NCBI GenBank assembly: GCA_041497675.1
Contig: JBGQGY010000008.1
Coordinates: forward strand, 1-59,117
Direction: 5' to 3'
DNA: 59,117 bases
Source: a bacterium
GTDB taxonomy: Bacteria > Sysuimicrobiota > Sysuimicrobiia > Sysuimicrobiales > Humicultoraceae
The notes under the pieces are model-generated. The model searched no databases. It was not told where the DNA came from and saw only the letters and a list, made by a program, of their open reading frames with translations. The stretch's first letter is position 1. Each line of letters starts with the position of its first letter. The position numbers and the translations under genes are program-made. Positions 1 to 59,117 of this stretch are shown here, one piece after another.

Positions 1-1509
1 ATCGCCGAGGCGGTCGGCGAACTGGTCATCGAGTTCGGCGGCGCGTTCAGCGCCGAGCACGGCGACGGGATGGTGCGCGGCTGGTTTCTCGAGCGATACT
101 TCGGCCCGGCGATCTACCAGGCGTTTAAGAACATCAAGACGGTCTTCGACCCGCGCGGGCTGATGAATCCCGGGAAGATCGTCAACGCGCCGCCGATGAC
201 CGACAATCTGCGCTTTGGCGCGTCCTACCAGACCGTGCCGCTGCGGACGCACTTCGACTGGCAGCGCGACGGCGGGATGGCCGCCAACATCGAGATGTGC
301 AGCGGGGTCGGCGCCTGCCGCAAGACGATCGAGGGGACGATGTGCCCCTCCTACATGGTCACGCGTGAAGAGGAGCACTCGACCCGCGGCCGCGCCAACC
401 TCCTGCGGGCCGCGATGTCGGGACTGCTGCCGGCTAAGGAGCTGACCGGCCGCCGTCTCTACGATGCCCTCGATCTGTGTCTCGAATGTAAGGGGTGCAA
501 GGCCGAGTGCCCGGCAAACGTGGACATGGCCAAACTCAAATATGAGTTTCTCGCGCGCTACCACGAGGTGCACGGCTATCCATTGCGCGCGCGTCTCTTT
601 GGGAACATTCATGCGCTCAGCCGTGCGGGGACGCGCGCCGCGCCGCTCTCGACATGGATGACCCAGCTGGCGCCGGCGCGCTGGGTGCTGGAACGGATCG
701 CCGGCGTCGACCGGCGGCGGCCGCTGCCGCCATTTGCCCGGCAGACGTTCGACGCCTGGTGGAAGGGGCGCGACGGCGGGTCGTCGAACGGCGCCGCCTC
801 AGGCCGTGCGAGGGTCGCGCTCTTTGCGGATACCTTCATGCGGTTCAACTATCCGGAGATCGGTCGCGCGGCCGTGAGGGTGTTCGAAGGGCTTGGCTAC
901 GAGGTCATTGTGCCCGACGTCACGTGTTGCGGCCGTCCGATGATCAGCAAGGGGCTGTTGGCCGCGGCCAGGACGCACGCGCAAGAGAATCTCGCGGCGT
1001 TGCTCCCCCTCGCCCGAGCGGGGATCCCCATCGTTGGCTGCGAGCCCTCATGCATCCTCATGTTCCGCGATGAGGTGCCCGACCTGTTCCCCGGTTCCGA
1101 CGCGGCGTTGCTCGCCAAGCACACGTTCCTCGTCGATGAGTTCCTCCACCGACACGTCCAGGAGCACGGCTGGCCGCGACCCTCATCCGGCGGCACCGTA
1201 CTCCTACACGGGCACTGCCATCAGAAAGCGGCCATCGGCACGATACCGGCGACAAACGTGCTCAAGGCCGCGGGCTTCGCGGTGGAAGAGGTGGATTCAG
1301 GCTGCTGTGGGATGGCGGGGTCGTTCGGCTTCGAGCGCGAGCACTACGATATCTCGATGGCGATCGGCGAGCGGCGCCTGCTGCCGGCGGTGCGCCGCGT
1401 GCCCGCCGAGACCGAGGTTGTGGCGATGGGCGTCTCGTGCCGGCAGCAGATCGCGCACGGCACCGGCCGCCGGGCGAAGCATCTGGTCGAACTGCTCGCG
1501 CCCGGCTAG
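1..1509 (+). CDS. FAD-linked oxidase / Fe-S (GlcD-GlcF/YdiJ-like) oxidoreductase, 5'-truncated by window edge
   Basis: Frame 1 is open from base 1 (IAEAVGELVIEFGGAFSAEHGDG, FAD-oxidase C-terminal EHGDG motif, later MNPGK), followed by ferredoxin CLECKGCKAEC and two CCG domains (TCCGRP, GCCGMAG). Confidence 0.9.
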   Translation: MAEAVGELVIEFGGAFSAEHGDGMVRGWFLERYFGPAIYQAFKNIKTVFDPRGLMNPGKIVNAPPMTDNLRFGASYQTVPLRTHFDWQRDGGMAANIEMCSGVGACRKTIEGTMCPSYMVTREEEHSTRGRANLLRAAMSGLLPAKELTGRRLYDALDLCLECKGCKAECPANVDMAKLKYEFLARYHEVHGYPLRARLFGNIHALSRAGTRAAPLSTWMTQLAPARWVLERIAGVDRRRPLPPFARQTFDAWWKGRDGGSSNGAASGRARVALFADTFMRFNYPEIGRAAVRVFEGLGYEVIVPDVTCCGRPMISKGLLAAARTHAQENLAALLPLARAGIPIVGCEPSCILMFRDEVPDLFPGSDAALLAKHTFLVDEFLHRHVQEHGWPRPSSGGTVLLHGHCHQKAAIGTIPATNVLKAAGFAVEEVDSGCCGMAGSFGFEREHYDISMAIGERRLLPAVRRVPAETEVVAMGVSCRQQIAHGTGRRAKHLVELLAPG

Positions 1510-1514
1510 CGCGG

Positions 1515-2282
1515 TCAGCGTCCTTTCCAGACCGGCGCCCGCTTGTCCAGAAAGGCCTGCACGCCTTCGCGGAAGTCTTCGCTGAGGTAACATCGCAGCA
1601 GCAGGTCCTCACCCTCGACGACGCGCCGGCGCTCCTGGATGCGGCGGATCGCTTCCTTCGACACCTGCAACGTGAGGGGCGCGAGCCGGCAGATCGAGGC
1701 CGCCACCTCGCCGAGATGCCGCTCGAGATCCGTCGGCGGGACGACCGCATGGAGCAGACCGGCCGCCAGCGCCTCTTCGGCGGAGAGCAGGCGCGCCGTC
1801 AGCAGCAGCTCTTTTGCGCGCGCCGGTCCCACCGCATCGACGACCCGGCTGTAGTTGGCCATGGAGAGACAGTTGCCGAGGGTCCGCGCGATCGGCACGC
1901 CGAGACGCGCGTCAGCCGCCGCATAGCGAAGATCGCATGCCACCGCCAGCGCGAAGCCTCCACCGGTCGCGTGGCCCTCGATCATCGCGATCGTCACCTT
2001 GGTCATCTGTTCGAGCCGGCCGATGACGACGCTCATGCGCTGCTCGTAGGCCAGCGCGTCCTCCCGCGTGCGCAGGTTTCGGAACTCGGCGATGTCCGTG
2101 CCGGCGATGAATGTGCCGCTGCCGCCACGCAGGATCACGACCCGCACGTCGGGGCGCGCGTCCAGCGCCTCGCAGGCCGCGGCAAACGCCTCGTACATCG
2201 CAAACGTCATGGCGTTTCGCGCCTCCGGCCGGTGCACCATGATGCGGGCGACGCCGTCGGTGACGTCTACAGAGACGGACAC
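1515..2282 (-). CDS. Enoyl-CoA hydratase/isomerase family protein
   Basis: RPEARNA, FIAGTDI, IEGHATGGG, ACDLR, SEDFREGVQAFLDKR motifs; AAGGAG SD upstream of the GTG start. Confidence 0.92.
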   Translation of the reverse strand: MSVSVDVTDGVARIMVHRPEARNAMTFAMYEAFAAACEALDARPDVRVVILRGGSGTFIAGTDIAEFRNLRTREDALAYEQRMSVVIGRLEQMTKVTIAMIEGHATGGGFALAVACDLRYAAADARLGVPIARTLGNCLSMANYSRVVDAVGPARAKELLLTARLLSAEEALAAGLLHAVVPPTDLERHLGEVAASICRLAPLTLQVSKEAIRRIQERRRVVEGEDLLLRCYLSEDFREGVQAFLDKRAPVWKGR

Positions 2283-3487
2283 AGCGCAATCACTCCTTCA
2301 TAGGCCAGGGCCTCGATTTCTGCGCGCGTGTACCCCGATTCGACCAACACCTGTTCCGTGTGCTCGCCCAGCAGCGGCGCCGCACGTCGGATGCGCGGCG
2401 GCGTCTGCGAGCACTTTACGGCCGGACCGATCTGCCGGATGCGACCGGCGACCCGGTGATCGACTTCCTGCAGCATGCCGCGCTCCAGCACGTGCGGATG
2501 CGTGAACACGTCCGGATACGTGTTGATCGGCCCGCACGGGACACCCGCGTCTTCCAAGACGCGCAGCCAATGCGCGCGCGGACGATCGATCGTCACGTCC
2601 TCGATGATCTCCTGCAGGGTCTGCCGGTGCGCGACCCGCGCGGCGTTCGTGGCGAATTCCGGCTGCTCCCGCAGACGCTCCAATCCGAGTACCCGGCACA
2701 GCCGCTCCCAGTTGCGGTCGTTGGCGGCCCCCACGGTGATGTAGCCGTCCTGACACCGGATGGCCTGGTAGGGCGCGCTCAGCCGGTGCGCCGACCCGGT
2801 CGGCTGCGGGGCCTGGTTGGTGGTGAAGTACTCGGTGGCTTCCCAGACCGACAGCGCGATCCCGGCTTCGAGCAGCGAGGTCTCCACGCGCTGCCCTTCA
2901 CCCGTCCGCGACCGGTGGATGTAGGCGCAGAGGATCGCGTACGTGACCAGCAGCGACGCGCCGAGATCGCACACAGGCACGCCGCTCTTCACCGGCCCGC
3001 CGCCGGGCACACCCGTCACCGACATGATGCCGCTCTCGCCCTGCGCCACCAGATCGAACCCTCCGCGGTGCGCGAGCGGTCCGGTTTGCCCGTAGCCCGA
3101 CACCGACGCGTAGATCAGCCCCGGATGCAGCGCGCGCATCGCGTCATAGCCCAGCCCCAACCGCTCGAGCGTGCCCGGCCGGAAGTTTTCCACCAGGATG
3201 TCGGCCCCACCGGCCAGACGGCGGCATAGGTCGGCGCCTTTGGGATCCTTCAGGTTCACGACGACGCCGCGTTTGTTGCGGTTGACGGCCCAGAACCCGG
3301 CGCTCTCAGTACCGTGCCCGCCGACGAGTTTGCGGCTCGAATCGCCTTCGGGCGGTTCGATCTTGATCACGTCGGCGCCCATGTCGGCCAGGAGCATCGT
3401 ACAGTACGGACCGGCCATCACCTGGCTGAAGTCGATCACGCGGACGCCGCTCAGGGCGCCGGCCGTGCCATCGGTTTGCGTCAGCAT
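2267..3487 (-). CDS. CaiB/BaiF class III CoA-transferase
   Basis: LSGVRVIDFSQVMAGP, ADVIKIEPPEGD, NRNKR, ENFRPG, GFDLVAQ; start placed at ATG 3487. Confidence 0.93.
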   Translation of the reverse strand: MLTQTDGTAGALSGVRVIDFSQVMAGPYCTMLLADMGADVIKIEPPEGDSSRKLVGGHGTESAGFWAVNRNKRGVVVNLKDPKGADLCRRLAGGADILVENFRPGTLERLGLGYDAMRALHPGLIYASVSGYGQTGPLAHRGGFDLVAQGESGIMSVTGVPGGGPVKSGVPVCDLGASLLVTYAILCAYIHRSRTGEGQRVETSLLEAGIALSVWEATEYFTTNQAPQPTGSAHRLSAPYQAIRCQDGYITVGAANDRNWERLCRVLGLERLREQPEFATNAARVAHRQTLQEIIEDVTIDRPRAHWLRVLEDAGVPCGPINTYPDVFTHPHVLERGMLQEVDHRVAGRIRQIGPAVKCSQTPPRIRRAAPLLGEHTEQVLVESGYTRAEIEALAYEGVIALCPSL

Positions 3488-3611
3488 CACACACACCACC
3501 CGCCGCTGGAGTTCGCCCCGGCGCGGCTCTCATCCCCCCGGGGCCATCGTGACACGGCGCATCACGTGTCCATCGGAGGAAAGGTGCCGCGCGCACGTCG
3601 AACCTCGCGAT

Positions 3612-4829
3612 GTGCCCCGCAGGCTGTATCGTGAGGACGCCTATCTGCGCGAGTTCACGGGGGACGTGACCGCGGTCAGGGTGGTGGAAGGCCGTCCCGC
3701 GATTGCGCTCTCACAGACGGCGTTCTATCCGACGGCCGGCGGCCAGCCGTGCGATCTTGGCCGCTTAGGCCGTTTCAAGGTGACCGACGTCCGTGAAGAG
3801 GACGATGAGGTCTGGCACGTGCTCGACGGCGGCCCGCCGCCCGCCGTTGGTGAGCCTCTTGACGGCGCCATTGACTGGGAGCGCCGCTTCGATCACATGC
3901 AGCAGCATTCAGGGCAGCACGTGCTCTCGCAGGCGTTCGTGCGCGCGCTCGACGCCCAGACGGTGTCGGTCCACATGGGGACAACGTGCACCCTCGACGT
4001 GGCGGTGCCCGCACTCGACGCCGCGGGCGCGGCCCGCGCCGAGTCCGTCGCGAATACCGTCGTCATGGAGAATCGGCCGGTGATCATCCGCGAGGTCGAC
4101 CCCGACCGTGTGGCCGAGCTCGGGTTGCGGCGTCCACCGAAGGTCACGGGACCGGTTCGGGTCGTCGAGGTGGCGGACTTCGATCGGTCCGCGTGTGGCG
4201 GCACGCACGTCCACGCGTGCGGTGAGATCGGCCCGATTCTCATCCGCAGTTGGGAACGGTACAAGGGCGGTATGCGCGTCGACTTCGTCTGCGGCTGGCG
4301 GGCGCTGCGCGATGCCCGCGAGCGGCTTGCGCTCGTCCGGGACCTCTCCGGTCAGCTCAGCGTCGGCGAGCACGAGTTGCGGGATGCGGTCACCCGCCTG
4401 CGCGAGCGCGCCAGGGAGCTCGAACGCGATCTTGTCGAGGCGCGCACCCGCCTACTGGGCTACGAGGCCGCAGAGCTCGTCGAGGCCGCGCGCCGCTCGA
4501 CCGGGCCGGACGAAACCACCGTCATCGCCGCGGCGTTCACCGGGCGGCCGATCGAAGAGTTGCGCGCGCTGGCACGGGCGGTCACCGCGCAGGACAGATG
4601 TGTGGTGATCTTCGCCACCGATCCCGACCGCCGCATGATCGTCGCCCGCAGCCCCTTACTCACGGTCGATGCGTCGGTCATCCTGCGCGAAGCGTTGTCC
4701 GCGCACAACGGCCGCGGCGGAGGGAAGCCCGAGGCCGCCGAAGGCATGGCCGCGTCCGCACCCTCGGCGTCGGTCCTCGTAGACGCCGCCCGCGACGCGG
4801 CGCGCCGTCACCTCGCCGCCCATGCCTGA
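3612..4829 (+). CDS. Freestanding alanyl-tRNA editing protein (AlaX-like) with C-terminal DHHA1 domain
   Basis: RLYREDAY, TAFYPTAGGQP, Zn ligands HMQQHSGQH and CGGTH, C-terminal GRGGGKP. The true start is probably GTG 3612; the ORF-track extension overlaps the divergent gene. Confidence 0.88.
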   Translation: MPRRLYREDAYLREFTGDVTAVRVVEGRPAIALSQTAFYPTAGGQPCDLGRLGRFKVTDVREEDDEVWHVLDGGPPPAVGEPLDGAIDWERRFDHMQQHSGQHVLSQAFVRALDAQTVSVHMGTTCTLDVAVPALDAAGAARAESVANTVVMENRPVIIREVDPDRVAELGLRRPPKVTGPVRVVEVADFDRSACGGTHVHACGEIGPILIRSWERYKGGMRVDFVCGWRALRDARERLALVRDLSGQLSVGEHELRDAVTRLRERARELERDLVEARTRLLGYEAAELVEAARRSTGPDETTVIAAAFTGRPIEELRALARAVTAQDRCVVIFATDPDRRMIVARSPLLTVDASVILREALSAHNGRGGGKPEAAEGMAASAPSASVLVDAARDAARRHLAAHA

Positions 4830-5988
4830 TCCCGGCGTCGATGCCGACCGGCTGACCGGTCTGCTCCGGCGTCTCGTCACCACCGAGTCGATCAACCCAT
4901 CGCTGATTCCCACGGCGCGCGGCGAGGGCGCGATCGCGGCGCTGCTTGCCGCCGAGTGCCGTGCCGCGGGCATGGAGGTGCGACTCGATGACGTGGCGCC
5001 CGGCCGCCCCAACGTGGTCGCTCGCGTGCGGGGGCGCCGGCCCGGCCGCCGGCTGATGTTCAACGGCCACATGGACACCGTCGGCATCGAGGGCATGTCT
5101 GATCCATTCGGCGGATCGGTCGCCGGCGGCCGCCTCTACGGTCGCGGCGCGTTCGATATGAAAGGAAGCCTGGCCGCGATGGTGGAGGCCGGGCGGATGG
5201 TGGCCGCCCGGGGTCTGGAGCACGGCGAGCTGGTGTTGGCGTTCGTCATAGACGAGGAGTATGCCAGCCTCGGCACCGCGGATCTGATCCGCCGCGAGCG
5301 GCCGGATGCGGCGGTGGTGACCGAACCGACAGGCCTCGATGTGTGCGTCGGTCACCGCGGCTTCGTGTGGGCGCGGGTCGAGACCGCCGGCAGGGCGGCG
5401 CACGGCAGCCGCTTCGCCGAGGGCGACGATGCCATCGCGCGCATGGGGCACGTATTGGCCGCGCTGGACCGGCTGGAGCACGAGATCCTGCCGGCCCGCC
5501 CGCATCCATTAATGGGGCGGGCATCGATCCACGCCTCGACGATTGCTGGCGGCCTGGGGCTGAGCACCTATCCCGACCGCTGCACGCTCGAGATCGAACG
5601 CCGCACGCTTCCCGGCGAGCGCGACGAGGACGTTGCGGCAGAGTTGCATGGCGTGGTGGAGGAGGCCCGCCGGGCCTCACCGGGGCTGGCCGCGAAGGTC
5701 GAGATCGTGCTCTCGCGACCCGCCTACGAGATCGAGCCCGGGGCGCCCATCGTCCAGAATCTTCGCGCCAGCGTGCAGGCTGTTCGTGGCACGTCCCCGC
5801 GCGTCGTTGGTGAGCTGGCGTGGCTCGACTCGGCGCTGCTGGGTGAAGCCGGCATCCCCGCCGTGATTTTCGGCCCGGGCGGCGCCGGGGCGCACGCGGC
5901 GGAGGAGTGGGTCGACGTGACCACCGTGGCCGACTGTGCGCGCGTGCTCGCCGATGTCGTATCTCGCTTCTGCCGCGCACCGTCATGA
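4822..5988 (+). CDS. M20 family (ArgE/DapE-like) deacylase
   Basis: FNGHMDTV, GRGAFDMKG, DEEY, TEPT, GRAAHGS, AHAAEE motifs. Confidence 0.9.
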   Translation: MPDPGVDADRLTGLLRRLVTTESINPSLIPTARGEGAIAALLAAECRAAGMEVRLDDVAPGRPNVVARVRGRRPGRRLMFNGHMDTVGIEGMSDPFGGSVAGGRLYGRGAFDMKGSLAAMVEAGRMVAARGLEHGELVLAFVIDEEYASLGTADLIRRERPDAAVVTEPTGLDVCVGHRGFVWARVETAGRAAHGSRFAEGDDAIARMGHVLAALDRLEHEILPARPHPLMGRASIHASTIAGGLGLSTYPDRCTLEIERRTLPGERDEDVAAELHGVVEEARRASPGLAAKVEIVLSRPAYEIEPGAPIVQNLRASVQAVRGTSPRVVGELAWLDSALLGEAGIPAVIFGPGGAGAHAAEEWVDVTTVADCARVLADVVSRFCRAPS

Positions 5989-6024
5989 CGCGTCTTCGTC
6001 GATGGATTGGGGAATGCATCGGGT

Positions 6025-6050
6025 GGAACAGACCGTCCGCCACAGGCGTT
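6025..6050 (+). promoter_or_regulatory. SigR/SigH(ECF)-type promoter GGAAC-N18-GTT upstream of ccdA
   Basis: GGAAC 6025-6029, 18-nt spacer, GTT 6048-6050; same architecture as the site upstream of the ECF sigma gene at 22411. Confidence 0.6.
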
Positions 6051-6066
6051 CTTGATAGCAGGTCAA

Positions 6067-6091
6067 AGGGAGGCGGGCCCGACCGTCGAAT
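6067..6091 (+). promoter_or_regulatory. Spo0H(sigma-H)-like promoter AGGG-N17-GAAT upstream of ccdA-ctp-ctp
   Basis: AGGG 6067-6070, 17-nt spacer ending gtc, GAAT 6088-6091; the motif recurs at 32430 and 40518. Confidence 0.45.
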
Positions 6092-6124
6092 GTGCACCCT
6101 GCCCATTGGTGGTGATCCGGCCCG

Positions 6125-6853
6125 GTGAATGAGGTCAGTCTCGTCGTGGCGTTTGCGGCCGGGGTTCTGGGGTTCTTGAGCCCCTGTATCGTCCCGCTCA
6201 TCCCAGGCTACCTTTCGTTTGTCTCCGGGCTCTCGCTGGGCGACATGAGCATGGAAGAACGCCGCCGGCACCTCGGCCGGGTGCTCTTCGCGACGCTCCT
6301 GTTCGTCCTCGGGTTCTCGGTGATCTTTACCGCGCTGGGCGCGTCGGCGTCTGCGCTGGGGAACGTCGTCCTGGACAACCGGCAGTGGATGTCCCGCGTC
6401 GGAGGGGTCATCGTCATTGTCCTCGGCCTGGCCGTTTTGGGCATCATCAAGTTGCCGGGGCTGTACCGGACGCGCAGAATCGAGATGGCGCGGCGCCCGC
6501 TCGGGCTGGTCGGCGCGTTCCCGGTGGGCATGGCGTTCGGGTTCGCGTGGACGCCGTGCGTTGGTCCGGTGTTGAGCGGCGTGCTGACGCTGGCCGCCGC
6601 GGCGCAGACGGCAGCGACGGGCGCGGTCCTGCTCTTCGCATACTCGCTGGGTTTGGGTCTGCCCTTCTTGGTGACCGCGGTGCTGATGACGACGGCGTTC
6701 GATGCGATGGGCTGGTTGCGCCGCAACGCCCGGGTTGTGACTGCGATTAGTGGGGTCTTCCTGCTGGTCATGGGAACCGCCATGGTGACCGATGTGCTCT
6801 TCACGCTCAATACGTGGTTGATCCGGTTGGTGCCGATCCGTCCTGCCATCTGA
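6125..6853 (+). CDS. ccdA: Cytochrome c biogenesis / thiol-disulfide transporter CcdA
   Basis: Multi-TM protein with both conserved Cys motifs, FLSPCIVP and AWTPCVGP; GGTGGTGA SD. Confidence 0.92.
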   Translation: MNEVSLVVAFAAGVLGFLSPCIVPLIPGYLSFVSGLSLGDMSMEERRRHLGRVLFATLLFVLGFSVIFTALGASASALGNVVLDNRQWMSRVGGVIVIVLGLAVLGIIKLPGLYRTRRIEMARRPLGLVGAFPVGMAFGFAWTPCVGPVLSGVLTLAAAAQTAATGAVLLFAYSLGLGLPFLVTAVLMTTAFDAMGWLRRNARVVTAISGVFLLVMGTAMVTDVLFTLNTWLIRLVPIRPAI

Positions 6854-6875
6854 GATCGGCGCAAGGAGTTGCGCA

Positions 6876-8249
6876 CTGAGAAGTCCACGTATCCTCGCGA
6901 TCATCCTGCTGCTGAGTGTCGGCGCGCTCGCGCCGCTCGCCGCGGCGCCGCCTGCGCACGCGGCCGACGCCGGTCTGGTGATCGAGGCCCTCGACATCCT
7001 GCGCACCAGATACGTCGACCCGATCAATCCTGCGGCGCTGCTCAACGGTGCGGTCGAGGGGCTTCGCGGCACGCTCTCCCGGGCGGGGGTCAAGGCTGAG
7101 ATCCAAACCATCCCGCCCAGCAGCAACTTCTGGCAGGCTCAGACGCAGTTCCGGACCCGCTTCGACGCCGCCACGGTCGCGGCTGAGGGGCGCGTGGCGA
7201 AGACCACGCTGGCGTACGCGGCCATCCAGGCCATGACGGGTTTGCTTCGCGACTCGCACACCGGGTTCGTCACGCCCGAGCAGAACCGGGAACGCCAGGC
7301 GCGGCAGCGCGGGCAGGCGGGCTTCTCGGGCATCGGCGTGGTCCTGCTCCCGCGGGACGGGCGGTTGTACGTGCGGGATGTCATTCCCGGAGGCCCGGCG
7401 GCGGCGGCAGGGATGCGGACGCTGGACCGCATCGTCCGTATCAATGGTGTACCCGTCGCCGGCATGGCGATCGACCAGGTGGCCAACGTGATCCGCGGCC
7501 CCGTCGGTACCTCCGTGTCGGTCACGGTGGAGCGTGGACCCGGGTCCGCGGAAGAGACGGTCGCTATGGTACGGCGCCCGATTCAAGTCCCCGCCATTTT
7601 CCAGGCGAAAGTCCTGGATGCCGGCGTGGGATACCTGCAGCTCTACCAGTTCGTGAACCGCACCGGCGGTGAATTCAAGGCCGCGGTCGACCGCATGCTG
7701 GCCGGCGGGATGCGTGCGCTCGTGCTCGACGTGCGTGCCAACCATGGCGGCTACTTGTACGAACTCACCGCGGTCCTCGACACGTTGCTGCCGGCCGGCA
7801 AGCCGGTGTATCGTGAGACGACGCGGAATGGTCTCATGCGAACCGTGCGGACCTCGGATCCGCCGCGGCTGCCGCCGTCTGTGCCCGTCGTGGTCCTGGT
7901 GGATGAAGGCAGCGCGTCTGCGGCGGAACTGCTCTCGGCCGCGCTGCAAGAACACCACCGCGCAACCCTGGTGGGCGAGAAAACCAGCGGTGCCGTCGAA
8001 GCGAGCGTGCTCATCGATTTATCCGACGGGTCGGCCTTGAGCGTCACGGTCCAGCGCCTCTCCACCGGATTGGGGAAGCGCCTCGAGGGTGCCGGCGTGT
8101 CGCCCGACATCATTGTCGCGCAGGCGGCGAGCGATCTGGAGAAGGGCCGCGACACACAATTGTTGAGGGGCATTGCGGTCGCCCGGCAGCGTCTGGGTCT
8201 TGCCGATGCCCGACCGAGATCACCTAATGAGGTGTCCACTCCACGATGA
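6876..8249 (+). CDS. S41 family PDZ-containing exported protease (paralog 1), probable CTG start
   Basis: PDZ (FSGIGVVL...GGPAAAAG), LDVRANHGG, SASAAE. An in-frame signal peptide LRSPRILAIILLLSVGALAPLAAAPPAHA starts at CTG 6876, 7 nt after AAGGAG. Confidence 0.88.
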   Translation: MRSPRILAIILLLSVGALAPLAAAPPAHAADAGLVIEALDILRTRYVDPINPAALLNGAVEGLRGTLSRAGVKAEIQTIPPSSNFWQAQTQFRTRFDAATVAAEGRVAKTTLAYAAIQAMTGLLRDSHTGFVTPEQNRERQARQRGQAGFSGIGVVLLPRDGRLYVRDVIPGGPAAAAGMRTLDRIVRINGVPVAGMAIDQVANVIRGPVGTSVSVTVERGPGSAEETVAMVRRPIQVPAIFQAKVLDAGVGYLQLYQFVNRTGGEFKAAVDRMLAGGMRALVLDVRANHGGYLYELTAVLDTLLPAGKPVYRETTRNGLMRTVRTSDPPRLPPSVPVVVLVDEGSASAAELLSAALQEHHRATLVGEKTSGAVEASVLIDLSDGSALSVTVQRLSTGLGKRLEGAGVSPDIIVAQAASDLEKGRDTQLLRGIAVARQRLGLADARPRSPNEVSTPR

Positions 8250-9619
8250 AGCCCCACAGGCATTCCACAGTTCGTCTTGGCTGCACCGTCCTGCTGGCGC
8301 TGACCCTGATGGTGGTGCCGCTGGCGGTGCCCCGCCCGGCGCATGCCGCCGACGCCGGTCTGGTGATCGAGGCGTTCAACGTACTACGCGAGTACTACGT
8401 CGATCGCGTGGATGCCGCGGTCATGCTCAACGGCGCGCTCGCCGGCGTGCGGTCCGCGCTCTCGAACGCGGGCGTGCAGGGCGAGGTCGCCGAGATTCCG
8501 GCGGGAACGTCGGGCGCCCAGAGCGAGATAGTCTTCCGCACTCGATTCGACGCCGCGGTGGCCGCGGCGGGCGGGCGCATCGCGCCGACCGTCCTGGCCT
8601 ACACGGCGACGCGCGCCATGACGGCGCAGTTGAAGGATTCACACACCTGGTTGCTGACACCAGAGGAAAACCGCGAGCGCGTCTTGCGGCAGCAGCGGCA
8701 GGCCGGGTTCTCCGGTGCCGGCATCGTCTTGATGCTGCGTGAGGGCAAGTACTACATCCGCGACGTGATCCCGGGGAGCCCCGCGGCCTCCGGGGGCGTG
8801 CAGCAGTTTGACCGCATCGTGCGCGTCGACAACGTTCCCACGGCGGGCCTGCAGCCCGATCAACTCAGCGGGCTCATCAGGGGACAGACGGGGACGTCGG
8901 TAACCCTCGTGCTCGAGCGGCCCGGGCGGGCGGATCCAGTCACGGTGTCTCTGACCCGCGCGCCGATCCAGGTGCCGGCGGTGTTCCAGGCGCGCGTGCT
9001 CGAAAACGGTATCGGCTATCTCCAGTTCTATCAGTTCGTGTCGCGATCGAGCGCGGAGTTTCGCGGCGCGTTGAACGGCATGCTGGGCAACGGCATGCGC
9101 GCGCTGGTGCTCGACCTCCGCGGTAATCTGGGAGGGTTCGTCAACGAGCTGGAAGCCATTGTCAGTCTCTTCCTGCCACCCGGGCAGCCCATCTATCAAG
9201 AGGTTGCGCGGGGGGGACAAACGCGCGCGGTACGGACGTTTGGCGTTCCCCTGCTTCCGGGACACCAGCCCGTGATCATCCTCGTCGACGAAAGCAGCGC
9301 ATCGGCGGCCGAGCTGCTCGCTGCGGCGCTCCAGGAACACGGCCGCGCTACGGTGGTCGGTCAAAAGACCATGGGTGCCGTTGAGGCCGCCATCATGATC
9401 GATCTGTCCGACGGCTCAGGATTGTCCGTCACCGTGAGGCGGCTCGCGTCGGCGCAGGGCCGCCGTCTCGAAGGTACCGGGGTGGCGCCAGACGTGACGG
9501 TGGATCTGCCGGTCATCGAACTCGACCAGGGACGCGACTCGCAGCTCCAGGCCGCACTCCAGCTTGCCCGCCAGCGGCTGGGGACCGCAGAAGTGCCGGC
9601 GGTGCCCGCAGGCCGGTAA
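8246..9619 (+). CDS. S41 family PDZ-containing exported protease (paralog 2)
   Basis: Signal peptide ending AHA, LDLRGNLGG, SASAAE, GVAPDV; ATGA overlap with paralog 1; colinear with it over the whole length. Confidence 0.9.
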   Translation: MKPHRHSTVRLGCTVLLALTLMVVPLAVPRPAHAADAGLVIEAFNVLREYYVDRVDAAVMLNGALAGVRSALSNAGVQGEVAEIPAGTSGAQSEIVFRTRFDAAVAAAGGRIAPTVLAYTATRAMTAQLKDSHTWLLTPEENRERVLRQQRQAGFSGAGIVLMLREGKYYIRDVIPGSPAASGGVQQFDRIVRVDNVPTAGLQPDQLSGLIRGQTGTSVTLVLERPGRADPVTVSLTRAPIQVPAVFQARVLENGIGYLQFYQFVSRSSAEFRGALNGMLGNGMRALVLDLRGNLGGFVNELEAIVSLFLPPGQPIYQEVARGGQTRAVRTFGVPLLPGHQPVIILVDESSASAAELLAAALQEHGRATVVGQKTMGAVEAAIMIDLSDGSGLSVTVRRLASAQGRRLEGTGVAPDVTVDLPVIELDQGRDSQLQAALQLARQRLGTAEVPAVPAGR

Positions 9620-9668
9620 TCGGGCACCGGGCGGCGAATCTTTCCCTTTTCCCTATCGAGGTGCGCAC

Positions 9669-11552
9669 GTGCCAGCCGTCTCTGGAACAACCGAACTCCC
9701 GATGTTCCCGTCCGAGCGCCTGCGCGACAAGTTGGTCACGATGAACAACAAGAACGTGCAGGTGTACCAGGAACTGGTTGGGGCGTACCGGTTCGAGCGA
9801 TTCGTGCTCTCGCTCGACGTGGTCCCGCCGGACCCGCTCGTCGCACCCGCGCAAGCACGGGTGCGGATCGACCAGGCTGAAGCGCAGCTACCGCCGGCGC
9901 TGTGGGCGTCGCCCGCCGGGCGCCTGGCACTGCAGGACTTCCTGGCCCGCACGGTGCACGAGGCCATCCGCCGGCACGTGCGAACCCGTTGGTCGGGGCG
10001 GATCGCTCCGATGGCCATCGACGCGGGCGGGCAAGAGGTGTTGTTGCGGTCGAGTTGTCTGATCGCTGAGGACTCCGTCGAAGTGCGAATCGCGATCGGC
10101 CTCCCCGCCGAGAATCGCAAGGTGCAGGCGAAGCTCGTGCAGGCGTTGCTCTTTGAGGAACTACCCGCGGTCGTCAACGCCGGGCTCGTCTGGACGAATC
10201 TGGAGGGCGATGCCGGCCACCGCCACGTCGCGGCGGCCGAAGACTACGTCGCCATCCGCGATGCCCTCCCCACACACGGCCTGGTCGCCTTTCTCGCCGA
10301 CGGCGCGGTAGTGGCGCGTGAGCCCGGCCCATCTGACGGACCCCTCCACGGCCGCGTCGTCCCGCTGCAGGCACCCGAGGATCTTGCGGTGACCCTCCCG
10401 CTGCCGCACGCGGGATCCGTTCGGGGGCTGGCGATCCGGCAGGGCGTGACCCTGATCGTTGGGGGTGGTTTCCAAGGGAAGACGACGTTGCTCCGCGCGA
10501 TCGGCCGCGGCGTGTATCCGCACATCGCGGGCGACGGTCGTGAACTGGTGGTGACCGTTCCGGATGCGGTCACGATTCGAGCCGAGCCCGGCCGGCGTAT
10601 CGAGCGCGTCGACGTCAGCGCGTTCGTGCGTGAGATCCCGACCCGCTTCGATATGACCGGGCTCTCCCTGGAGCACGCGACCGGGCCGGTGTCGATGGCC
10701 GCAGCGATCGCCGAAGCACTCGAAGTCGGGACACGACTGCTCATTTTCGACGAAGATGACGCCGCGGTCGCCTTTCTGGCCCGCGACGCGGTGCTGCAAC
10801 AACTGGTGCCGGCGTCCCACGAGCCGCTGACGCGCTTGCTCGACGTCGTGCGCGCGCTGTGGGAGATCCACGGTGTCTCGTCGGTGATCGCCACGAGCGG
10901 GCTCGGCGACTATGTGGATGTCGCCGATACCATTATTGTTCTCGAGGGGTATCAACCGGTGTCCGCGACCGCCCGCGCCCGCAGCCTGATCGCCGCGCGA
11001 GCCGACCGGCGCGCGCCCGAAGGCCATCCCTTCGCGTCTCCCGGTCCCCGGTGTCCGCAGCCACGCGGCTTCGGGGGATTGCGTGGCCGGCGGGCGTGGG
11101 CCGAAGTCCGAGGACGGGGATCGCTCAACATCGGGCGGGAGACGGTCGAGTGGGACGCGTTCGTGCAAATGGTGGACGCGAACCAGGCCAGGGCAGCCGG
11201 TGACGCCATCCTCTACGCCGTGGAGAAGGGCTACGTCGACGGCACCGCTACGATCACCGAGGCGCTCGACCGCGTCTTTGCTGATCTCGATGCGTCGGGG
11301 GTGGCCGTCCTGGCACAGCATGCGGGCCAGCCGGCAGACTATGCGCTGCCGCGACGCCACGAAGTGGCCGCCATCATGAACCGGATGCGGTCGTTCCAGG
11401 CCAGGCCCCGACGGGCTGGTGCGCCGCTTCCGACAGATGAGCCGGCGACGCAGGATTCCGAGACGCAGGAACCGGGGCCCATTGCGCCTGAGAACGTTTC
11501 ATTGGAAGGCGGAGAGCCGGCCGCAGCCGAACCTCAAGATCCAGTGAGCTAG
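9669..11552 (+). CDS. ABC-ATPase domain protein (COG3044/PF09818-like P-loop ATPase)
   Basis: Walker A GGGFQGKTT, GVYPHIAGDGRE, IRAEPGR, Walker B LLIFDED, PRRHEVAAIMNR; start moved to GTG 9669 after a GAGGTG SD. Confidence 0.82.
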   Translation: MPAVSGTTELPMFPSERLRDKLVTMNNKNVQVYQELVGAYRFERFVLSLDVVPPDPLVAPAQARVRIDQAEAQLPPALWASPAGRLALQDFLARTVHEAIRRHVRTRWSGRIAPMAIDAGGQEVLLRSSCLIAEDSVEVRIAIGLPAENRKVQAKLVQALLFEELPAVVNAGLVWTNLEGDAGHRHVAAAEDYVAIRDALPTHGLVAFLADGAVVAREPGPSDGPLHGRVVPLQAPEDLAVTLPLPHAGSVRGLAIRQGVTLIVGGGFQGKTTLLRAIGRGVYPHIAGDGRELVVTVPDAVTIRAEPGRRIERVDVSAFVREIPTRFDMTGLSLEHATGPVSMAAAIAEALEVGTRLLIFDEDDAAVAFLARDAVLQQLVPASHEPLTRLLDVVRALWEIHGVSSVIATSGLGDYVDVADTIIVLEGYQPVSATARARSLIAARADRRAPEGHPFASPGPRCPQPRGFGGLRGRRAWAEVRGRGSLNIGRETVEWDAFVQMVDANQARAAGDAILYAVEKGYVDGTATITEALDRVFADLDASGVAVLAQHAGQPADYALPRRHEVAAIMNRMRSFQARPRRAGAPLPTDEPATQDSETQEPGPIAPENVSLEGGEPAAAEPQDPVS

Positions 11553-11564
11553 AGGGGGTGCGGA

Positions 11565-12923
11565 GTGGACGCAACCAAGATCCTGCTCGGCGAGAACGAC
11601 ATCCCAAAGTCCTGGTACAATATCGCCGCCGATCTGCCGGTTCCTATGGCGCCGGTCCTCCATCCCGGGACCAAGCAGCCAATCGGCCCCGCCGACCTGG
11701 CGCCGCTGTTCCCGATGGCGCTCATCATGCAGGAGGTCAGCACCGAGCGTCACATCGAGATCCCCGAGCCGGTGCGCGACATCTACCGTCTGTGGCGCCC
11801 GACACCGTTGTATCGGGCCCGGCGTCTCGAGAAGGCGCTCGATACCCCCGCGCACATCTACTACAAGTATGAAGGGACCAGTCCAGCCGGCAGCCACAAA
11901 CCCAACACGGCGGTGGCGCAGGCGTTCTACAACAAGCAAGAAGGGGTGCGCCGCCTGACCACCGAGACGGGGGCGGGGCAGTGGGGGAGCGCGCTCGCGC
12001 TCGCCTGCCGGTTCTTCGACCTGATCTGCACCGTTTATATGGTGAAGGTCTCGTACGAGCAAAAGCCCTACCGCAAGGTGATGATGCAGACCTGGGGCGC
12101 TGAGGTGTTGCCCAGTCCCTCGGACCGCACCAACGCCGGCCGTGCCATCCGCCAGAAACATCCCGACTCGCCGGGCAGCCTCGGCATCGCGATCAGCGAG
12201 GCGGTCGAGGACGCCGCCACCCACGACGACGCCAAGTACTCGTTGGGCAGCGTGCTGAACCACGTGCTGATGCACCAGTCGGTTGTCGGGCTCGAGGCCA
12301 GGAAGCAGATGGAGATGGCCGGCGAGGCACCGGACGTCGTGATCGGCTGCGTCGGCGGCGGCAGCAACTTCGCGGGTCTGGCGTTTCCCTTCATGCCCGA
12401 GAAGTTCAAGGGGCGCAATGTGCGCTTCGTGGCGGTCGAACCCGAGGCGTGCCCGTCGTTGACCCGCGGCCAGTACCTGTACGACTTTGGCGATACGGCC
12501 GCGACGACGCCCCTCGTCAAGATGTACACGCTTGGGCACAATTTCATCCCGGCGCCGATTCACGCGGGTGGGTTGCGCTATCATGGCGACGCGCCGCTGC
12601 TCTGCCTGCTCTATCATCACAAATACATCGAAGCGGTGGCCTACCAGCAGCGAACGGTCTTCGACGCCGCGATGCAGTTTGCGCGTACGGAGGGCATCCT
12701 GCCGGCGCCCGAGGCGGCCCACGCGATCCGCAAGGCGATCGATGAGGCGTTGGAAGCCAAGAAGGAAGGCCGCGCGCGGACGATCCTGTTTGGGCTGTCA
12801 GGCCACGGTCACTTCGACCTGGGCGCGTACGAGGCGTACATGGCCGGCCGGCTGGAAGACTTCGCCTATCCCGAAGAGGCGATCAAAGACGCGATGCGAG
12901 AACTAGCGGCGATCCAGCCCTAG
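11565..12923 (+). CDS. trpB2: Tryptophan synthase beta chain, TrpB2 type
   Basis: [14 protein letters not shown]-terminus, PLP lysine in [41 protein letters not shown]; no adjacent trpA. Confidence 0.93.
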
Positions 12924-13492
12924 CAGGGCGGCTCGATCGCGATAGCCGTGTTGAAGTCCCAGTAGTCGATCACAACGGTGCCTTCCTGGGCCGCGTTTTC
13001 GACCCGCCGCGGGTAGCCGGTCTGGGTGGCCACGTACATCTTCTGCCGGATCGTCTTGCCTTTGGCGGTGATCACCGCGTTGTACGTCTGGGTCGGCGTG
13101 CCCTCAACCGCTTCAGCGGCGCCCTTTGCTACCTCGAACGTCGCGTCGGCGCCTTGCTCGACGGCCTCCCGGGGATCCGGCAATGGCATCTTCTGCGGCA
13201 ATTTGACGCAGCGTGACGGAGCGCGAGACCACATGGTTTCACCGATGATGATGAACTCTCCGCCCGTGAAAATGATCCGCCTCCGATCTGGGGCCACGTA
13301 CTCGATGGTCATCGCGCCCTGCGCGGCGGTCATCTTCGAGCGAAAGGTGCGGGCCGATCCGAACTTCTCCTGGGCGCTACGGTATTCGGCCACAGCCTGG
13401 GGGTCGCCTTGCATTAATCCCCCCGGTCCTGCCACCGCGACAATGGGCACGACCAGCGCGACAGCGAGCAACACGGCGCAGATCCGGAGCAT
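12920..13492 (-). CDS. Exported protein, probable LolA/LppX-like beta-sheet fold
   Basis: Signal peptide ([21 protein letters not shown]), [47 protein letters not shown] pattern typical of LolA-superfamily carriers; start ATG 13492. Confidence 0.6.
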
Positions 13493-13549
13493 AAGGCACA
13501 CCACCCGTCGTCCAGACATCCAGCGATCACATCCACCGGTCGCAGGAGA

Positions 13550-13575
13550 TTTCGGGCAGCGGGCGGGGAATACCT
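13550..13575 (-). promoter_or_regulatory. Possible Spo0H-like promoter AGGT-N18-GAAA for the LolA-like gene
   Basis: The minus strand reads gAGGTattccccgcccgctgcccGAAAt about 60 nt upstream of the ATG; the spacer is 1 nt longer than in the other copies. Confidence 0.3.
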
Positions 13576-13730
13576 CCGATTGTTGGCGCGGCCCCCGAGG
13601 GGGCGCCGGACTACCCGGCGCCGCGGTTCGCGCCCCGACCGCCCCCTCTGTCCGGACCGCAGGCTCAATATGCAACGGCACTCTCTCGCCATTCTCACGA
13701 GAGGCTTGTCGGGCTTGAAAGGCGTGCGGG

Positions 13731-14462
13731 CTAGGGGAGCCGGTGTGACTCGGCGGCCGGCGCCACGTGGGCCGCGGCATGGCCGCCTGGTCGCTCGAGG
13801 GTGTGCACGTGGACCCGACGCGCGATGTCACGGCCCAGAGCGCGCATCTGGCCGCGCACCATTAACGTGATCGGTCCGTCGAGTGGGGCCACTTCGCGAA
13901 CCTGCACTTCCACGCCCGGCGTCAGGCCGACCGCCACCAGGTGCGCAACGATTGCTTGATCCTCTTCCGGGATGCTGGCCACGGCGGCGCGGTCCCAGAC
14001 GTCCAGCCGATCGAGCGTGATGACGGATGCGACAGGGGCCGGCTTCTCGCCAGGAATCGGAAATCCGTGCGGGCAGGTCGCCGGATGCCCGAGCACCTCC
14101 GCCAGGCGGGCCTCGACCTGCGGGCTGATCACATGCTCCATCTTGCACGCCTCGGCGTACACCGCGGGCAGCTCAAGGTGCAGCACGTCGGTCAGCAGCC
14201 GCTCGGCCAGACGCAGGCGGCGTACGACTCGCTCGGCGGTCTGCAGGCCCAGGGGCGTCAAGCGATAGCCCTGCTCGGTACCGGACCGCAGCAGCCCCTG
14301 CGCCTCCAAGCGCTTGAGCATTTCGTACGACGACGGCGACGATACACCCATGGAGTCGGCGACCTTCGCGATGGTGACCGGTGAGGCGGCCTGCGACAGC
14401 GAGTACACGGCCTTCAGGTACATCTCGATGCGCTCGGTCTTCGCGATGTCGTGGACGGTCAT
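13731..14462 (-). CDS. DtxR/IdeR/MntR-family metal-dependent repressor with C-terminal FeoA domain
   Basis: EMYLKAVY, wHTH, RRLRLAERLL, EACKMEHVIS, CPHGFPIP, FeoA (VGLTPGVEV); start ATG 14462 overlaps the Fur stop (ATGA). Confidence 0.9.
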   Translation of the reverse strand: MTVHDIAKTERIEMYLKAVYSLSQAASPVTIAKVADSMGVSSPSSYEMLKRLEAQGLLRSGTEQGYRLTPLGLQTAERVVRRLRLAERLLTDVLHLELPAVYAEACKMEHVISPQVEARLAEVLGHPATCPHGFPIPGEKPAPVASVITLDRLDVWDRAAVASIPEEDQAIVAHLVAVGLTPGVEVQVREVAPLDGPITLMVRGQMRALGRDIARRVHVHTLERPGGHAAAHVAPAAESHRLP

Positions 14463-14878
14463 CGCCGGCACTCGCGGCACACGCCGCGAAAGATCACATC
14501 GACGCTCTGCACCCAAAAGCCCTGGCGCTGGTCGGGTGGAATGTTGATGGGGTCGACAATCGCGTGCACGTCTCGTACCGTGCCGCAGCGGGCGCACACA
14601 GCGTGATGGTGGGGCTGGGGGTTCGGATCGAACCGCGTGCTCCCGGTGCCCAGATCGAGTTGCTGGATCGCGCCCATCTCAACCAGTTCGTGGAGAATCG
14701 CGTACACGGTGCGCAGCGATAGCGTGTGCATCACCGACTGCGCCCGCCGGTGGAGCGCCTCGGCGGACGGGTGCTCGACGTTGCCGTCAAGCAGCCGGCA
14801 GATCAGGGCCCGCTGCGGGGTGAGGCGGCCGCGCGTCTGCCGCATCTGGCGTTCCAGGGCCGTCCGCGCTATCTGCAT
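14459..14878 (-). CDS. Fur-family regulator (PerR-like)
   Basis: RLTPQR, HPSAE, TVY, RFD, HHHAVCARCG, RDV and C-terminal CREC (two CxxC). Confidence 0.88.
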   Translation of the reverse strand: MQIARTALERQMRQTRGRLTPQRALICRLLDGNVEHPSAEALHRRAQSVMHTLSLRTVYAILHELVEMGAIQQLDLGTGSTRFDPNPQPHHHAVCARCGTVRDVHAIVDPINIPPDQRQGFWVQSVDVIFRGVCRECRR

Positions 14879-14973
14879 CTGGCACCTAACAACGATTGTC
14901 GCGCGACCACGGAACGGCGCAAGGGGACGGGTCTTTGGTTGAAGCGCTGCGGCATTTGTCCAGGCTACGCTCG

Positions 14974-15014
14974 TACAATTGGTTTCTCTAAACCCAACAA
15001 TAAGGATACCCTAA
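14974..15014 (+). promoter_or_regulatory. -10 element (TACAAT) followed by two DtxR-type operator-like sites
   Basis: TACAAT 14974-14979; ATTGG-tttc-TCTAA 14978-14991 and TAAGG-atac-CCTAA 15001-15014 resemble the TTAGG-N4-CCTAA DtxR-family core. Confidence 0.6.
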
Positions 15015-15056
15015 GGCATGAGGCACCGCAAGACCGACTGCTCAAGGAGGAAGATC

Positions 15057-16097
15057 GTGAACCGATTCACCAGACTCGGACTGCTGATCCTGTTCCTGCT
15101 TGTCGCCCTTCCGGCCGGCCTCGCGGCCGCACCACAGACCAGAGTCTTGAATCTCTACTCCGCCCGCCACTACGACACCGATGAGACGCTCTTCGACGGC
15201 TTCATGGCGAAGACGGGGATCAAAGTCAACCTCATCGAAGGCGGCGAGGATCAGCTCATCGAGCGGATGAAGGCCGAAGGGCGCAACAGCCCCGCCGATG
15301 TCTTGATCACGGTAGATGCGGGGCGGTTGTGGCGGGCAGAGGAGGCCGGGTTGTTCCAGAAGATCAGCTCGCCGGTCCTGAACACGCGTTTGCCCGCCAG
15401 CCTGCGCGACCCCAACGGGTACTGGTACGGTTTTGCGATGCGCGTGCGGGTCATCGCGTATGCGCGGAACCGGATCAACCCGGCGCAGCTCTCCACCTAC
15501 GAGGATCTTGCCGACCCCAAGTGGCGGGGCAAGCTGCTCGTGCGTAGTTCGAGCCACGTCTACAACCAGTCGCTGGTCGGGGCGCTGATCGCCGTCCACG
15601 GCGGAGCCCGCGTCGATCAATGGGCCCGCGGCATCGTCGCGAACTTTGCGCGCCAGCCGCAAGGCGGCGATTCCGACCAGATCAAAGGCGTCGCGGCGGG
15701 CGAAGGCGATCTGGCCGTGATCAATCACTACTACTACGCGCGGCTTCTCAACTCTTCACGCGCGGACGAGCGCGGGATTGCCGAGAAGGTAGGTCTGTTC
15801 TACCCGAATCAGGGCCCGGGTCAGCGCGGTGTCCACGTCAACATCAGCGGTGGGGGCGTGGTGGCGACAGCACCGAACCGCGAGTCCGCGATCGCGTTTC
15901 TCGAGTACCTCGCCTCCGACGACGCGCAGCGCCTCTTTGCGCGGGGCTCGTTCGAGTACCCTGCGGTGGCCAGCGTCCCGAAAGATCCTTCCATCCTCGG
16001 GCTGCGCGCGTTTAGGGCCGACCCGCTCAACGCCCGCACCTACGGGGCGAACAATCAACAGGCGTTGCAGTTGATGCTGCGCGCTGGATGGCGCTAG
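15057..16097 (+). CDS. fbpA: Fe3+ ABC transporter substrate-binding protein (FutA/FbpA)
   Basis: Signal peptide, NLYSARHY, SPADVLITVDAGRL, GGDSDQI, NHYYY iron-ligand tyrosines; start GTG 15057 after AAGGAGG. Confidence 0.92.
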   Translation: MNRFTRLGLLILFLLVALPAGLAAAPQTRVLNLYSARHYDTDETLFDGFMAKTGIKVNLIEGGEDQLIERMKAEGRNSPADVLITVDAGRLWRAEEAGLFQKISSPVLNTRLPASLRDPNGYWYGFAMRVRVIAYARNRINPAQLSTYEDLADPKWRGKLLVRSSSHVYNQSLVGALIAVHGGARVDQWARGIVANFARQPQGGDSDQIKGVAAGEGDLAVINHYYYARLLNSSRADERGIAEKVGLFYPNQGPGQRGVHVNISGGGVVATAPNRESAIAFLEYLASDDAQRLFARGSFEYPAVASVPKDPSILGLRAFRADPLNARTYGANNQQALQLMLRAGWR

Positions 16098-17827
16098 GGT
16101 CGACGCTGGAACCACTGCGGGGCGCTCGGGCGGCGCGCACGTGGGTGCTCCCCGCCGCCGGGCTGGTGCTGACCGCGGCACTCGCGACGCCTATCCTGGT
16201 CGTCCTGGCCAGTGTGTTCGTCCCCACCGAAGGCGCCTGGGCGCGCCTGGCGGCCCTGACGCTGCCGAGCTACATCGCGAACACGGTGTGGTTGCTGCTG
16301 GGCGTGGGAGCCGGAGTCCTGATAGTCGGTGTTGGGACGGCCTGGATCATCACCATGTACAGGTTTCCCGGCAGCCGCATGTGCGAGTGGATCTTGCTGC
16401 TGCCCATGGCCGTACCCGCGTACCTGCTCGCCTACACGTACGCTGATCTCCTGCAGTTTACCGGACCGGTGCAGACCGCGTTGCGGGCGTGGTTCGGCTG
16501 GAGTCGAGGGGACTACTGGTTTCCCGAGATTCGATCGCCGGGCGGCGCCGTCGCGGTAATGGTCTTTGTGCTCTATCCGTACGTCTACATGCTGGCGCGC
16601 GCCGCCTTCCTCGAACAGTCGGCGTCGGTGCTGGAAGCGAGCCGGACCCTGGGGCAGGGGGCATGGCGGACGTTTCTCGGCGTCGCGCTGCCGCTCGCGC
16701 GGCCCGGCATCGTGGCGGGGCTGACGCTGGTGTTTATGGAGGTGCTCGCCGACTTCGGCACGGTGAAGCACTTTGAAGTCGCGACGTTCACCACAGGGAT
16801 CTATCTCACGTGGTTTGGGCTCGGATCGCCGGTTGGAGCCGCGAAACTCGCCGCCGGTCTGCTCGCGGTCGTGCTGCTCATCCTGGGTCTCGAACAACGC
16901 CTGCGTGGCGGAAGGCGGTTCCATCAAACGTCTGCTCGCCCGGTGACGCCGGCCGCACAACGGTTGGGCGGCGTCCGTGGGGTCGGCGCCCTGGCCGCCT
17001 GCCTGCTGCCGCCGGTCGTCGGATTCTTCGTCCCAGGCGGGGTCCTGCTCCAGATGACGCTCGATAGTGGCGACACGGCGCTCGGACGCAGCTTTGGGCG
17101 GCTTGCGACGAACACGTTTGGTCTGGCCGCCGTCACGGCCGGTCTGGCGGTCGTCGCCGCCGCGCTCATCGCCTACGGGGTGCGGGTCGGGCGCGGACGT
17201 CTCACGCAGCTCGCGGCGCGTGTGGCGACCCTTGGGTACGCGGTGCCCGGATCGGTGATCGCCGTCGGGGTGATGCTGCCGTTTGGCTGGATCGACAACA
17301 CCGTTGACGGGTGGATGCGCGCGGCGTTTGGTCGGCCGACAGGACTGCTGCTGAGCGGCACCGTCGCGGCTCTGATATTCGGGTACCTCGTTCGATTCCT
17401 GGCGGTGTCCTTCAACGCCGTTGAGGCGGGGTTGTCCCGCATCAGGCCGAGCATGGAGGAAGTGGCGCAGACGCTCGGGCATGGGCCGGGCAGCACGCTC
17501 TGGCGTGTCCACGCGCCGATGATGAAGGGCAGTCTGCTGACGGCCGTCTTGCTGGTGTTCGTCGACACGCTGAAGGAGCTGCCGGCGACGCTGATCTTGC
17601 GGCCGTTCAACTTCGAGACGCTGGCGCTCCGCGTCTACCGCTTGGCTTCCGACGAACGGCTCGCCCAGGCGTCGACCGCGGCCCTGACCATCGTCGGCGT
17701 GGGCATCGTCCCTGTGATCGTCCTCAGCATGGCGATCGCCAGATCGCCCGCGATCACCAGATCGCACGCCGTTGCCCGCGCCCAGCCCGGCCGGGGGCAG
17801 GACGCGAGGGGGCCGCGCCGCCCTTGA
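16088..17827 (+). CDS. fbpB: Fe3+ ABC transporter permease (FutB/FbpB)
   Basis: Two EAA-like loops (LEASRTLG, MEEVAQTLG), LYPYVYMLAR, ADFGTV, KELPATLILRPFNFETLA. Confidence 0.92.
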   Translation: MALGSTLEPLRGARAARTWVLPAAGLVLTAALATPILVVLASVFVPTEGAWARLAALTLPSYIANTVWLLLGVGAGVLIVGVGTAWIITMYRFPGSRMCEWILLLPMAVPAYLLAYTYADLLQFTGPVQTALRAWFGWSRGDYWFPEIRSPGGAVAVMVFVLYPYVYMLARAAFLEQSASVLEASRTLGQGAWRTFLGVALPLARPGIVAGLTLVFMEVLADFGTVKHFEVATFTTGIYLTWFGLGSPVGAAKLAAGLLAVVLLILGLEQRLRGGRRFHQTSARPVTPAAQRLGGVRGVGALAACLLPPVVGFFVPGGVLLQMTLDSGDTALGRSFGRLATNTFGLAAVTAGLAVVAAALIAYGVRVGRGRLTQLAARVATLGYAVPGSVIAVGVMLPFGWIDNTVDGWMRAAFGRPTGLLLSGTVAALIFGYLVRFLAVSFNAVEAGLSRIRPSMEEVAQTLGHGPGSTLWRVHAPMMKGSLLTAVLLVFVDTLKELPATLILRPFNFETLALRVYRLASDERLAQASTAALTIVGVGIVPVIVLSMAIARSPAITRSHAVARAQPGRGQDARGPRRP

Positions 17828-17916
17828 GAGTGCCACGAGGCTCTGATACGCTGAGCGATGCTGCGGCGGGCTTCAGGTTCGAGGTCGGAGCACGCGCAGG
17901 GGAGGCTGGACGTCTG

Positions 17917-19020
17917 ATGGGACAGGCGGCTCCACGCCCGCCGGTCGTCGTACTGCGGGATGTCGTGCGCCGTTTTGATGGCGCCTCGTCACCCGCGGTC
18001 GACGGGCTGTCGCTCGCGGTCGATGAAGGCGAGATCCTGGTGCTGCTCGGACCCAGCGGCAGCGGCAAGACCACGGCGCTCCGCTTGGTGGCCGGATTCG
18101 AGCGGCCCGACGCCGGTGAGGTCTGGGTCGCCGGTCGGCAGGTCGCCGGCGGCGAGGCATGGGTGTCCCCAGAAGCCCGTGGCGTCGGGATGGTGTTTCA
18201 GGACTACGCGTTGTTTCCCCATCTGACGGCAGCCGAGAACGTCGCCTTTGGCCTGCACTGCTTTCACTGGTTCGAGCGCGGGCCTCGTACCCAGGATGCC
18301 CTCGATCTCGTCGGGATGCGCGAGTTCGCCGACCGCTATCCGCATGAGCTGTCTGGAGGACAGCAGCAGCGCGTGGCCTTGGCGCGCGCGCTCGCACCGC
18401 GCCCGTTTGCCGTGCTGCTCGATGAGCCCTTCTCAAACCTCGACGCGCATCTGCGCGCGTCGCTCCGCGACGATGTGCGGGCGATCCTAAAACAGACGGG
18501 TACCAGCGCAATCTTTGTCACGCACGATCAGCAGGAGGCGCTGCTGCTGGGCGACCGGGTGGCGGTGCTCAACCAGGGACGCCTAGAACAGGTTGACCCA
18601 CCCGAGCGCATCTTCCACGCGCCGCGCACGCGGTACGTCGCCGCCTTCTTCGGTCGGGTGGACTTCGTCCCCGCCACCGTCGATGCTGCGGGACTGGTCA
18701 CCGAGGTCGGCGTGGTCCGGCAGCCCGTCGCGCTGCCGGCGGGGACGGCGGTCGAAGTGCTGGTCCGTCCCGACGACGTGGCCATGACCGTCTCGGATCA
18801 CGGCCGGGGCGTCGTAAAGCAGCGTTTGTTCCAGGGCGGCGCGACGATCTACTGCGTGCAGCTGCCGTCCGGCCGCACAATCCACAGCCTCCAACCCCAC
18901 ACCACCCGCATCGACCCCGGCGCCCACGTGGCGGTCGCGATCGAGCCGGGCCACGCCCTGACCTGCTTCTGCGACGGCCGGGCCGTGGACAGCGAGGCGA
19001 ACGCAGCGGCACGACGATAG
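17917..19020 (+). CDS. fbpC: Fe3+ ABC transporter ATP-binding subunit (FutC/FbpC)
   Basis: GPSGSGKT, LSGGQQQR, LLDEPFSNLD, C-terminal TOBE-like domain; start ATG 17917 after GGAGG. Confidence 0.9.
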   Translation: MGQAAPRPPVVVLRDVVRRFDGASSPAVDGLSLAVDEGEILVLLGPSGSGKTTALRLVAGFERPDAGEVWVAGRQVAGGEAWVSPEARGVGMVFQDYALFPHLTAAENVAFGLHCFHWFERGPRTQDALDLVGMREFADRYPHELSGGQQQRVALARALAPRPFAVLLDEPFSNLDAHLRASLRDDVRAILKQTGTSAIFVTHDQQEALLLGDRVAVLNQGRLEQVDPPERIFHAPRTRYVAAFFGRVDFVPATVDAAGLVTEVGVVRQPVALPAGTAVEVLVRPDDVAMTVSDHGRGVVKQRLFQGGATIYCVQLPSGRTIHSLQPHTTRIDPGAHVAVAIEPGHALTCFCDGRAVDSEANAAARR

Positions 19021-19030
19021 GCGGATCCTC

Positions 19031-19774
19031 ATGAGACCGGCGCCCGGCTGGCTACTCGACCTTCGTTCCGGACCGGTGCGCTACGCGGACGCCTGGGCGT
19101 TGCAGCGCGACCTCATGCGGGCCCGCCAGGCAGGTGCTGTTCCCGACGTGCTTCTGTTGCTCGAGCATCCTCCGGTGGTCACGCTCGGACGCAGCGGCAA
19201 GGCGCAGAACCTGCTGGTCTCACCCGATGTCCTGCGCGCGCACGGTATCGATCTCTTCGAGGTCGAGCGCGGGGGCGACATCACCTATCACGGGCCCGGT
19301 CAACTCGTCGGATATCCGATCGTCGATCTGCGTGCCCTCGATGAGGACGTCGTCCGCTACATGCGCACGCTTGAGGAATCGCTCATTCGGACGCTGGCGT
19401 TTTTCGGGATTGAAGGGGGTAGGGAACGCGGGTATCCAGGAGTGTGGGTTGGTGGGTCCAAGGTGGCTGCGATGGGCGTCGCGGTCAAGCGCCGCGTGAC
19501 GATGCACGGCTTCGCCCTGAACGTCAGCACTGACCCACGTGTGTTTGACCTCATCAACCCCTGTGGGCTGGGCAGGCCGGTCACGTCGATGAGCCGGTTG
19601 GCGGGACAACCGATCGAGGTGAACCAGGTGCGAGCGGTCTACGCGGAGCAGTTTACGCAGGTCTTTGGGATCGGGCTTGAGCCCATCGATCGCGTTCACG
19701 TCGACGAGGCGCTAGCCGCGCTACGGCCGCGCGACTCCGGCCCGTCCGGGCCAGGGGCGTTAGCCCGGGTATAG
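19031..19774 (+). CDS. lipB: Octanoyltransferase LipB
   Basis: LLEHPPVVTLG, RGGDITYHGPGQLVGYPI, KVAAMG, HGFALN, INPCG. Confidence 0.95.
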   Translation: MRPAPGWLLDLRSGPVRYADAWALQRDLMRARQAGAVPDVLLLLEHPPVVTLGRSGKAQNLLVSPDVLRAHGIDLFEVERGGDITYHGPGQLVGYPIVDLRALDEDVVRYMRTLEESLIRTLAFFGIEGGRERGYPGVWVGGSKVAAMGVAVKRRVTMHGFALNVSTDPRVFDLINPCGLGRPVTSMSRLAGQPIEVNQVRAVYAEQFTQVFGIGLEPIDRVHVDEALAALRPRDSGPSGPGALARV

Positions 19775-19778
19775 GGAG

Positions 19779-20588
19779 ATGTTGCCCGATCTGCGCGTCG
19801 TACCCGCGGTAGCGCTGCATCTGCACGAAGACTGCGACCCCGAGCGGGTCGACCGGCTGGCGCAGCGGCTGGACGCCGACGGCGTGCTGCGCAACCCTCC
19901 GATCGTCGCCCTGCTGGACGCCCGGCCCGGCCACGCGCCTGAGTACGTCGTCCTGGACGGTGCGAATCGCGTGACCGCCATGCAACGGTCCGGGCTGCCG
20001 CATCAGGTGGTGCAGGTCGTCCCCTACGACGATCCTGCCGTGATCCTGGAGGTCTGGGCACACCTGTTGCAGCATGACGGCGCCATCGTGCGTTCATTCC
20101 CCCTGTGGACGGCGGCCTCTCCAGTTGCCGTCCACAGGGGCCTCGACGACGGGACGTTTGCCTGTGGGTTGGTGACGGCGCGCGGCGCCTGGGGGGCGAA
20201 GATCGACGGGACGCTGGGCGAGCGGGTGCGCGCGCTGGCGGCCATCGTGGCCACGTACAAGGGGAAGGTGCCGATCTACCGGACGCAGGGAGCGGCCTTC
20301 GCCACACTGGCGGAAGAGTTCGGCGGCGCCGATGCGCTGGTGCTCTTCCCGCGACTGTCGAAGGCCGATATCCGCGCCATCGCGCGCCTGCCCGTCAAGC
20401 TCCCGACCGGCATCAGCCGGCACATCGTGTCGCTGCGCGCGCTGCGGGTCAACGTGGACCTGGCGATGCTCAGGGGCGACGAACCGGTGGCCGCCAAACA
20501 GGCTAGTTTGGACGCCTTGATCCGCGCCCGCCTGCTGGACCGCCGGGTCCGGCACTACCCTGAACCCACGGTCCTCTACGACGAGTGA
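19779..20588 (+). CDS. ParB/Srx-fold protein, probable SbnI/SerK-like free L-serine kinase
   Basis: LHE near the N-terminus, LRNPPIV, YVVLDGANR, VWAH and LPTGISRH correspond to the HE / DGxHR / W / PxxxxR motifs of SbnI and SerK; no ParB HTH; stop overlaps the cysteine synthase start. Confidence 0.72.
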   Translation: MLPDLRVVPAVALHLHEDCDPERVDRLAQRLDADGVLRNPPIVALLDARPGHAPEYVVLDGANRVTAMQRSGLPHQVVQVVPYDDPAVILEVWAHLLQHDGAIVRSFPLWTAASPVAVHRGLDDGTFACGLVTARGAWGAKIDGTLGERVRALAAIVATYKGKVPIYRTQGAAFATLAEEFGGADALVLFPRLSKADIRAIARLPVKLPTGISRHIVSLRALRVNVDLAMLRGDEPVAAKQASLDALIRARLLDRRVRHYPEPTVLYDE

Positions 20589-21544
20589 TGGCCTACCGGT
20601 TTGTTCCTGAGCAGCCCTTCGACATCGGCTCCGATCTGCTCGCCCTGATTGGTAACACCCCGTTGGTGCCGATCCGCCGCATCAACGGCGTCCCGTCCGG
20701 CGTGGCCGTGTTTGCCAAACTCGAGGGACACAACCCCGGGGGCTCGGTCAAGGACCGACCCGTGCTTCGGATCATCGAGGACGCTGAGCGTGATGGGCGC
20801 CTCACGCGTGATCGCATCATCCTGGATTCCACCAGCGGGAACGCCGGTATCGCGTACGCGATGATCGGCGCCGCAAAGGGGTACCGCGTCACGCTGTTGG
20901 TGCCGCGGAACATCAGCGATGAGCGGAGGGGAGCCCTTCTGGCCTACGGCGCGGAGTTGATATTTACCGATCCCTTGGAGGGCTCGGACGGCGCCATGCT
21001 CGAGGCGCGGCGCCTGGCCGCCGCCGAACCGAGACGGTATGCCTACCTCGACCAGTACGACAATCCCAGCAACTGGCGCGCGCACTACGACGGCACGGGG
21101 CCGGAGATCATCGCGCAGACCCACGGCCGCATCACCCACTTCGTGGCTGGGGTCGGCACAACCGGAACCCTCGTCGGCGTCGGCCGGCGGTTCCGCGAGA
21201 CCGACCCGGCCATCGAGATCGTCGCGGTCGAGCCGGACGATGGGTTTCACGGTATCGAGGGCTTGAAGCACCTGCCGACCGCGATCACCCCCGGTATCTA
21301 CGACCCCACCGTGCCGCACAGGACCGTGCGGGTCTCGTCCGGCGCCGCGTATGCCATGACCCACCGGCTGGCCGCGCAAGAGGGGATCCTGGCGGGTCCC
21401 TCGTCGGGCGCCGCGATGGCCGCGGCGGTCGAGGTGGCGGGCCGTCTGGACCAGGGCGTGATCGTCGTGATCTTCCCCGACAGGGGCGATCGCTACCTGT
21501 CCACCAACCTCTGGCGTCCGAAAGTTGACCTCCGCACTGTATAA
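20588..21544 (+). CDS. cysM: PLP-dependent cysteine synthase, CysM / O-phosphoserine sulfhydrylase type
   Basis: IGNTPLV, KLEGHNPGGSVKDR (PLP Lys), STSGNAG, DQYDNP, GVGTTGT, IEGLKH, GPSSGA, FPDRGDRYLS. Confidence 0.85.
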   Translation: MAYRFVPEQPFDIGSDLLALIGNTPLVPIRRINGVPSGVAVFAKLEGHNPGGSVKDRPVLRIIEDAERDGRLTRDRIILDSTSGNAGIAYAMIGAAKGYRVTLLVPRNISDERRGALLAYGAELIFTDPLEGSDGAMLEARRLAAAEPRRYAYLDQYDNPSNWRAHYDGTGPEIIAQTHGRITHFVAGVGTTGTLVGVGRRFRETDPAIEIVAVEPDDGFHGIEGLKHLPTAITPGIYDPTVPHRTVRVSSGAAYAMTHRLAAQEGILAGPSSGAAMAAAVEVAGRLDQGVIVVIFPDRGDRYLSTNLWRPKVDLRTV

Positions 21545-21545
21545 T
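21521..21545 (+). promoter_or_regulatory. Internal promoter (TATAAT 21540-21545, leaderless spacing to mec ATG) overlapped by an IscR/Rrf2-type operator-like 25-mer
   Basis: AAAGTTGACCTCCGCACTGTATAAT; the perfect -10 ends 7 nt before ATG 21553; the left half resembles the IscR type-1 half-site ATASYYGAC. Confidence 0.55.
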
Positions 21546-21552
21546 AGGGTGA

Positions 21553-21954
21553 ATGGCACTGGACCTTACCAGGGCGCAGGTCGATGAGATGATTGCGCAC
21601 GCCCATGCCGAGTTTCCAAGCGAGTGCTGCGGGCTGCTCGCGGGCCGCGGAGACCGGGTCGAACTGCTGTTTCGCGGCCGCAACGTCGACCACAGTCCCT
21701 ATACCTATAGTCTCGACCCGCAGGAACAGTTGCGGTTCTTTAAGGATATGGATGCCCGCGGTTTGGAACTGGTGGGGATCTACCACTCGCACACGCAGTC
21801 GCCGGCGTATCCGTCGCGCACGGACGTGGCCAAGGCCCTGTACCCCGATGCGGCGTATGTGATCGTGTCGTTGCAGGACGAGCGGACGCCCACAATGCGG
21901 GCCTTCCGAATACGGGACAACACAATCGTCGAGGAGGCGCTGGCGGTTCGGTGA
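21553..21954 (+). CDS. mec: JAMM/MPN+ (M67) metallopeptidase, Mec-like CysO-cysteine peptidase
   Basis: PSECCGLL and YHSHTQSPAYPSRTD (E...HxH-x7-S-xx-D JAMM motif), directly after the cysteine synthase. Confidence 0.85.
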   Translation: MALDLTRAQVDEMIAHAHAEFPSECCGLLAGRGDRVELLFRGRNVDHSPYTYSLDPQEQLRFFKDMDARGLELVGIYHSHTQSPAYPSRTDVAKALYPDAAYVIVSLQDERTPTMRAFRIRDNTIVEEALAVR

Positions 21955-22421
21955 AGACGTCGACCCGCGCGGAATACGGCCTGCGAGCCCTCATCGATCT
22001 CGCCGCTCACTATGGCGAGGGGCCGGTCCGCAGCCGGATCATTGCCGAGCGCCAGGGCTTGCCCGAACCCTACCTCAACCAGTTGATGACCATGCTCCGC
22101 CGGGCGGGACTGGTCACCAGCAAGCGCGGTCCCACCGGCGGGCACCTGCTGTCGCGGCCCCCCGCCGAAATCAGCCTCAAGGAGGCGTTCGAGGTGCTCG
22201 AGGGCTCGACCGCCCCCTGGTGGTGTGCCGAGGTCGAAGACCCCGACTGCGAGTTTGCGCCGGACTGCGGCCTGCGACCGGTCTGGAAGGCGATCGGGGT
22301 CGCCGCGGACGGCGTGCTGAACCGGCTGACGCTGGCCGACCTGCGACCGACCCGCGCGGCACCGGCCGCGCCGCCGCGTGTGCCGAGTCCGCGCCGGCAG
22401 AAGGCGCAGGGGAATGTCTAG
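21951..22421 (+). CDS. Rrf2-family transcriptional regulator with three Cys (probable Fe-S sensor)
   Basis: STRAEYGLRAL, YLNQL, SKRGPTGG, C-x7-C-x5-C (WWCAEVEDPDCEFAPDCGL); GTGA overlap with mec. Confidence 0.9.
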   Translation: MKTSTRAEYGLRALIDLAAHYGEGPVRSRIIAERQGLPEPYLNQLMTMLRRAGLVTSKRGPTGGHLLSRPPAEISLKEAFEVLEGSTAPWWCAEVEDPDCEFAPDCGLRPVWKAIGVAADGVLNRLTLADLRPTRAAPAAPPRVPSPRRQKAQGNV

Positions 22422-22436
22422 GGTGGTTCTCCCGTT
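22411..22436 (+). promoter_or_regulatory. SigR/SigH-type autoregulatory promoter GGAAT-N18-GTT
   Basis: GGAAT 22411-22415, 18 nt, GTT 22434-22436, 15 nt upstream of the ECF sigma ATG. Confidence 0.7.
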
Positions 22437-22451
22437 CCAGCGGGGGAACCC

Positions 22452-23093
22452 ATGGGTGCTGCATCCGTGACGCACGAACAGCCGCACGCGACCGTCTCGC
22501 AGGAGGACCGCGCACGCTTCGAGGCGCTGGTGCACGAGCACCTCGACAGCCTGTACGGATCTGCGCTGCGCCTCACGCGCAACCGTACCGCCGCTGAAGA
22601 TCTCATCCAGGACACGTTCTTGAAAGCGTGGCGCTCGTTCCACACCTTCCAACAGGGCACCAACGCCCGTGCCTGGTTGTACAAGATCCTGATGAATGCC
22701 TACATCGACTCATACCGCCGCTCCTCGCGGGCGCCCGAGATGGTCGATCACGAGGACGTGGGCGAGTTCTATCTGTACGCGAAGGCGCAGGAGAGCGACG
22801 ATCTCCGCCGCGCGGGCGACCCCGAAGAGATTTTGCTGTCGAAGATCATGGATGCCGACGTCAAGACGGCCCTGGAAGCCGTCCCCGAGCCGTTCCGGAT
22901 GGCGGTGATCCTCGCCGACCTCGAAGAGTTTTCGTATCGTGAGATCGCCGAGATCCTGGGCATCCCGATTGGCACGGTGATGTCGAGACTGTATCGAGGA
23001 CGCCGGCACCTGCAGCGGCTGCTGTGGGACTATGCGCGGCGGGCCGGGTACGTCAAGAGTCCGTCAAAGGACGCGAAGGCCGGGGACGCATGA
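22452..23093 (+). CDS. ECF sigma factor, SigR/SigH(Actinobacteria)-like
   Basis: AEDLIQDTFLKAW, FQQGTNARAWLYKI, VPEPFRMAVILADLEEFSYREIAEILGIPIGTVMSRLYRGR. Confidence 0.9.
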   Translation: MGAASVTHEQPHATVSQEDRARFEALVHEHLDSLYGSALRLTRNRTAAEDLIQDTFLKAWRSFHTFQQGTNARAWLYKILMNAYIDSYRRSSRAPEMVDHEDVGEFYLYAKAQESDDLRRAGDPEEILLSKIMDADVKTALEAVPEPFRMAVILADLEEFSYREIAEILGIPIGTVMSRLYRGRRHLQRLLWDYARRAGYVKSPSKDAKAGDA

Positions 23094-23323
23094 GCGGGTG
23101 CGACTGCGACGATCTGCTGGAGCGGCTGTGGGCCTACATGGACGGCGAGGCCGATGACCAGGCCCGCAGTCACCTGGTGGCGCACATCGAGCGGTGTCTG
23201 CCCTGTCGCCAGCAGGCTGAGTTCGAGCGTCGGCTGCGCGAGATCATCCAGTACAAGTGCCGCGGCGAGCGCGCCCCCGAAACCCTGCGTATCGAACTGG
23301 TGAGTCTGATCATCCGCTCGTAG
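23090..23323 (+). CDS. Zinc-binding anti-sigma factor (RsrA/RshA-like, ZAS)
   Basis: N-terminal CDC, LWAYMDGE, HIERCLPC (HxxxCxxC), KCRGERAP; ATGA overlap with the sigma gene; no TM. Confidence 0.88.
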   Translation: MSGCDCDDLLERLWAYMDGEADDQARSHLVAHIERCLPCRQQAEFERRLREIIQYKCRGERAPETLRIELVSLIIRS

Positions 23324-23346
23324 TCGAGCTCAGTCAGGAGGGACCC

Positions 23347-23727
23347 ATGGCGAAGGAAGTCGTGCGCAGCGACAAGGCGCCGCTGCCGATCGGACCATAC
23401 TCGCAGGCGATCCGTGCCGGGGGTGTGCTGTATCTCTCGGGGCAATTGGCGCTCGATCCGGCGACGGGACAGTTTCTCGCGGCGGACATCAAGACGCAGA
23501 CCCGCCGGGTGCTGCAGAATCTGGCCGCGGTGCTGGAGGCGGCAGGGTCGTCGATGGACCGCGTGGTGAAGACAACGGTGTTCCTGAAGGACATGAATGA
23601 TTTTGGGGCGATGAATGAGGAGTATCAAAACGTCTTCCGCGAGCTGCCGCCCGCGCGCTCGACGGTGCAGGTGGCGCGGCTCCCGCGCGATGCTCTGGTG
23701 GAGATCGAGTTGATCGCGCTGGCGTGA
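23347..23727 (+). CDS. ridA: RidA/YjgF enamine-imine deaminase
   Basis: APLPIGPYSQA, SGQL, VKTTVFL, PPARSTVQV, VEIELIA; start ATG 23347 after AGGAGG. Confidence 0.93.
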   Translation: MAKEVVRSDKAPLPIGPYSQAIRAGGVLYLSGQLALDPATGQFLAADIKTQTRRVLQNLAAVLEAAGSSMDRVVKTTVFLKDMNDFGAMNEEYQNVFRELPPARSTVQVARLPRDALVEIELIALA

Positions 23728-24018
23728 TACCGTAAAGAACGCGGCTACGGGCCGGTGACCGCAGTGAGGGACGGCTCCCGTCCGGGGAACGCGAGGACGG
23801 CGGCCGCCTCTGGATTTGCTCGCGACCCCGTCCCACGGTTCGTCTGGAGGCTTCAGACGGCAACTGGGCCTGCGCGGACTATTGATATCGACCCTACCGT
23901 CACGCCGTGCCTTGAGCGCGCCTGACGCAACCTCTGCAACGCTGCGCTTGTAGTCCGTATCCGCTGTCGAGACCGTTGAATGTTATGACAGTTATGACTT
24001 GAGAATCGCCGAAACTCA

Positions 24019-24053
24019 GTAGGGGCGCGGGTTTCAGCAAAACGGGCGCCTAC
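24019..24053. repeat. GTAG-type REP-like imperfect palindrome
   Basis: GTAGGGGCGC...GGGCGCCTAC; a degenerate second unit (gagAGGGGCCGACCTGCCGCCCC) follows at about 24060. Confidence 0.3.
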
Positions 24054-24105
24054 GAGATCGAGAGGGGCCGACCTGCCGCCCCGCGCTCACGCCCATCGCC
24101 TATTA

Positions 24106-24114
24106 TGGTACTAT
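24106..24114 (+). promoter_or_regulatory. Extended -10 promoter (TGgTACTAT) for tRNA-Gln
   Basis: TGnTACTAT in an AT-rich patch about 55 nt upstream of the tRNA. Confidence 0.55.
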
Positions 24115-24167
24115 CAAAATTATCGTACGGCGAAATCATGTCTTGGATTCACGGCCTCGCGAAGTAT

Positions 24168-24241
24168 TGGGGGGTCGGCTAACGGAAAGCCCTCAGCCTT
24201 TGAAGCTGAGTATCCAGGTTCGAGTCCTGGCCCCCCAGCCA
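24168..24241 (+). tRNA. tRNA-Gln (anticodon TTG)
   Basis: Acceptor TGGGGGG/CCCCCCA, D-arm GGCT/AGCC, anticodon arm TCAGC-CT-TTG-AA-GCTGA (TTG 24200-24202), T-arm GGTTCGAGTCC, encoded CCA; U1-A72 pair typical of GatCAB-dependent tRNA-Gln. Confidence 0.96.
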
Positions 24242-24330
24242 AGTTTTCGAATCATCCTCCCGTCCTCGAAGAGTGGCAGGTCCTAGAGGGCTTGAAGGGG
24301 CATCCCCGGCCCTAGCAAAACATAGTAGGC

Positions 24331-26937
24331 ATGGGCGGGGCCGTCGAGACCGATCTGCTAGAGCGGGCTACGTTCCTGGCCGAGCTCGGGCAACGGCTGG
24401 ACGAGTCTCGTCAGGTTGGCCGTCTGGTGCTCGTCGGCGGCGAAGCGGGCGTGGGCAAGACCGCGCTGATCCGCCGTTTCTGCGCGATCAATCGGAAGAC
24501 GCGGACGCTCTGGGGCGCGTGCGATCCTCTCTTCACGCCGCGACCGTTCGGCCCGTTTCTCGACATCGCTGAGCGGACCGGGGGCGCGCTCGACGAGGCC
24601 CTCGCGAAGCGCGCGAAGCCGCATGAAGTGGTCGCGGTCCTCCTCCGCATGGTGCGCTCGCCCGGTCCCAGCATTGTCGTCCTCGAGGACGTCCACTGGG
24701 CAGACGAGGCAACGCTCGACGTGCTGCGGCTGGTCGCCCGCAGGGTCGAGTCGGTGTCGGCGCTCTTCCTTGCGAGCTACCGGGATGACGAACTGGACCG
24801 GTCCCATCCGCTTCGGCTTGTGCTTGGGGAATTGGCCACCGTGCCGGCGGTCAGCCGGCTGCGGCTGCCACCGCTCTCGCCCGCGGCGGTAGAGGTGCTC
24901 GCCCGACCACATGGGATCGACGCCGACGAACTCTACCGCACGACGGGCGGGAACCCGTTCTATGTTACGGAAGTGCTGAGTGCGGGCGGCGCGGAAGTGC
25001 CGCTGACCGTGCGTGACGCCGTGTTATCACGGGTCGCGCGCCTAGGTCCAGCGGCGCAGAGACTGCTCGAGTGCGTCGCGGTCATCCCTGCTCGCGTGGA
25101 ACTTCCCCTGCTGAAGACGATCGCGGGCGCGGCCTTCTCGTCCCTCGAAGAATGCCTGTCGGCCGGGATGCTGCAGGTTGAGGGCGCCGCCGCCGCGTTC
25201 CGGCACGAGCTCGCGCGCCTCGCCGTCGAGGACGCGATCCCGGGACACCGTCGCAACGAACTTCACCGTATCGTGTTGTCCGCGCTGGCCGACTTGGGAA
25301 CGGTCGACCCGGCCCGCCTGGCCCACCATGCGGAAGCGGCCGGAGATGCGGAGGCCGTGCTTCGATATGCGAGAGCCGCCGGCGAACGCGCGGCACACGC
25401 CCACGCGCACCGCGAGGCGGCGGCGCAGTACGCTCGCGCGCTCAAGTTCGCCGAGAAGCTCCCACCCGAGGCGCGGGCCGAACTCCTCGAGCGCCGCTCC
25501 CACGAATGCTACCTCACCGACCAGTTCGATGAGGCGATCGAGACGCACAAGCGCGCACTTGGGTGCCGCCGGAAGAACGGCGACCTGCGCAAAGAGGGAG
25601 ACTCGCTTCGCGCGTTCTCGCGCTTGCTCTGGTGTGCTGGCCGCATAGCAGAAGCCGAGAAGCCCGGCCGGGAGGCTGTCGCGCTGCTTGAGCAGTTCCC
25701 ACCCAGCCGCGAGCTCGCCATGGCGTACAGCAACATCTCGTCGCTCTGTATGAACGCGGAGGACGCCGCGGGGACCGTCGCCTGGGCGTCGCGTGCGCTC
25801 GATCTCGCCCAGCGCCTTGACGAGCCCGAGGTCCTGGTCCACTCGCTCAACAACATCGGGACGATGGAACTGCTCCGAGGAATGCCGGAAGGCCAGCATA
25901 AGCTCGCGCGGAGCATTGAGCTCGCGGAGCAGGCGGGGTTGGAGGAGCATGTAGGGCGAGCCTTCATTCATCTCGCCTGGACGGCAGCGCACACACGCAC
26001 GTTCGACATGACAGACCGACTGGCAGCCGGGATCGAGTACTGCAACGAGCGTGGCCTCGACTTGTGGCTCTTCTATCTGGTCGCCTATCGGGCCCGCCTG
26101 GAGCTCGACCAGGGCCGCTGGACGGAGGCCGCCGACTCCGCGGGGTTCGCCATCCGCCATCCGCGCAGCGCGATATTGCTCCGCATTCTCGCGTTTGTGG
26201 TGCTCGGGCTCGTGCGCGCGCGGCGCGGAGATCCGGGCTACGGATCGCTGCTTGACGAGGCGCGGGCGCTGGCTGAGCCGACCCATGAACTGCAGCACAT
26301 CGCGCCAGTTGCTGCCGCGAGAGCCGAGGTTGCCTGGCTGAAAGGCAATGCTGAGGCGATTGACGGCGAGACATGCGCCGCGTTCGAGCGGGCAGTGGCG
26401 GTTGGCGATTCGTGGGCCATCGGTGAGCTTGCGTGCTGGCGGTGGCGCGCCGGGCTCCTCGAAACACCACCGGCGGGGGCTGCGGAACCGTATGCCATGC
26501 AGATCGCCGGCCAGTGGGAGCGCGCCGCGACACTCTGGGCTGAGATTGGGTGCCCCTACGAGGCTGCGCTGGCACTCGCTGATGCCGACGACGAGGCGGC
26601 CTTGCGCCGAAGCCTCGAGGCGCTCCAACGTCTCGGCGCGGCGACGGCAGCGGCGATCGTTGCCCGCCGTCTGCGTCGGCGGGGTGTGCGTGGTCTCCAG
26701 CGTGGACCGCTTCCCTCGACGCGCAAGAATCCCGCCCGTCTGACCGCCCGGGAGGCCGAGGTGCTGGTGTTGGTCACCGGAGGTCTCCGCAACGCCGACA
26801 TCGCCGAGCGGTTGTTCCTTTCCGCCAAGACGGTCGACCACCACGTGTCATCAATCCTTCAGAAGCTCGGCGTTCGCACCCGCGGCGAGGCAAGCGCGGA
26901 AGCCGCGCGGCTCGGCTTGACGGCGCCGAATCACTAG
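24331..26937 (+). CDS. LAL/MalT-like AAA ATPase-TPR-LuxR transcriptional regulator
   Basis: Walker [10 protein letters not shown], Walker [25 protein letters not shown]-terminal LuxR HTH (LTAREAEVL...[14 protein letters not shown]). Confidence 0.9.
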
Positions 26938-27040
26938 CCGGCGCTGAAGTAGATTCTACGGCCCCGAAGACGGCGAGGCGGCAGGCCGTTCCATCTAAAA
27001 TTCTGCGGCCCGTCAACGGTGGCCGCACGAGGTGAACCCG

Positions 27041-27355
27041 GTGAATCCAATGGAGGTCAATCCGTACGAACTCTTCAAGCAGGAATGCCCCGACCTGGCG
27101 GCCAGTCTCGATGACCTGCTCGAGGCGCAACAGACACTGCCCGGTCTGGACTCCAAGACCCGGCAGCTCATCAATATCGCCATTCAGACCGCCAACCGCA
27201 ACCCGCGCGGGGTCGCCTACCACGCCATCATGGCGAGAGACGCGGGGGTCGGTCGGGCCGCCGTCGCCGCGGCGGTCGTGATGAACCTCCACCTGTCCGG
27301 TCTGGGCCCCGTGCTGGATTGCCTGCCGGCCGCTCTGCAGGCGTTTGAAGACTAG
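27041..27355 (+). CDS. Carboxymuconolactone decarboxylase (AhpD-like) family protein
   Basis: LDSKTRQLINIAI...GVAYH...ARDAGV pattern; no CxxC; start uncertain (27041 or 27050). Confidence 0.75.
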   Translation: MNPMEVNPYELFKQECPDLAASLDDLLEAQQTLPGLDSKTRQLINIAIQTANRNPRGVAYHAIMARDAGVGRAAVAAAVVMNLHLSGLGPVLDCLPAALQAFED

Positions 27356-27411
27356 AGCGAGAACCTCATACTGGACGTTTGGAACGGTGTTCGTCCGCGT
27401 GGAGTGCTGTC

Positions 27412-28791
27412 ATGCCTGACGTCGAAGCAATTGTCCTGGCCGCGGGAAAAGGGAAGCGGATGATGTCGGCGCTTCCTAAGGTGCTGCACCGAATCTGCGG
27501 CAGGCCCATGATCGCCTACGTCCTCGACAGTCTCGCCGATCTCTCTATCGCGTCTCCGATCGTGGTGGTGGGTCACGAAGGCGAACAGGTGAAGGCAGCG
27601 CTGGGCGGCGTCCGGACCGTGGTGCAGGCCGAGCAAGGTGGGACGGGCCACGCGGTCATGCAGGCGATGCCGCTGCTCGCCGGGTTCAACGGCACGGTAC
27701 TCGTCTTGTACGGTGACGTGCCACTCCTGCGGTCGGAGACGATCGACGTCTTGCAGACGCACCATCGCGAGCAGACTGCGTCGGCGACTATCTTGACCGA
27801 CGTCCCCGCCGACCCCACCGGCTACGGCCGGATCATCCGGGACGCGCACGGCAACGTGAGGCGCATCGTCGAGGACGCCGACGCATCACCCGACGAACGG
27901 CAGATTCGCGAGGTCAACGCCGGTATCTATGCGTTTGACGCCGGGGCACTGCGAGACTCCCTGCGGGCCGTCGGCCCCGCCAACGCCCAGGGCGAGTACT
28001 ATCTGACCGACGTGATCGACGTGTTGCTGCGCAACGGGCGCACCGTCGCCGCGGTCGTGGCAGGGTCCACCGAAGAGTGCAGGGGGATTAACAGCCGCCG
28101 CGAGCTCGCCGAGGCGGAAGCGCTCATGCGCACCGCCATCTTGAACGAACTCATGGACGCCGGCGTGACGATCATCGATCCTTCGGCGACGTACGTGCAC
28201 GCGGGCGTCCGCGTGGGTCGCGATACGATCCTGCATCCGGGCACCAGCCTCGAAGGCGCGACGATCATCGGTGAGGGGTGCTCGATCGGGCCGCAGGCCC
28301 GGCTGACCGACGCGCAGGTCGGCGACCGTGTGACGATTCATGCCTCCACCGTCACCCGCAGCATCGTCGGCGATGACAGCCGGATCGGACCATACAGCCA
28401 CTTGCGTCCAGGTGTCCGGCTGGGTCGCTTCGTCGAGGTCGGTAACTACGCCGAGATGAAAAGCGCGACGATCGGCGATCGCACCAAGGTGCACCACAAA
28501 TCGTACATCGGCGATGCCACCGTGGGCGCCGGGGTCAATATCGGGGCCGGGACGATCACGTGCAACTATGACGGCCGCGCCAAACATCAGACGATCATCG
28601 AGGACGGCGCATTCATCGGCAGCGACACGATGCTGGTCGCACCGGTGCGTATCGGTCGCGAAGCCGTGACGGGAGCCGGCGCCGTGGTGCGCCGCGATGT
28701 GCCGGCGCGCGGGGTGGCGGTGGGGGTACCCGCCAAGGTGATCAAGCACCGCCCCGCCGCCGAGCCGCTGGTCCCCGAAGCGGTCGACTAG
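27412..28791 (+). CDS. glmU: Bifunctional UDP-GlcNAc pyrophosphorylase / glucosamine-1-P acetyltransferase
   Basis: LAAGKGKRM..PKVLH, GTGHA, LYGDVP, NAQGEYYLTD, hexapeptide repeats, GAGTITCNYDG. Confidence 0.97.
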   Translation: MPDVEAIVLAAGKGKRMMSALPKVLHRICGRPMIAYVLDSLADLSIASPIVVVGHEGEQVKAALGGVRTVVQAEQGGTGHAVMQAMPLLAGFNGTVLVLYGDVPLLRSETIDVLQTHHREQTASATILTDVPADPTGYGRIIRDAHGNVRRIVEDADASPDERQIREVNAGIYAFDAGALRDSLRAVGPANAQGEYYLTDVIDVLLRNGRTVAAVVAGSTEECRGINSRRELAEAEALMRTAILNELMDAGVTIIDPSATYVHAGVRVGRDTILHPGTSLEGATIIGEGCSIGPQARLTDAQVGDRVTIHASTVTRSIVGDDSRIGPYSHLRPGVRLGRFVEVGNYAEMKSATIGDRTKVHHKSYIGDATVGAGVNIGAGTITCNYDGRAKHQTIIEDGAFIGSDTMLVAPVRIGREAVTGAGAVVRRDVPARGVAVGVPAKVIKHRPAAEPLVPEAVD

Positions 28792-28801
28792 TGGGCAGAC
28801 G

Positions 28802-29785
28802 ATGAGCTGGCGCCTGAAGATTTTCAGCGGGTCTGCGAACCCCGGTCTGGCTGAAGAGATCGCCGAGCACCTGGACATGCCGCTCGGCGAGATGGAGACG
28901 TTTCGCTTCGCCGACGGTGAGGTCAGCGTGCGCATCGCGGAGAGCGTGCGCGGGGAAGACGTGTTCGTCATCCAGCCGACCGCGCCGCCGGTGAACGAGC
29001 ACCTGCTCGAACTGCTGGTGATCCTCGACGCGCTGCGTCGTGCGTCCGCCGCCCGCGTCACCGCCGTCATCCCCTACTTCGGCTACGCGCGGCAGGACCG
29101 CAAGACCAAACCGCGCGAGCCGATCACGTCGAAACTGGTCGCCAATCTGCTGACCTCCGCGGGTGCCGACCGCATCCTCACCGTCGACCTGCACGCCGGG
29201 CAGATCTGGGGATTTTTTGACATCCCGCTCGATCATCTGCCATCGCGGTTGATGCTGGCCCACTACTTTCGCGAAAAGGGTCTGAAGAATGTGGTCGTCG
29301 TGTCGCCGGACATCGGCGGCGTCGGCCGCGCCCGAGAGTTCGCCGCCGAACTGGGCGTGCCGATCGCGATCATCGACAAACGCCGCGATCGACCCAACCA
29401 GGTCAAGGAGATCACGCACGTCATCGGCAAGGTCTACCGCCGGACGGCCATCCTCGTGGATGACATCGTCGATACCGCCGGTACACTGACGATGGGCGCA
29501 CAGGCGCTCATGGCCCGGGGCGTGGTCGAAGTCTTCGCCTGCTGTGCGCATGCCCTGCTCTCCGGCCCGGCGATCGAGCGGCTTGTGGCCAGCCCGATCC
29601 GCGAGCTCGTGGTGACCAACACCGTGCCCGTGTCGGCAGCGAAGCGCGTCGACAAGGTCCGCGTCGTGTCGATCGCGCCGATCCTGGCCGACGCCATCCG
29701 ACGCGTCCATGAAGACCGATCCGTGAGCGAGATGTTCAGCCGCCCCACGGAGCCGCAGCCGACGGGGGCGACTCGGCGACCCTAG
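28802..29785 (+). CDS. prs: Ribose-phosphate pyrophosphokinase
   Basis: FADGE, PYFGYARQDRK, DLHAGQI, VSPDIGG, VDDIVDTAGT. Confidence 0.97.
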   Translation: MSWRLKIFSGSANPGLAEEIAEHLDMPLGEMETFRFADGEVSVRIAESVRGEDVFVIQPTAPPVNEHLLELLVILDALRRASAARVTAVIPYFGYARQDRKTKPREPITSKLVANLLTSAGADRILTVDLHAGQIWGFFDIPLDHLPSRLMLAHYFREKGLKNVVVVSPDIGGVGRAREFAAELGVPIAIIDKRRDRPNQVKEITHVIGKVYRRTAILVDDIVDTAGTLTMGAQALMARGVVEVFACCAHALLSGPAIERLVASPIRELVVTNTVPVSAAKRVDKVRVVSIAPILADAIRRVHEDRSVSEMFSRPTEPQPTGATRRP

Positions 29786-30868
29786 ATGACGCTGCCCAAC
29801 GCGCTGGCCGTCGCCTTCGTCGCGTTGATCGTCACGAACGGGTTGACCCCGATCGTGCGCCGGGTGGCCCGCCGCCTCGGCGCCATCGACTATCCCGGGG
29901 GCCGGCGCATTAACACGCGGCCGACGCCGCGATTGGGCGGTGTGGCGATCTATGTCGGGTTCTTCGTGGCCGCGCTGCTGTTCATGGTCATCACCCGCAT
30001 CGAACTCCACCGGGCCGACGGGGAAATGTTCATCCGGATGCCGATCCGGCTGCAGACCGACCGTGCGCTGCTGGGTATCATGCTCGGCGGCACGTTCTTG
30101 CTTGCGGTCGGCATCTACGACGATATCCGCGGGATGCGGCCCGCGGTGAAGTTTGCGGCGATGGTGGCCGCCGCAGCCATCCTGATTCCGTTTGGCCTGG
30201 CCACGGAGTTCGTCACCCACCCGCTTACCGGAAAGACGGTGGCGGTGGGCAACTGGGGCGCCGCATTTACCGTTGCGTGGGTCGTGGTCGTGGTGAACGT
30301 CATCAACATCATTGACGGGGTGGATGGGCTCGCGGCGGGGATCTCGGCGATCGCCGGGACGACGCTGCTGCTGACCGCGGCCGCGAAGGGGGATACCGTC
30401 GCGGTCTCACTCGCCGCCGCGCTGATCGGCGCCGCGCTGGGGTTCCTGCGGCACAACTTCAACCCTGCTCGGATCTTCATGGGCGATTCGGGTTCGATGT
30501 TTCTGGGGTATGTGCTCGGTGGTTTGTCCGTGATGGGGCTCTACAAGTCCTACACCGCCCTGTCCCTAGCCGTGCCGATTCTGCCTCTGGGCGTGCCCAT
30601 TGCGGACACGGTCTTCGCCATTATCCGCCGCTTTCGCAGCGGCCGCCCGATCTATCTCCCGGATCGCGAGCACCTGCACCATCGGTTGCTGGCCCGCGGG
30701 CTGACACAGCGCCAGACGGTGTTCATCCTCTATCTGATCAGCGCGTTGCTCGGACTGGGGGCGCTGGCCATCTCGGGGGTGAACCGCTCGGGGGCGATGG
30801 TCAGCCTTGGCGTCATCCTGGCTATGCTGCTGGTGGGCGCGCAGCGGATGGGGCTGCTCACCCGGTGA
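29786..30868 (+). CDS. Undecaprenyl-phosphate GlcNAc-1-P transferase (WecA/TagO, GT4/MraY family)
   Basis: PTPRLGG, GIYDD, NIIDGVDGL, NFNPARIFMGDSG, PDREHLHHRL. Confidence 0.9.
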   Translation: MTLPNALAVAFVALIVTNGLTPIVRRVARRLGAIDYPGGRRINTRPTPRLGGVAIYVGFFVAALLFMVITRIELHRADGEMFIRMPIRLQTDRALLGIMLGGTFLLAVGIYDDIRGMRPAVKFAAMVAAAAILIPFGLATEFVTHPLTGKTVAVGNWGAAFTVAWVVVVVNVINIIDGVDGLAAGISAIAGTTLLLTAAAKGDTVAVSLAAALIGAALGFLRHNFNPARIFMGDSGSMFLGYVLGGLSVMGLYKSYTALSLAVPILPLGVPIADTVFAIIRRFRSGRPIYLPDREHLHHRLLARGLTQRQTVFILYLISALLGLGALAISGVNRSGAMVSLGVILAMLLVGAQRMGLLTR

Positions 30869-32016
30869 GCCAGCCGCGTCTGCCGGTCATGGCGATCTTC
30901 GGCACTCGGCCGGAGGCGGTGAAGATGGCCCCGGTGATCGCGGCGTTGAGAGCCAGCCAGGACTTTGTGCCCATCGTCGTCGTCACCGCCCAGCACCGCG
31001 AAATGCTGGACCAGGTCCTGCGGTTGTTCAGCATCACCCCCGACCGCGACCTCGACGTGATGCTCCCAGAGCAGTCGCTCTTCGACATCACGACGCGCGT
31101 CCTGTCGCGCCTCGACCCTGTCGTGCGCGAGTGTGCGCCCGCGATGGTATTGGTCCAGGGGGACGCGTCATCAACGATGATCGGCGCGCTCGCGGCTTTC
31201 TATCACAAGATTCCGGTCGGACATGTCGAGGCCGGGCTCCGCACCCTGGACCGCTATCGGCCATTCCCGGAAGAAATGAATCGCCGGGTGACGACGGTGT
31301 TGTCGGACCTGCACTTTGCGCCGACGGCGCGGTCGCGCGACAACTTGCTGAGTGAGGGTATCCCCGCCGATCGGATCTTTGTCACTGGGAACACGGTGAT
31401 CGATGCCCTGTCCCAGGTGGTGAAACGCGCTGACATTGCGCTGCCGCCTGGGGTGCCTCCGCTCGATGGCCGGCGGATGCTGCTGGTCACCACACACCGT
31501 CGCGAGAACTGGGGCGAGCCGCTGCGGCAGATCTACCTGGCGCTGCTCGACGTGCTGAACCGCTTTCCCGACGTCATGGTGGTCTTCTCGGTGCACCGCA
31601 ATCCCGCCGTCCGGCGCGTCGCCGAAGAAGTATTGGCGGGGCATCCTCGCGCGTACTTGATCGAGCCGCCCGACTACGGTCCGTTCGTGAGGCTGGAATC
31701 GCAGGCCTATCTGATCCTGACCGATTCAGGCGGTGTGCAGGAAGAAGCGCCGGCGCTAGGCACGCCCGTCCTGGTCCTGCGCGATGTCACCGAGCGCCCC
31801 GAGGGCGTGGCTGCCGGTACGGTCGAACTCGTCGGCACCGGCCGTGAGCGCATCGCGGAGCGCACCGGGCGTCTGCTGGCCGACCCGCTGGCACGCGCCG
31901 CGATGGCGCAGGCCAGAAACCCCTACGGTGACGGTCGCGCCAGCGAGCGGATCATCGACGCGCTGCGCCACTGGTTCCGCCGGACGACGGTGCGCCCCGA
32001 CGAGTTCGCAGCGTGA
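30865..32016 (+). CDS. wecB: UDP-GlcNAc 2-epimerase (non-hydrolysing)
   Basis: FGTRPEAVKMAP, HVEAGLR, PEEMNR, HRREN, TDSGGVQEEA, NPYGDG. Confidence 0.95.
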   Translation: MSQPRLPVMAIFGTRPEAVKMAPVIAALRASQDFVPIVVVTAQHREMLDQVLRLFSITPDRDLDVMLPEQSLFDITTRVLSRLDPVVRECAPAMVLVQGDASSTMIGALAAFYHKIPVGHVEAGLRTLDRYRPFPEEMNRRVTTVLSDLHFAPTARSRDNLLSEGIPADRIFVTGNTVIDALSQVVKRADIALPPGVPPLDGRRMLLVTTHRRENWGEPLRQIYLALLDVLNRFPDVMVVFSVHRNPAVRRVAEEVLAGHPRAYLIEPPDYGPFVRLESQAYLILTDSGGVQEEAPALGTPVLVLRDVTERPEGVAAGTVELVGTGRERIAERTGRLLADPLARAAMAQARNPYGDGRASERIIDALRHWFRRTTVRPDEFAA

Positions 32017-32039
32017 ACACCGGACGCCCGCAATACGTA

Positions 32040-32048
32040 TGTTATAAT
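32040..32048 (+). promoter_or_regulatory. Extended -10 promoter (TGtTATAAT) heading the outer-membrane cluster
   Basis: Perfect TGnTATAAT in the wecB-downstream spacer. Confidence 0.6.
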
Positions 32049-32115
32049 GAAACCGGAGGTCCCTGCGGGGACCTCCAGCTATCCCAGGCCGCCGAAGGGA
32101 GGGTGCGACGACCGC

Positions 32116-32427
32116 ATGATCCGCGTCCGAGCGTTGGTGTGCATCGTCTGGCTGTGCGTCGGCGCACTCGCCGTCACGGTCGCCGCGGCGCCCAAAGCGG
32201 CCGTTGACATCAAAGCCACGCTCCGGGGTGAAGTCTTGCCCGACGGTCTGGCGAAGGTTGGTCAGGACGTCAGTGAGGGCGATCCGCTTGTGTACGTAAA
32301 GACACCAACCGGCCGCGGCGTGGCGGCTCGCGCCACCGTGGACGGTCGGGTGCTCGACGTACTGGTCCGGCCCGGGACGATCATCCGGGAGTTGGGCACG
32401 ATCGTCGCCCGCCTCGACCCGAAGTAG
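32116..32427 (+). CDS. Exported biotinyl/lipoyl-like (barrel-sandwich hybrid) domain protein
   Basis: Signal peptide, then VGQDVSEGDPLVYV...ARATVDGRVLDVLVRPG...IVARL; start ATG 32116 after GGGAGG. Confidence 0.7.
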   Translation: MIRVRALVCIVWLCVGALAVTVAAAPKAAVDIKATLRGEVLPDGLAKVGQDVSEGDPLVYVKTPTGRGVAARATVDGRVLDVLVRPGTIIRELGTIVARLDPK

Positions 32428-32429
32428 GC

Positions 32430-32454
32430 AGGTACCCGCTGCTGTCCTACGAAC
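32430..32454 (+). promoter_or_regulatory. Spo0H-like promoter AGGT-N17-GAAC upstream of the SpoIVB-like genes
   Basis: gcAGGT 32430-32433, 17 nt, GAAC 32451-32454. Confidence 0.45.
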
Positions 32455-32463
32455 TCACAATCA

Positions 32464-32488
32464 GACGGGGTTCGTCCCCGTCGTTTCT
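32464..32488 (+). terminator. Hairpin GACGGGG-ttcgt-CCCCGTC + GTTTCT (weak terminator or 5' leader hairpin)
   Basis: Perfect 7-bp stem with a short U tract. Confidence 0.4.
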
Positions 32489-32524
32489 GTCTTACCCCGC
32501 GGATGGCCGTGAGAGGGGGACGTC

Positions 32525-34318
32525 GTGGTGAATCTGCACTGGAAGGCGCTCGTCCTAGTGCTCATCCTCGCAATCCCCGTGGCTGGCGCGGCGCAGCCGA
32601 CGCCGGGCAACACGCCGGGCATCATGCCGCTCTCCCAGGTCAAGCCGGGCATGCGCGGCGTGGGCAAGACGGTCATCTCCGGGCAAAAGGTCGAGGAGTT
32701 CCAGTTCGAAGTCATGGACATTCTCCAGTCGGGCGGTGGGCCGATTTCATCGGAGAAGTTGATCCTCTTCCGCATGTATGGTCCGATGATCGACCGGACC
32801 GGCGGCACGGCCGCCGGCATGAGTGGGAGCCCGCTCTATATCAACGGCCGGCTCATCGGCGCGCACAGCGCGGGCTTCACATGGCAGACACCGCAGCGCG
32901 ACGTCGCGCTCGCGACGCCCATCGAGGACATGATGAAGGTGTTGGATCTGCGGCCGCGCCGCGCCGCGGCGGTCGAATACCGGACCAGCCGGCCGGTCAC
33001 CACGCGCGGGGTCACGTTCGACCGCGTCGTCGTCGCGTGGGCGCCCGGCCAGGCACGGCAGATCATGGCCCAGCGGCCCGAGACGCCGGTGGCGACCCCG
33101 GCGGTTGTCACGTACGCGATCGGGTTGTCGCCGCGCGCGGCGAGGCTCTTCTCGCAGACTATCCAGCCCCTCGGCCTGGAGATCTTGCAGGGCCACGCCG
33201 GTCGGGGTGACTTCGATGCCACGGCCGTCGTCCCCGGCAGCAGCGTCGGCGTGGAGGAGGTCAGGGGTGACGTTGAGTTCGGCGGTATCTGCACGGTCAC
33301 CACGCGCATCGGGGACCGCGTCCTCGTGTGCGGCCACCCATGGGAGAACCGCGGCGACGTCGAGTACATTCTGACCGCCTCGGAAATCCTCACGGTCGTG
33401 AAGTCGCTACAACGGTCGTTCAAGGTGGGGAACATCGGCCGGGTGATCGGGATCATCGATCAGGATCGAGGGACCGCGATCGCGGGCCGGCTGGGCACGC
33501 TGCCGCGCCTGTTCAACGTGCGTGTCGTGGTCACCGACACCGACGCCGGCACGCGCCTGGCCCTGGGTGCGCAGATGGTCCGCCGGCGGGACTTGGCGAG
33601 GGCGTTTGCGCCGCTGGTTGCCCTCTCGGCGGTCGAGCGCGCGCGCAATCAGAGCGGGGGCGAAGGCACGGCGATCGTGAAATTGACGCTACGCGCGAAA
33701 GGTCTGCCCTCGCCCATCGTGCGGGAGAACATGTTCTACAGCAGCCACGATGTGGCCATCGCGTCGGTGCTCGACATCATCGACGCGATGGAGTTGGCCT
33801 TTTACAATGACTTGCGCCGGCTGGAACCATACGATCTGACCGTCGAGGTCAGCCTCACCCGGCGGCGCGTCACCGCGTCCATCGTCGAACTCGCGGTGGC
33901 GTCCCGGGAAGTCAGCGCCGGTGGCATGCTCCGTCTGCGCGTGCGCCTGCAACCCTATCTCGCGGACACGACGGTGACGCGGACTATCGAAGTGCCGATC
34001 CCCCCGGACTTCCCGCGCGGGCCGGCGGTCGTGGTCGTGCGTTCAGCGGGGCTCGACACGCAGGGAACCCCACCCGAAGTGATCTTGGGGAGCCTGATGC
34101 AATCGGAGCCGGTGCCGTGGGGCGTGTCAGCGCTCGATGATGCCCTGCGGCTGTTCGCCGAGTTCGGCCGGAATACCGACCTGCTGGTACGGATCGTGCC
34201 GTTTGGACTCCCGGCGACGCAACAGGATTTCACGCGGTTCGACGTGCAGGCAGGACAGACGCAGCGAACCGAATGGGTCATTCAGGGATCGGAGCGCGTT
34301 CCCATCGTCGTTCGGTGA
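32525..34318 (+). CDS. SpoIVB-like S55 serine peptidase (paralog 1), exported
   Basis: Signal peptide; GGTAAGMSGSPLYINGRLIGA; GICTVT...VCGHPW. Confidence 0.85.
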   Translation: MVNLHWKALVLVLILAIPVAGAAQPTPGNTPGIMPLSQVKPGMRGVGKTVISGQKVEEFQFEVMDILQSGGGPISSEKLILFRMYGPMIDRTGGTAAGMSGSPLYINGRLIGAHSAGFTWQTPQRDVALATPIEDMMKVLDLRPRRAAAVEYRTSRPVTTRGVTFDRVVVAWAPGQARQIMAQRPETPVATPAVVTYAIGLSPRAARLFSQTIQPLGLEILQGHAGRGDFDATAVVPGSSVGVEEVRGDVEFGGICTVTTRIGDRVLVCGHPWENRGDVEYILTASEILTVVKSLQRSFKVGNIGRVIGIIDQDRGTAIAGRLGTLPRLFNVRVVVTDTDAGTRLALGAQMVRRRDLARAFAPLVALSAVERARNQSGGEGTAIVKLTLRAKGLPSPIVRENMFYSSHDVAIASVLDIIDAMELAFYNDLRRLEPYDLTVEVSLTRRRVTASIVELAVASREVSAGGMLRLRVRLQPYLADTTVTRTIEVPIPPDFPRGPAVVVVRSAGLDTQGTPPEVILGSLMQSEPVPWGVSALDDALRLFAEFGRNTDLLVRIVPFGLPATQQDFTRFDVQAGQTQRTEWVIQGSERVPIVVR

Positions 34319-34364
34319 GAGCGGCTCAGGGGGCGTTTTGGGCATCTCCTTAGTAGGTAGAACA

Positions 34365-36098
34365 ATGCGTCGGCTGACCATTCTCGCTCTGCTCGTCGTG
34401 ACGCTGACCGCCCCGCTCTTGCCGGTGGCGGCCGCACCGGCGTGGATGCCTGTCGCCGACGTGCGGCCCGGCATGCGCGGCGTCGCTCTGACCGTTGTTG
34501 CCGGCACCAAGGTCGAGTCGTTTGACGTCCAGATCCTCGAGATCGTGCCCGGCGCGGGACCGGCCGGTGATTTGATCCTCATCCGCGCGTCCGGACCGCT
34601 GATCGCGCGCACCGGGGGCATCGCCGCCGGCATGAGCGGCAGCCCCGTGTACGTGAATGGCCGGCTCGTCGGTGCCATCGGATACGGATGGGCATTCGCG
34701 GATCACTCGCTCGGGCTGGTGACTCCCATCGAAACGATGTTGCGGGCGCTACCTTCTACGCGCGGTGAACGCCGGCCGCTTGGACATCCAGTCCAGGCCG
34801 GCGGGCGGCGTATCGAGGGTGTGGCCATCGTCTCGACGCTCGCGGGCGCGCGGGCCGCCGAAGCCGCAGCACCCGGTGTTGCGGTGATGATGCCCCTGGC
34901 GAGGCCGCTGCTGATGTCCGCCATGGGCAGCCGGGCCGCTGAACTGCTGAGCGCTGAGCTCGGCCCGCTCGGCGTGACCCCTATGCAGGGCGCGGGCACC
35001 TCCACCAATATTCGCCCCGACATCGTCCCGGGGAGCGCCATCGGCGTGCAGTTGGTCAGGGGCGATCTCAACATTGTGTCGATTGGCACGATGACCTACC
35101 GCGATGGCGATGCGATCCTGGCCTTCGGGCATCCGTTTCTCAACCGCGGCAACACGCACTATCTGCTGACCGCCGCGACGATTCATGGGGTCATCCCCAG
35201 CGAGTCATTTCCATTCAAGATCGGGTCGGCCGGCGCGCCGGTTGGGACCGTCACCGAGGATCGTCGCTCCGCGATTGCCGGCCGGCTCGGCGTCCTGCCG
35301 CTCATGGTCGGGGTGCGCACAAGGGTGACCGACGCGGATCGCGGCCGTTTGGTGACGATGACCACGCAGGTGCTCCGGGACACGCAATTGGGCCCGGTGC
35401 TCACGCTCGCCTCGGCGCTTGAAGCCATCGACCGGGCCCTCGATCGGGTTGGCGAGGGCACCGCGCGGGTGCGCATTACGATGCGGGCCCAAGGGCTGGA
35501 CGGCCCGCTGGTTCGAGAGAACGTCTTCTACCACGCCCGCGACATCGGAGCGGCAGCGATGCTCGAATTGCCGGAGGCGCTGCGCCTGTTGTTCGCCAAT
35601 GAGTTTGTGCGGACCGGTCCTGTCGATGTGGCCATCGACGTTGAGGTCGGGCAACGCCGGCAGACCGCCGCGCTCATCGAAAGTGCGCTCGAGCGCCCAC
35701 GCGTGCGTCAGGGGGAGACGATCTCGGTGCGGGTGGCGCTTCGCCCGTTTCAGGGTCCGGTCGAGACGCGTGTTGTGGAGTTGGCCGTGCCGGATGGGTA
35801 CCCTGTGGGCCAGGTAACGGTCTTGATCCGCGCCGGCGGCCGCCCGATGCCGGAGCAGGGCCTGCCCTCGCTGTTGATCCAGGAGCCGTTCGAGACCACG
35901 GCGGGTTCGGCCGCCGAGCAACTCACCGCATTTGCCGATCGTGAGCGTAACACCGATCTGATCGTGGAACTCATCCCGGGCGCTGCCCGTTTCCCTGACG
36001 TGTCGGCCGGCGCTGCGCGGACCGTGCGCGTGCGCATCCCGACACCGTGGGTCGTCCGGGGGCGGGTGCAACTCTCACTCGGGGTCGATCCCCGCTAG
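34365..36098 (+). CDS. SpoIVB-like S55 serine peptidase (paralog 2), exported
   Basis: Signal peptide from ATG 34365; GGIAAGMSGSPVYVNGRLVGA; SIGTMTY...AFGHPF. Confidence 0.87.
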   Translation: MRRLTILALLVVTLTAPLLPVAAAPAWMPVADVRPGMRGVALTVVAGTKVESFDVQILEIVPGAGPAGDLILIRASGPLIARTGGIAAGMSGSPVYVNGRLVGAIGYGWAFADHSLGLVTPIETMLRALPSTRGERRPLGHPVQAGGRRIEGVAIVSTLAGARAAEAAAPGVAVMMPLARPLLMSAMGSRAAELLSAELGPLGVTPMQGAGTSTNIRPDIVPGSAIGVQLVRGDLNIVSIGTMTYRDGDAILAFGHPFLNRGNTHYLLTAATIHGVIPSESFPFKIGSAGAPVGTVTEDRRSAIAGRLGVLPLMVGVRTRVTDADRGRLVTMTTQVLRDTQLGPVLTLASALEAIDRALDRVGEGTARVRITMRAQGLDGPLVRENVFYHARDIGAAAMLELPEALRLLFANEFVRTGPVDVAIDVEVGQRRQTAALIESALERPRVRQGETISVRVALRPFQGPVETRVVELAVPDGYPVGQVTVLIRAGGRPMPEQGLPSLLIQEPFETTAGSAAEQLTAFADRERNTDLIVELIPGAARFPDVSAGAARTVRVRIPTPWVVRGRVQLSLGVDPR

Positions 36099-36110
36099 AC
36101 ACGTTCTGAG

Positions 36111-39100
36111 ATGATGCGGCGAACCTCACTGGTGGCGGCGCTGATCGTCGTCGCCGCGCTCGGTGTGGCCGTCACCTGGACCGTCAACGCTGCATCGCGC
36201 CGCGTCCGCGAGTTTGCCGTGGCCGCGGCCAGCGCCGCGTTGGGCCGCGAGGTGTCCATCGGACGAATCTCCGGCGACCCCTGGCGCGGCATCGTGCTCG
36301 AGGACCTCCGGATCACTCCCCGCGCCGGGCAGCCGGCCGATGAGCATACCTTTGCGGCCCGCCGGCTGACGGTGGTCTTCGATCCCGTCGCGCTGGTTCG
36401 TGACCTCTGGCGTCGGCGCGGAGCCGGCGCCAGCGTGTCGCAGATCATCCTCGATGAACCTGTCGTGCCCGTTGCGCGGGCCGCCGGCGGCCGATGGAAC
36501 GTCGATCAGTTGCTACGGGGTGTGAGCAGGCCCTCGGCGGGCGGAGCGTTCACCGGACGTGTGATCGTGATAGACGGCACCGTGCTGTACGCCGACCGCG
36601 AACGCCTTGCGCCACGGGCATTTCAGGCGCGGTTCGAAGAGGTGAACGGCACGGTGGATTTCTCGGCGATACCCCGCGTGCGCATGCGAGCGTCGTTCGT
36701 CGAGACCCGAGACGATCGCCGCATTCCGATTCGCGCCCGAGGCACATACACGACGACGACGGGCGACTGGGATATCGACCTGGACGCCAGCGAGGCCGAC
36801 GCCGCCGCGTGGGGACCATACATTCTTACCACGCCGGCATTCCGCATCACCGGCGGCCGGTTCGACGCCCGCGTGCACGTGCTCCGGAGCCGCGGCCGCG
36901 GCGACCGCCCGGCCACCGACGTACACGGACGCATCGTGCTTCGTCAGGGCCGCGCCTCGATTCCCGATCGCGGCGCGACGATCGCGGATACCAGCGGCGT
37001 CATCACGCTCACCAACCTGTCGCTCGGCACGGAGGGCCTCAAGGGAACGGTCAACGGGTCCGCGATGGAAGTGCGGGGCGAGATCAGCTTCCACGGCGAG
37101 CCGCACCTCAATCTGGCGGTGCGCTCGCAGGCCGTCGATTTGGCGATGCTGCGCCGCGTGCTGTTTCCCGGCACCCGCGTGAGCGTGAAGGGCGTCGCAT
37201 CGGGCGAGGCGCGGCTGGTGGGTCCGGTCACGATGCCGCGCGTCGACGGCCGGGTGACGGCCGCCCGCGGCGAGATCGATCATCAACCCTTTGCCGAGGC
37301 TGCCGGTGACTTTGCGGTGTACGGGCAGATGGTCCGCATTACCGGCGCCCGCGCACGGTCCGGTGATGCGCGGGTTGAAGGTGACGTGTGGTGGTCGCTC
37401 GCCGCGCCTGACTACGTGCTCAGGCTGCGGTTTGATGACGCCGATCGGGCCACCATGGTCAGGTGGGCACCCGGTCAGTTGCCCGACTTCACCGGTCGGG
37501 CGGCCGGCGCAGTGACGGCGATGCGCCGCGGCGATGCGTTGACGGTGGTGGGCCAGGCGTCGGTCGATCGCACAGAAATGGCGGGCGTGGCGCTCGACCG
37601 GCTCGATGCCAGCTTTAGTGTCGATCCGCGGGGCATCAGGCTTGACCAGGTGCAGGCCCGCCAGGCAACGTCGTCCGTGTTCTTGCGCGGGCGCGTGGAC
37701 AATGCGGGGCGCATGACGCTCTCGGCGCTCGCCCGCGACGTCGATCTTGAACACCTGCCCGGCGTGCCGATGACGGGGATGATCGGTGGCCGGGTCGACT
37801 TCGCCGGGCGGGTCACGGGATCGGTGGATTCACCCGTGATCTCCGGTGCAGTGCTGCTCGCGGGCGGTCGCTTTCGCGATCTGTCGTTTGACACCGCGCG
37901 CGGGCGTGTCACGCTGCAAACGGGCCGCCTGACCCTTGAGGATGTGACCGCGCGATCGGGTCGCAGCCGATTCGCGCTCGCCGGTCAGATTGCGTGGGGG
38001 GCCGAGACGCGCCTTGACCTCGATATTGAAGCCGAACACGCGCCGGCCGGCGTCCTCTCGCGCTGGCTGGAGGCACCGATGAGCGTGAGCGGGCAGGTCG
38101 ACGGCCGGATCCGCTTGTACGGTCTGGCGGACCGACCGTCCGCCGAAGGCCACGGCGTGCTGCGGGACGCGGAGATCCTCGGGCAGCACATCGACGAGGC
38201 GTCCGCGGCGTTCCGGTGGGACGGCACCCGGCTCAGGCTGGACCAGGGCGTGGCGCGACGTCGTCAATCGGTTATCGAGGCAAGCGGCCTGATCGATCGG
38301 CGGACCGGACTGAGCCTTGACGTCAAAGGTCGCGGGCTCGATCTTGCCGACGTCGCATTCTCCACGATCGGTGCCACGCGGGTCGAGGGGCAGGTGGACT
38401 TCGCGGGCCGCATCTCCGGGCGCACATCGTCGCCGATCCTCACGACGATGGCCCGATCGTCGACGCTGACGATCAACGGCCGGCGGTTCGATGATGCGGC
38501 CGGGCGCGTCCGCTGGGAAGACCAGATGCTCACCTTTGACGATTTCGTGCTTCGTCTAGGCTCGGAGCGGTACGACATCAATGGTGACATCGCCTTCGAC
38601 GGGACCCCGACCACGAGCCTCAGAGCCACCGTCGACAATGGTCGGCTGTCCACCCTCTTGGGGCTCGCCAACGTCCGGCTGGGGCTCCCCCTCGACGCGA
38701 CCATCAGCGGCTACGCGACTCTTGAGGGCCCGGTCGGCAATCCCGGCGCACATCTCGACCTGCGGCTCAGCGACGGACGCTTCGGCACACATCGGATCCT
38801 CGACGGCCGCGCGGACCTGACGCTGCGAGACGGGAACGTGACGATCGAAGAGTTCTTTATCCGCCCATCGCAGGGTACGATTGCGGCCCGCGGCACACTC
38901 AACTTGAGGGGCGAGAGCCAGGCCGAGATCAGCGGGAGCGACCTCGATCTGGATCTGCTCCGGCCCTTCACCAGGCTCACCCAGCCGCTGCTCGGTCGGC
39001 TGAGTTTTGCCACGCAGCTCGGCGGCACGCTTGTGGCTCCCGAGATCGGCTTCGCACTCGAATTGACGCGGGCAGGTATCCCGGGTGCGACGTTTGATTC

Positions 39101-40493
39101 GTTGGTCGCCAACGCGTTCTATCGAGACGGCGAGCTGCAGGTGCAGCAGGCGCTGCTGGTCCAGGACGGAAACAAGCTGCGCGCCTCAGGCTCGGCACCG
39201 TTCAACCCCGCGCTCATGCGGTTCGATGATCAGCGACCGATGGACTTCCGCATCACCCTGGCGGACGTCAACCTCGGGCTGCTGCGGCTCGTGACGACGC
39301 GCATCGAGGAAGCCGTGGGAGCGGTCGAGGGTGAAGTCCGCGTGACCGGTACTTCCACCGCGCCGCACGTGGCCGGCGGCGTGCAGGTGCGCAACGGACG
39401 GCTCAGGTTCAGCGGCCTGCAGACCCCGATCGAGAACGTGCGCGTCGACCTTCGCTTCGACGAGAGCCAGATCCGCATCCAGGAAGCCACGGCGACGATG
39501 GGTGGAGGCCAGGCTCGGCTTGACGGCGCGTTGCGGCTGGTGACGCTTGCGTCACCTGGGATCGCCCTGGTGGCAGCCGAAGATGCGCCCCTCACGCTGC
39601 GTGGTGCCGGGCTCCGCATCGTCTATCCACCGTTCCTGGACGTGCGTGCGGAAGGGCAGGCGCGGATCTGGGGCGCCATCGGCGATCCGCGCCGCCCCCT
39701 GACGATGGACGGTCGCATGACCGTCTCCGACGGGGTGGTGTCCGTGGTCGTGACCGAAGACAGCGGCGGGCCGCTGGACTTTCCGCTGGTGTTCCGCGGC
39801 GTGCGAATGGATGCGGGCCGGAACCTTGCGGTTCAAATGGGCGGGTTGCGATCCGACGTGGCCCCCGGAGGGTCGCTGGTGCTCACGGGTACGTTGCAGG
39901 CGCCGACCCTGGAAGGTACCGTCGAAGCCCAACAGGGGAAGATCGCCGCGTTGGGCAACGTGTTCGATGTCCGCAGCGCGATCGCGAGGTTCCAGCCACG
40001 GCAGGGGCTCCGGCCCACGGTTGAGGCCCGCGCCGAGACACAGGTTGGGACAACACGCATCTATCTGAACATCTCCGGGCTTGCCCCCGACCTCACCCTT
40101 GACCTCAGATCAGATCCCGACCTGTCCCGCGAGGAAGTCTTGGGATTGCTGGGCCGGCAGGCGGGCATCAGCCGGCTCTTGCAGGGCGACGTTGAAGGAC
40201 AGCTGCGCGCCTCCATCGGGCGCTTCCTGTTTGGGCGAGTGACGCTGGCCTTGGGACGGGCCATCGGCTTGACGGAACTCACCATCGACTACGACTTCGA
40301 GGGAGCGCTGGCCCTCAGGCTCGGCAAGCTATTGTTTCAGGACGTCTATCTGACCTACTCGACGACCCTCGGTCAACAGCCGTCGTGGCTCCTGGCCCTG
40401 GAGTACCGGTTCGCGCGCAACTGGCAGTTTACGCTTGGTCTCGATTCCCAGCGACGACGCGACGCGATCATCTGGTACACGACGCGATTCTAA
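36111..40493 (+). CDS. tamB: TamB/AsmA-like translocation-assembly protein (DUF490-like C-terminus)
   Basis: 1460 aa, N-terminal anchor, long beta-taco repeats, C-terminal LRSDPDLSREEVLGLL and beta strands ending WYTTRF. Confidence 0.85.
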   Translation: MMRRTSLVAALIVVAALGVAVTWTVNAASRRVREFAVAAASAALGREVSIGRISGDPWRGIVLEDLRITPRAGQPADEHTFAARRLTVVFDPVALVRDLWRRRGAGASVSQIILDEPVVPVARAAGGRWNVDQLLRGVSRPSAGGAFTGRVIVIDGTVLYADRERLAPRAFQARFEEVNGTVDFSAIPRVRMRASFVETRDDRRIPIRARGTYTTTTGDWDIDLDASEADAAAWGPYILTTPAFRITGGRFDARVHVLRSRGRGDRPATDVHGRIVLRQGRASIPDRGATIADTSGVITLTNLSLGTEGLKGTVNGSAMEVRGEISFHGEPHLNLAVRSQAVDLAMLRRVLFPGTRVSVKGVASGEARLVGPVTMPRVDGRVTAARGEIDHQPFAEAAGDFAVYGQMVRITGARARSGDARVEGDVWWSLAAPDYVLRLRFDDADRATMVRWAPGQLPDFTGRAAGAVTAMRRGDALTVVGQASVDRTEMAGVALDRLDASFSVDPRGIRLDQVQARQATSSVFLRGRVDNAGRMTLSALARDVDLEHLPGVPMTGMIGGRVDFAGRVTGSVDSPVISGAVLLAGGRFRDLSFDTARGRVTLQTGRLTLEDVTARSGRSRFALAGQIAWGAETRLDLDIEAEHAPAGVLSRWLEAPMSVSGQVDGRIRLYGLADRPSAEGHGVLRDAEILGQHIDEASAAFRWDGTRLRLDQGVARRRQSVIEASGLIDRRTGLSLDVKGRGLDLADVAFSTIGATRVEGQVDFAGRISGRTSSPILTTMARSSTLTINGRRFDDAAGRVRWEDQMLTFDDFVLRLGSERYDINGDIAFDGTPTTSLRATVDNGRLSTLLGLANVRLGLPLDATISGYATLEGPVGNPGAHLDLRLSDGRFGTHRILDGRADLTLRDGNVTIEEFFIRPSQGTIAARGTLNLRGESQAEISGSDLDLDLLRPFTRLTQPLLGRLSFATQLGGTLVAPEIGFALELTRAGIPGATFDSLVANAFYRDGELQVQQALLVQDGNKLRASGSAPFNPALMRFDDQRPMDFRITLADVNLGLLRLVTTRIEEAVGAVEGEVRVTGTSTAPHVAGGVQVRNGRLRFSGLQTPIENVRVDLRFDESQIRIQEATATMGGGQARLDGALRLVTLASPGIALVAAEDAPLTLRGAGLRIVYPPFLDVRAEGQARIWGAIGDPRRPLTMDGRMTVSDGVVSVVVTEDSGGPLDFPLVFRGVRMDAGRNLAVQMGGLRSDVAPGGSLVLTGTLQAPTLEGTVEAQQGKIAALGNVFDVRSAIARFQPRQGLRPTVEARAETQVGTTRIYLNISGLAPDLTLDLRSDPDLSREEVLGLLGRQAGISRLLQGDVEGQLRASIGRFLFGRVTLALGRAIGLTELTIDYDFEGALALRLGKLLFQDVYLTYSTTLGQQPSWLLALEYRFARNWQFTLGLDSQRRRDAIIWYTTRF

Positions 40494-40517
40494 GCGCCGC
40501 ACGAGGCGGGCTGCGAC

Positions 40518-40542
40518 AGGACTTCGTGGGACGGAGTCGAAA
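40518..40542 (+). promoter_or_regulatory. Spo0H-like promoter AGGA-N17-GAAA upstream of the cluster sigma factor
   Basis: acAGGA 40518-40521, 17 nt ending gtc, GAAA 40539-40542. Confidence 0.45.
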
Positions 40543-40586
40543 CGCACACACGGCGCAGGTCGGCCCTGCATCGGAGGACGGGACTC

Positions 40587-41234
40587 GTGTTTGCGGACTA
40601 CATGCGTGAGTTGCAGCACGTCGTGCTGCTCCGGCCCGATCAGGAGGCTGAGCTCTGGCGCGCCTATCGCCGCGGTGGCGACCGGGCCAGCCGTCAGCGG
40701 CTGATCGAATCCTACCAGCCGCTGGTCTTCAAAGTGGTCATGCACATGCGCCCTCCCGAGCCGCTGACGATGGATCTGATTCAGGAAGGGCTCGTGGGGT
40801 TGATCGAGGCCGTCGAACGCTTCGATTCCGACCGCGGGGTGCGTTTCTCGACCTTTGCCACCTATCGGATTCGGGGGCGGGTGCTCAACGCGCTCGACCG
40901 CGTGCGCGTTGAGATCTCGCTCGACCAGGTCCTCACCGCCACCGAGGATCTCTCACCGCTGGAGAAACTGGCGGATCCACACGCAGCCAGCGACCTGATC
41001 GAAGTCGAAGACCGCGCGCTGTTGGACGCCGTCATGGCACTGATCGAGCGCCTGCCGGCCAGAGAGCGGGCGGTGCTCGGGGCGGTCGTGGCCGCCAGAG
41101 AGCCGAAGGCCGCCGCGGCGGAGCTGCGTATCAGCCTCTCACACTTCTATCGACTCCAAAAGCAGGCCACCGAGCGCCTACGGGCGCTGCTGCGCACCGA
41201 AACCATGCACCACCCGCAGCGCGCACCCGGATAA
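40587..41234 (+). CDS. Sigma-70 family alternative sigma factor (group 3 / sporulation-sigma-like: regions 1.2, 2 and 4)
   Basis: DYMRELQHVVLL..DQEAELW, DLIQEGLVGLIEAVERFD..RGVRFSTFATYRIRG, LPARER, AAELRIS HTH; GGAGG SD. Confidence 0.88.
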   Translation: MFADYMRELQHVVLLRPDQEAELWRAYRRGGDRASRQRLIESYQPLVFKVVMHMRPPEPLTMDLIQEGLVGLIEAVERFDSDRGVRFSTFATYRIRGRVLNALDRVRVEISLDQVLTATEDLSPLEKLADPHAASDLIEVEDRALLDAVMALIERLPARERAVLGAVVAAREPKAAAAELRISLSHFYRLQKQATERLRALLRTETMHHPQRAPG

Positions 41235-41262
41235 TAGTAGTGTGGCGCAGGAGGGGGCAGGT

Positions 41263-41937
41263 ATGAAACACGACCAGGCGCAATTGTCCGAGCGAATCAC
41301 CAATGCCGAAGACTGGCTGGCTCGGGCTCGCCGGCAGTTGGAGCAGGGCGAGACCGCGCGAGGCACCTTGACCCTGTTGCTGGCTGAGGCCGAGGTCCAC
41401 CATGCGCGCGAAATCGGGATGGGCGCGGCGCCGGTTCGCGCGCCGCTGCCGCGTGTGCACGCGGCGATCGGGATGCTGACCGTCGTGGCCCTGGCCGCCG
41501 CCATCTGGGCGTCGGGCATCCAGCCCGCGACGGCGCCCCAGTCCACAGCCGTCGCATCGTCCACGACGGTTGTGAGGCTATCCGACGGCCACGGCAGCCT
41601 GTTGGAACTGGTGCAGGCGTCTGCCGTTGCCGACGCCAAGATCGATGAGAATCAGGGACTCCCGGTGAAGGTCAGAGTCGTGCGTGTTCCGGTGAGAAGC
41701 ATCATGACGCCGCCGATCCTGAGCGCGGCGCCTGTGCTTGCCATTTCTCGACCACCGGTCAGACTGGAGCCGGAGCCCGTGCCCGTCATCGCTGCGGCAC
41801 CGGTGCCGCCGTCGCCGCCCGCTGATGCGCCGGCCTCCGCTGCCGCGAAGCCGGGCTCACCCCCAGTTGTCAGCGATGCGAACTTGATTGACCAGGTCCT
41901 CGCGGCCGAGCGGTCGCTGCGGCGGGCAAACCAGTAG
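41263..41937 (+). CDS. Single-pass membrane protein, possible anti-sigma / sigma partner
   Basis: Helical N-terminal domain (WLARARRQLEQG...LLLAEAE), one TM (AAIGMLTVVALAAAIW), Pro-rich periplasmic tail; ATG 41263 after GGAGG. Confidence 0.6.
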   Translation: MKHDQAQLSERITNAEDWLARARRQLEQGETARGTLTLLLAEAEVHHAREIGMGAAPVRAPLPRVHAAIGMLTVVALAAAIWASGIQPATAPQSTAVASSTTVVRLSDGHGSLLELVQASAVADAKIDENQGLPVKVRVVRVPVRSIMTPPILSAAPVLAISRPPVRLEPEPVPVIAAAPVPPSPPADAPASAAAKPGSPPVVSDANLIDQVLAAERSLRRANQ

Positions 41938-41946
41938 CCGAGAGGG

Positions 41947-41976
41947 TTGCGCGTCGACCGACCCGGATGCTAGCCT
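41947..41976 (+). promoter_or_regulatory. Sigma-A-like promoter for bamA
   Basis: TTGCGC-N18-TAGCCT with TG extended -10. Confidence 0.4.
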
Positions 41977-42055
41977 GAGCAGGCACCACCGTGCCTTCCA
42001 CAGCCCGCGCGGTGCCTGAACCTCACCCACAGCTTCGCTCACCGGAAGGGGGAAG

Positions 42056-44116
42056 ATGTTGCCCGTTTGCTGGCTCACGCGCAGGCGTCTCATTGCCGTC
42101 GCCACCCTGCTGATTGCCGTGCCCGCCACGGTGGTTGGTCTGGCGGGCTCGGCCAAGACTCAGCAGGCGCCTCCGCTCAGAATCGCACAACAGCCCAGCC
42201 CGACTCCACAACCCAGCCCGTCGCCTCGCCCGACGCCGACGACCGCGCCGCGGGCGACACCATCGCCGGCGGTCACACCGGCGCAGTCGCCGCCGGCACC
42301 CGTTCCGTCACCGGGAGGCGCGCCATCCCCGGCGCCATCCCCGGCGACTTCACCGGCACCCGGTACGTCACCGGCCCCGGGCGCATCGCCCTCGCCGGCA
42401 CCCTCGCCGACCGCGACGCCCCAGCCCAAGGTGGTGGAGGTGGTGGTACGCGGGCTCGAACGTGTGCCTGAGTCGGTCGTACTTGACTCGATCGGCGTGC
42501 GCGTCGGCGAACTGTTCTTCGACGAGCGGCTGCGCGCCGATGTGGCGGCGATCATCGCGACGGGGTGGTTTGCGGACGTCAACGTCCGGGTCGAACCCGC
42601 GCGCGATGGGGTGCGGGTCGCCTTCATCGTCGTCGAGAACCCGGAGATCACGGCGATCACGATCGAAGGCAACACCGTGATTCCCACGCCGGAGCTGCAG
42701 CGCGCGCTGGACGTCCCCTTCAATCAGGTGTTGAACATTGTGCGGCTGCGCGATGGGGCACGCCGGATGGAGAAGCTCTACGAGGAGCGGGGGTACGTTC
42801 TTGCCCGCGTCGTCGACATCGGCATCTCCGCAGAGGGCGGCGCCAGCCTCCGGTTGCGCATCTCTGAAGGCAAAGTCGAGGCGATCGAGTACAAGGGCCT
42901 GGTAAAAACGCAGCGATTCGTGGTCGAGCGGGGCGCCCAGCTCAAACCCGGGGCGGTGTTCAACATCAACGCCCTCAACAAGGACCTGCAGCGTCTCTTC
43001 GATCTCGGGCTGTTTGACAACGTACAGGCGCGCCCGCGCCCTGGGTCGACGCCTGAGGTCGTCGTGGTCGAGATCGAGGTCAAGGAACAGCGGACACAGC
43101 AGGCGCGTTTTGGGCTAGGCTACAGCGACCGCACGGGTATCGTCGGGCTGCTTGAGTACAGTGAGCGCAACTGGAAGGGGCGCAACCAGCAGGTCACTGT
43201 GCGCTTCGAGCGGGGGCTGGGTGAGCGCAACATTCCCACCCTGACCGGTCCGGCACCCAGCAACTTCTCGTTCTCGTTCCGCAACCCGCACGTCGACGAT
43301 CGGCGGACGGCCATGGAGATCACCCTCTATCAGAGCACCACGACCGAGGCCGAGTATCCCTTCGCGGGGACCGCGCCGAATTCCCGATTCAACCTCCAAC
43401 GCCTGGGCAGCCTCATCGCCTTTACGCGTCCCATCGACGCCACGACGACAATCACGCTGCGTGTGCGGTCGGAGCGCTCGAGCCTCTTCGCGCTGCCGCT
43501 GGACCCGGGGGTGGCGCCGTGCGACACGAACCCTGACGACCCGCTGTGCCCGAAGCCCCTGCCGGTCAACTTCATCCCCGGCCGTACCGTGGCGGTGTCA
43601 CTCATCGGTCTTCGCGACACCCGCGACAACCGCATTCTCCCGACCAAAGGCTCAAAAATTCAAGTCGCGGCGGATCTCGGAGTTCCGATTCTCGGCGGCG
43701 AGTTCTCGTTTGGGAAGTACAGCGGGGAGTATGTTCGTTACTTCAAGGTCGGCCCAGGCGTGTTCGTCGCCCGGACGCTCCTAGGGATCAGCCACGGGAA
43801 CCTCCCCGCGCAGGAACAGTTCTTCCTCGGGGGCAGCTCCTCGCTGCGCGCGTATACGTACGGCCGGTTCCGTGGCAACAGCCTGGCGCTGGTCAACGCG
43901 GAGTTCCGCGCGCCGTTGGGCTGGCTGGCGCGGCAACTCAAGGACTTTACGGGGATCGTCTTCATTGACGCCGGTGGCGCGCCGATCTCGACAAACCTCG
44001 TGTACGGGGCCGGTGTTGGGATCAGCGTGCAGACGCCGATCGGACCGATCCGCATCGACTACGCCGTAGGTCAGGAGGGGCGTCAAACCTGGTTGACGAT
44101 TGGCGCGCCGTTTTGA
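42056..44116 (+). CDS. bamA: Omp85/BamA outer-membrane assembly protein
   Basis: Signal peptide, Pro/Ser/Thr linker, three POTRA-like repeats, barrel with ERNWKG, DTRDN..PTKG, FFLGG..SLRAY, GPIRIDYA, C-terminal Phe. Confidence 0.9.
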   Translation: MLPVCWLTRRRLIAVATLLIAVPATVVGLAGSAKTQQAPPLRIAQQPSPTPQPSPSPRPTPTTAPRATPSPAVTPAQSPPAPVPSPGGAPSPAPSPATSPAPGTSPAPGASPSPAPSPTATPQPKVVEVVVRGLERVPESVVLDSIGVRVGELFFDERLRADVAAIIATGWFADVNVRVEPARDGVRVAFIVVENPEITAITIEGNTVIPTPELQRALDVPFNQVLNIVRLRDGARRMEKLYEERGYVLARVVDIGISAEGGASLRLRISEGKVEAIEYKGLVKTQRFVVERGAQLKPGAVFNINALNKDLQRLFDLGLFDNVQARPRPGSTPEVVVVEIEVKEQRTQQARFGLGYSDRTGIVGLLEYSERNWKGRNQQVTVRFERGLGERNIPTLTGPAPSNFSFSFRNPHVDDRRTAMEITLYQSTTTEAEYPFAGTAPNSRFNLQRLGSLIAFTRPIDATTTITLRVRSERSSLFALPLDPGVAPCDTNPDDPLCPKPLPVNFIPGRTVAVSLIGLRDTRDNRILPTKGSKIQVAADLGVPILGGEFSFGKYSGEYVRYFKVGPGVFVARTLLGISHGNLPAQEQFFLGGSSSLRAYTYGRFRGNSLALVNAEFRAPLGWLARQLKDFTGIVFIDAGGAPISTNLVYGAGVGISVQTPIGPIRIDYAVGQEGRQTWLTIGAPF

Positions 44117-45396
44117 GGCGGCCGCTCGGCCGAATCCTGCCGGCGGCCCTCGTCTTGCTGGCTCTGCTGGCGTCCCTGGCGCACGCTGCCGATCCGGTGC
44201 AGCGGGTCGAGGTCCGGCTCACAGTGGAGGGCGGCGATCCGCATCCGCTGATCGTGCAACGTCTCGTCGAGACAGTTGGGACAGCCGCCGAACGGCTCCT
44301 GGTTGGCCGCGACAGCGAGCTCGTCGGCCGGCAGGAAGCGGCCCTGGCCGGCGTCTTGCGGGAAGTGGTCGACCGCGTGGTGCGCGGCTACCGCGTCACA
44401 AGCCTGAGTTTTCAGCCCGCCGCTACGACGATCGTGCAGGTAGCGGTACAGGCGCGCCCTCCGGTGCTGGGGGAGGTCCCCGTGACGGTGACGCTGCAGG
44501 GCGTGCACCCTGACGCCCAACCGCTGGTACGGGGCGTGCTTGAGCCGGCCCTCCCGGAGCTGAGTCGGCTCTCTGCGCGCCTGCCCACCGACGCGCTGGA
44601 GTGGGCGGGTCCGATCATCGAGCGTCGGGTCACCGAGGTGGTCGAGGCGACCCTTGTCGGATTCACGGCCACGGGCCGCGTCGAGATCACGCCGACGCCG
44701 CGCATCATGGCGGTCGTCACTGCCAGGGATTCTCGCACGGTGCGGGACCTCGGCATTCGGTTCCGGTCGTCGTCCATCCCCTACGTCCTGCTGAGTCCGC
44801 ACATCCCGCAGGTGACGTCGATGGCTGAACTGCTCCGGGGCCTGCCGGTCACGTTTGCCACCGCGCAGCGGGAGCGGCTCCAGGCGCTGATCGGTGAGCG
44901 CCTCGCAGCCTACCAGCCGGTGAAGGACTACTCGGTCGTTGCGCGCCCGGTGCTGCAGGTTGCCGAAGTCACGTACGTCACGGTGTTGGCCGATTCGACC
45001 CTGTATCGCGGGCGTCTGGACGCTCGGCTCAACTTCGGCACCGCGGCACCTGTGCCTGATGTCCGTGGGCAGCTGGGGCGGGCCTTTGGTTCACTCGAGC
45101 CGTTCGTGGAGTTCAGGCTGATCCCATCAAACCTCGCGGTGCGGACGCTTGCAGGGCTGCGGTTCGATCTCGGCGAGAGCACGACGCTCGGGTTCAGGAT
45201 GCGGTTGGACGGCGAGGAGACGGAAGGGTTCGTCCTGCAGCGCCTCTCGCCGGATCTGCAGCTGAAGGGTGCGTATTTTCTGCGCGCGGATACGATCGAG
45301 ATCACGTTCGCGTACCGGTTCACCGACTTTCTGTCGTGGGAGGCGGTCGTGACCTCGCGCGGGCTATTATACGTGAGCATCGTGAGCAATCTCTAG
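44113..45396 (+). CDS. Uncharacterised exported protein with C-terminal amphipathic beta-strands (probable OM beta-barrel)
   Basis: Signal peptide ending AHA, alpha/beta N-region, about 10 alternating strands at the C-terminus; TTGA overlap with the bamA stop. Confidence 0.65.
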   Translation: MRRPLGRILPAALVLLALLASLAHAADPVQRVEVRLTVEGGDPHPLIVQRLVETVGTAAERLLVGRDSELVGRQEAALAGVLREVVDRVVRGYRVTSLSFQPAATTIVQVAVQARPPVLGEVPVTVTLQGVHPDAQPLVRGVLEPALPELSRLSARLPTDALEWAGPIIERRVTEVVEATLVGFTATGRVEITPTPRIMAVVTARDSRTVRDLGIRFRSSSIPYVLLSPHIPQVTSMAELLRGLPVTFATAQRERLQALIGERLAAYQPVKDYSVVARPVLQVAEVTYVTVLADSTLYRGRLDARLNFGTAAPVPDVRGQLGRAFGSLEPFVEFRLIPSNLAVRTLAGLRFDLGESTTLGFRMRLDGEETEGFVLQRLSPDLQLKGAYFLRADTIEITFAYRFTDFLSWEAVVTSRGLLYVSIVSNL

Positions 45397-45496
45397 GCTG
45401 CGCGCGGCGCGACGGCCGCGTTGACATGGTGGAGTAGAATGTACGTGTGCCGTTTGCCGATCGCAAACGGAGACGGTGCGTGAGGAGGGGTGAGTG

Positions 45497-45952
45497 ATGC
45501 GGGTCGATTCTCGCAAAATAGCGATCGCGGTTGGTGTGATCATCATCTTGGGGTTGGCGGGCGCCCTCTTATGGCGGCAGGTGCCCGCGGCCATGGGGCA
45601 GTCGTTCTCCGTCGGGTACGTGGAGATGCAGCGGGCGCTGGACAATCATCCGCGCAAGGTATCGTCCGAGCGGGCCCTCCAGGAGTTCTTCCAGGCCAAA
45701 CAGCGCGAGTTCCAGGAGCGGAGCAAGACGATGCAGCCCTTCCAGCGCCAGGAACTCGATCGCCAGTTGCAGCAGCAGATCCTCGAGAAGCGGGGCGAAC
45801 TGCTCGGTGGGCTCGACAAAGAGATCCGCGCGGCGGTGGAGCAGATCGCGAAGCAGAGCAACGTCACCATCGTGCTCGATCGTAGCGTCGTCCTCTTCGG
45901 TGGGGTCGATCTCACTGAAGCGGTCATCAAGTTCGTCAAGGGCGCTAAATAG
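45497..45952 (+). CDS. skp: OmpH/Skp family chaperone
   Basis: N-terminal hydrophobic segment, VGYVEMQRALDNHP, coiled coil, VTIVLDRSVVLFGGVDLTEAV. Confidence 0.85.
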   Translation: MRVDSRKIAIAVGVIIILGLAGALLWRQVPAAMGQSFSVGYVEMQRALDNHPRKVSSERALQEFFQAKQREFQERSKTMQPFQRQELDRQLQQQILEKRGELLGGLDKEIRAAVEQIAKQSNVTIVLDRSVVLFGGVDLTEAVIKFVKGAK

Positions 45953-45953
45953 G

Positions 45954-47105
45954 ATGCGAGACGTCTGGGCTGCCGGGTCACTGCTGGCCGTGCTTCTCGT
46001 GGCGGCCGCGTGCGGGCCCCAGACCGTCAGCCCGGCTGCCACGCCGGCACCGAGCCCCTCGCCGGCGGCAGTGGCCTCGGCGGCGCCGACGGCATACACC
46101 GTGGCCGTAGTCGACCTCATCATGATCTTCAAGGCCCACCGGCGCTGGCCTGAGCTCGAGGCCATCGGCAAGAAGATCCAGACGATTCAGATTCGGCTGG
46201 CGAGCCCCCCCGCGCCGCCACCGTTGCCCCAGCCCGCCGATCTGGAAAAGGAACTGCAGCAGGAGGCCGAACGGATCGGGGCAGGGATGCGGGAGGAGAT
46301 GAAGGCGCTGGAGGCGCAGGCCAGGGCGCGTCTTGAGGTCTATGCCAACGAACTGAGAGCGGAGCACGAGGCCAAGCTCGCCGAGAAGCAGCGGCAGCTC
46401 AACACCGAACTGCAGCAGGCCATGGAAACCAAACGTGATGAACTGCAACGGGAGTTGGAGAAGTTCGAACTGGCCACGATGGCCGAGTATCGGATCCCGC
46501 TGCTGAACCTCCGGCTGAAAGCCGACGTCGTGGGCGTCACCAACGAAGAAGAAGCCAAGAAGCTGACCGCGGAGGCCGAACGGCTCGCGACTGAGCGCGA
46601 TGGGAAGATCCGTGCGAAGGCGCAGGGGTTGGGGAAAAACCTGGAGGACTTCCAGAAAGCGAAAAGCGGCGACGCCGAGTCCCAGTTCAAGGCGCTGATC
46701 TCCTCGGCCGAGGACGAAGCCAACGTCAAGATCAAGGAGAAGGAAGCTGCGGAGCGCGCTGCGCTCGAAACGGCGGCGAGAGAGCGAGAGGCGATCGTGC
46801 ACAAGGCGGTCGAAGAGCGTCGCCGCGTGCTGGTTGGTGGGACAGAGCAGCAGGCGCGCGAAGCCCAGGAACGATACCGCAAGCAGCTCCAGGCGGAGGG
46901 GACGCGGCTGCAGGCGGAACTTCAAGAGTTGCACGGTCAGCGGATTCGGCTCGAGGACAGCGTGTTGGCTGAGATCAAGATCGAGATTGCGACGCTTGCC
47001 GCACAGAGAAAGGTCGATGCCGTGCTGATGCGCGCCGTGGCGACCGTCAACGCGATCGATCTTACGCAGGACGTCATCGCCCGCGTCAAGCGGCAGCAGA
47101 ACTAA
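45954..47105 (+). CDS. Elongated OmpH-like coiled-coil lipoprotein
   Basis: Lipobox VAAAC, VAVVDL..IFKAH, long coiled coil, C-terminal VDAVL...IDLTQDVI; start ATG 45954. Confidence 0.7.
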   Translation: MRDVWAAGSLLAVLLVAAACGPQTVSPAATPAPSPSPAAVASAAPTAYTVAVVDLIMIFKAHRRWPELEAIGKKIQTIQIRLASPPAPPPLPQPADLEKELQQEAERIGAGMREEMKALEAQARARLEVYANELRAEHEAKLAEKQRQLNTELQQAMETKRDELQRELEKFELATMAEYRIPLLNLRLKADVVGVTNEEEAKKLTAEAERLATERDGKIRAKAQGLGKNLEDFQKAKSGDAESQFKALISSAEDEANVKIKEKEAAERAALETAAREREAIVHKAVEERRRVLVGGTEQQAREAQERYRKQLQAEGTRLQAELQELHGQRIRLEDSVLAEIKIEIATLAAQRKVDAVLMRAVATVNAIDLTQDVIARVKRQQN

Positions 47106-47106
47106 G

Positions 47107-47550
47107 ATGCGGCTGCGACGTGGAGCGATGGTCAGGTGGCGGACGGCGCTGATAGCCGTCCTCGGGCTTGTCGTCTTGACCGCGGCCGGTTGCCGGAGCG
47201 GCCAGGTCGGACTGGTGGACAGCCGGCGAATTATCACCGAGAGCGCACGGGCCCTGCGGTTTCAAAAGGACATCGACGATCGTGAACGGGCGATGGCGCA
47301 AGATCTTCAGATGCTTGCTAACCAGTTATCCAAAGAGGACCTCGACGCGCGCCGGGCCCAGTACTTTCAAGAGCTTCAGGCCCTCCGTGCTCAGCTCGAG
47401 CAGACGCTCAACCGCGAAGTGCACGATGCGCTGCAGCAGGTCGTGAAAGAGAAGCGCCTGCGTGGTGTGATGACGAAAGGCCCCGTTGTCTACAGTCGGC
47501 CCGGCTCCACCGTCGATATCACCCAGGACGTGATCGACCGGCTCCGCTAG
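47107..47550 (+). CDS. OmpH-like lipoprotein
   Basis: Lipobox [25 protein letters not shown]; the start may be 47128. Confidence 0.78.
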
Positions 47551-47594
47551 GACGGCCGGGACGCCGGTCGCCGCGGTGCCGGCAGGAGACAGCG

Positions 47595-48626
47595 ATGAAA
47601 CTCTCGCACCTGGCGGCGCTCACCAGGGTCGACCTGGCCGGAGACGGCGAGGTTGAGATTCACGGTGTTGCAGACTCGGCGCACCCACGTCCCGGTGCAC
47701 TCCTCTATGTGGCCGATCCCCGGCGGGTGTCCGACGCGGACCGGTCCGAAGCCGCGGCGCTGCTCGTAGGTGCAGATGCGCCCCCAACGGCCAAACCTGC
47801 GCTTCGCGCCGCCAATCCACGTGCCGCGTTTGCGCGCGTGCTCGCGGCGTTCGCGCCGCCCCCGGCCGATGCGGGTATGCATCCGACGGCGGTCGTCGCT
47901 CCGGATGCCCAGATTGGGTCCAACGTGGTTCTCGGCGCGCACGTCGCGATCGGCGCGGGCGTGGTCGTCGGCTCGGACTCTCGGATTCTGGCGGGCACCG
48001 TGCTCGGGGCGGGTACGCGGATTGGGACGGAGTGCCTGGTGCATCCGAATGTCACCATCTACCCGCACAGCGTCCTGGGTGACCGCGTGATCATCCACAG
48101 CGGGGTCGTGATCGGCAGTGACGGCTTTGGCTATGCATTCGAGGACGGGACCCATCTCAAGATCCCGCACACGGGCCGAGTGGTCATCGAGGACGACGTG
48201 GAGATCGGCGCCAACACCACGGTGGATCGAGGGACGATCGGAGACACGCGCATCGGCCGCGGCACCAAGATCGACAACCTGGTCCAGATTGCGCACAACG
48301 TCGTCATCGGCGCAGGCTGTTTGATCGTCGCCCAATCTGGGATCGCCGGCAGCAGCCGGATTGGTGCGGGAGTCATCCTCGCCGCGCAGGCCGGCGTGGC
48401 GGATCACCAGACGGTCGGGGATGCCGCCCGGGTGCTCGGCCGAGGGGGCGTTACGCGGGCGATCCCTCCGGGTGCGATCGTGTCGGGATTCCCGGCGCGC
48501 GACCATCACGAGGAGTTGCGGGCTATGGCCATCGCGCGGCGCCTGCCGGAGCTGCTCAAGCGGCTTGCGGCGCTGGAGGCGCTCCTGGCCGAGCGGGGTG
48601 TTCTCCCCCCCCGGCGATCCGGATGA
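47595..48626 (+). CDS. lpxD: UDP-3-O-acyl-glucosamine N-acyltransferase
   Basis: [34 protein letters not shown], hexapeptide repeats. Confidence 0.95.
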
Positions 48627-49471
48627 CGGTGGGGGAGTCCCAGCGCACGCTGGCCGGCCCGGTGACGGTTGCCGGGATCGGTCTGCACTCCGGTGCGCAC
48701 GCCGTCGCCCGCCTGCTGCCCGGCCCTCCCGATCACGGCGTCGTGTTTCGCCGGGTCGATCTTGCGGATGGGCCGGTCGTCCCGGCGCGGCTCAGCGAAG
48801 TCGTCGAAACGGCGTTTGGCGTCGTCTTAGGGCGGCGCGTCCGCGTGGCCACGGTCGAGCACCTGTTGTCCGCCGCGCGCGGGGTCGGCGTGGACAACCT
48901 GATGGTCGAACTGCACGGTGAGGAGCTGCCTTGTGGCGATGGAAGCGCGCGGGTGTTCGTCGAGGCGTTTCACGAAGCCGGAGTCGTCGATCAAGGCGTC
49001 CCACGCTCGTATATCACGCTTGATTCAACGCTCACGGTTGGCGACGGCGCAAGTCTCATCGCCGCTGTGCCATCATCACGCTTCCACGTGACCTGTGTGG
49101 CGACCGTCGATCGCACCAGCCTCCCCCCGCAGATCGCCGAATATGACGCGCAGATTGACGACTATGCTGCCGCGATTGCACCCGCGCGGACCTGGGGGCT
49201 GTGGGAAGACGAGGCCACGCTCAAGGCCCGCGGCTTCGCGCGCGGCGCATCGCTGGCGACGGCCCTCATCATCGGTCCGGACGGGTTTCTGAACCCTCCG
49301 CGCTTTCCCAACGAACTGGCCCGGCACAAGATTCTCGACGCCGTCGGTGACCTCGCGCTGCTGGGTCGGCCCCTTCGTGCGCACGTCGTCGCGGTGCGGT
49401 CCGGGCATAGGCTCCACGTCGCTTTGGCCCGCGAGATCGCGCGGTGTCTGGGGCACCCCACCCATGCGTGA
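48623..49471 (+). CDS. lpxC: UDP-3-O-acyl-GlcNAc deacetylase
   Basis: [40 protein letters not shown]. Confidence 0.95.
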
Positions 49472-49506
49472 CGGCGACGCGCTGACGTCGGGCGCGGAGG
49501 TCGGTC

Positions 49507-50340
49507 GTGTCTGAACCAGCAGGCATCACGCCTCCACCCGTCATCCACCCGACGGCGATCGTGCACGGCAGCGCTCGCCTCGAACACGGTGTGGAGATCG
49601 GACCCTACGCGGTCGTCGGCGCGAACGCGGTGATCGGGGCCGGCACCGTGGTGGGGGCCCACAGCGTGATCCACGATGATGTCACGCTGGGGCGCAACAA
49701 CCAGATCGAGCCACACGTCGTGATCGGCGGGCGACCTCAGGATCGCTCGTACAGCGGCGAGCGGACCCGCACGGTGATCGGCGACGCGAACATCTTCAGC
49801 GCGTTTGCCAGCGTGGACCGCGCGACCGGCGAAGGACTGGAGACCCGCATGGGCAGCGGGATCTACCTCATGTCGTTTGCGAAAGTGAGCCACAACTGCG
49901 TGGTGGGTGACGGCGTCACCATTGTCAGCGGCGTGGGGATTGGCGGATGGGCGCACATCGGCCCCCAGGCGTATCTGGGCGGGTTATCCGGCGTGCACCA
50001 ATTCGTGCACATCGGCCGCATGGTGATGGTTGGGGGCAAGGCAGGCGTGAGCCAGGACATTCCCCCGTTCGTTCTTGTGGCGGGACTCCGCGCCCGGGCC
50101 AGAGGACTGAATAGGGTGGGGCTGCAGCGCCACGGCGTGCCGATGACCGATCGCCTGGCCCTGCGCCGCGCGTTTCGCATGTACTTCCAGAGCGGTCTGT
50201 CGATGGCAGGGGCGCTAGAGGCCCTCGAAGAGGAGGCCGGCAAGAGCTCGCGAGTCCGCGAGTTCACGGAGTTTATCCGCTCGGCCCGAGATCGCAGGCG
50301 GGGGATCGTGCGATGGCAGGAAGAGCCAATCACCGGGTAG
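49507..50340 (+). CDS. lpxA: Acyl-ACP:UDP-GlcNAc O-acyltransferase
   Basis: IHPTAIV, GGRPQD, SHNC, VHQFVHIG, QDIPPF, GLNRVGLQR. Confidence 0.93.
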   Translation: MSEPAGITPPPVIHPTAIVHGSARLEHGVEIGPYAVVGANAVIGAGTVVGAHSVIHDDVTLGRNNQIEPHVVIGGRPQDRSYSGERTRTVIGDANIFSAFASVDRATGEGLETRMGSGIYLMSFAKVSHNCVVGDGVTIVSGVGIGGWAHIGPQAYLGGLSGVHQFVHIGRMVMVGGKAGVSQDIPPFVLVAGLRARARGLNRVGLQRHGVPMTDRLALRRAFRMYFQSGLSMAGALEALEEEAGKSSRVREFTEFIRSARDRRRGIVRWQEEPITG

Positions 50341-51149
50341 GCTTGCTGGCCGGCACCGGGACGTTTCCGGAGCTGGTCGCGTCGGAGATCAAGACGCGCG
50401 GCCATGACCTGGTGTGCGTGCAGGTCGCCGGTGGCGTGGGGAACCTGGCCGCCATCGCCGACCACTACCGTCAGTGCGCGCCCGGGGCGCTGGCTGAGGT
50501 CGTCGAGACGATGCGGGCGCACGGCGTCCACGAAGTCGTGGTCGCGGGGCGTTTTCAGCGCGCCGATCTGCTCGCCGAGGGTGATGCGCTGCGCGACGCC
50601 ACGCTCGCCAACGTGGAAGACCGCCGCGACGCGCAGGCATTCGAGCGGGTCACGGCCCTGCTGCGTACCTTGGGGATCGTGCTCGTCGAGCAGACCCGGT
50701 TTGTTGGCCACCTCCTCGCGCCCGTGGGCGTGTTGACGGCCCGCGCCCCATCGCCCGAGGAGGCAGCCGATGTCAGGTTCGGGACGAAGATCGCGCGCTC
50801 GATGGCCGATCTGGACGTCGGCCAAACCGTCGTGGTACGCGGCGGCGTGATCCTGGCCGTCGAGGCGGCTGAGGGGACCGACGCGACCATCAGGCGCGGC
50901 GGCGCGATGGTTCAGGGCGTGGTGGTCGTCAAGGTGAGCCGACGTCTGCAGGATCCGAGATTCGATATCCCGGTGATTGGGCCGGAGACCATCGCGTCCA
51001 TGCGAGCGATCGGCGCGCGGGCCCTGGGGATTGACGGCCGGCGCACGCTCATCGTCCATCGAGAACGCGTCATCGTTGAGGCTGACGCGGCCGGGATCAC
51101 CATCGTTGCGGCCGACACCCCGCCCCTGGGGGCGCCCGTCGATGGCTGA
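50313..51149 (+). CDS. lpxI: UDP-2,3-diacylglucosamine pyrophosphatase LpxI
   Basis: GLLAGTGTFP, DVGQTVVV, AVEAAEGTD, QDPRFDIPVIG. Confidence 0.9.
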   Translation: MAGRANHRVGLLAGTGTFPELVASEIKTRGHDLVCVQVAGGVGNLAAIADHYRQCAPGALAEVVETMRAHGVHEVVVAGRFQRADLLAEGDALRDATLANVEDRRDAQAFERVTALLRTLGIVLVEQTRFVGHLLAPVGVLTARAPSPEEAADVRFGTKIARSMADLDVGQTVVVRGGVILAVEAAEGTDATIRRGGAMVQGVVVVKVSRRLQDPRFDIPVIGPETIASMRAIGARALGIDGRRTLIVHRERVIVEADAAGITIVAADTPPLGAPVDG

Positions 51150-52317
51150 GGCTGACGCGGCTCGCCGAGTGTTCATGCTGGCTGGTGAGGTCTCGGGTGA
51201 TGCGCACGGCGGCGACTTGGCGCGCGAAATCCGTGCGCTCCATGCGCCGGTGCGTCTCGAAGGCGTCGGCGGACGGCGCATGGCTTCATCGGGGGTGCGC
51301 ATTCTTGAGGACAGCACAGCGTGGGGCGTCATAGGGTGGATCGAGGTCGCTCGTCACGTCCCGACATTCCTCAGACGCCTGGACGCGATCACCAGGCTCC
51401 TGCTGGCGGACCCCCCCGACGTGTTGGTGCTGATCGACTTTCCGGGATTCAATCTCGAAGTGTTGAAACGTGTGCACGGCCGTGTCCACGCCATCTACTA
51501 TGTACCGCCGATGGTCGCCGTGCGGCGCGGCCGGCGCGCCGAGCGCGTGGCGTCGCTGGGCGCGCGCCTGCTGGCCATCTTCCCATTTGAGGCCGAGGCA
51601 TACCGCAGGGCGGGCGCCGACGTCCTGTTCGTCGGGCACCCGGCAGTCGATCTTGCGGCGGCGGCCGAGCCGTCCGACGTGGTCCGCGCGCGCCTGGGGA
51701 TCGCGCCATCCGCGCCCGTCGTCGGGCTGCTGCCGGGGAGCCGTTGGCAGGAGTTGCACCTCCTCATGAACCGCATGCTCAGCGCCGCGCGGCTGATCCG
51801 GCAGGTCGAACCCAGCACGACCTTCTTGATCGCGCTGGCGTCGCCGATCTACCGCGAAGCGGTGACGGCCGCCGTCGCCTCGTCCGGCGTGCCGGTGACG
51901 ATTGTCGACGGCGCCCGCGACGTGATGGCGGCGAGCACCGTGCTGCTGATGGCATCGGGGACGGCGACGGTCGAGGCCATGGTCCTTGGCGTGCCCATGG
52001 TCGTGACATACCGTGCCTCGTGGTCGTCGTATGTGATCGCGCACCTTGCGGTCAGCACACGATGGGCGTCGATCCCAAACATCCTGGCCGGGCAGACGGT
52101 TGTTCCGGAACTGTTGCAGGCGCAGGCGACGTCAGAGAAGATGGGTAAGGCGGTCCTCGCGCTGCTTGGCGATGCGGAGGCCCGCCGGCGGATGCAGACG
52201 CGGCTGCGGACCCTGGCCGCGATGCTTGGTGAACCGGGCGCGCCGAGGCGGGCGGCCGCCGAGGTGCTGGCGGCGCTCGGCGGCGTTCCCTTGAAGACGG
52301 CCGTTGCGGTCCAGTAG
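51142..52317 (+). CDS. lpxB: Lipid-A-disaccharide synthase
   Basis: AGEVSGD, IDFPGFN, IFPFE, FVGHP, LLPGSR, SGTATVE, VVPELLQ; start ATG 51142. Confidence 0.95.
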   Translation: MAEADAARRVFMLAGEVSGDAHGGDLAREIRALHAPVRLEGVGGRRMASSGVRILEDSTAWGVIGWIEVARHVPTFLRRLDAITRLLLADPPDVLVLIDFPGFNLEVLKRVHGRVHAIYYVPPMVAVRRGRRAERVASLGARLLAIFPFEAEAYRRAGADVLFVGHPAVDLAAAAEPSDVVRARLGIAPSAPVVGLLPGSRWQELHLLMNRMLSAARLIRQVEPSTTFLIALASPIYREAVTAAVASSGVPVTIVDGARDVMAASTVLLMASGTATVEAMVLGVPMVVTYRASWSSYVIAHLAVSTRWASIPNILAGQTVVPELLQAQATSEKMGKAVLALLGDAEARRRMQTRLRTLAAMLGEPGAPRRAAAEVLAALGGVPLKTAVAVQ

Positions 52318-52344
52318 GATGAGGCACGTGGAGGCCCACTGACG

Positions 52345-52938
52345 ATGTCCCGGCGCGGTCGATGGGTGCTCGTCGGCGCGTTCGCCGCCGCGATCCTGTT
52401 TATCCTCTGGCTATTGCTCCGTGGTCCGACGGGTGCGCCGCAGGCGGCGCCGGTCCTGCGCCGTACGGCCGCGACGCCGCAGCCGACGCCAACGGCCCGG
52501 GGCGGTCAGATCCCCCCTGTCGAAGCCGAGCAAACGACGATTACGACGGCGGACGACAAGGGCAGGAGGCAATGGGAGATTCACGCGGACGTCGTCGTAA
52601 TCGACAGTGCGTCGAACACCGCCCAACTGACGAAGGTACGGGGCACATACTTTCAGAAGGGCGAACCCGTCGTGACGTTCAGCGCGCCGCGGGGCGTCTT
52701 CTATGTCCAGACGCGCAACATGGCGCTGGTAGACGGCGTGCACGCGGCGGCCACGTCGGGTCGGACGATCGACGCGCGAGAGGTCACCTGGCACATGAAG
52801 ACGCAGTTGATCCAAGCGGTCGGTGCCGTCGTTCTCCGCCAGAAGGGTCTGACCGTGCGCGCCGATCGGGTGACCACCGACCTGAAGCTGACAAATGCGA
52901 AGTTGGAGGGGAACGTCCGCGTCGATGTGGTTGAGTAG
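52345..52938 (+). CDS. lptC: LPS export ABC transporter periplasmic protein LptC
   Basis: N-terminal TM, GRRQWEIHA, beta-jellyroll; position between lpxB and lptA/lptB. Confidence 0.75.
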   Translation: MSRRGRWVLVGAFAAAILFILWLLLRGPTGAPQAAPVLRRTAATPQPTPTARGGQIPPVEAEQTTITTADDKGRRQWEIHADVVVIDSASNTAQLTKVRGTYFQKGEPVVTFSAPRGVFYVQTRNMALVDGVHAAATSGRTIDAREVTWHMKTQLIQAVGAVVLRQKGLTVRADRVTTDLKLTNAKLEGNVRVDVVE

Positions 52939-53800
52939 GGGTGCGGGCCTCGCAGGTCTCACGATCGCGCTGGCGGTGGGCGCGTGGTGGGTCGCGCCGA
53001 CGACCGCCCAGACGTCCCCGCCGGCCCAGGCATTGCCGATCGATGTGACCGGTGTGACCTTCGCCGAGATGGATGATGCGACGGGCATCACGCGGATGGA
53101 GGGTTCGCCGCTGGTGGTCACCCGGGGCCGGACGGTCATCAAGGCGCTCCGGGCGCGCTACGATCGGCGAACGCAAGTTCTCACGGCGGAAGGCGCCGTG
53201 GAGGCCGTTGAGCAGGGGGTCACGATCCGTGCCGACGCCGCCGAATACCGGCTCGACGACGAGTCGGTCAGTGCTCGTGGCAACGTGCGGATGACGAGCG
53301 TCGCCCAGGGTGCGTCCCCGGAGCAGTTGCCGACGACACTCTTGACTCCCGAAGTGTCAGGGTCGCTGCGAACGCGGCGTTTCGTGGCCTCGGGCGGCGT
53401 GACGATCGTCCGCGGGGCATGGACGGTCAGCGGGCGTCGCGCCGAGTATGACGACGGCACCAAGGCAGCCGTCGTGACCGGCGAGCCACACGTTCGGTTT
53501 GGGGACGGCGTCATGACTGCGGATGTCCTGATCATGTTTCTGGACACTGAGACCATGCGGGCGGAGGGGTCGGTCCAGTTGCGGCGCGGCGACCTTACGG
53601 GGCGGGCTCAGCGCGCGGACGTGTCGCTGAAGGCTCAGGTGGCGGTGTTTACAGGCAATGCGCGCGTCGATCGAGGCGCCGACCACGTGACGGCCGATGT
53701 GATCGAGACCACGCTGGACGGACAGCGAATCACCGCGCGCGGGGCGTCACGCCTGGTCGTCACCTCGCCGGACCCTACCGCGACTCCCCCGCCGCGATGA
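52925..53800 (+). CDS. LptA/OstA-like beta-jellyroll protein (double length)
   Basis: Signal peptide, repeated A.G.V / ADxxxY OstA-like units; position between lptC and lptB. Confidence 0.72.
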   Translation: MWLSRGAGLAGLTIALAVGAWWVAPTTAQTSPPAQALPIDVTGVTFAEMDDATGITRMEGSPLVVTRGRTVIKALRARYDRRTQVLTAEGAVEAVEQGVTIRADAAEYRLDDESVSARGNVRMTSVAQGASPEQLPTTLLTPEVSGSLRTRRFVASGGVTIVRGAWTVSGRRAEYDDGTKAAVVTGEPHVRFGDGVMTADVLIMFLDTETMRAEGSVQLRRGDLTGRAQRADVSLKAQVAVFTGNARVDRGADHVTADVIETTLDGQRITARGASRLVVTSPDPTATPPPR

Positions 53801-53818
53801 GAGCGACGAAGCCGTAGC

Positions 53819-54535
53819 ATGCTGGCGGCCAAAGGGCTCCTCAAACGGTACGGTGACCGCACGGTCGTCGACGGCGTCGATATCAGTGTCGAACGGGGTG
53901 AGATCGTGGGGCTCCTTGGCCCCAACGGCGCCGGAAAGACGACGACCTTCTACATCATGGTCGGTCTGATCCGACCAGAGGCGGGAGACGTCTGGCTCGA
54001 CGATCTGCCGATCACCCATCTGCCGGTGCACCTGCGGGCCAGACGCGGGATCGGCTACCTGGCCCAAGAGCCGTCCATCTTCCGCGGTCTCACCGTCGAG
54101 CAGAATATTCAAGTCGTCCTCGAGGCGAACGGCAGCCCAGAAGACAAACGGTCGGAGATCACCACCCGGCTGCTCGAAGAGTTTCATCTGGAACGGGCTC
54201 GCACGCAATTGGGCGCCACCCTGTCGGGCGGCGAGCGGCGGCGCGTCGAGATCGCGCGGGTGCTGGCCATGAACCCGTCGTTCATGCTCCTGGACGAACC
54301 GTTCACCGGCGTCGACCCGAAGTCGGTGTCTGAGATCCAGGAGATCGTCGTGCAGCTGCGCGACCGAGGTCTGGGTGTGATCATTACCGACCACAACGTG
54401 CGCGACACGCTGGCGATCACCGATCGGTCCGAAATCATCCACGAGGGTCGGATCCTTCTCACCGGGACCGTCGACGAGATCATGGCCAGCGAGGACGCGC
54501 GGCGCCTCTACCTGGGCGAGCGCTTCCGGCTCTAA
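53819..54535 (+). CDS. lptB: LPS export ABC transporter ATPase
   Basis: GLLGPNGAGKTTTFY, YLAQEPSIFR, LSGGERRRVEIAR, LLDEPF, ITDHNVRDTL, YLGERFRL. Confidence 0.96.
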   Translation: MLAAKGLLKRYGDRTVVDGVDISVERGEIVGLLGPNGAGKTTTFYIMVGLIRPEAGDVWLDDLPITHLPVHLRARRGIGYLAQEPSIFRGLTVEQNIQVVLEANGSPEDKRSEITTRLLEEFHLERARTQLGATLSGGERRRVEIARVLAMNPSFMLLDEPFTGVDPKSVSEIQEIVVQLRDRGLGVIITDHNVRDTLAITDRSEIIHEGRILLTGTVDEIMASEDARRLYLGERFRL

Positions 54536-54537
54536 AC

Positions 54538-55611
54538 ATGCCCCTGATCGATCGTTACATCCTGCGCCAGGTCGGCGAAACGTTCCTGCTCGGTCTCGGG
54601 CTCTTCACCTCCATCGTCCTGCTCCCCCAAGTGTTTTTTCTCGCCCGCCTCGCATCGGAAACACAAATCGGCCTCCGGACGAATCTGGAGCTCCTGGTGC
54701 TGAAAACGCCGTTCCTCGTCGGAACGTACACCCTGCCCTTCGCGACGCTGTTTGCCGTGCTGCTGGCCTTTGGCCGTCTGTCCGACCGCAACGAGGTGAC
54801 GGCGTTGCGCACCAGCGGGTGGAGTCTGGCACGCGTGGCCGCACCGGTCGTGGCGGCCGGCGTCGCGGTGACGGTGATCACCCTGATGATCAACGAGTTT
54901 GTCGTCCCGAAAACCGAGACGCGATACCGCACCACGCTGAGCGAGGTGTTTCGCGCTCCCTCGCCGCTGATTCAGCACAACGTCTTGTTTCGAGAGCGGG
55001 TTGATGATCTGGATTCGGTATTCTACGCGCGAGAATTGAATCCCCAGAGTGGCACGATGACCGGGGTGGTCATCAGCCAGTTTCGGGATGACCGGTTGCT
55101 GCTGCGCGTGATCGAGGCCAGGGCGGCGCGCTACGAAGAGGGCGGCTGGTGGGTATTGCAGGGCGGCACGATCTATCTGGTACGCACCGGCGTGCAGAGC
55201 ACGTTCGATGAGATCAGGGTTCGCATGAAGCGCGCACCCCGGCAGATCGCGCCGCCGCGGCGCGACCCCTACGAGATGACGATTCGCGAGTTACGCCAGC
55301 AGATCGCCGCCCTTCAGGCCGCGGGCGAGGGCGCCCTACGCCACATGGTCGCCCTACAAGCGAAGATGGCGCTCCCCACCAGCAGCGTCATCTTCGCCCT
55401 CCTGGCTGTGCCGTTGGGGCTGCGGCCGCATCGCTCGGGGCGATCGATCGGTTTCGGATTGACCGTCGTGGTGCTCCTCTGTTACTACGTCATGATTTCG
55501 ATCACGCTCACGCTCGGCGAAAGCGGGCGCATCGCGGCGTTTTGGGCCGCATGGACTCCAAACCTCCTCGTCGCTGTGACCGGCGCGTACCTGCTCTGGC
55601 GCTCCCGGTGA
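54538..55611 (+). CDS. LptF/LptG family permease (single copy)
   Basis: IDRYIL, GRLSDRNEVTALRTSG, NEFVVP, EMTIREL, AAWTPNL. Confidence 0.9.
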   Translation: MPLIDRYILRQVGETFLLGLGLFTSIVLLPQVFFLARLASETQIGLRTNLELLVLKTPFLVGTYTLPFATLFAVLLAFGRLSDRNEVTALRTSGWSLARVAAPVVAAGVAVTVITLMINEFVVPKTETRYRTTLSEVFRAPSPLIQHNVLFRERVDDLDSVFYARELNPQSGTMTGVVISQFRDDRLLLRVIEARAARYEEGGWWVLQGGTIYLVRTGVQSTFDEIRVRMKRAPRQIAPPRRDPYEMTIRELRQQIAALQAAGEGALRHMVALQAKMALPTSSVIFALLAVPLGLRPHRSGRSIGFGLTVVVLLCYYVMISITLTLGESGRIAAFWAAWTPNLLVAVTGAYLLWRSR

Positions 55612-57269
55612 ACACGGCCTGGTCTGTGTCCGATCGACGGCGTCTCCTCTTGGTCGTGGCGGCGGCATTCACGCTGTATTGCTACGGGTTGGGGGTCGGC
55701 AGCCTCTGGGACCAGGACGAAGCGCTCTACACCCAGGTGGCCGTCGACATCGTGTCCACCGGTGACCCGATCACGCTCCACCGGGACGGTGAGCCGTGGT
55801 TCGTGCACCCACCGTTGTACATGTGGCTCCAGGCGGCGACCGGGAGCCTCTTCGGTTTCACCGAGTTCACGGCTCGTGTGTGGTCGGCGGTCTCGGGTGC
55901 GGCGGTTGTGGCCGCGACGTTCCTGCTGGCCCGGTTGTTCTACGGGTCGCGGACCGCCACGCTGGCCGCGGCGATCGCCGCGACGACGTTCCAGGTCGTG
56001 GTACAGTCGCGGATCGCGGTGTTCGATCCTACCCTCCTGGCGTTCATGCTGTTTGGACTCTACGCGTACCTGGTCGGTTACACGACGGGCTCACGCCGCG
56101 CGCATCTCTGGGCTTGGGTATGGTGCGGGCTGGCCACGATGACCAAAGGACCGATCGGGTTGATTCTCCCGGCCATGGTGGTGACGGCGTTGTGGGTGGT
56201 TCGCCGGGAGTGGGGACGGTGGAGGGAGATCCCGCTGCTTGGACCGATCCTGTACGTGCTCGTGGGTCTTCCGTGGTATGTCATCGAGGCGGTGCGTCAC
56301 GGCGAGGTCTTCGTGCGCACCGCCATTGGGTACTATCTGTTCAACCGTTTCTTTGGCGTCGTCGAGAACCAGCCGGGACCCTGGTACTATTACGCGCCGG
56401 TATTGCTGCTCGGGAGTTATCCATGGACGACCTTTCTGCCGTCGGCGGCAATCTGGCTGGCGCGGCGTCGGGGTGAACTGGCCGGCCAGGTGATCCTCCT
56501 GTGGTGTGGGATCACGCTGGTCTTCTACTCGCTGGCCGGTACCAAGCTGCCCAACTACATTCTGCCGGTGTATCCCCTCATCGCGATCGGGATCGCGCAC
56601 CACTGGATCACGTTTCTCGACGACCCGTCGTCGGAGGCCCGCCGCCTGATGAGATGGTCGGCCGGTCTCCTGCCGCTCGTCTCGGGTCTCTTCGTGGCCG
56701 GGTTGATCGTGTACGGCCGTATCAAGTTTCCCTCCGAAGCGGCGGCGCTACGCGTCCCGCTTGCCGTGATCGTGAGCATCTTTGCCGGCGGGCCCTTCCT
56801 GGCGTGGATTCTGTACCTGACCGGGCGGCCGCGGGCGACGTTGGGGGCGCTGATGCTGATCAACGTGGTCGTGATTCTCGTGCTGGTGCACGCGACGCTC
56901 CCCGCCATCGAAGCCTACCGGCCCATCCCACGCATCGGGCGCCTGCTGCGACGGACGGCTGAACCGGACGTGACCCTCGCCGCCGTGCGCATGAGGCCGA
57001 CGCCGTCCGTGCGTTTCTACGCTGGTCGGCCGGTCATCTGGATCGATGACGCTGAAGATCTCGCGCAGGCGCAGTGCCGCCACGCGCGGCTCCTCATTGT
57101 GGCGTCTGAGGGCGACTACCGAGGCTGGGTCGAGGCGGCGGTAGGATCGAATATCCGCCAACAGGGGCCGGCGGACGGGTATCGTATCCTGGTCTTGAAG
57201 GAGAGACAACCCGGCCCTTGTCCAGGCGCGCCGCACCTTCCGGGTCAACCCGGCGGGACGAGGCGGTAG
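55608..57269 (+). CDS. ArnT/PMT-like (GT-C fold, GT83/GT39) membrane glycosyltransferase
   Basis: LWDQDEALY, HPPLYMW, TEFTAR, TKGPIG, PWY, PWYYY, TKLPNYILPVYP; GTGA overlap with lptF/G. Confidence 0.85.
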   Translation: MNTAWSVSDRRRLLLVVAAAFTLYCYGLGVGSLWDQDEALYTQVAVDIVSTGDPITLHRDGEPWFVHPPLYMWLQAATGSLFGFTEFTARVWSAVSGAAVVAATFLLARLFYGSRTATLAAAIAATTFQVVVQSRIAVFDPTLLAFMLFGLYAYLVGYTTGSRRAHLWAWVWCGLATMTKGPIGLILPAMVVTALWVVRREWGRWREIPLLGPILYVLVGLPWYVIEAVRHGEVFVRTAIGYYLFNRFFGVVENQPGPWYYYAPVLLLGSYPWTTFLPSAAIWLARRRGELAGQVILLWCGITLVFYSLAGTKLPNYILPVYPLIAIGIAHHWITFLDDPSSEARRLMRWSAGLLPLVSGLFVAGLIVYGRIKFPSEAAALRVPLAVIVSIFAGGPFLAWILYLTGRPRATLGALMLINVVVILVLVHATLPAIEAYRPIPRIGRLLRRTAEPDVTLAAVRMRPTPSVRFYAGRPVIWIDDAEDLAQAQCRHARLLIVASEGDYRGWVEAAVGSNIRQQGPADGYRILVLKERQPGPCPGAPHLPGQPGGTRR

Positions 57270-57289
57270 CCGCGGGAGAGGAGGCGCCG

Positions 57290-58204
57290 TTGGAGTCTGG
57301 ACTTGTCGTCATTCCACTCCTCATCCTTGTCAGCGGCGCCGTCGCCTACATTGGCAACCTGGTCGGCCGAGCCACGGGCCGCCGGCGCCTGACCATTTTT
57401 GGCCTGCGCCCCCGCTCCACCGCGCAGATCATTACGATCGTGACAGGGATGCTCATCACGATTATCACGGTCGCGTCTGTGCTGCTCGTGTCCCACGATG
57501 CCAGGACGGGGTTGTTCCGTCTCAATGAGCTCCGCGACCAGATCGAGAGCGCCGAGGCACGCCTGCGCGAGGTGAAGGGTGGCGACATCGCCTACCTGCG
57601 CAATCAGGAAGTCTTGCGCACCGTGATGGATGGCCGCCTGCCTCAGAATGAGATCCTGCGGCTTCTGGATGCTATGCGGCTGCGGGCGGTTGACTTCGCC
57701 GTCGGCAACGGCAGCTCGCCGGACCTGGTCACGGGCGCGGTCTTGAGCCTGTATCCGCCGAACGCGAGTTGGGAGGCGATCGCCCGGCTGATTGCCGGCC
57801 GCGGCGGTGACACGGTGGTGAGGATCGTGGCGCTCGAGAACACGCTGCGAGCCGAGTCGCTGCGCATCTTCGTGCAGCTCGTCGATCGCAAGGTGGCGTA
57901 CCGCAAAGGCGCGCTGCTGGCGAGCGGGACGATCGATGGCCGCCGGACCCGCGAGCAGATCGGCTTTGATCTGCTCGGTCTGGCCGACAAAGCCGCCGAA
58001 GGCGCCGGCATAAGCGCCAGGCTGCTGTCGCCGCCGTTCGTCCGCATCACCGACCCTCCCCAGGTGCAGGTCGATGTCGATGACCACCGGCGGGCGATCG
58101 GTGAGATCCAGGCGCGCGGCCGCCTGGTCGATCTTCAAGTCGTCGCGGCGCGCGACATCACGTCGGAGGTGTCGTTAATCGTGTCGTTTGTGATCCAGCG
58201 ATGA
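57290..58204 (+). CDS. DUF3084-like membrane protein
   Basis: SGAVAYIGNLVGRATGRRRLTIFGLRPRSTAQIITIVTG signature; TTG start after GAGGAGG. Confidence 0.8.
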   Translation: MESGLVVIPLLILVSGAVAYIGNLVGRATGRRRLTIFGLRPRSTAQIITIVTGMLITIITVASVLLVSHDARTGLFRLNELRDQIESAEARLREVKGGDIAYLRNQEVLRTVMDGRLPQNEILRLLDAMRLRAVDFAVGNGSSPDLVTGAVLSLYPPNASWEAIARLIAGRGGDTVVRIVALENTLRAESLRIFVQLVDRKVAYRKGALLASGTIDGRRTREQIGFDLLGLADKAAEGAGISARLLSPPFVRITDPPQVQVDVDDHRRAIGEIQARGRLVDLQVVAARDITSEVSLIVSFVIQR

Positions 58205-59117
58205 CGGCTGCTGCGCATACGCATGCCCCCACGCGGCCGCCACGAGGGCTGGTGCCGATCCTGGAGACGCTGGCCGTCGCGTCGGGCGCGGCATCACTCG
58301 TGTACCAGGTCGCCTGGATGCGCCGCCTCGTACTCGTGTTTGGCAGCACGACTCTCGCGACGAGCACCGTCCTGGCCGCGTTTCTCGGCGGGCTGGCGGT
58401 GGGCGCCTGGTTGTGGGGGCGTGTCGCCGACCGGCGTCCCCGCGCGGCGCTGGGCGTCTTCGGTCTTGTTGAAGCCGGGATCGGTCTCTATGCCCTCGCG
58501 AGTCCGCTGATCTTCCGCGCGGCGGAGGCGATCTATCTCGGACTCTATCCGGTCGTCGCTGGGCGCCCAGGCGCGTTTGTCGGCGTGCAGTTCCTCCTCA
58601 GCGTTCTGGTGATCCTCGTACCGGCCGCGCTGATGGGTGGCACGTTGCCGTTGCTCGTGCGCCACGTGACGACGGGCGGCGCGATGATCAGGGGCGTCGG
58701 GGTTCTGTATGGATGGAACACGGCCGGGGCCGCGGCCGGCGCCGCGCTGGCCACCTACGGCCTGCTGCCGGCGGTGGGGCTGTCCGGTGCCGTGCGCGCC
58801 GCCGCCGCAGTCAATCTCCTGATCGGTGGTGCGGCGCTCCTCCTCGATTCGCGGCACCGTCGCGCCGGGGGTGAGGAGGGGGGAGCCCCCGTGGTCGCGG
58901 TGAAGGACGCCGCGAACGCTCCCGCTTCCGAGGGCGATCCCGACGGGGCGGCCGTGGTGATCGTGCTGCAGGGGTTCGCGCTGTCCGGGATGGCGGCCAT
59001 CGTCTATGAGGTTGCGTGGTCACGGCTGCTCGCCATGATCATGGGGTCGTCTGTGTATGCCTTCGGCACCCTGGTGGTGGTCGTGCTCGCGGGGCTGGCC
59101 ATTGGCAGCGGAATCTA
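58201..59117 (+). CDS. Fused MFS / spermidine-synthase-like membrane protein, 3'-truncated by window edge (not in ORF track)
   Basis: ATG 58201 (ATGA overlap), SGAASLVYQVAWMRRLVLVFGSTT, LMGGTLP, LYGWNTAGA, second repeat SGMAAIVYEVAWSRLL; open to the window end. Confidence 0.85.
   Translation, partial: MTAAAHTHAPTRPPRGLVPILETLAVASGAASLVYQVAWMRRLVLVFGSTTLATSTVLAAFLGGLAVGAWLWGRVADRRPRAALGVFGLVEAGIGLYALASPLIFRAAEAIYLGLYPVVAGRPGAFVGVQFLLSVLVILVPAALMGGTLPLLVRHVTTGGAMIRGVGVLYGWNTAGAAAGAALATYGLLPAVGLSGAVRAAAAVNLLIGGAALLLDSRHRRAGGEEGGAPVVAVKDAANAPASEGDPDGAAVVIVLQGFALSGMAAIVYEVAWSRLLAMIMGSSVYAFGTLVVVVLAGLAIGSGI

Follow-up and report, generated by a model that had tools for sequence, protein, structure and literature searches.

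The gene at 19779-20588 of the window (the whole 59,117-nucleotide stretch of Sysuimicrobiota DNA that was analyzed) probably codes for a kinase of free L-serine with the SbnI/SerK fold, whose product, O-phospho-L-serine (OPS), would be turned into cysteine by a CysM-type synthase, a carrier protein (CysO) and the metallopeptidase Mec. An earlier note on this DNA had proposed such a hybrid route, running from serine through OPS and carrier-bound cysteine to cysteine. That reading is supported: its parts and their linkage were recovered, although the carrier gene does not lie in the cluster. The system is a variant of known systems, and the combination is new. What the analysis itself shows is the fold, motifs, gene linkage, fusions and absence of CysE described below.

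In the proposed pathway, the kinase would convert serine to OPS, from which the translationally coupled CysM would generate a PLP-aminoacrylate to be joined with the thiocarboxylate end of a ThiS/MoaD-type carrier (CysO). Following an S-to-N shift, the JAMM peptidase Mec would free cysteine and regenerate the carrier, and the latter would be recharged by the one MoeZ-type E1/rhodanese enzyme present in this genome (G000:C36:3378-4559). The carrier gene would have moved out of the cluster in this genome. We infer all of these catalytic steps, as well as the phosphate donor and the choice of carrier.

Three adjacent open reading frames were confirmed on the forward strand, encoding the kinase-like protein (19779-20588; 269 aa), CysM (20585/20588-21544; 319 or 318 aa) and Mec (21553-21954; 133 aa), with GC3 values of 0.87, 0.85 and 0.78, respectively. 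The one-base overlap noted earlier between the first two genes holds for the CysM start at ATG 20588, the kinase stop codon TGA occupying 20586-20588; with the alternative start at GTG 20585, the overlap is four bases. CysM ends with TAA (21542-21544), 8 nt before the ATG of Mec (21553), and the TGA of Mec (21952-21954) overlaps by 4 nt the GTG start (21951) of an Rrf2-family regulator gene (21951..22421, + strand; Rrf2 1.5e-36). Upstream, only 4 nt separate the kinase ATG from the end of a gene for the octanoyltransferase LipB (19031..19774, + strand), which scores 184.4 bits with NF010925 (cut-off 155). The earlier description of a three-gene unit was thus right in its genes but too narrow in its extent, as the tightly packed same-strand run includes at least five genes, from LipB through the kinase-like protein, CysM and Mec to Rrf2. 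LipB is the first gene of the run and is probably co-transcribed with the kinase cluster; it stands outside the cysteine chemistry. The Rrf2 protein carries three Cys residues (CX7CX5C) and scores 93 bits against the CymR model, under the cut-off of 195. It would probably act as the regulator of this operon.

Farther downstream on the same strand, at 22452..23727, Pfam matches identify an ECF sigma factor, a zf-HC2 anti-sigma factor and RidA; overlaps among the listed ORFs make their start positions approximate. In relatives, this block keeps its synteny with the cluster, and its order is repeated in locus L030. Elsewhere in the window, a TrpB2-type (TrpB-like) PLP enzyme is encoded at 11565..12923 (+ strand; NF009057, 755.1 bits, cut-off 366). 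It is a possible second consumer of OPS; TrpB2 enzymes have been described as OPS-dependent in work cited in a passage of PMC11917138 (Busch 2014).

The kinase assignment rests on fold, motifs and profile matches. A Pfam search of the protein (E<=0.01) found no domain, HTH and DUF1015 included, in line with its earlier description as a ParB/Srx-fold protein lacking an HTH. When the AF2 model (pLDDT 93.2) was compared with the PDB by Foldseek, ranks 1-9 were all SbnI or SerK, with alignments spanning the whole protein (E 6e-17 to 3e-13, TM 0.64-0.81, 233-268 columns, 15-21% identity). The match covers both parts of the two-domain architecture, i.e., a ParB/Srx-like N-domain and a SerK-type C-domain. 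Structures of ParB, Noc, KorB and Srx aligned with only ~86 residues of the N-domain (TM about 0.25); the best structural matches are therefore SbnI and SerK, and not the ParB CTPases or nucleases that the earlier note had named as the contrary outcome. A family profile likewise matched SbnI (1.6e-26) and SerK (1e-10) in the PDB.

The serine-kinase motifs claimed for the protein (HE, DGANR, W and PTGISR) are present and align with those of SbnI and SerK. They comprise H16-E17, D60-G-A-N-R64, W93 and P209-T-G-I-S-R-H215, and are invariant or nearly so among 35 relatives; E17 is unchanged in 35/35, and D60, G61, R64, P209, G211, R214 and H215 are also invariant. In the profile alignment, H16-E17 falls on P-H-E30 of SerK (5x0b) and L-H-E of SbnI, while DGANR aligns with IDGVHR (SbnI) and VDGHHR (SerK), and PTGISRH with PAGVTRF (SbnI) and SPKTTRH (SerK). 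The titles of PDB entries 5x0g and 5x0k name the SerK mutants E30A and E30Q. We take D-G-x-x-R to be a nucleotide/phosphate motif, the E30-type Glu to be catalytic and T/S-R-H/F to be a C-terminal loop. E17 and D60 are predicted catalytic residues, and P209-H215 is a proposed substrate loop. The protein scores 45.7 bits against the NCBIfam SbnI model (NF033589; E 5e-12, cut-off 350) and 16.9 bits against the SerK model (NF053625; E 0.0026, cut-off 380). As judged from sequence, it forms a separate clade and is an ortholog of neither; given scores so far under the cut-offs and the 15-21% identity, its substrate could differ. Two other assignments for 19779-20588 were rejected, namely a canonical ParB CTPase or DNA clamp (no HTH; ParB/Noc alignment limited to the first ~86 residues) and a DUF1015 SerBK protein (no Pfam match at E<=0.01).

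The product of 20585-21544 (+ strand) classifies by sequence as a fold-type II PLP enzyme of the CysK/CysM subfamily (PALP 3.5e-68), scoring 358.9 bits against TIGR01138 cysM (cut-off 394.2) and 343.6 bits against TIGR01136 (cut-off 344.15). Its best PDB matches are Salmonella/E. coli CysM (~4e-75, 256 bits), followed by Mycobacterium tuberculosis (Mtb) CysM (1.6e-63, 218 bits). The lysine of the S-V-K-D-R motif is invariant in 34 kinase-linked CysM sequences. The earlier note had read the basic residue of IEGLKH as the counterpart of the Mtb Arg that selects OPS. This residue (K228 with the GTG start, K227 with the ATG start) does align with Mtb CysM Arg220, which is index 222 in chain 3dwg_A owing to two extra residues, and among 49 kinase-linked CysM sequences the column holds K 47 times and R twice. 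However, the same column is occupied by Arg210 in the O-acetylserine enzyme CysM of E. coli, so that Lys at this position is not diagnostic and does not tell OPS from O-acetylserine. CysM is proposed to act as an O-phosphoserine sulfhydrylase taking a thiocarboxylated carrier.

The third gene (21553-21954, + strand) encodes a JAMM peptidase, as had been recognized: the translation contains the complete motif (E24, H78-x-H80, S88, D91), and the protein matches Prok-JAB (2e-27) and, as its best PDB hit, 2kks (3.6e-27). The proposed role of Mec is hydrolysis of the carrier-cysteine adduct; where relatives have CysO fused to the kinase, it possibly also cleaves behind GG. Neither the window nor the surroundings of the cluster in this genome yielded a carrier (CysO/ThiS) gene, and CysO must therefore be supplied in trans; the genus (G000, G016) is without the adjacent carrier that relatives have. 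Three stand-alone CysO-like carriers are encoded elsewhere in the genome, on contigs C4, C262 and C64. The best candidate appears to be that at G000:C4:44315-44584, which shares 47% identity with the CysO domain of the kinase fusions found in relatives. It adjoins ThrC and ThrB, and may serve homocysteine synthesis instead of cysteine synthesis.

The linkage of the kinase gene to CysM, Mec and CysO, which the earlier note had put up for survey, is kept in other genomes. The survey covered the 80 best of 451 related genome loci, with loci having enough flanking sequence as denominators. Among these 80 best loci, CysM lies directly downstream of the kinase in 46/77, Mec is a separate ORF in 36/66 (a further 8 loci have CysM and Mec in one open frame), and CysO lies <=2.2 kb upstream of the kinase in 27/60. 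Rrf2 follows downstream in 42 of the 66 loci of this set with >=2 kb of downstream sequence, and RidA in 23/80. Most related loci have LipB upstream of the kinase. Within the phylum, at least 45 of 76 kinase-bearing genomes have a ThiS gene <=3 kb upstream on the same strand. Two Chloroflexota-type metagenome-assembled genomes show independent arrangements, kinase-CysO-MoeZ-CysM (L088) and Mec-MoeZ-kinase (L077), and TrpB2 adjoins the kinase gene in L067 and L085. Five close loci read kinase-Mec-Rrf2 with no CysM in between. Among the more distant of the 80 best loci, CysM follows the kinase in only 5/30, and 19 of the 80 have no linked cysteine gene at all; the linkage is thus mostly a feature of one phylum.

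Gene fusions were also observed. Among the 120 homologs listed, eight are ThiS-kinase fusions, in which the ThiS part ends in ...AMAGG and is followed by a linker. A check of 17 long forms found a 2-hydroxyacid dehydrogenase domain in 11, Prok-JAB in one and ThiS in one; the fused dehydrogenase domain scores 357-382 bits as phosphoglycerate dehydrogenase versus 223-246 bits as glyoxylate reductase. PF02195 was found in 2 of the 120 homologs listed. Relatives bear public names such as ‘ParB N-terminal domain-containing protein’, ‘ParB-like chromosome segregation protein Spo0J’ and ‘hypothetical’, much as the earlier note had predicted in its ‘ParB-like hypothetical’ label.

The suggested bypass of CysE agrees with gene content. 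CysE was not found in this genome, which is 98.6% complete, although as a draft of 272 contigs it does not prove gene absences. Across 80 genomes of the phylum, the kinase is present in 76 and CysE in one (74/78 and 1/78 without the unpublished genomes G014 and G018). Where the kinase gene is solitary, CysE is present in 3/5 genomes. The bypass of SerA and SerC that the earlier note also suggested is at most a possibility: a search of this genome at equivalog level recovered neither of them, nor SerB, but paralogous dehydrogenases and class-V aminotransferases are present.

Among known systems, SbnI of Staphylococcus (PDB 5uje, 5ujd, 6nr6) is the closest solved relative (Foldseek E about 1e-16, TM up to 0.81) and shares the LHE and DG..R motifs, at 18-21% identity. 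Its product OPS goes to SbnA, a CysK-family PLP enzyme. SbnI serves the siderophore staphyloferrin B, doubles as a regulator and has no link to ThiS, JAMM or MoeZ genes, whereas the kinase-like protein is linked to cysteine genes. The archaeal SerK (Thermococcus kodakarensis TK0378; PDB 5x0b and others) shares the two-domain fold with this bacterial protein (TM 0.64-0.80), the Glu position (E17 = E30), and the DGxxR and T/S-R-H motifs, yet only 15-16% identity; both had been annotated as ParB. In the SerK route, too, serine is activated for cysteine synthesis by phosphorylation, without acetylation, according to passages of Makino et al. (PMC5120207), which also state that clear-cut SerK homologs were not found in bacteria. 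The partner of SerK is a sulfide-using CysK, in contrast to the CysM-type synthase linked here to a protein carrier and a JAMM peptidase.

The part set of the mycobacterial CysM-CysO-Mec-MoeZ system (CysM-type synthase, carrier ending in ...GG, JAMM peptidase and E1+rhodanese) is matched here or in relatives. Mycobacteria obtain their OPS through SerA and SerC. Here, by contrast, a dedicated kinase gene directly precedes CysM, and in relatives it is fused to CysO or JAMM; moreover, Mtb CysM has Arg at 220, while the Lys of this CysM lies inside a conserved H-G-I-E-G-L-K-H. Operons of ThiS, E1-rhodanese, JAB and cysteine synthase genes were described in several phyla, including Chloroflexus, in passages of Iyer et al. 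2006 (PMC1779556), a paper in which the word ParB is absent and the ‘kinase’ passages concern other systems. Parallel logic, one carbon longer, is seen in Streptomyces MetM/MetO/Mec/MoeZ. MetM is ThrC-like, and the kinase of this route, which leads from O-phosphohomoserine to homocysteine, is ThrB, of the GHMP family. It combines a phosphorylated hydroxy amino acid, a thiocarboxylated carrier and a JAMM hydrolase, as set out in Table 2 of PMC13759103, and its likeness extends to contig C4 of this genome, where ThrB, a ThrC-like gene and the carrier lie side by side. Another family, DUF1015 ‘SerBK’, was proposed as a bacterial serine kinase in a section of the same source (GapMind 2026, PMC13759103); it has a remotely SbnI-like structure and is linked to serA/serC, but was proposed as a SerB replacement in serine synthesis, not as a cysteine supplier.

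Other readings of the locus were weighed against this evidence. A carrier-free route here, in which serine is converted through OPS to cysteine by a CysM using free sulfide or thiosulfate like that of E. coli, with Mec serving other carriers (e.g., a MetO-like one for homocysteine), is rather unlikely. It would fit the failure to find a ThiS gene in the window, the missing adjacent carrier in G000 and G016, the higher scores of CysM against E. coli/Salmonella CysM than against Mtb CysM, and the position of the closest carrier beside ThrC and ThrB, like the MetM/MetO system as given in Table 2 of PMC13759103. Against this, Mec has kept its place 8 nt downstream of CysM, 8 related loci have a CysM-Mec fusion, the C4 carrier is 47% identical to the kinase-fused CysO domain, and MoeZ is present. 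Alternatively, serine and OPS may truly be interconverted, but for serine metabolism, with the protein acting as a SerB substitute or leading serine to 3-phosphoglycerate via SerC and SerA, and its place in the cysteine cluster reflecting only a shared metabolite. We consider this unlikely, since CysM is translationally coupled to the kinase, CysO and JAMM fusions tie the protein to cysteine machinery, and CysE is missing in 79/80 phylum genomes. In addition, equivalog-level SerA or SerC to make or use OPS was not found in this genome, and the reverse reaction is thermodynamically unfavorable, as a passage of PMC13759103 notes. That source nonetheless proposes a kinase as SerB stand-in, a passage of PMC5120207 assigns SerK to serine assimilation, and the lack of an above-cut-off SerB in this genome, the SerA-like dehydrogenase fusions in 11/17 long forms, the HAD hydrolases adjoining the kinase in L067 and L085, and the presence of CysE in 3/5 genomes with a solitary kinase gene all speak for a role in serine metabolism.

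The low identity to characterized kinases leaves some room for a Srx/ParB nucleotide-binding fold acting on another substrate, such as homoserine, threonine, a hydroxy acid or the carrier C-terminus, or for an SbnI-like regulator; the fusion to the carrier might indicate that the protein acts on the carrier itself, and the NCBIfam name of SbnI is ‘bifunctional transcriptional regulator/O-phospho-L-serine synthase’. Such a function is very improbable, however. The protein has the entire two-domain fold common to SbnI and SerK, with the C-terminal domain and the T/S-R-H/F loop, and OPS is the metabolite common to its three independent kinds of partner (CysM, TrpB2 and SerA-like domains). The genome also has a separate ThrB homoserine kinase and a MoeZ available for carrier activation, and the operon already has its Rrf2 regulator. 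Finally, it is scarcely credible that the protein is just an orphan CTPase of the ParB type, a DNA clamp or a nuclease that happens to neighbor cysteine genes: the public ParB/Spo0J names of relatives and PF02195 in 2 of 120 listed homologs are outweighed by the full-length match to SbnI/SerK as against ~86 residues for ParB/Noc/KorB (TM about 0.25), by the failure to find an HTH or other Pfam domain, and by the conservation of its linkage and fusion to genes of sulfur and serine metabolism.

Beyond the predicted serine kinase of this cluster, we tentatively suggest a broader reading, somewhat less likely than not: a large unannotated family of bacterial free serine kinases (at least 830 clusters at 50% identity) would be a general supplier of OPS, with a dual-acting Mec and a CysE-free phylum. 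OPS would go to CysM and CysO in Sysuimicrobiota/CSP1-3 and some Chloroflexota, and to TrpB2 in other lineages, while SerA-fused forms would link serine to 3-phosphoglycerate. In CysO-kinase fusions, Mec would cut behind GG and thereby act twice, in processing and in cysteine release. These predictions are testable with ordinary recombinant enzymes. If true, they would improve automated reconstruction, as GapMind-type tools would otherwise call such organisms cysteine auxotrophs, and would give a function to an unnamed family of hundreds of clusters that has no Pfam model and is labeled ‘ParB-like’ or ‘hypothetical’. They would explain cysteine synthesis in a widespread uncultured phylum in which 79/80 genomes are without CysE, and the same explanation may extend to many Chloroflexota. 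Archaeal SerK, staphylococcal SbnI and the mycobacterial CysO system, so far separate, would thus be joined in one bacterial pathway.

An open reading frame check of the window located a kinase-like gene (19779-20588, forward strand; 269 aa) and genes for CysM (20585 or 20588-21544, forward) and the JAMM peptidase Mec (21553-21954, forward) exactly where the earlier note had placed them. The kinase-like protein matched no Pfam family at all, and a search with its single sequence gave a weak match to SbnI (5e-12 in NCBIfam; 5.1e-12 against PDB chain 5uje) and a marginal one to SerK (0.0026). A profile built from an alignment of 35 relatives matched SbnI at 1.6e-26 and SerK at 1e-10 in the PDB, over nearly the whole length. 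This alignment places H16-E17 on P-H-E30 of SerK and L-H-E of SbnI, and the titles of PDB entries 5x0g and 5x0k name E30 as the mutated position; likewise, DGANR falls on IDGVHR and VDGHHR, and PTGISRH on PAGVTRF and SPKTTRH. The residues of H16-E17, DGANR, and PTGISRH are invariant or nearly so throughout the 35 relatives. The AlphaFold2 model based on the same alignment was confident (pLDDT 93.2, pTM 0.90). As anticipated in the earlier note, the top nine Foldseek matches in the PDB were SbnI or SerK (E 5.7e-17 to 3e-13, TM 0.64-0.81, 233-268 columns). ParB, Noc, KorB, and sulfiredoxin matched only within the first ~86 residues, with a TM of about 0.25; given this limited coverage by ParB-type structures, together with the lack of any Pfam family, membership in the ordinary ParB family was rejected. 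Thus, from the Foldseek and alignment results, the fold and catalytic motifs are those of free serine kinases, and identities of 15-21% with scores far below the NCBIfam equivalog cut-offs indicate a clade separate from SbnI and SerK.

The three genes sit in a longer same-strand run in which spacing is almost nil. The stop codon of LipB (19031-19774, forward) lies 4 nt before the kinase ATG, and the one-base overlap described between the kinase and CysM genes holds (TGA at 20586-20588, ATG at 20588), widening to 4 bases if the GTG at 20585 is the start. A gap of 8 nt separates the CysM stop from the Mec start, and the Mec stop overlaps the GTG start of a gene for an Rrf2 regulator (21951-22421, forward) by 4 nt. 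Pfam assigned Mec to Prok-JAB (2e-27), and the identities of Rrf2 and LipB were confirmed by Pfam/NCBIfam. The codon bias of the cluster is typical of real genes (GC3 0.78-0.87 in a window of 67% G+C), and DNA contigs from runs X3 and X13, possibly belonging to one campaign, span the LipB-kinase and CysM-Mec-Rrf2 junctions. A single metatranscriptome run (X20, with 6% of sampled words present) covered the region too sparsely to bear on transcription; its few short contigs fell on LipB, Rrf2, and the sigma factor, and no contig fitted the kinase gene. A promoter and terminator scan returned nothing useful within the cluster, and an Rfam scan of the window found no riboswitch, its sole match being a tRNA gene (24168-24238, forward).

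The Rrf2 gene is followed by genes for an ECF sigma factor, a zf-HC2 (ZAS-type) anti-sigma factor, and RidA (22452-23727, forward), which are syntenic in relatives. In mycobacteria, mec-cysO-cysM is controlled by SigH/RshA, an arrangement that the sigma/anti-sigma pair near the present cluster recalls. RidA could serve as a quencher of aminoacrylate released by PLP enzymes. The region farther upstream (13731-19020) encodes DtxR-like and Fur-like regulators together with an iron-type ABC importer. Downstream, a long outer-membrane/LPS block (42056-57269; BamA, Skp-like, LpxD/C/A/I/B, and LptC/A/B/F/G) indicates a diderm envelope.

The gene order was compared across 451 loci encoding a relative of the kinase, with one genome per species; the best 80 were kept, a sample that leans to close relatives. 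Neighbors were detected by phmmer with the window proteins on stop-to-stop reading frames, and denominators count loci with enough sequence. Among these best 80 of 451, CysM lies directly downstream of the kinase at 46/77 loci, Mec follows as a separate frame within 2.6 kb at 36/66, and Rrf2 is downstream at 42/66; upstream, a gene for a CysO-like (ThiS/MoaD-type) carrier occurs within 2.2 kb at 27/60 loci and a PALP+CBS (cystathionine-beta-synthase-like) gene at 28/60. At eight further loci (L034, L036, L045, L050, L052, L059, L066, and L073), CysM and Mec share a single open frame, some 470-480 codons long, downstream of the kinase, apparently encoding natural CysM-Mec fusion proteins. The fullest arrangement, at L030, comprises LipB, cystathionine-gamma-lyase-like, ThiS, PALP+CBS, kinase, CysM, Mec, Rrf2, ECF sigma, anti-sigma, and RidA. 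The expected conservation of linkage is strong in close relatives (CysM downstream at 41/47 loci) and weak in distant ones (5/30), and a linked cysteine gene is missing at 19 of the best 80 loci. Five close loci (L014-L016, L020, and L026) read LipB-kinase-Mec-Rrf2, with no CysM between kinase and Mec. Independent arrangements occur in Chloroflexota-type MAGs, namely kinase-ThiS-MoeZ-CysM (L088) and Mec-MoeZ-kinase (L077), MoeZ being an E1/rhodanese enzyme.

Among 1.84 billion cluster representatives searched, 830 clusters match the kinase family at E≤0.001, of which 454 reach E≤1e-10. As the earlier note had predicted of automated annotation, relatives carry public names such as 'hypothetical protein', 'ParB N-terminal domain-containing protein', and 'ParB-like chromosome segregation protein Spo0J'. 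The ESM Atlas returned only 'hypothetical protein' clusters plus one archaeal ParB_N + SerK_C cluster at 0.94, taken as a lead and not as evidence. Among 120 listed close homologs, eight proteins of 370-376 aa carry a fused PF02597 (ThiS/MoaD) domain, in which an N-terminal carrier ending in ...AMAGG is joined through a short linker to the kinase. From 150 listed representatives, 17 forms were chosen for a fusion survey (16 long proteins with a C-terminal match, plus protein P0041). Eleven contain a D-2-hydroxyacid dehydrogenase domain (six full-length, five N-terminally cut), one contains Prok-JAB, one ThiS, and four nothing recognizable. The full dehydrogenase domains are best matched by phosphoglycerate dehydrogenase (TIGR01327, 357-382 bits over the first ~310 positions), compared with 223-246 bits for glyoxylate reductase. 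The domain survey thus reveals natural fusions of the kinase family to CysO-type carriers, Mec-type peptidases, and SerA-type enzymes. At L067 (3559-6816, forward), the kinase occupies the end of an open frame of 1086 codons, of which the first ~800 have no Pfam match; the frame might be a large fusion or might have arisen by chance in G+C-rich DNA.

The inventory of the window's genome (98.6% complete, 272 contigs) agrees with the suggestion that CysE is bypassed, as no CysE was found and the sole match was the hexapeptide part of GlmU (32 bits). Two CysK/CysM-like genes are present, the window CysM and one in an unrelated context (C80:9123-10364), along with a single MoeZ-type E1 bearing a rhodanese domain (C36:3378-4559) and one Cys/Met gamma-family PLP enzyme. 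Besides a MoaD-MoaE fusion, the ThiS/MoaD set includes three stand-alone carriers. The carrier most similar to the fused CysD-type CysO domain (C4:44315-44584; 47% identity, 4e-20) adjoins a threonine-synthase-like gene and ThrB, the three lying side by side on the reverse strand (C4:44315-46800, locus L005). This trio resembles the MetM/MetO homocysteine system given in Table 2 of PMC13759103, and looks like a MetM/MetO-like route from O-phosphohomoserine to homocysteine. Two more ThrC-like genes lie on C114 and C16. In two paralogous pairs (C262:683-2085 and C64:15454-16880), a CysO-like ThiS/MoaD carrier gene directly precedes that of a ~372-aa protein weakly similar to F510_1955-family glycosylhydrolases.

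O-phosphoserine (OPS) might also be supplied by the phosphorylated serine pathway, which the earlier note had held to be bypassed. Searches of the same genome gave no equivalog-level match to SerA, SerC, or SerB. It does encode at least five 2-hydroxyacid dehydrogenases, the best being a 420-aa frame on C9 (phosphoglycerate dehydrogenase 278 bits vs glyoxylate reductase 244), and several AGXT/BhcA-like aminotransferases; given these ambiguous paralogs, the phosphorylated pathway may operate here. Across 80 genomes of the phylum with completeness of at least 80%, the unpublished G014 and G018 included, the kinase occurs in 76 (74/78 without those two), CysE in one (1/78), ThiS/MoaD in 79 (77/78), and TrpB2 in 47 (47/78). 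In one family, TrpB2 is nearly missing (1/20) and the kinase retained (19/20). Manual comparison of coordinates showed that at least 45 of the 76 genomes with the kinase also have a same-strand ThiS gene ≤3 kb upstream of it, a lower bound drawn from 150 of 258 ThiS rows, with no unpublished genome among the 45; such an adjacent carrier was found neither in the window's genome nor in its sole congener, G016.

The window CysM is a PALP protein (3.5e-68 in Pfam; TIGR01138, 358.9 bits in NCBIfam) closer to the Salmonella/E. coli CysM (256 bits) than to that of M. tuberculosis (218 bits). The basic residue noted earlier at the mycobacterial Arg position is present: K228 aligns with Arg220 of the M. 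tuberculosis enzyme and Arg210 of the E. coli enzyme. This column lies within a conserved H-G-I-E-G-L-K-H motif and is occupied by K in 47 of 49 kinase-linked CysM proteins and by R in the other two. Because E. coli CysM also carries Arg there, K228 was rejected as a marker of OPS specificity. Arg220 is the residue by which the M. tuberculosis enzyme selects OPS, and K228 would be compatible with a phosphate-binding role. Predicted-complex scores for CysM and the kinase (0.00 and 0.00) weigh neither way on binding.

TrpB2 enzymes are described in PMC11917138 as OPS-dependent tryptophan synthases (citing Busch et al., 2014). The window encodes a TrpB2-type 'TrpB-like PLP enzyme' (11565-12923, forward; NF009057, 755 bits), distinct from the canonical TrpB on C73, which may therefore be a second consumer of the kinase product; in many genomes of the phylum, 7-12 kb separate TrpB2 from the kinase. 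TrpB2 neighbors the kinase in three MAGs (L067, 127 nt downstream; L085; and L087). In two of these, labeled betaproteobacterial (L067:5950-9073 and L085:3600-6816), the kinase occurs with TrpB2 and a HAD-family hydrolase, which may be SerB-like, and cysteine genes are absent nearby. The one metabolite common to mycobacterial-type CysM, TrpB2, and SerA is OPS. Among five genomes with a solitary kinase gene, CysE is present in three and TrpB2 scores above the cut-off in four; the family as a whole is thus more aptly seen as supplying OPS than as dedicated to cysteine, a role that may be lineage-specific.

Several published accounts touch on parts of this system. In their available portions, Makino et al. 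state that bacteria yielded no clear-cut SerK homologs (Makino et al., 2016; PMC5120207), and Iyer et al. describe ThiS/E1-rhodanese/JAB/cysteine-synthase operons with no ParB-like or kinase gene (Iyer et al., 2006; PMC1779556). The accessible part of a 2025 survey of the ParB-CTPase fold (PMC12704722) mentions SerK and SbnI solely as known examples, and its supplement text, to the same extent, contains none of the kinase fusions and no PF02597, PF02826, or PF14464 entries. GapMind 2026 (PMC13759103), as far as its available text goes, puts forward DUF1015, which is another family, as a serine kinase or a stand-in for SerB; membership in DUF1015 was rejected here, as no Pfam family matched. 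In the available text of two papers on the phylum, the topic is untreated, cysteine being mentioned once in passing (PMC11962464) or not at all (PMC11604079). A search of the full-text literature, subscription journals lying outside its scope, found no description of a bacterial SbnI/SerK-like kinase with CysM, CysO, and Mec.

Given the observed fold, motifs, linkage, fusions, and absence of CysE, a five-step route from serine through OPS and carrier-bound cysteine to free cysteine is the most likely reading of the cluster. The kinase would convert serine and NTP (or ADP) to OPS, from which PLP-bound CysM would form an aminoacrylate intermediate. The thiocarboxylate of a MoeZ-charged carrier would then attack the aminoacrylate; following an S-to-N shift, cysteine would be released by Mec. 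What this proposal adds is the coupling of a SerK-like step, in bacteria, to the known CysO-dependent CysM pathway.
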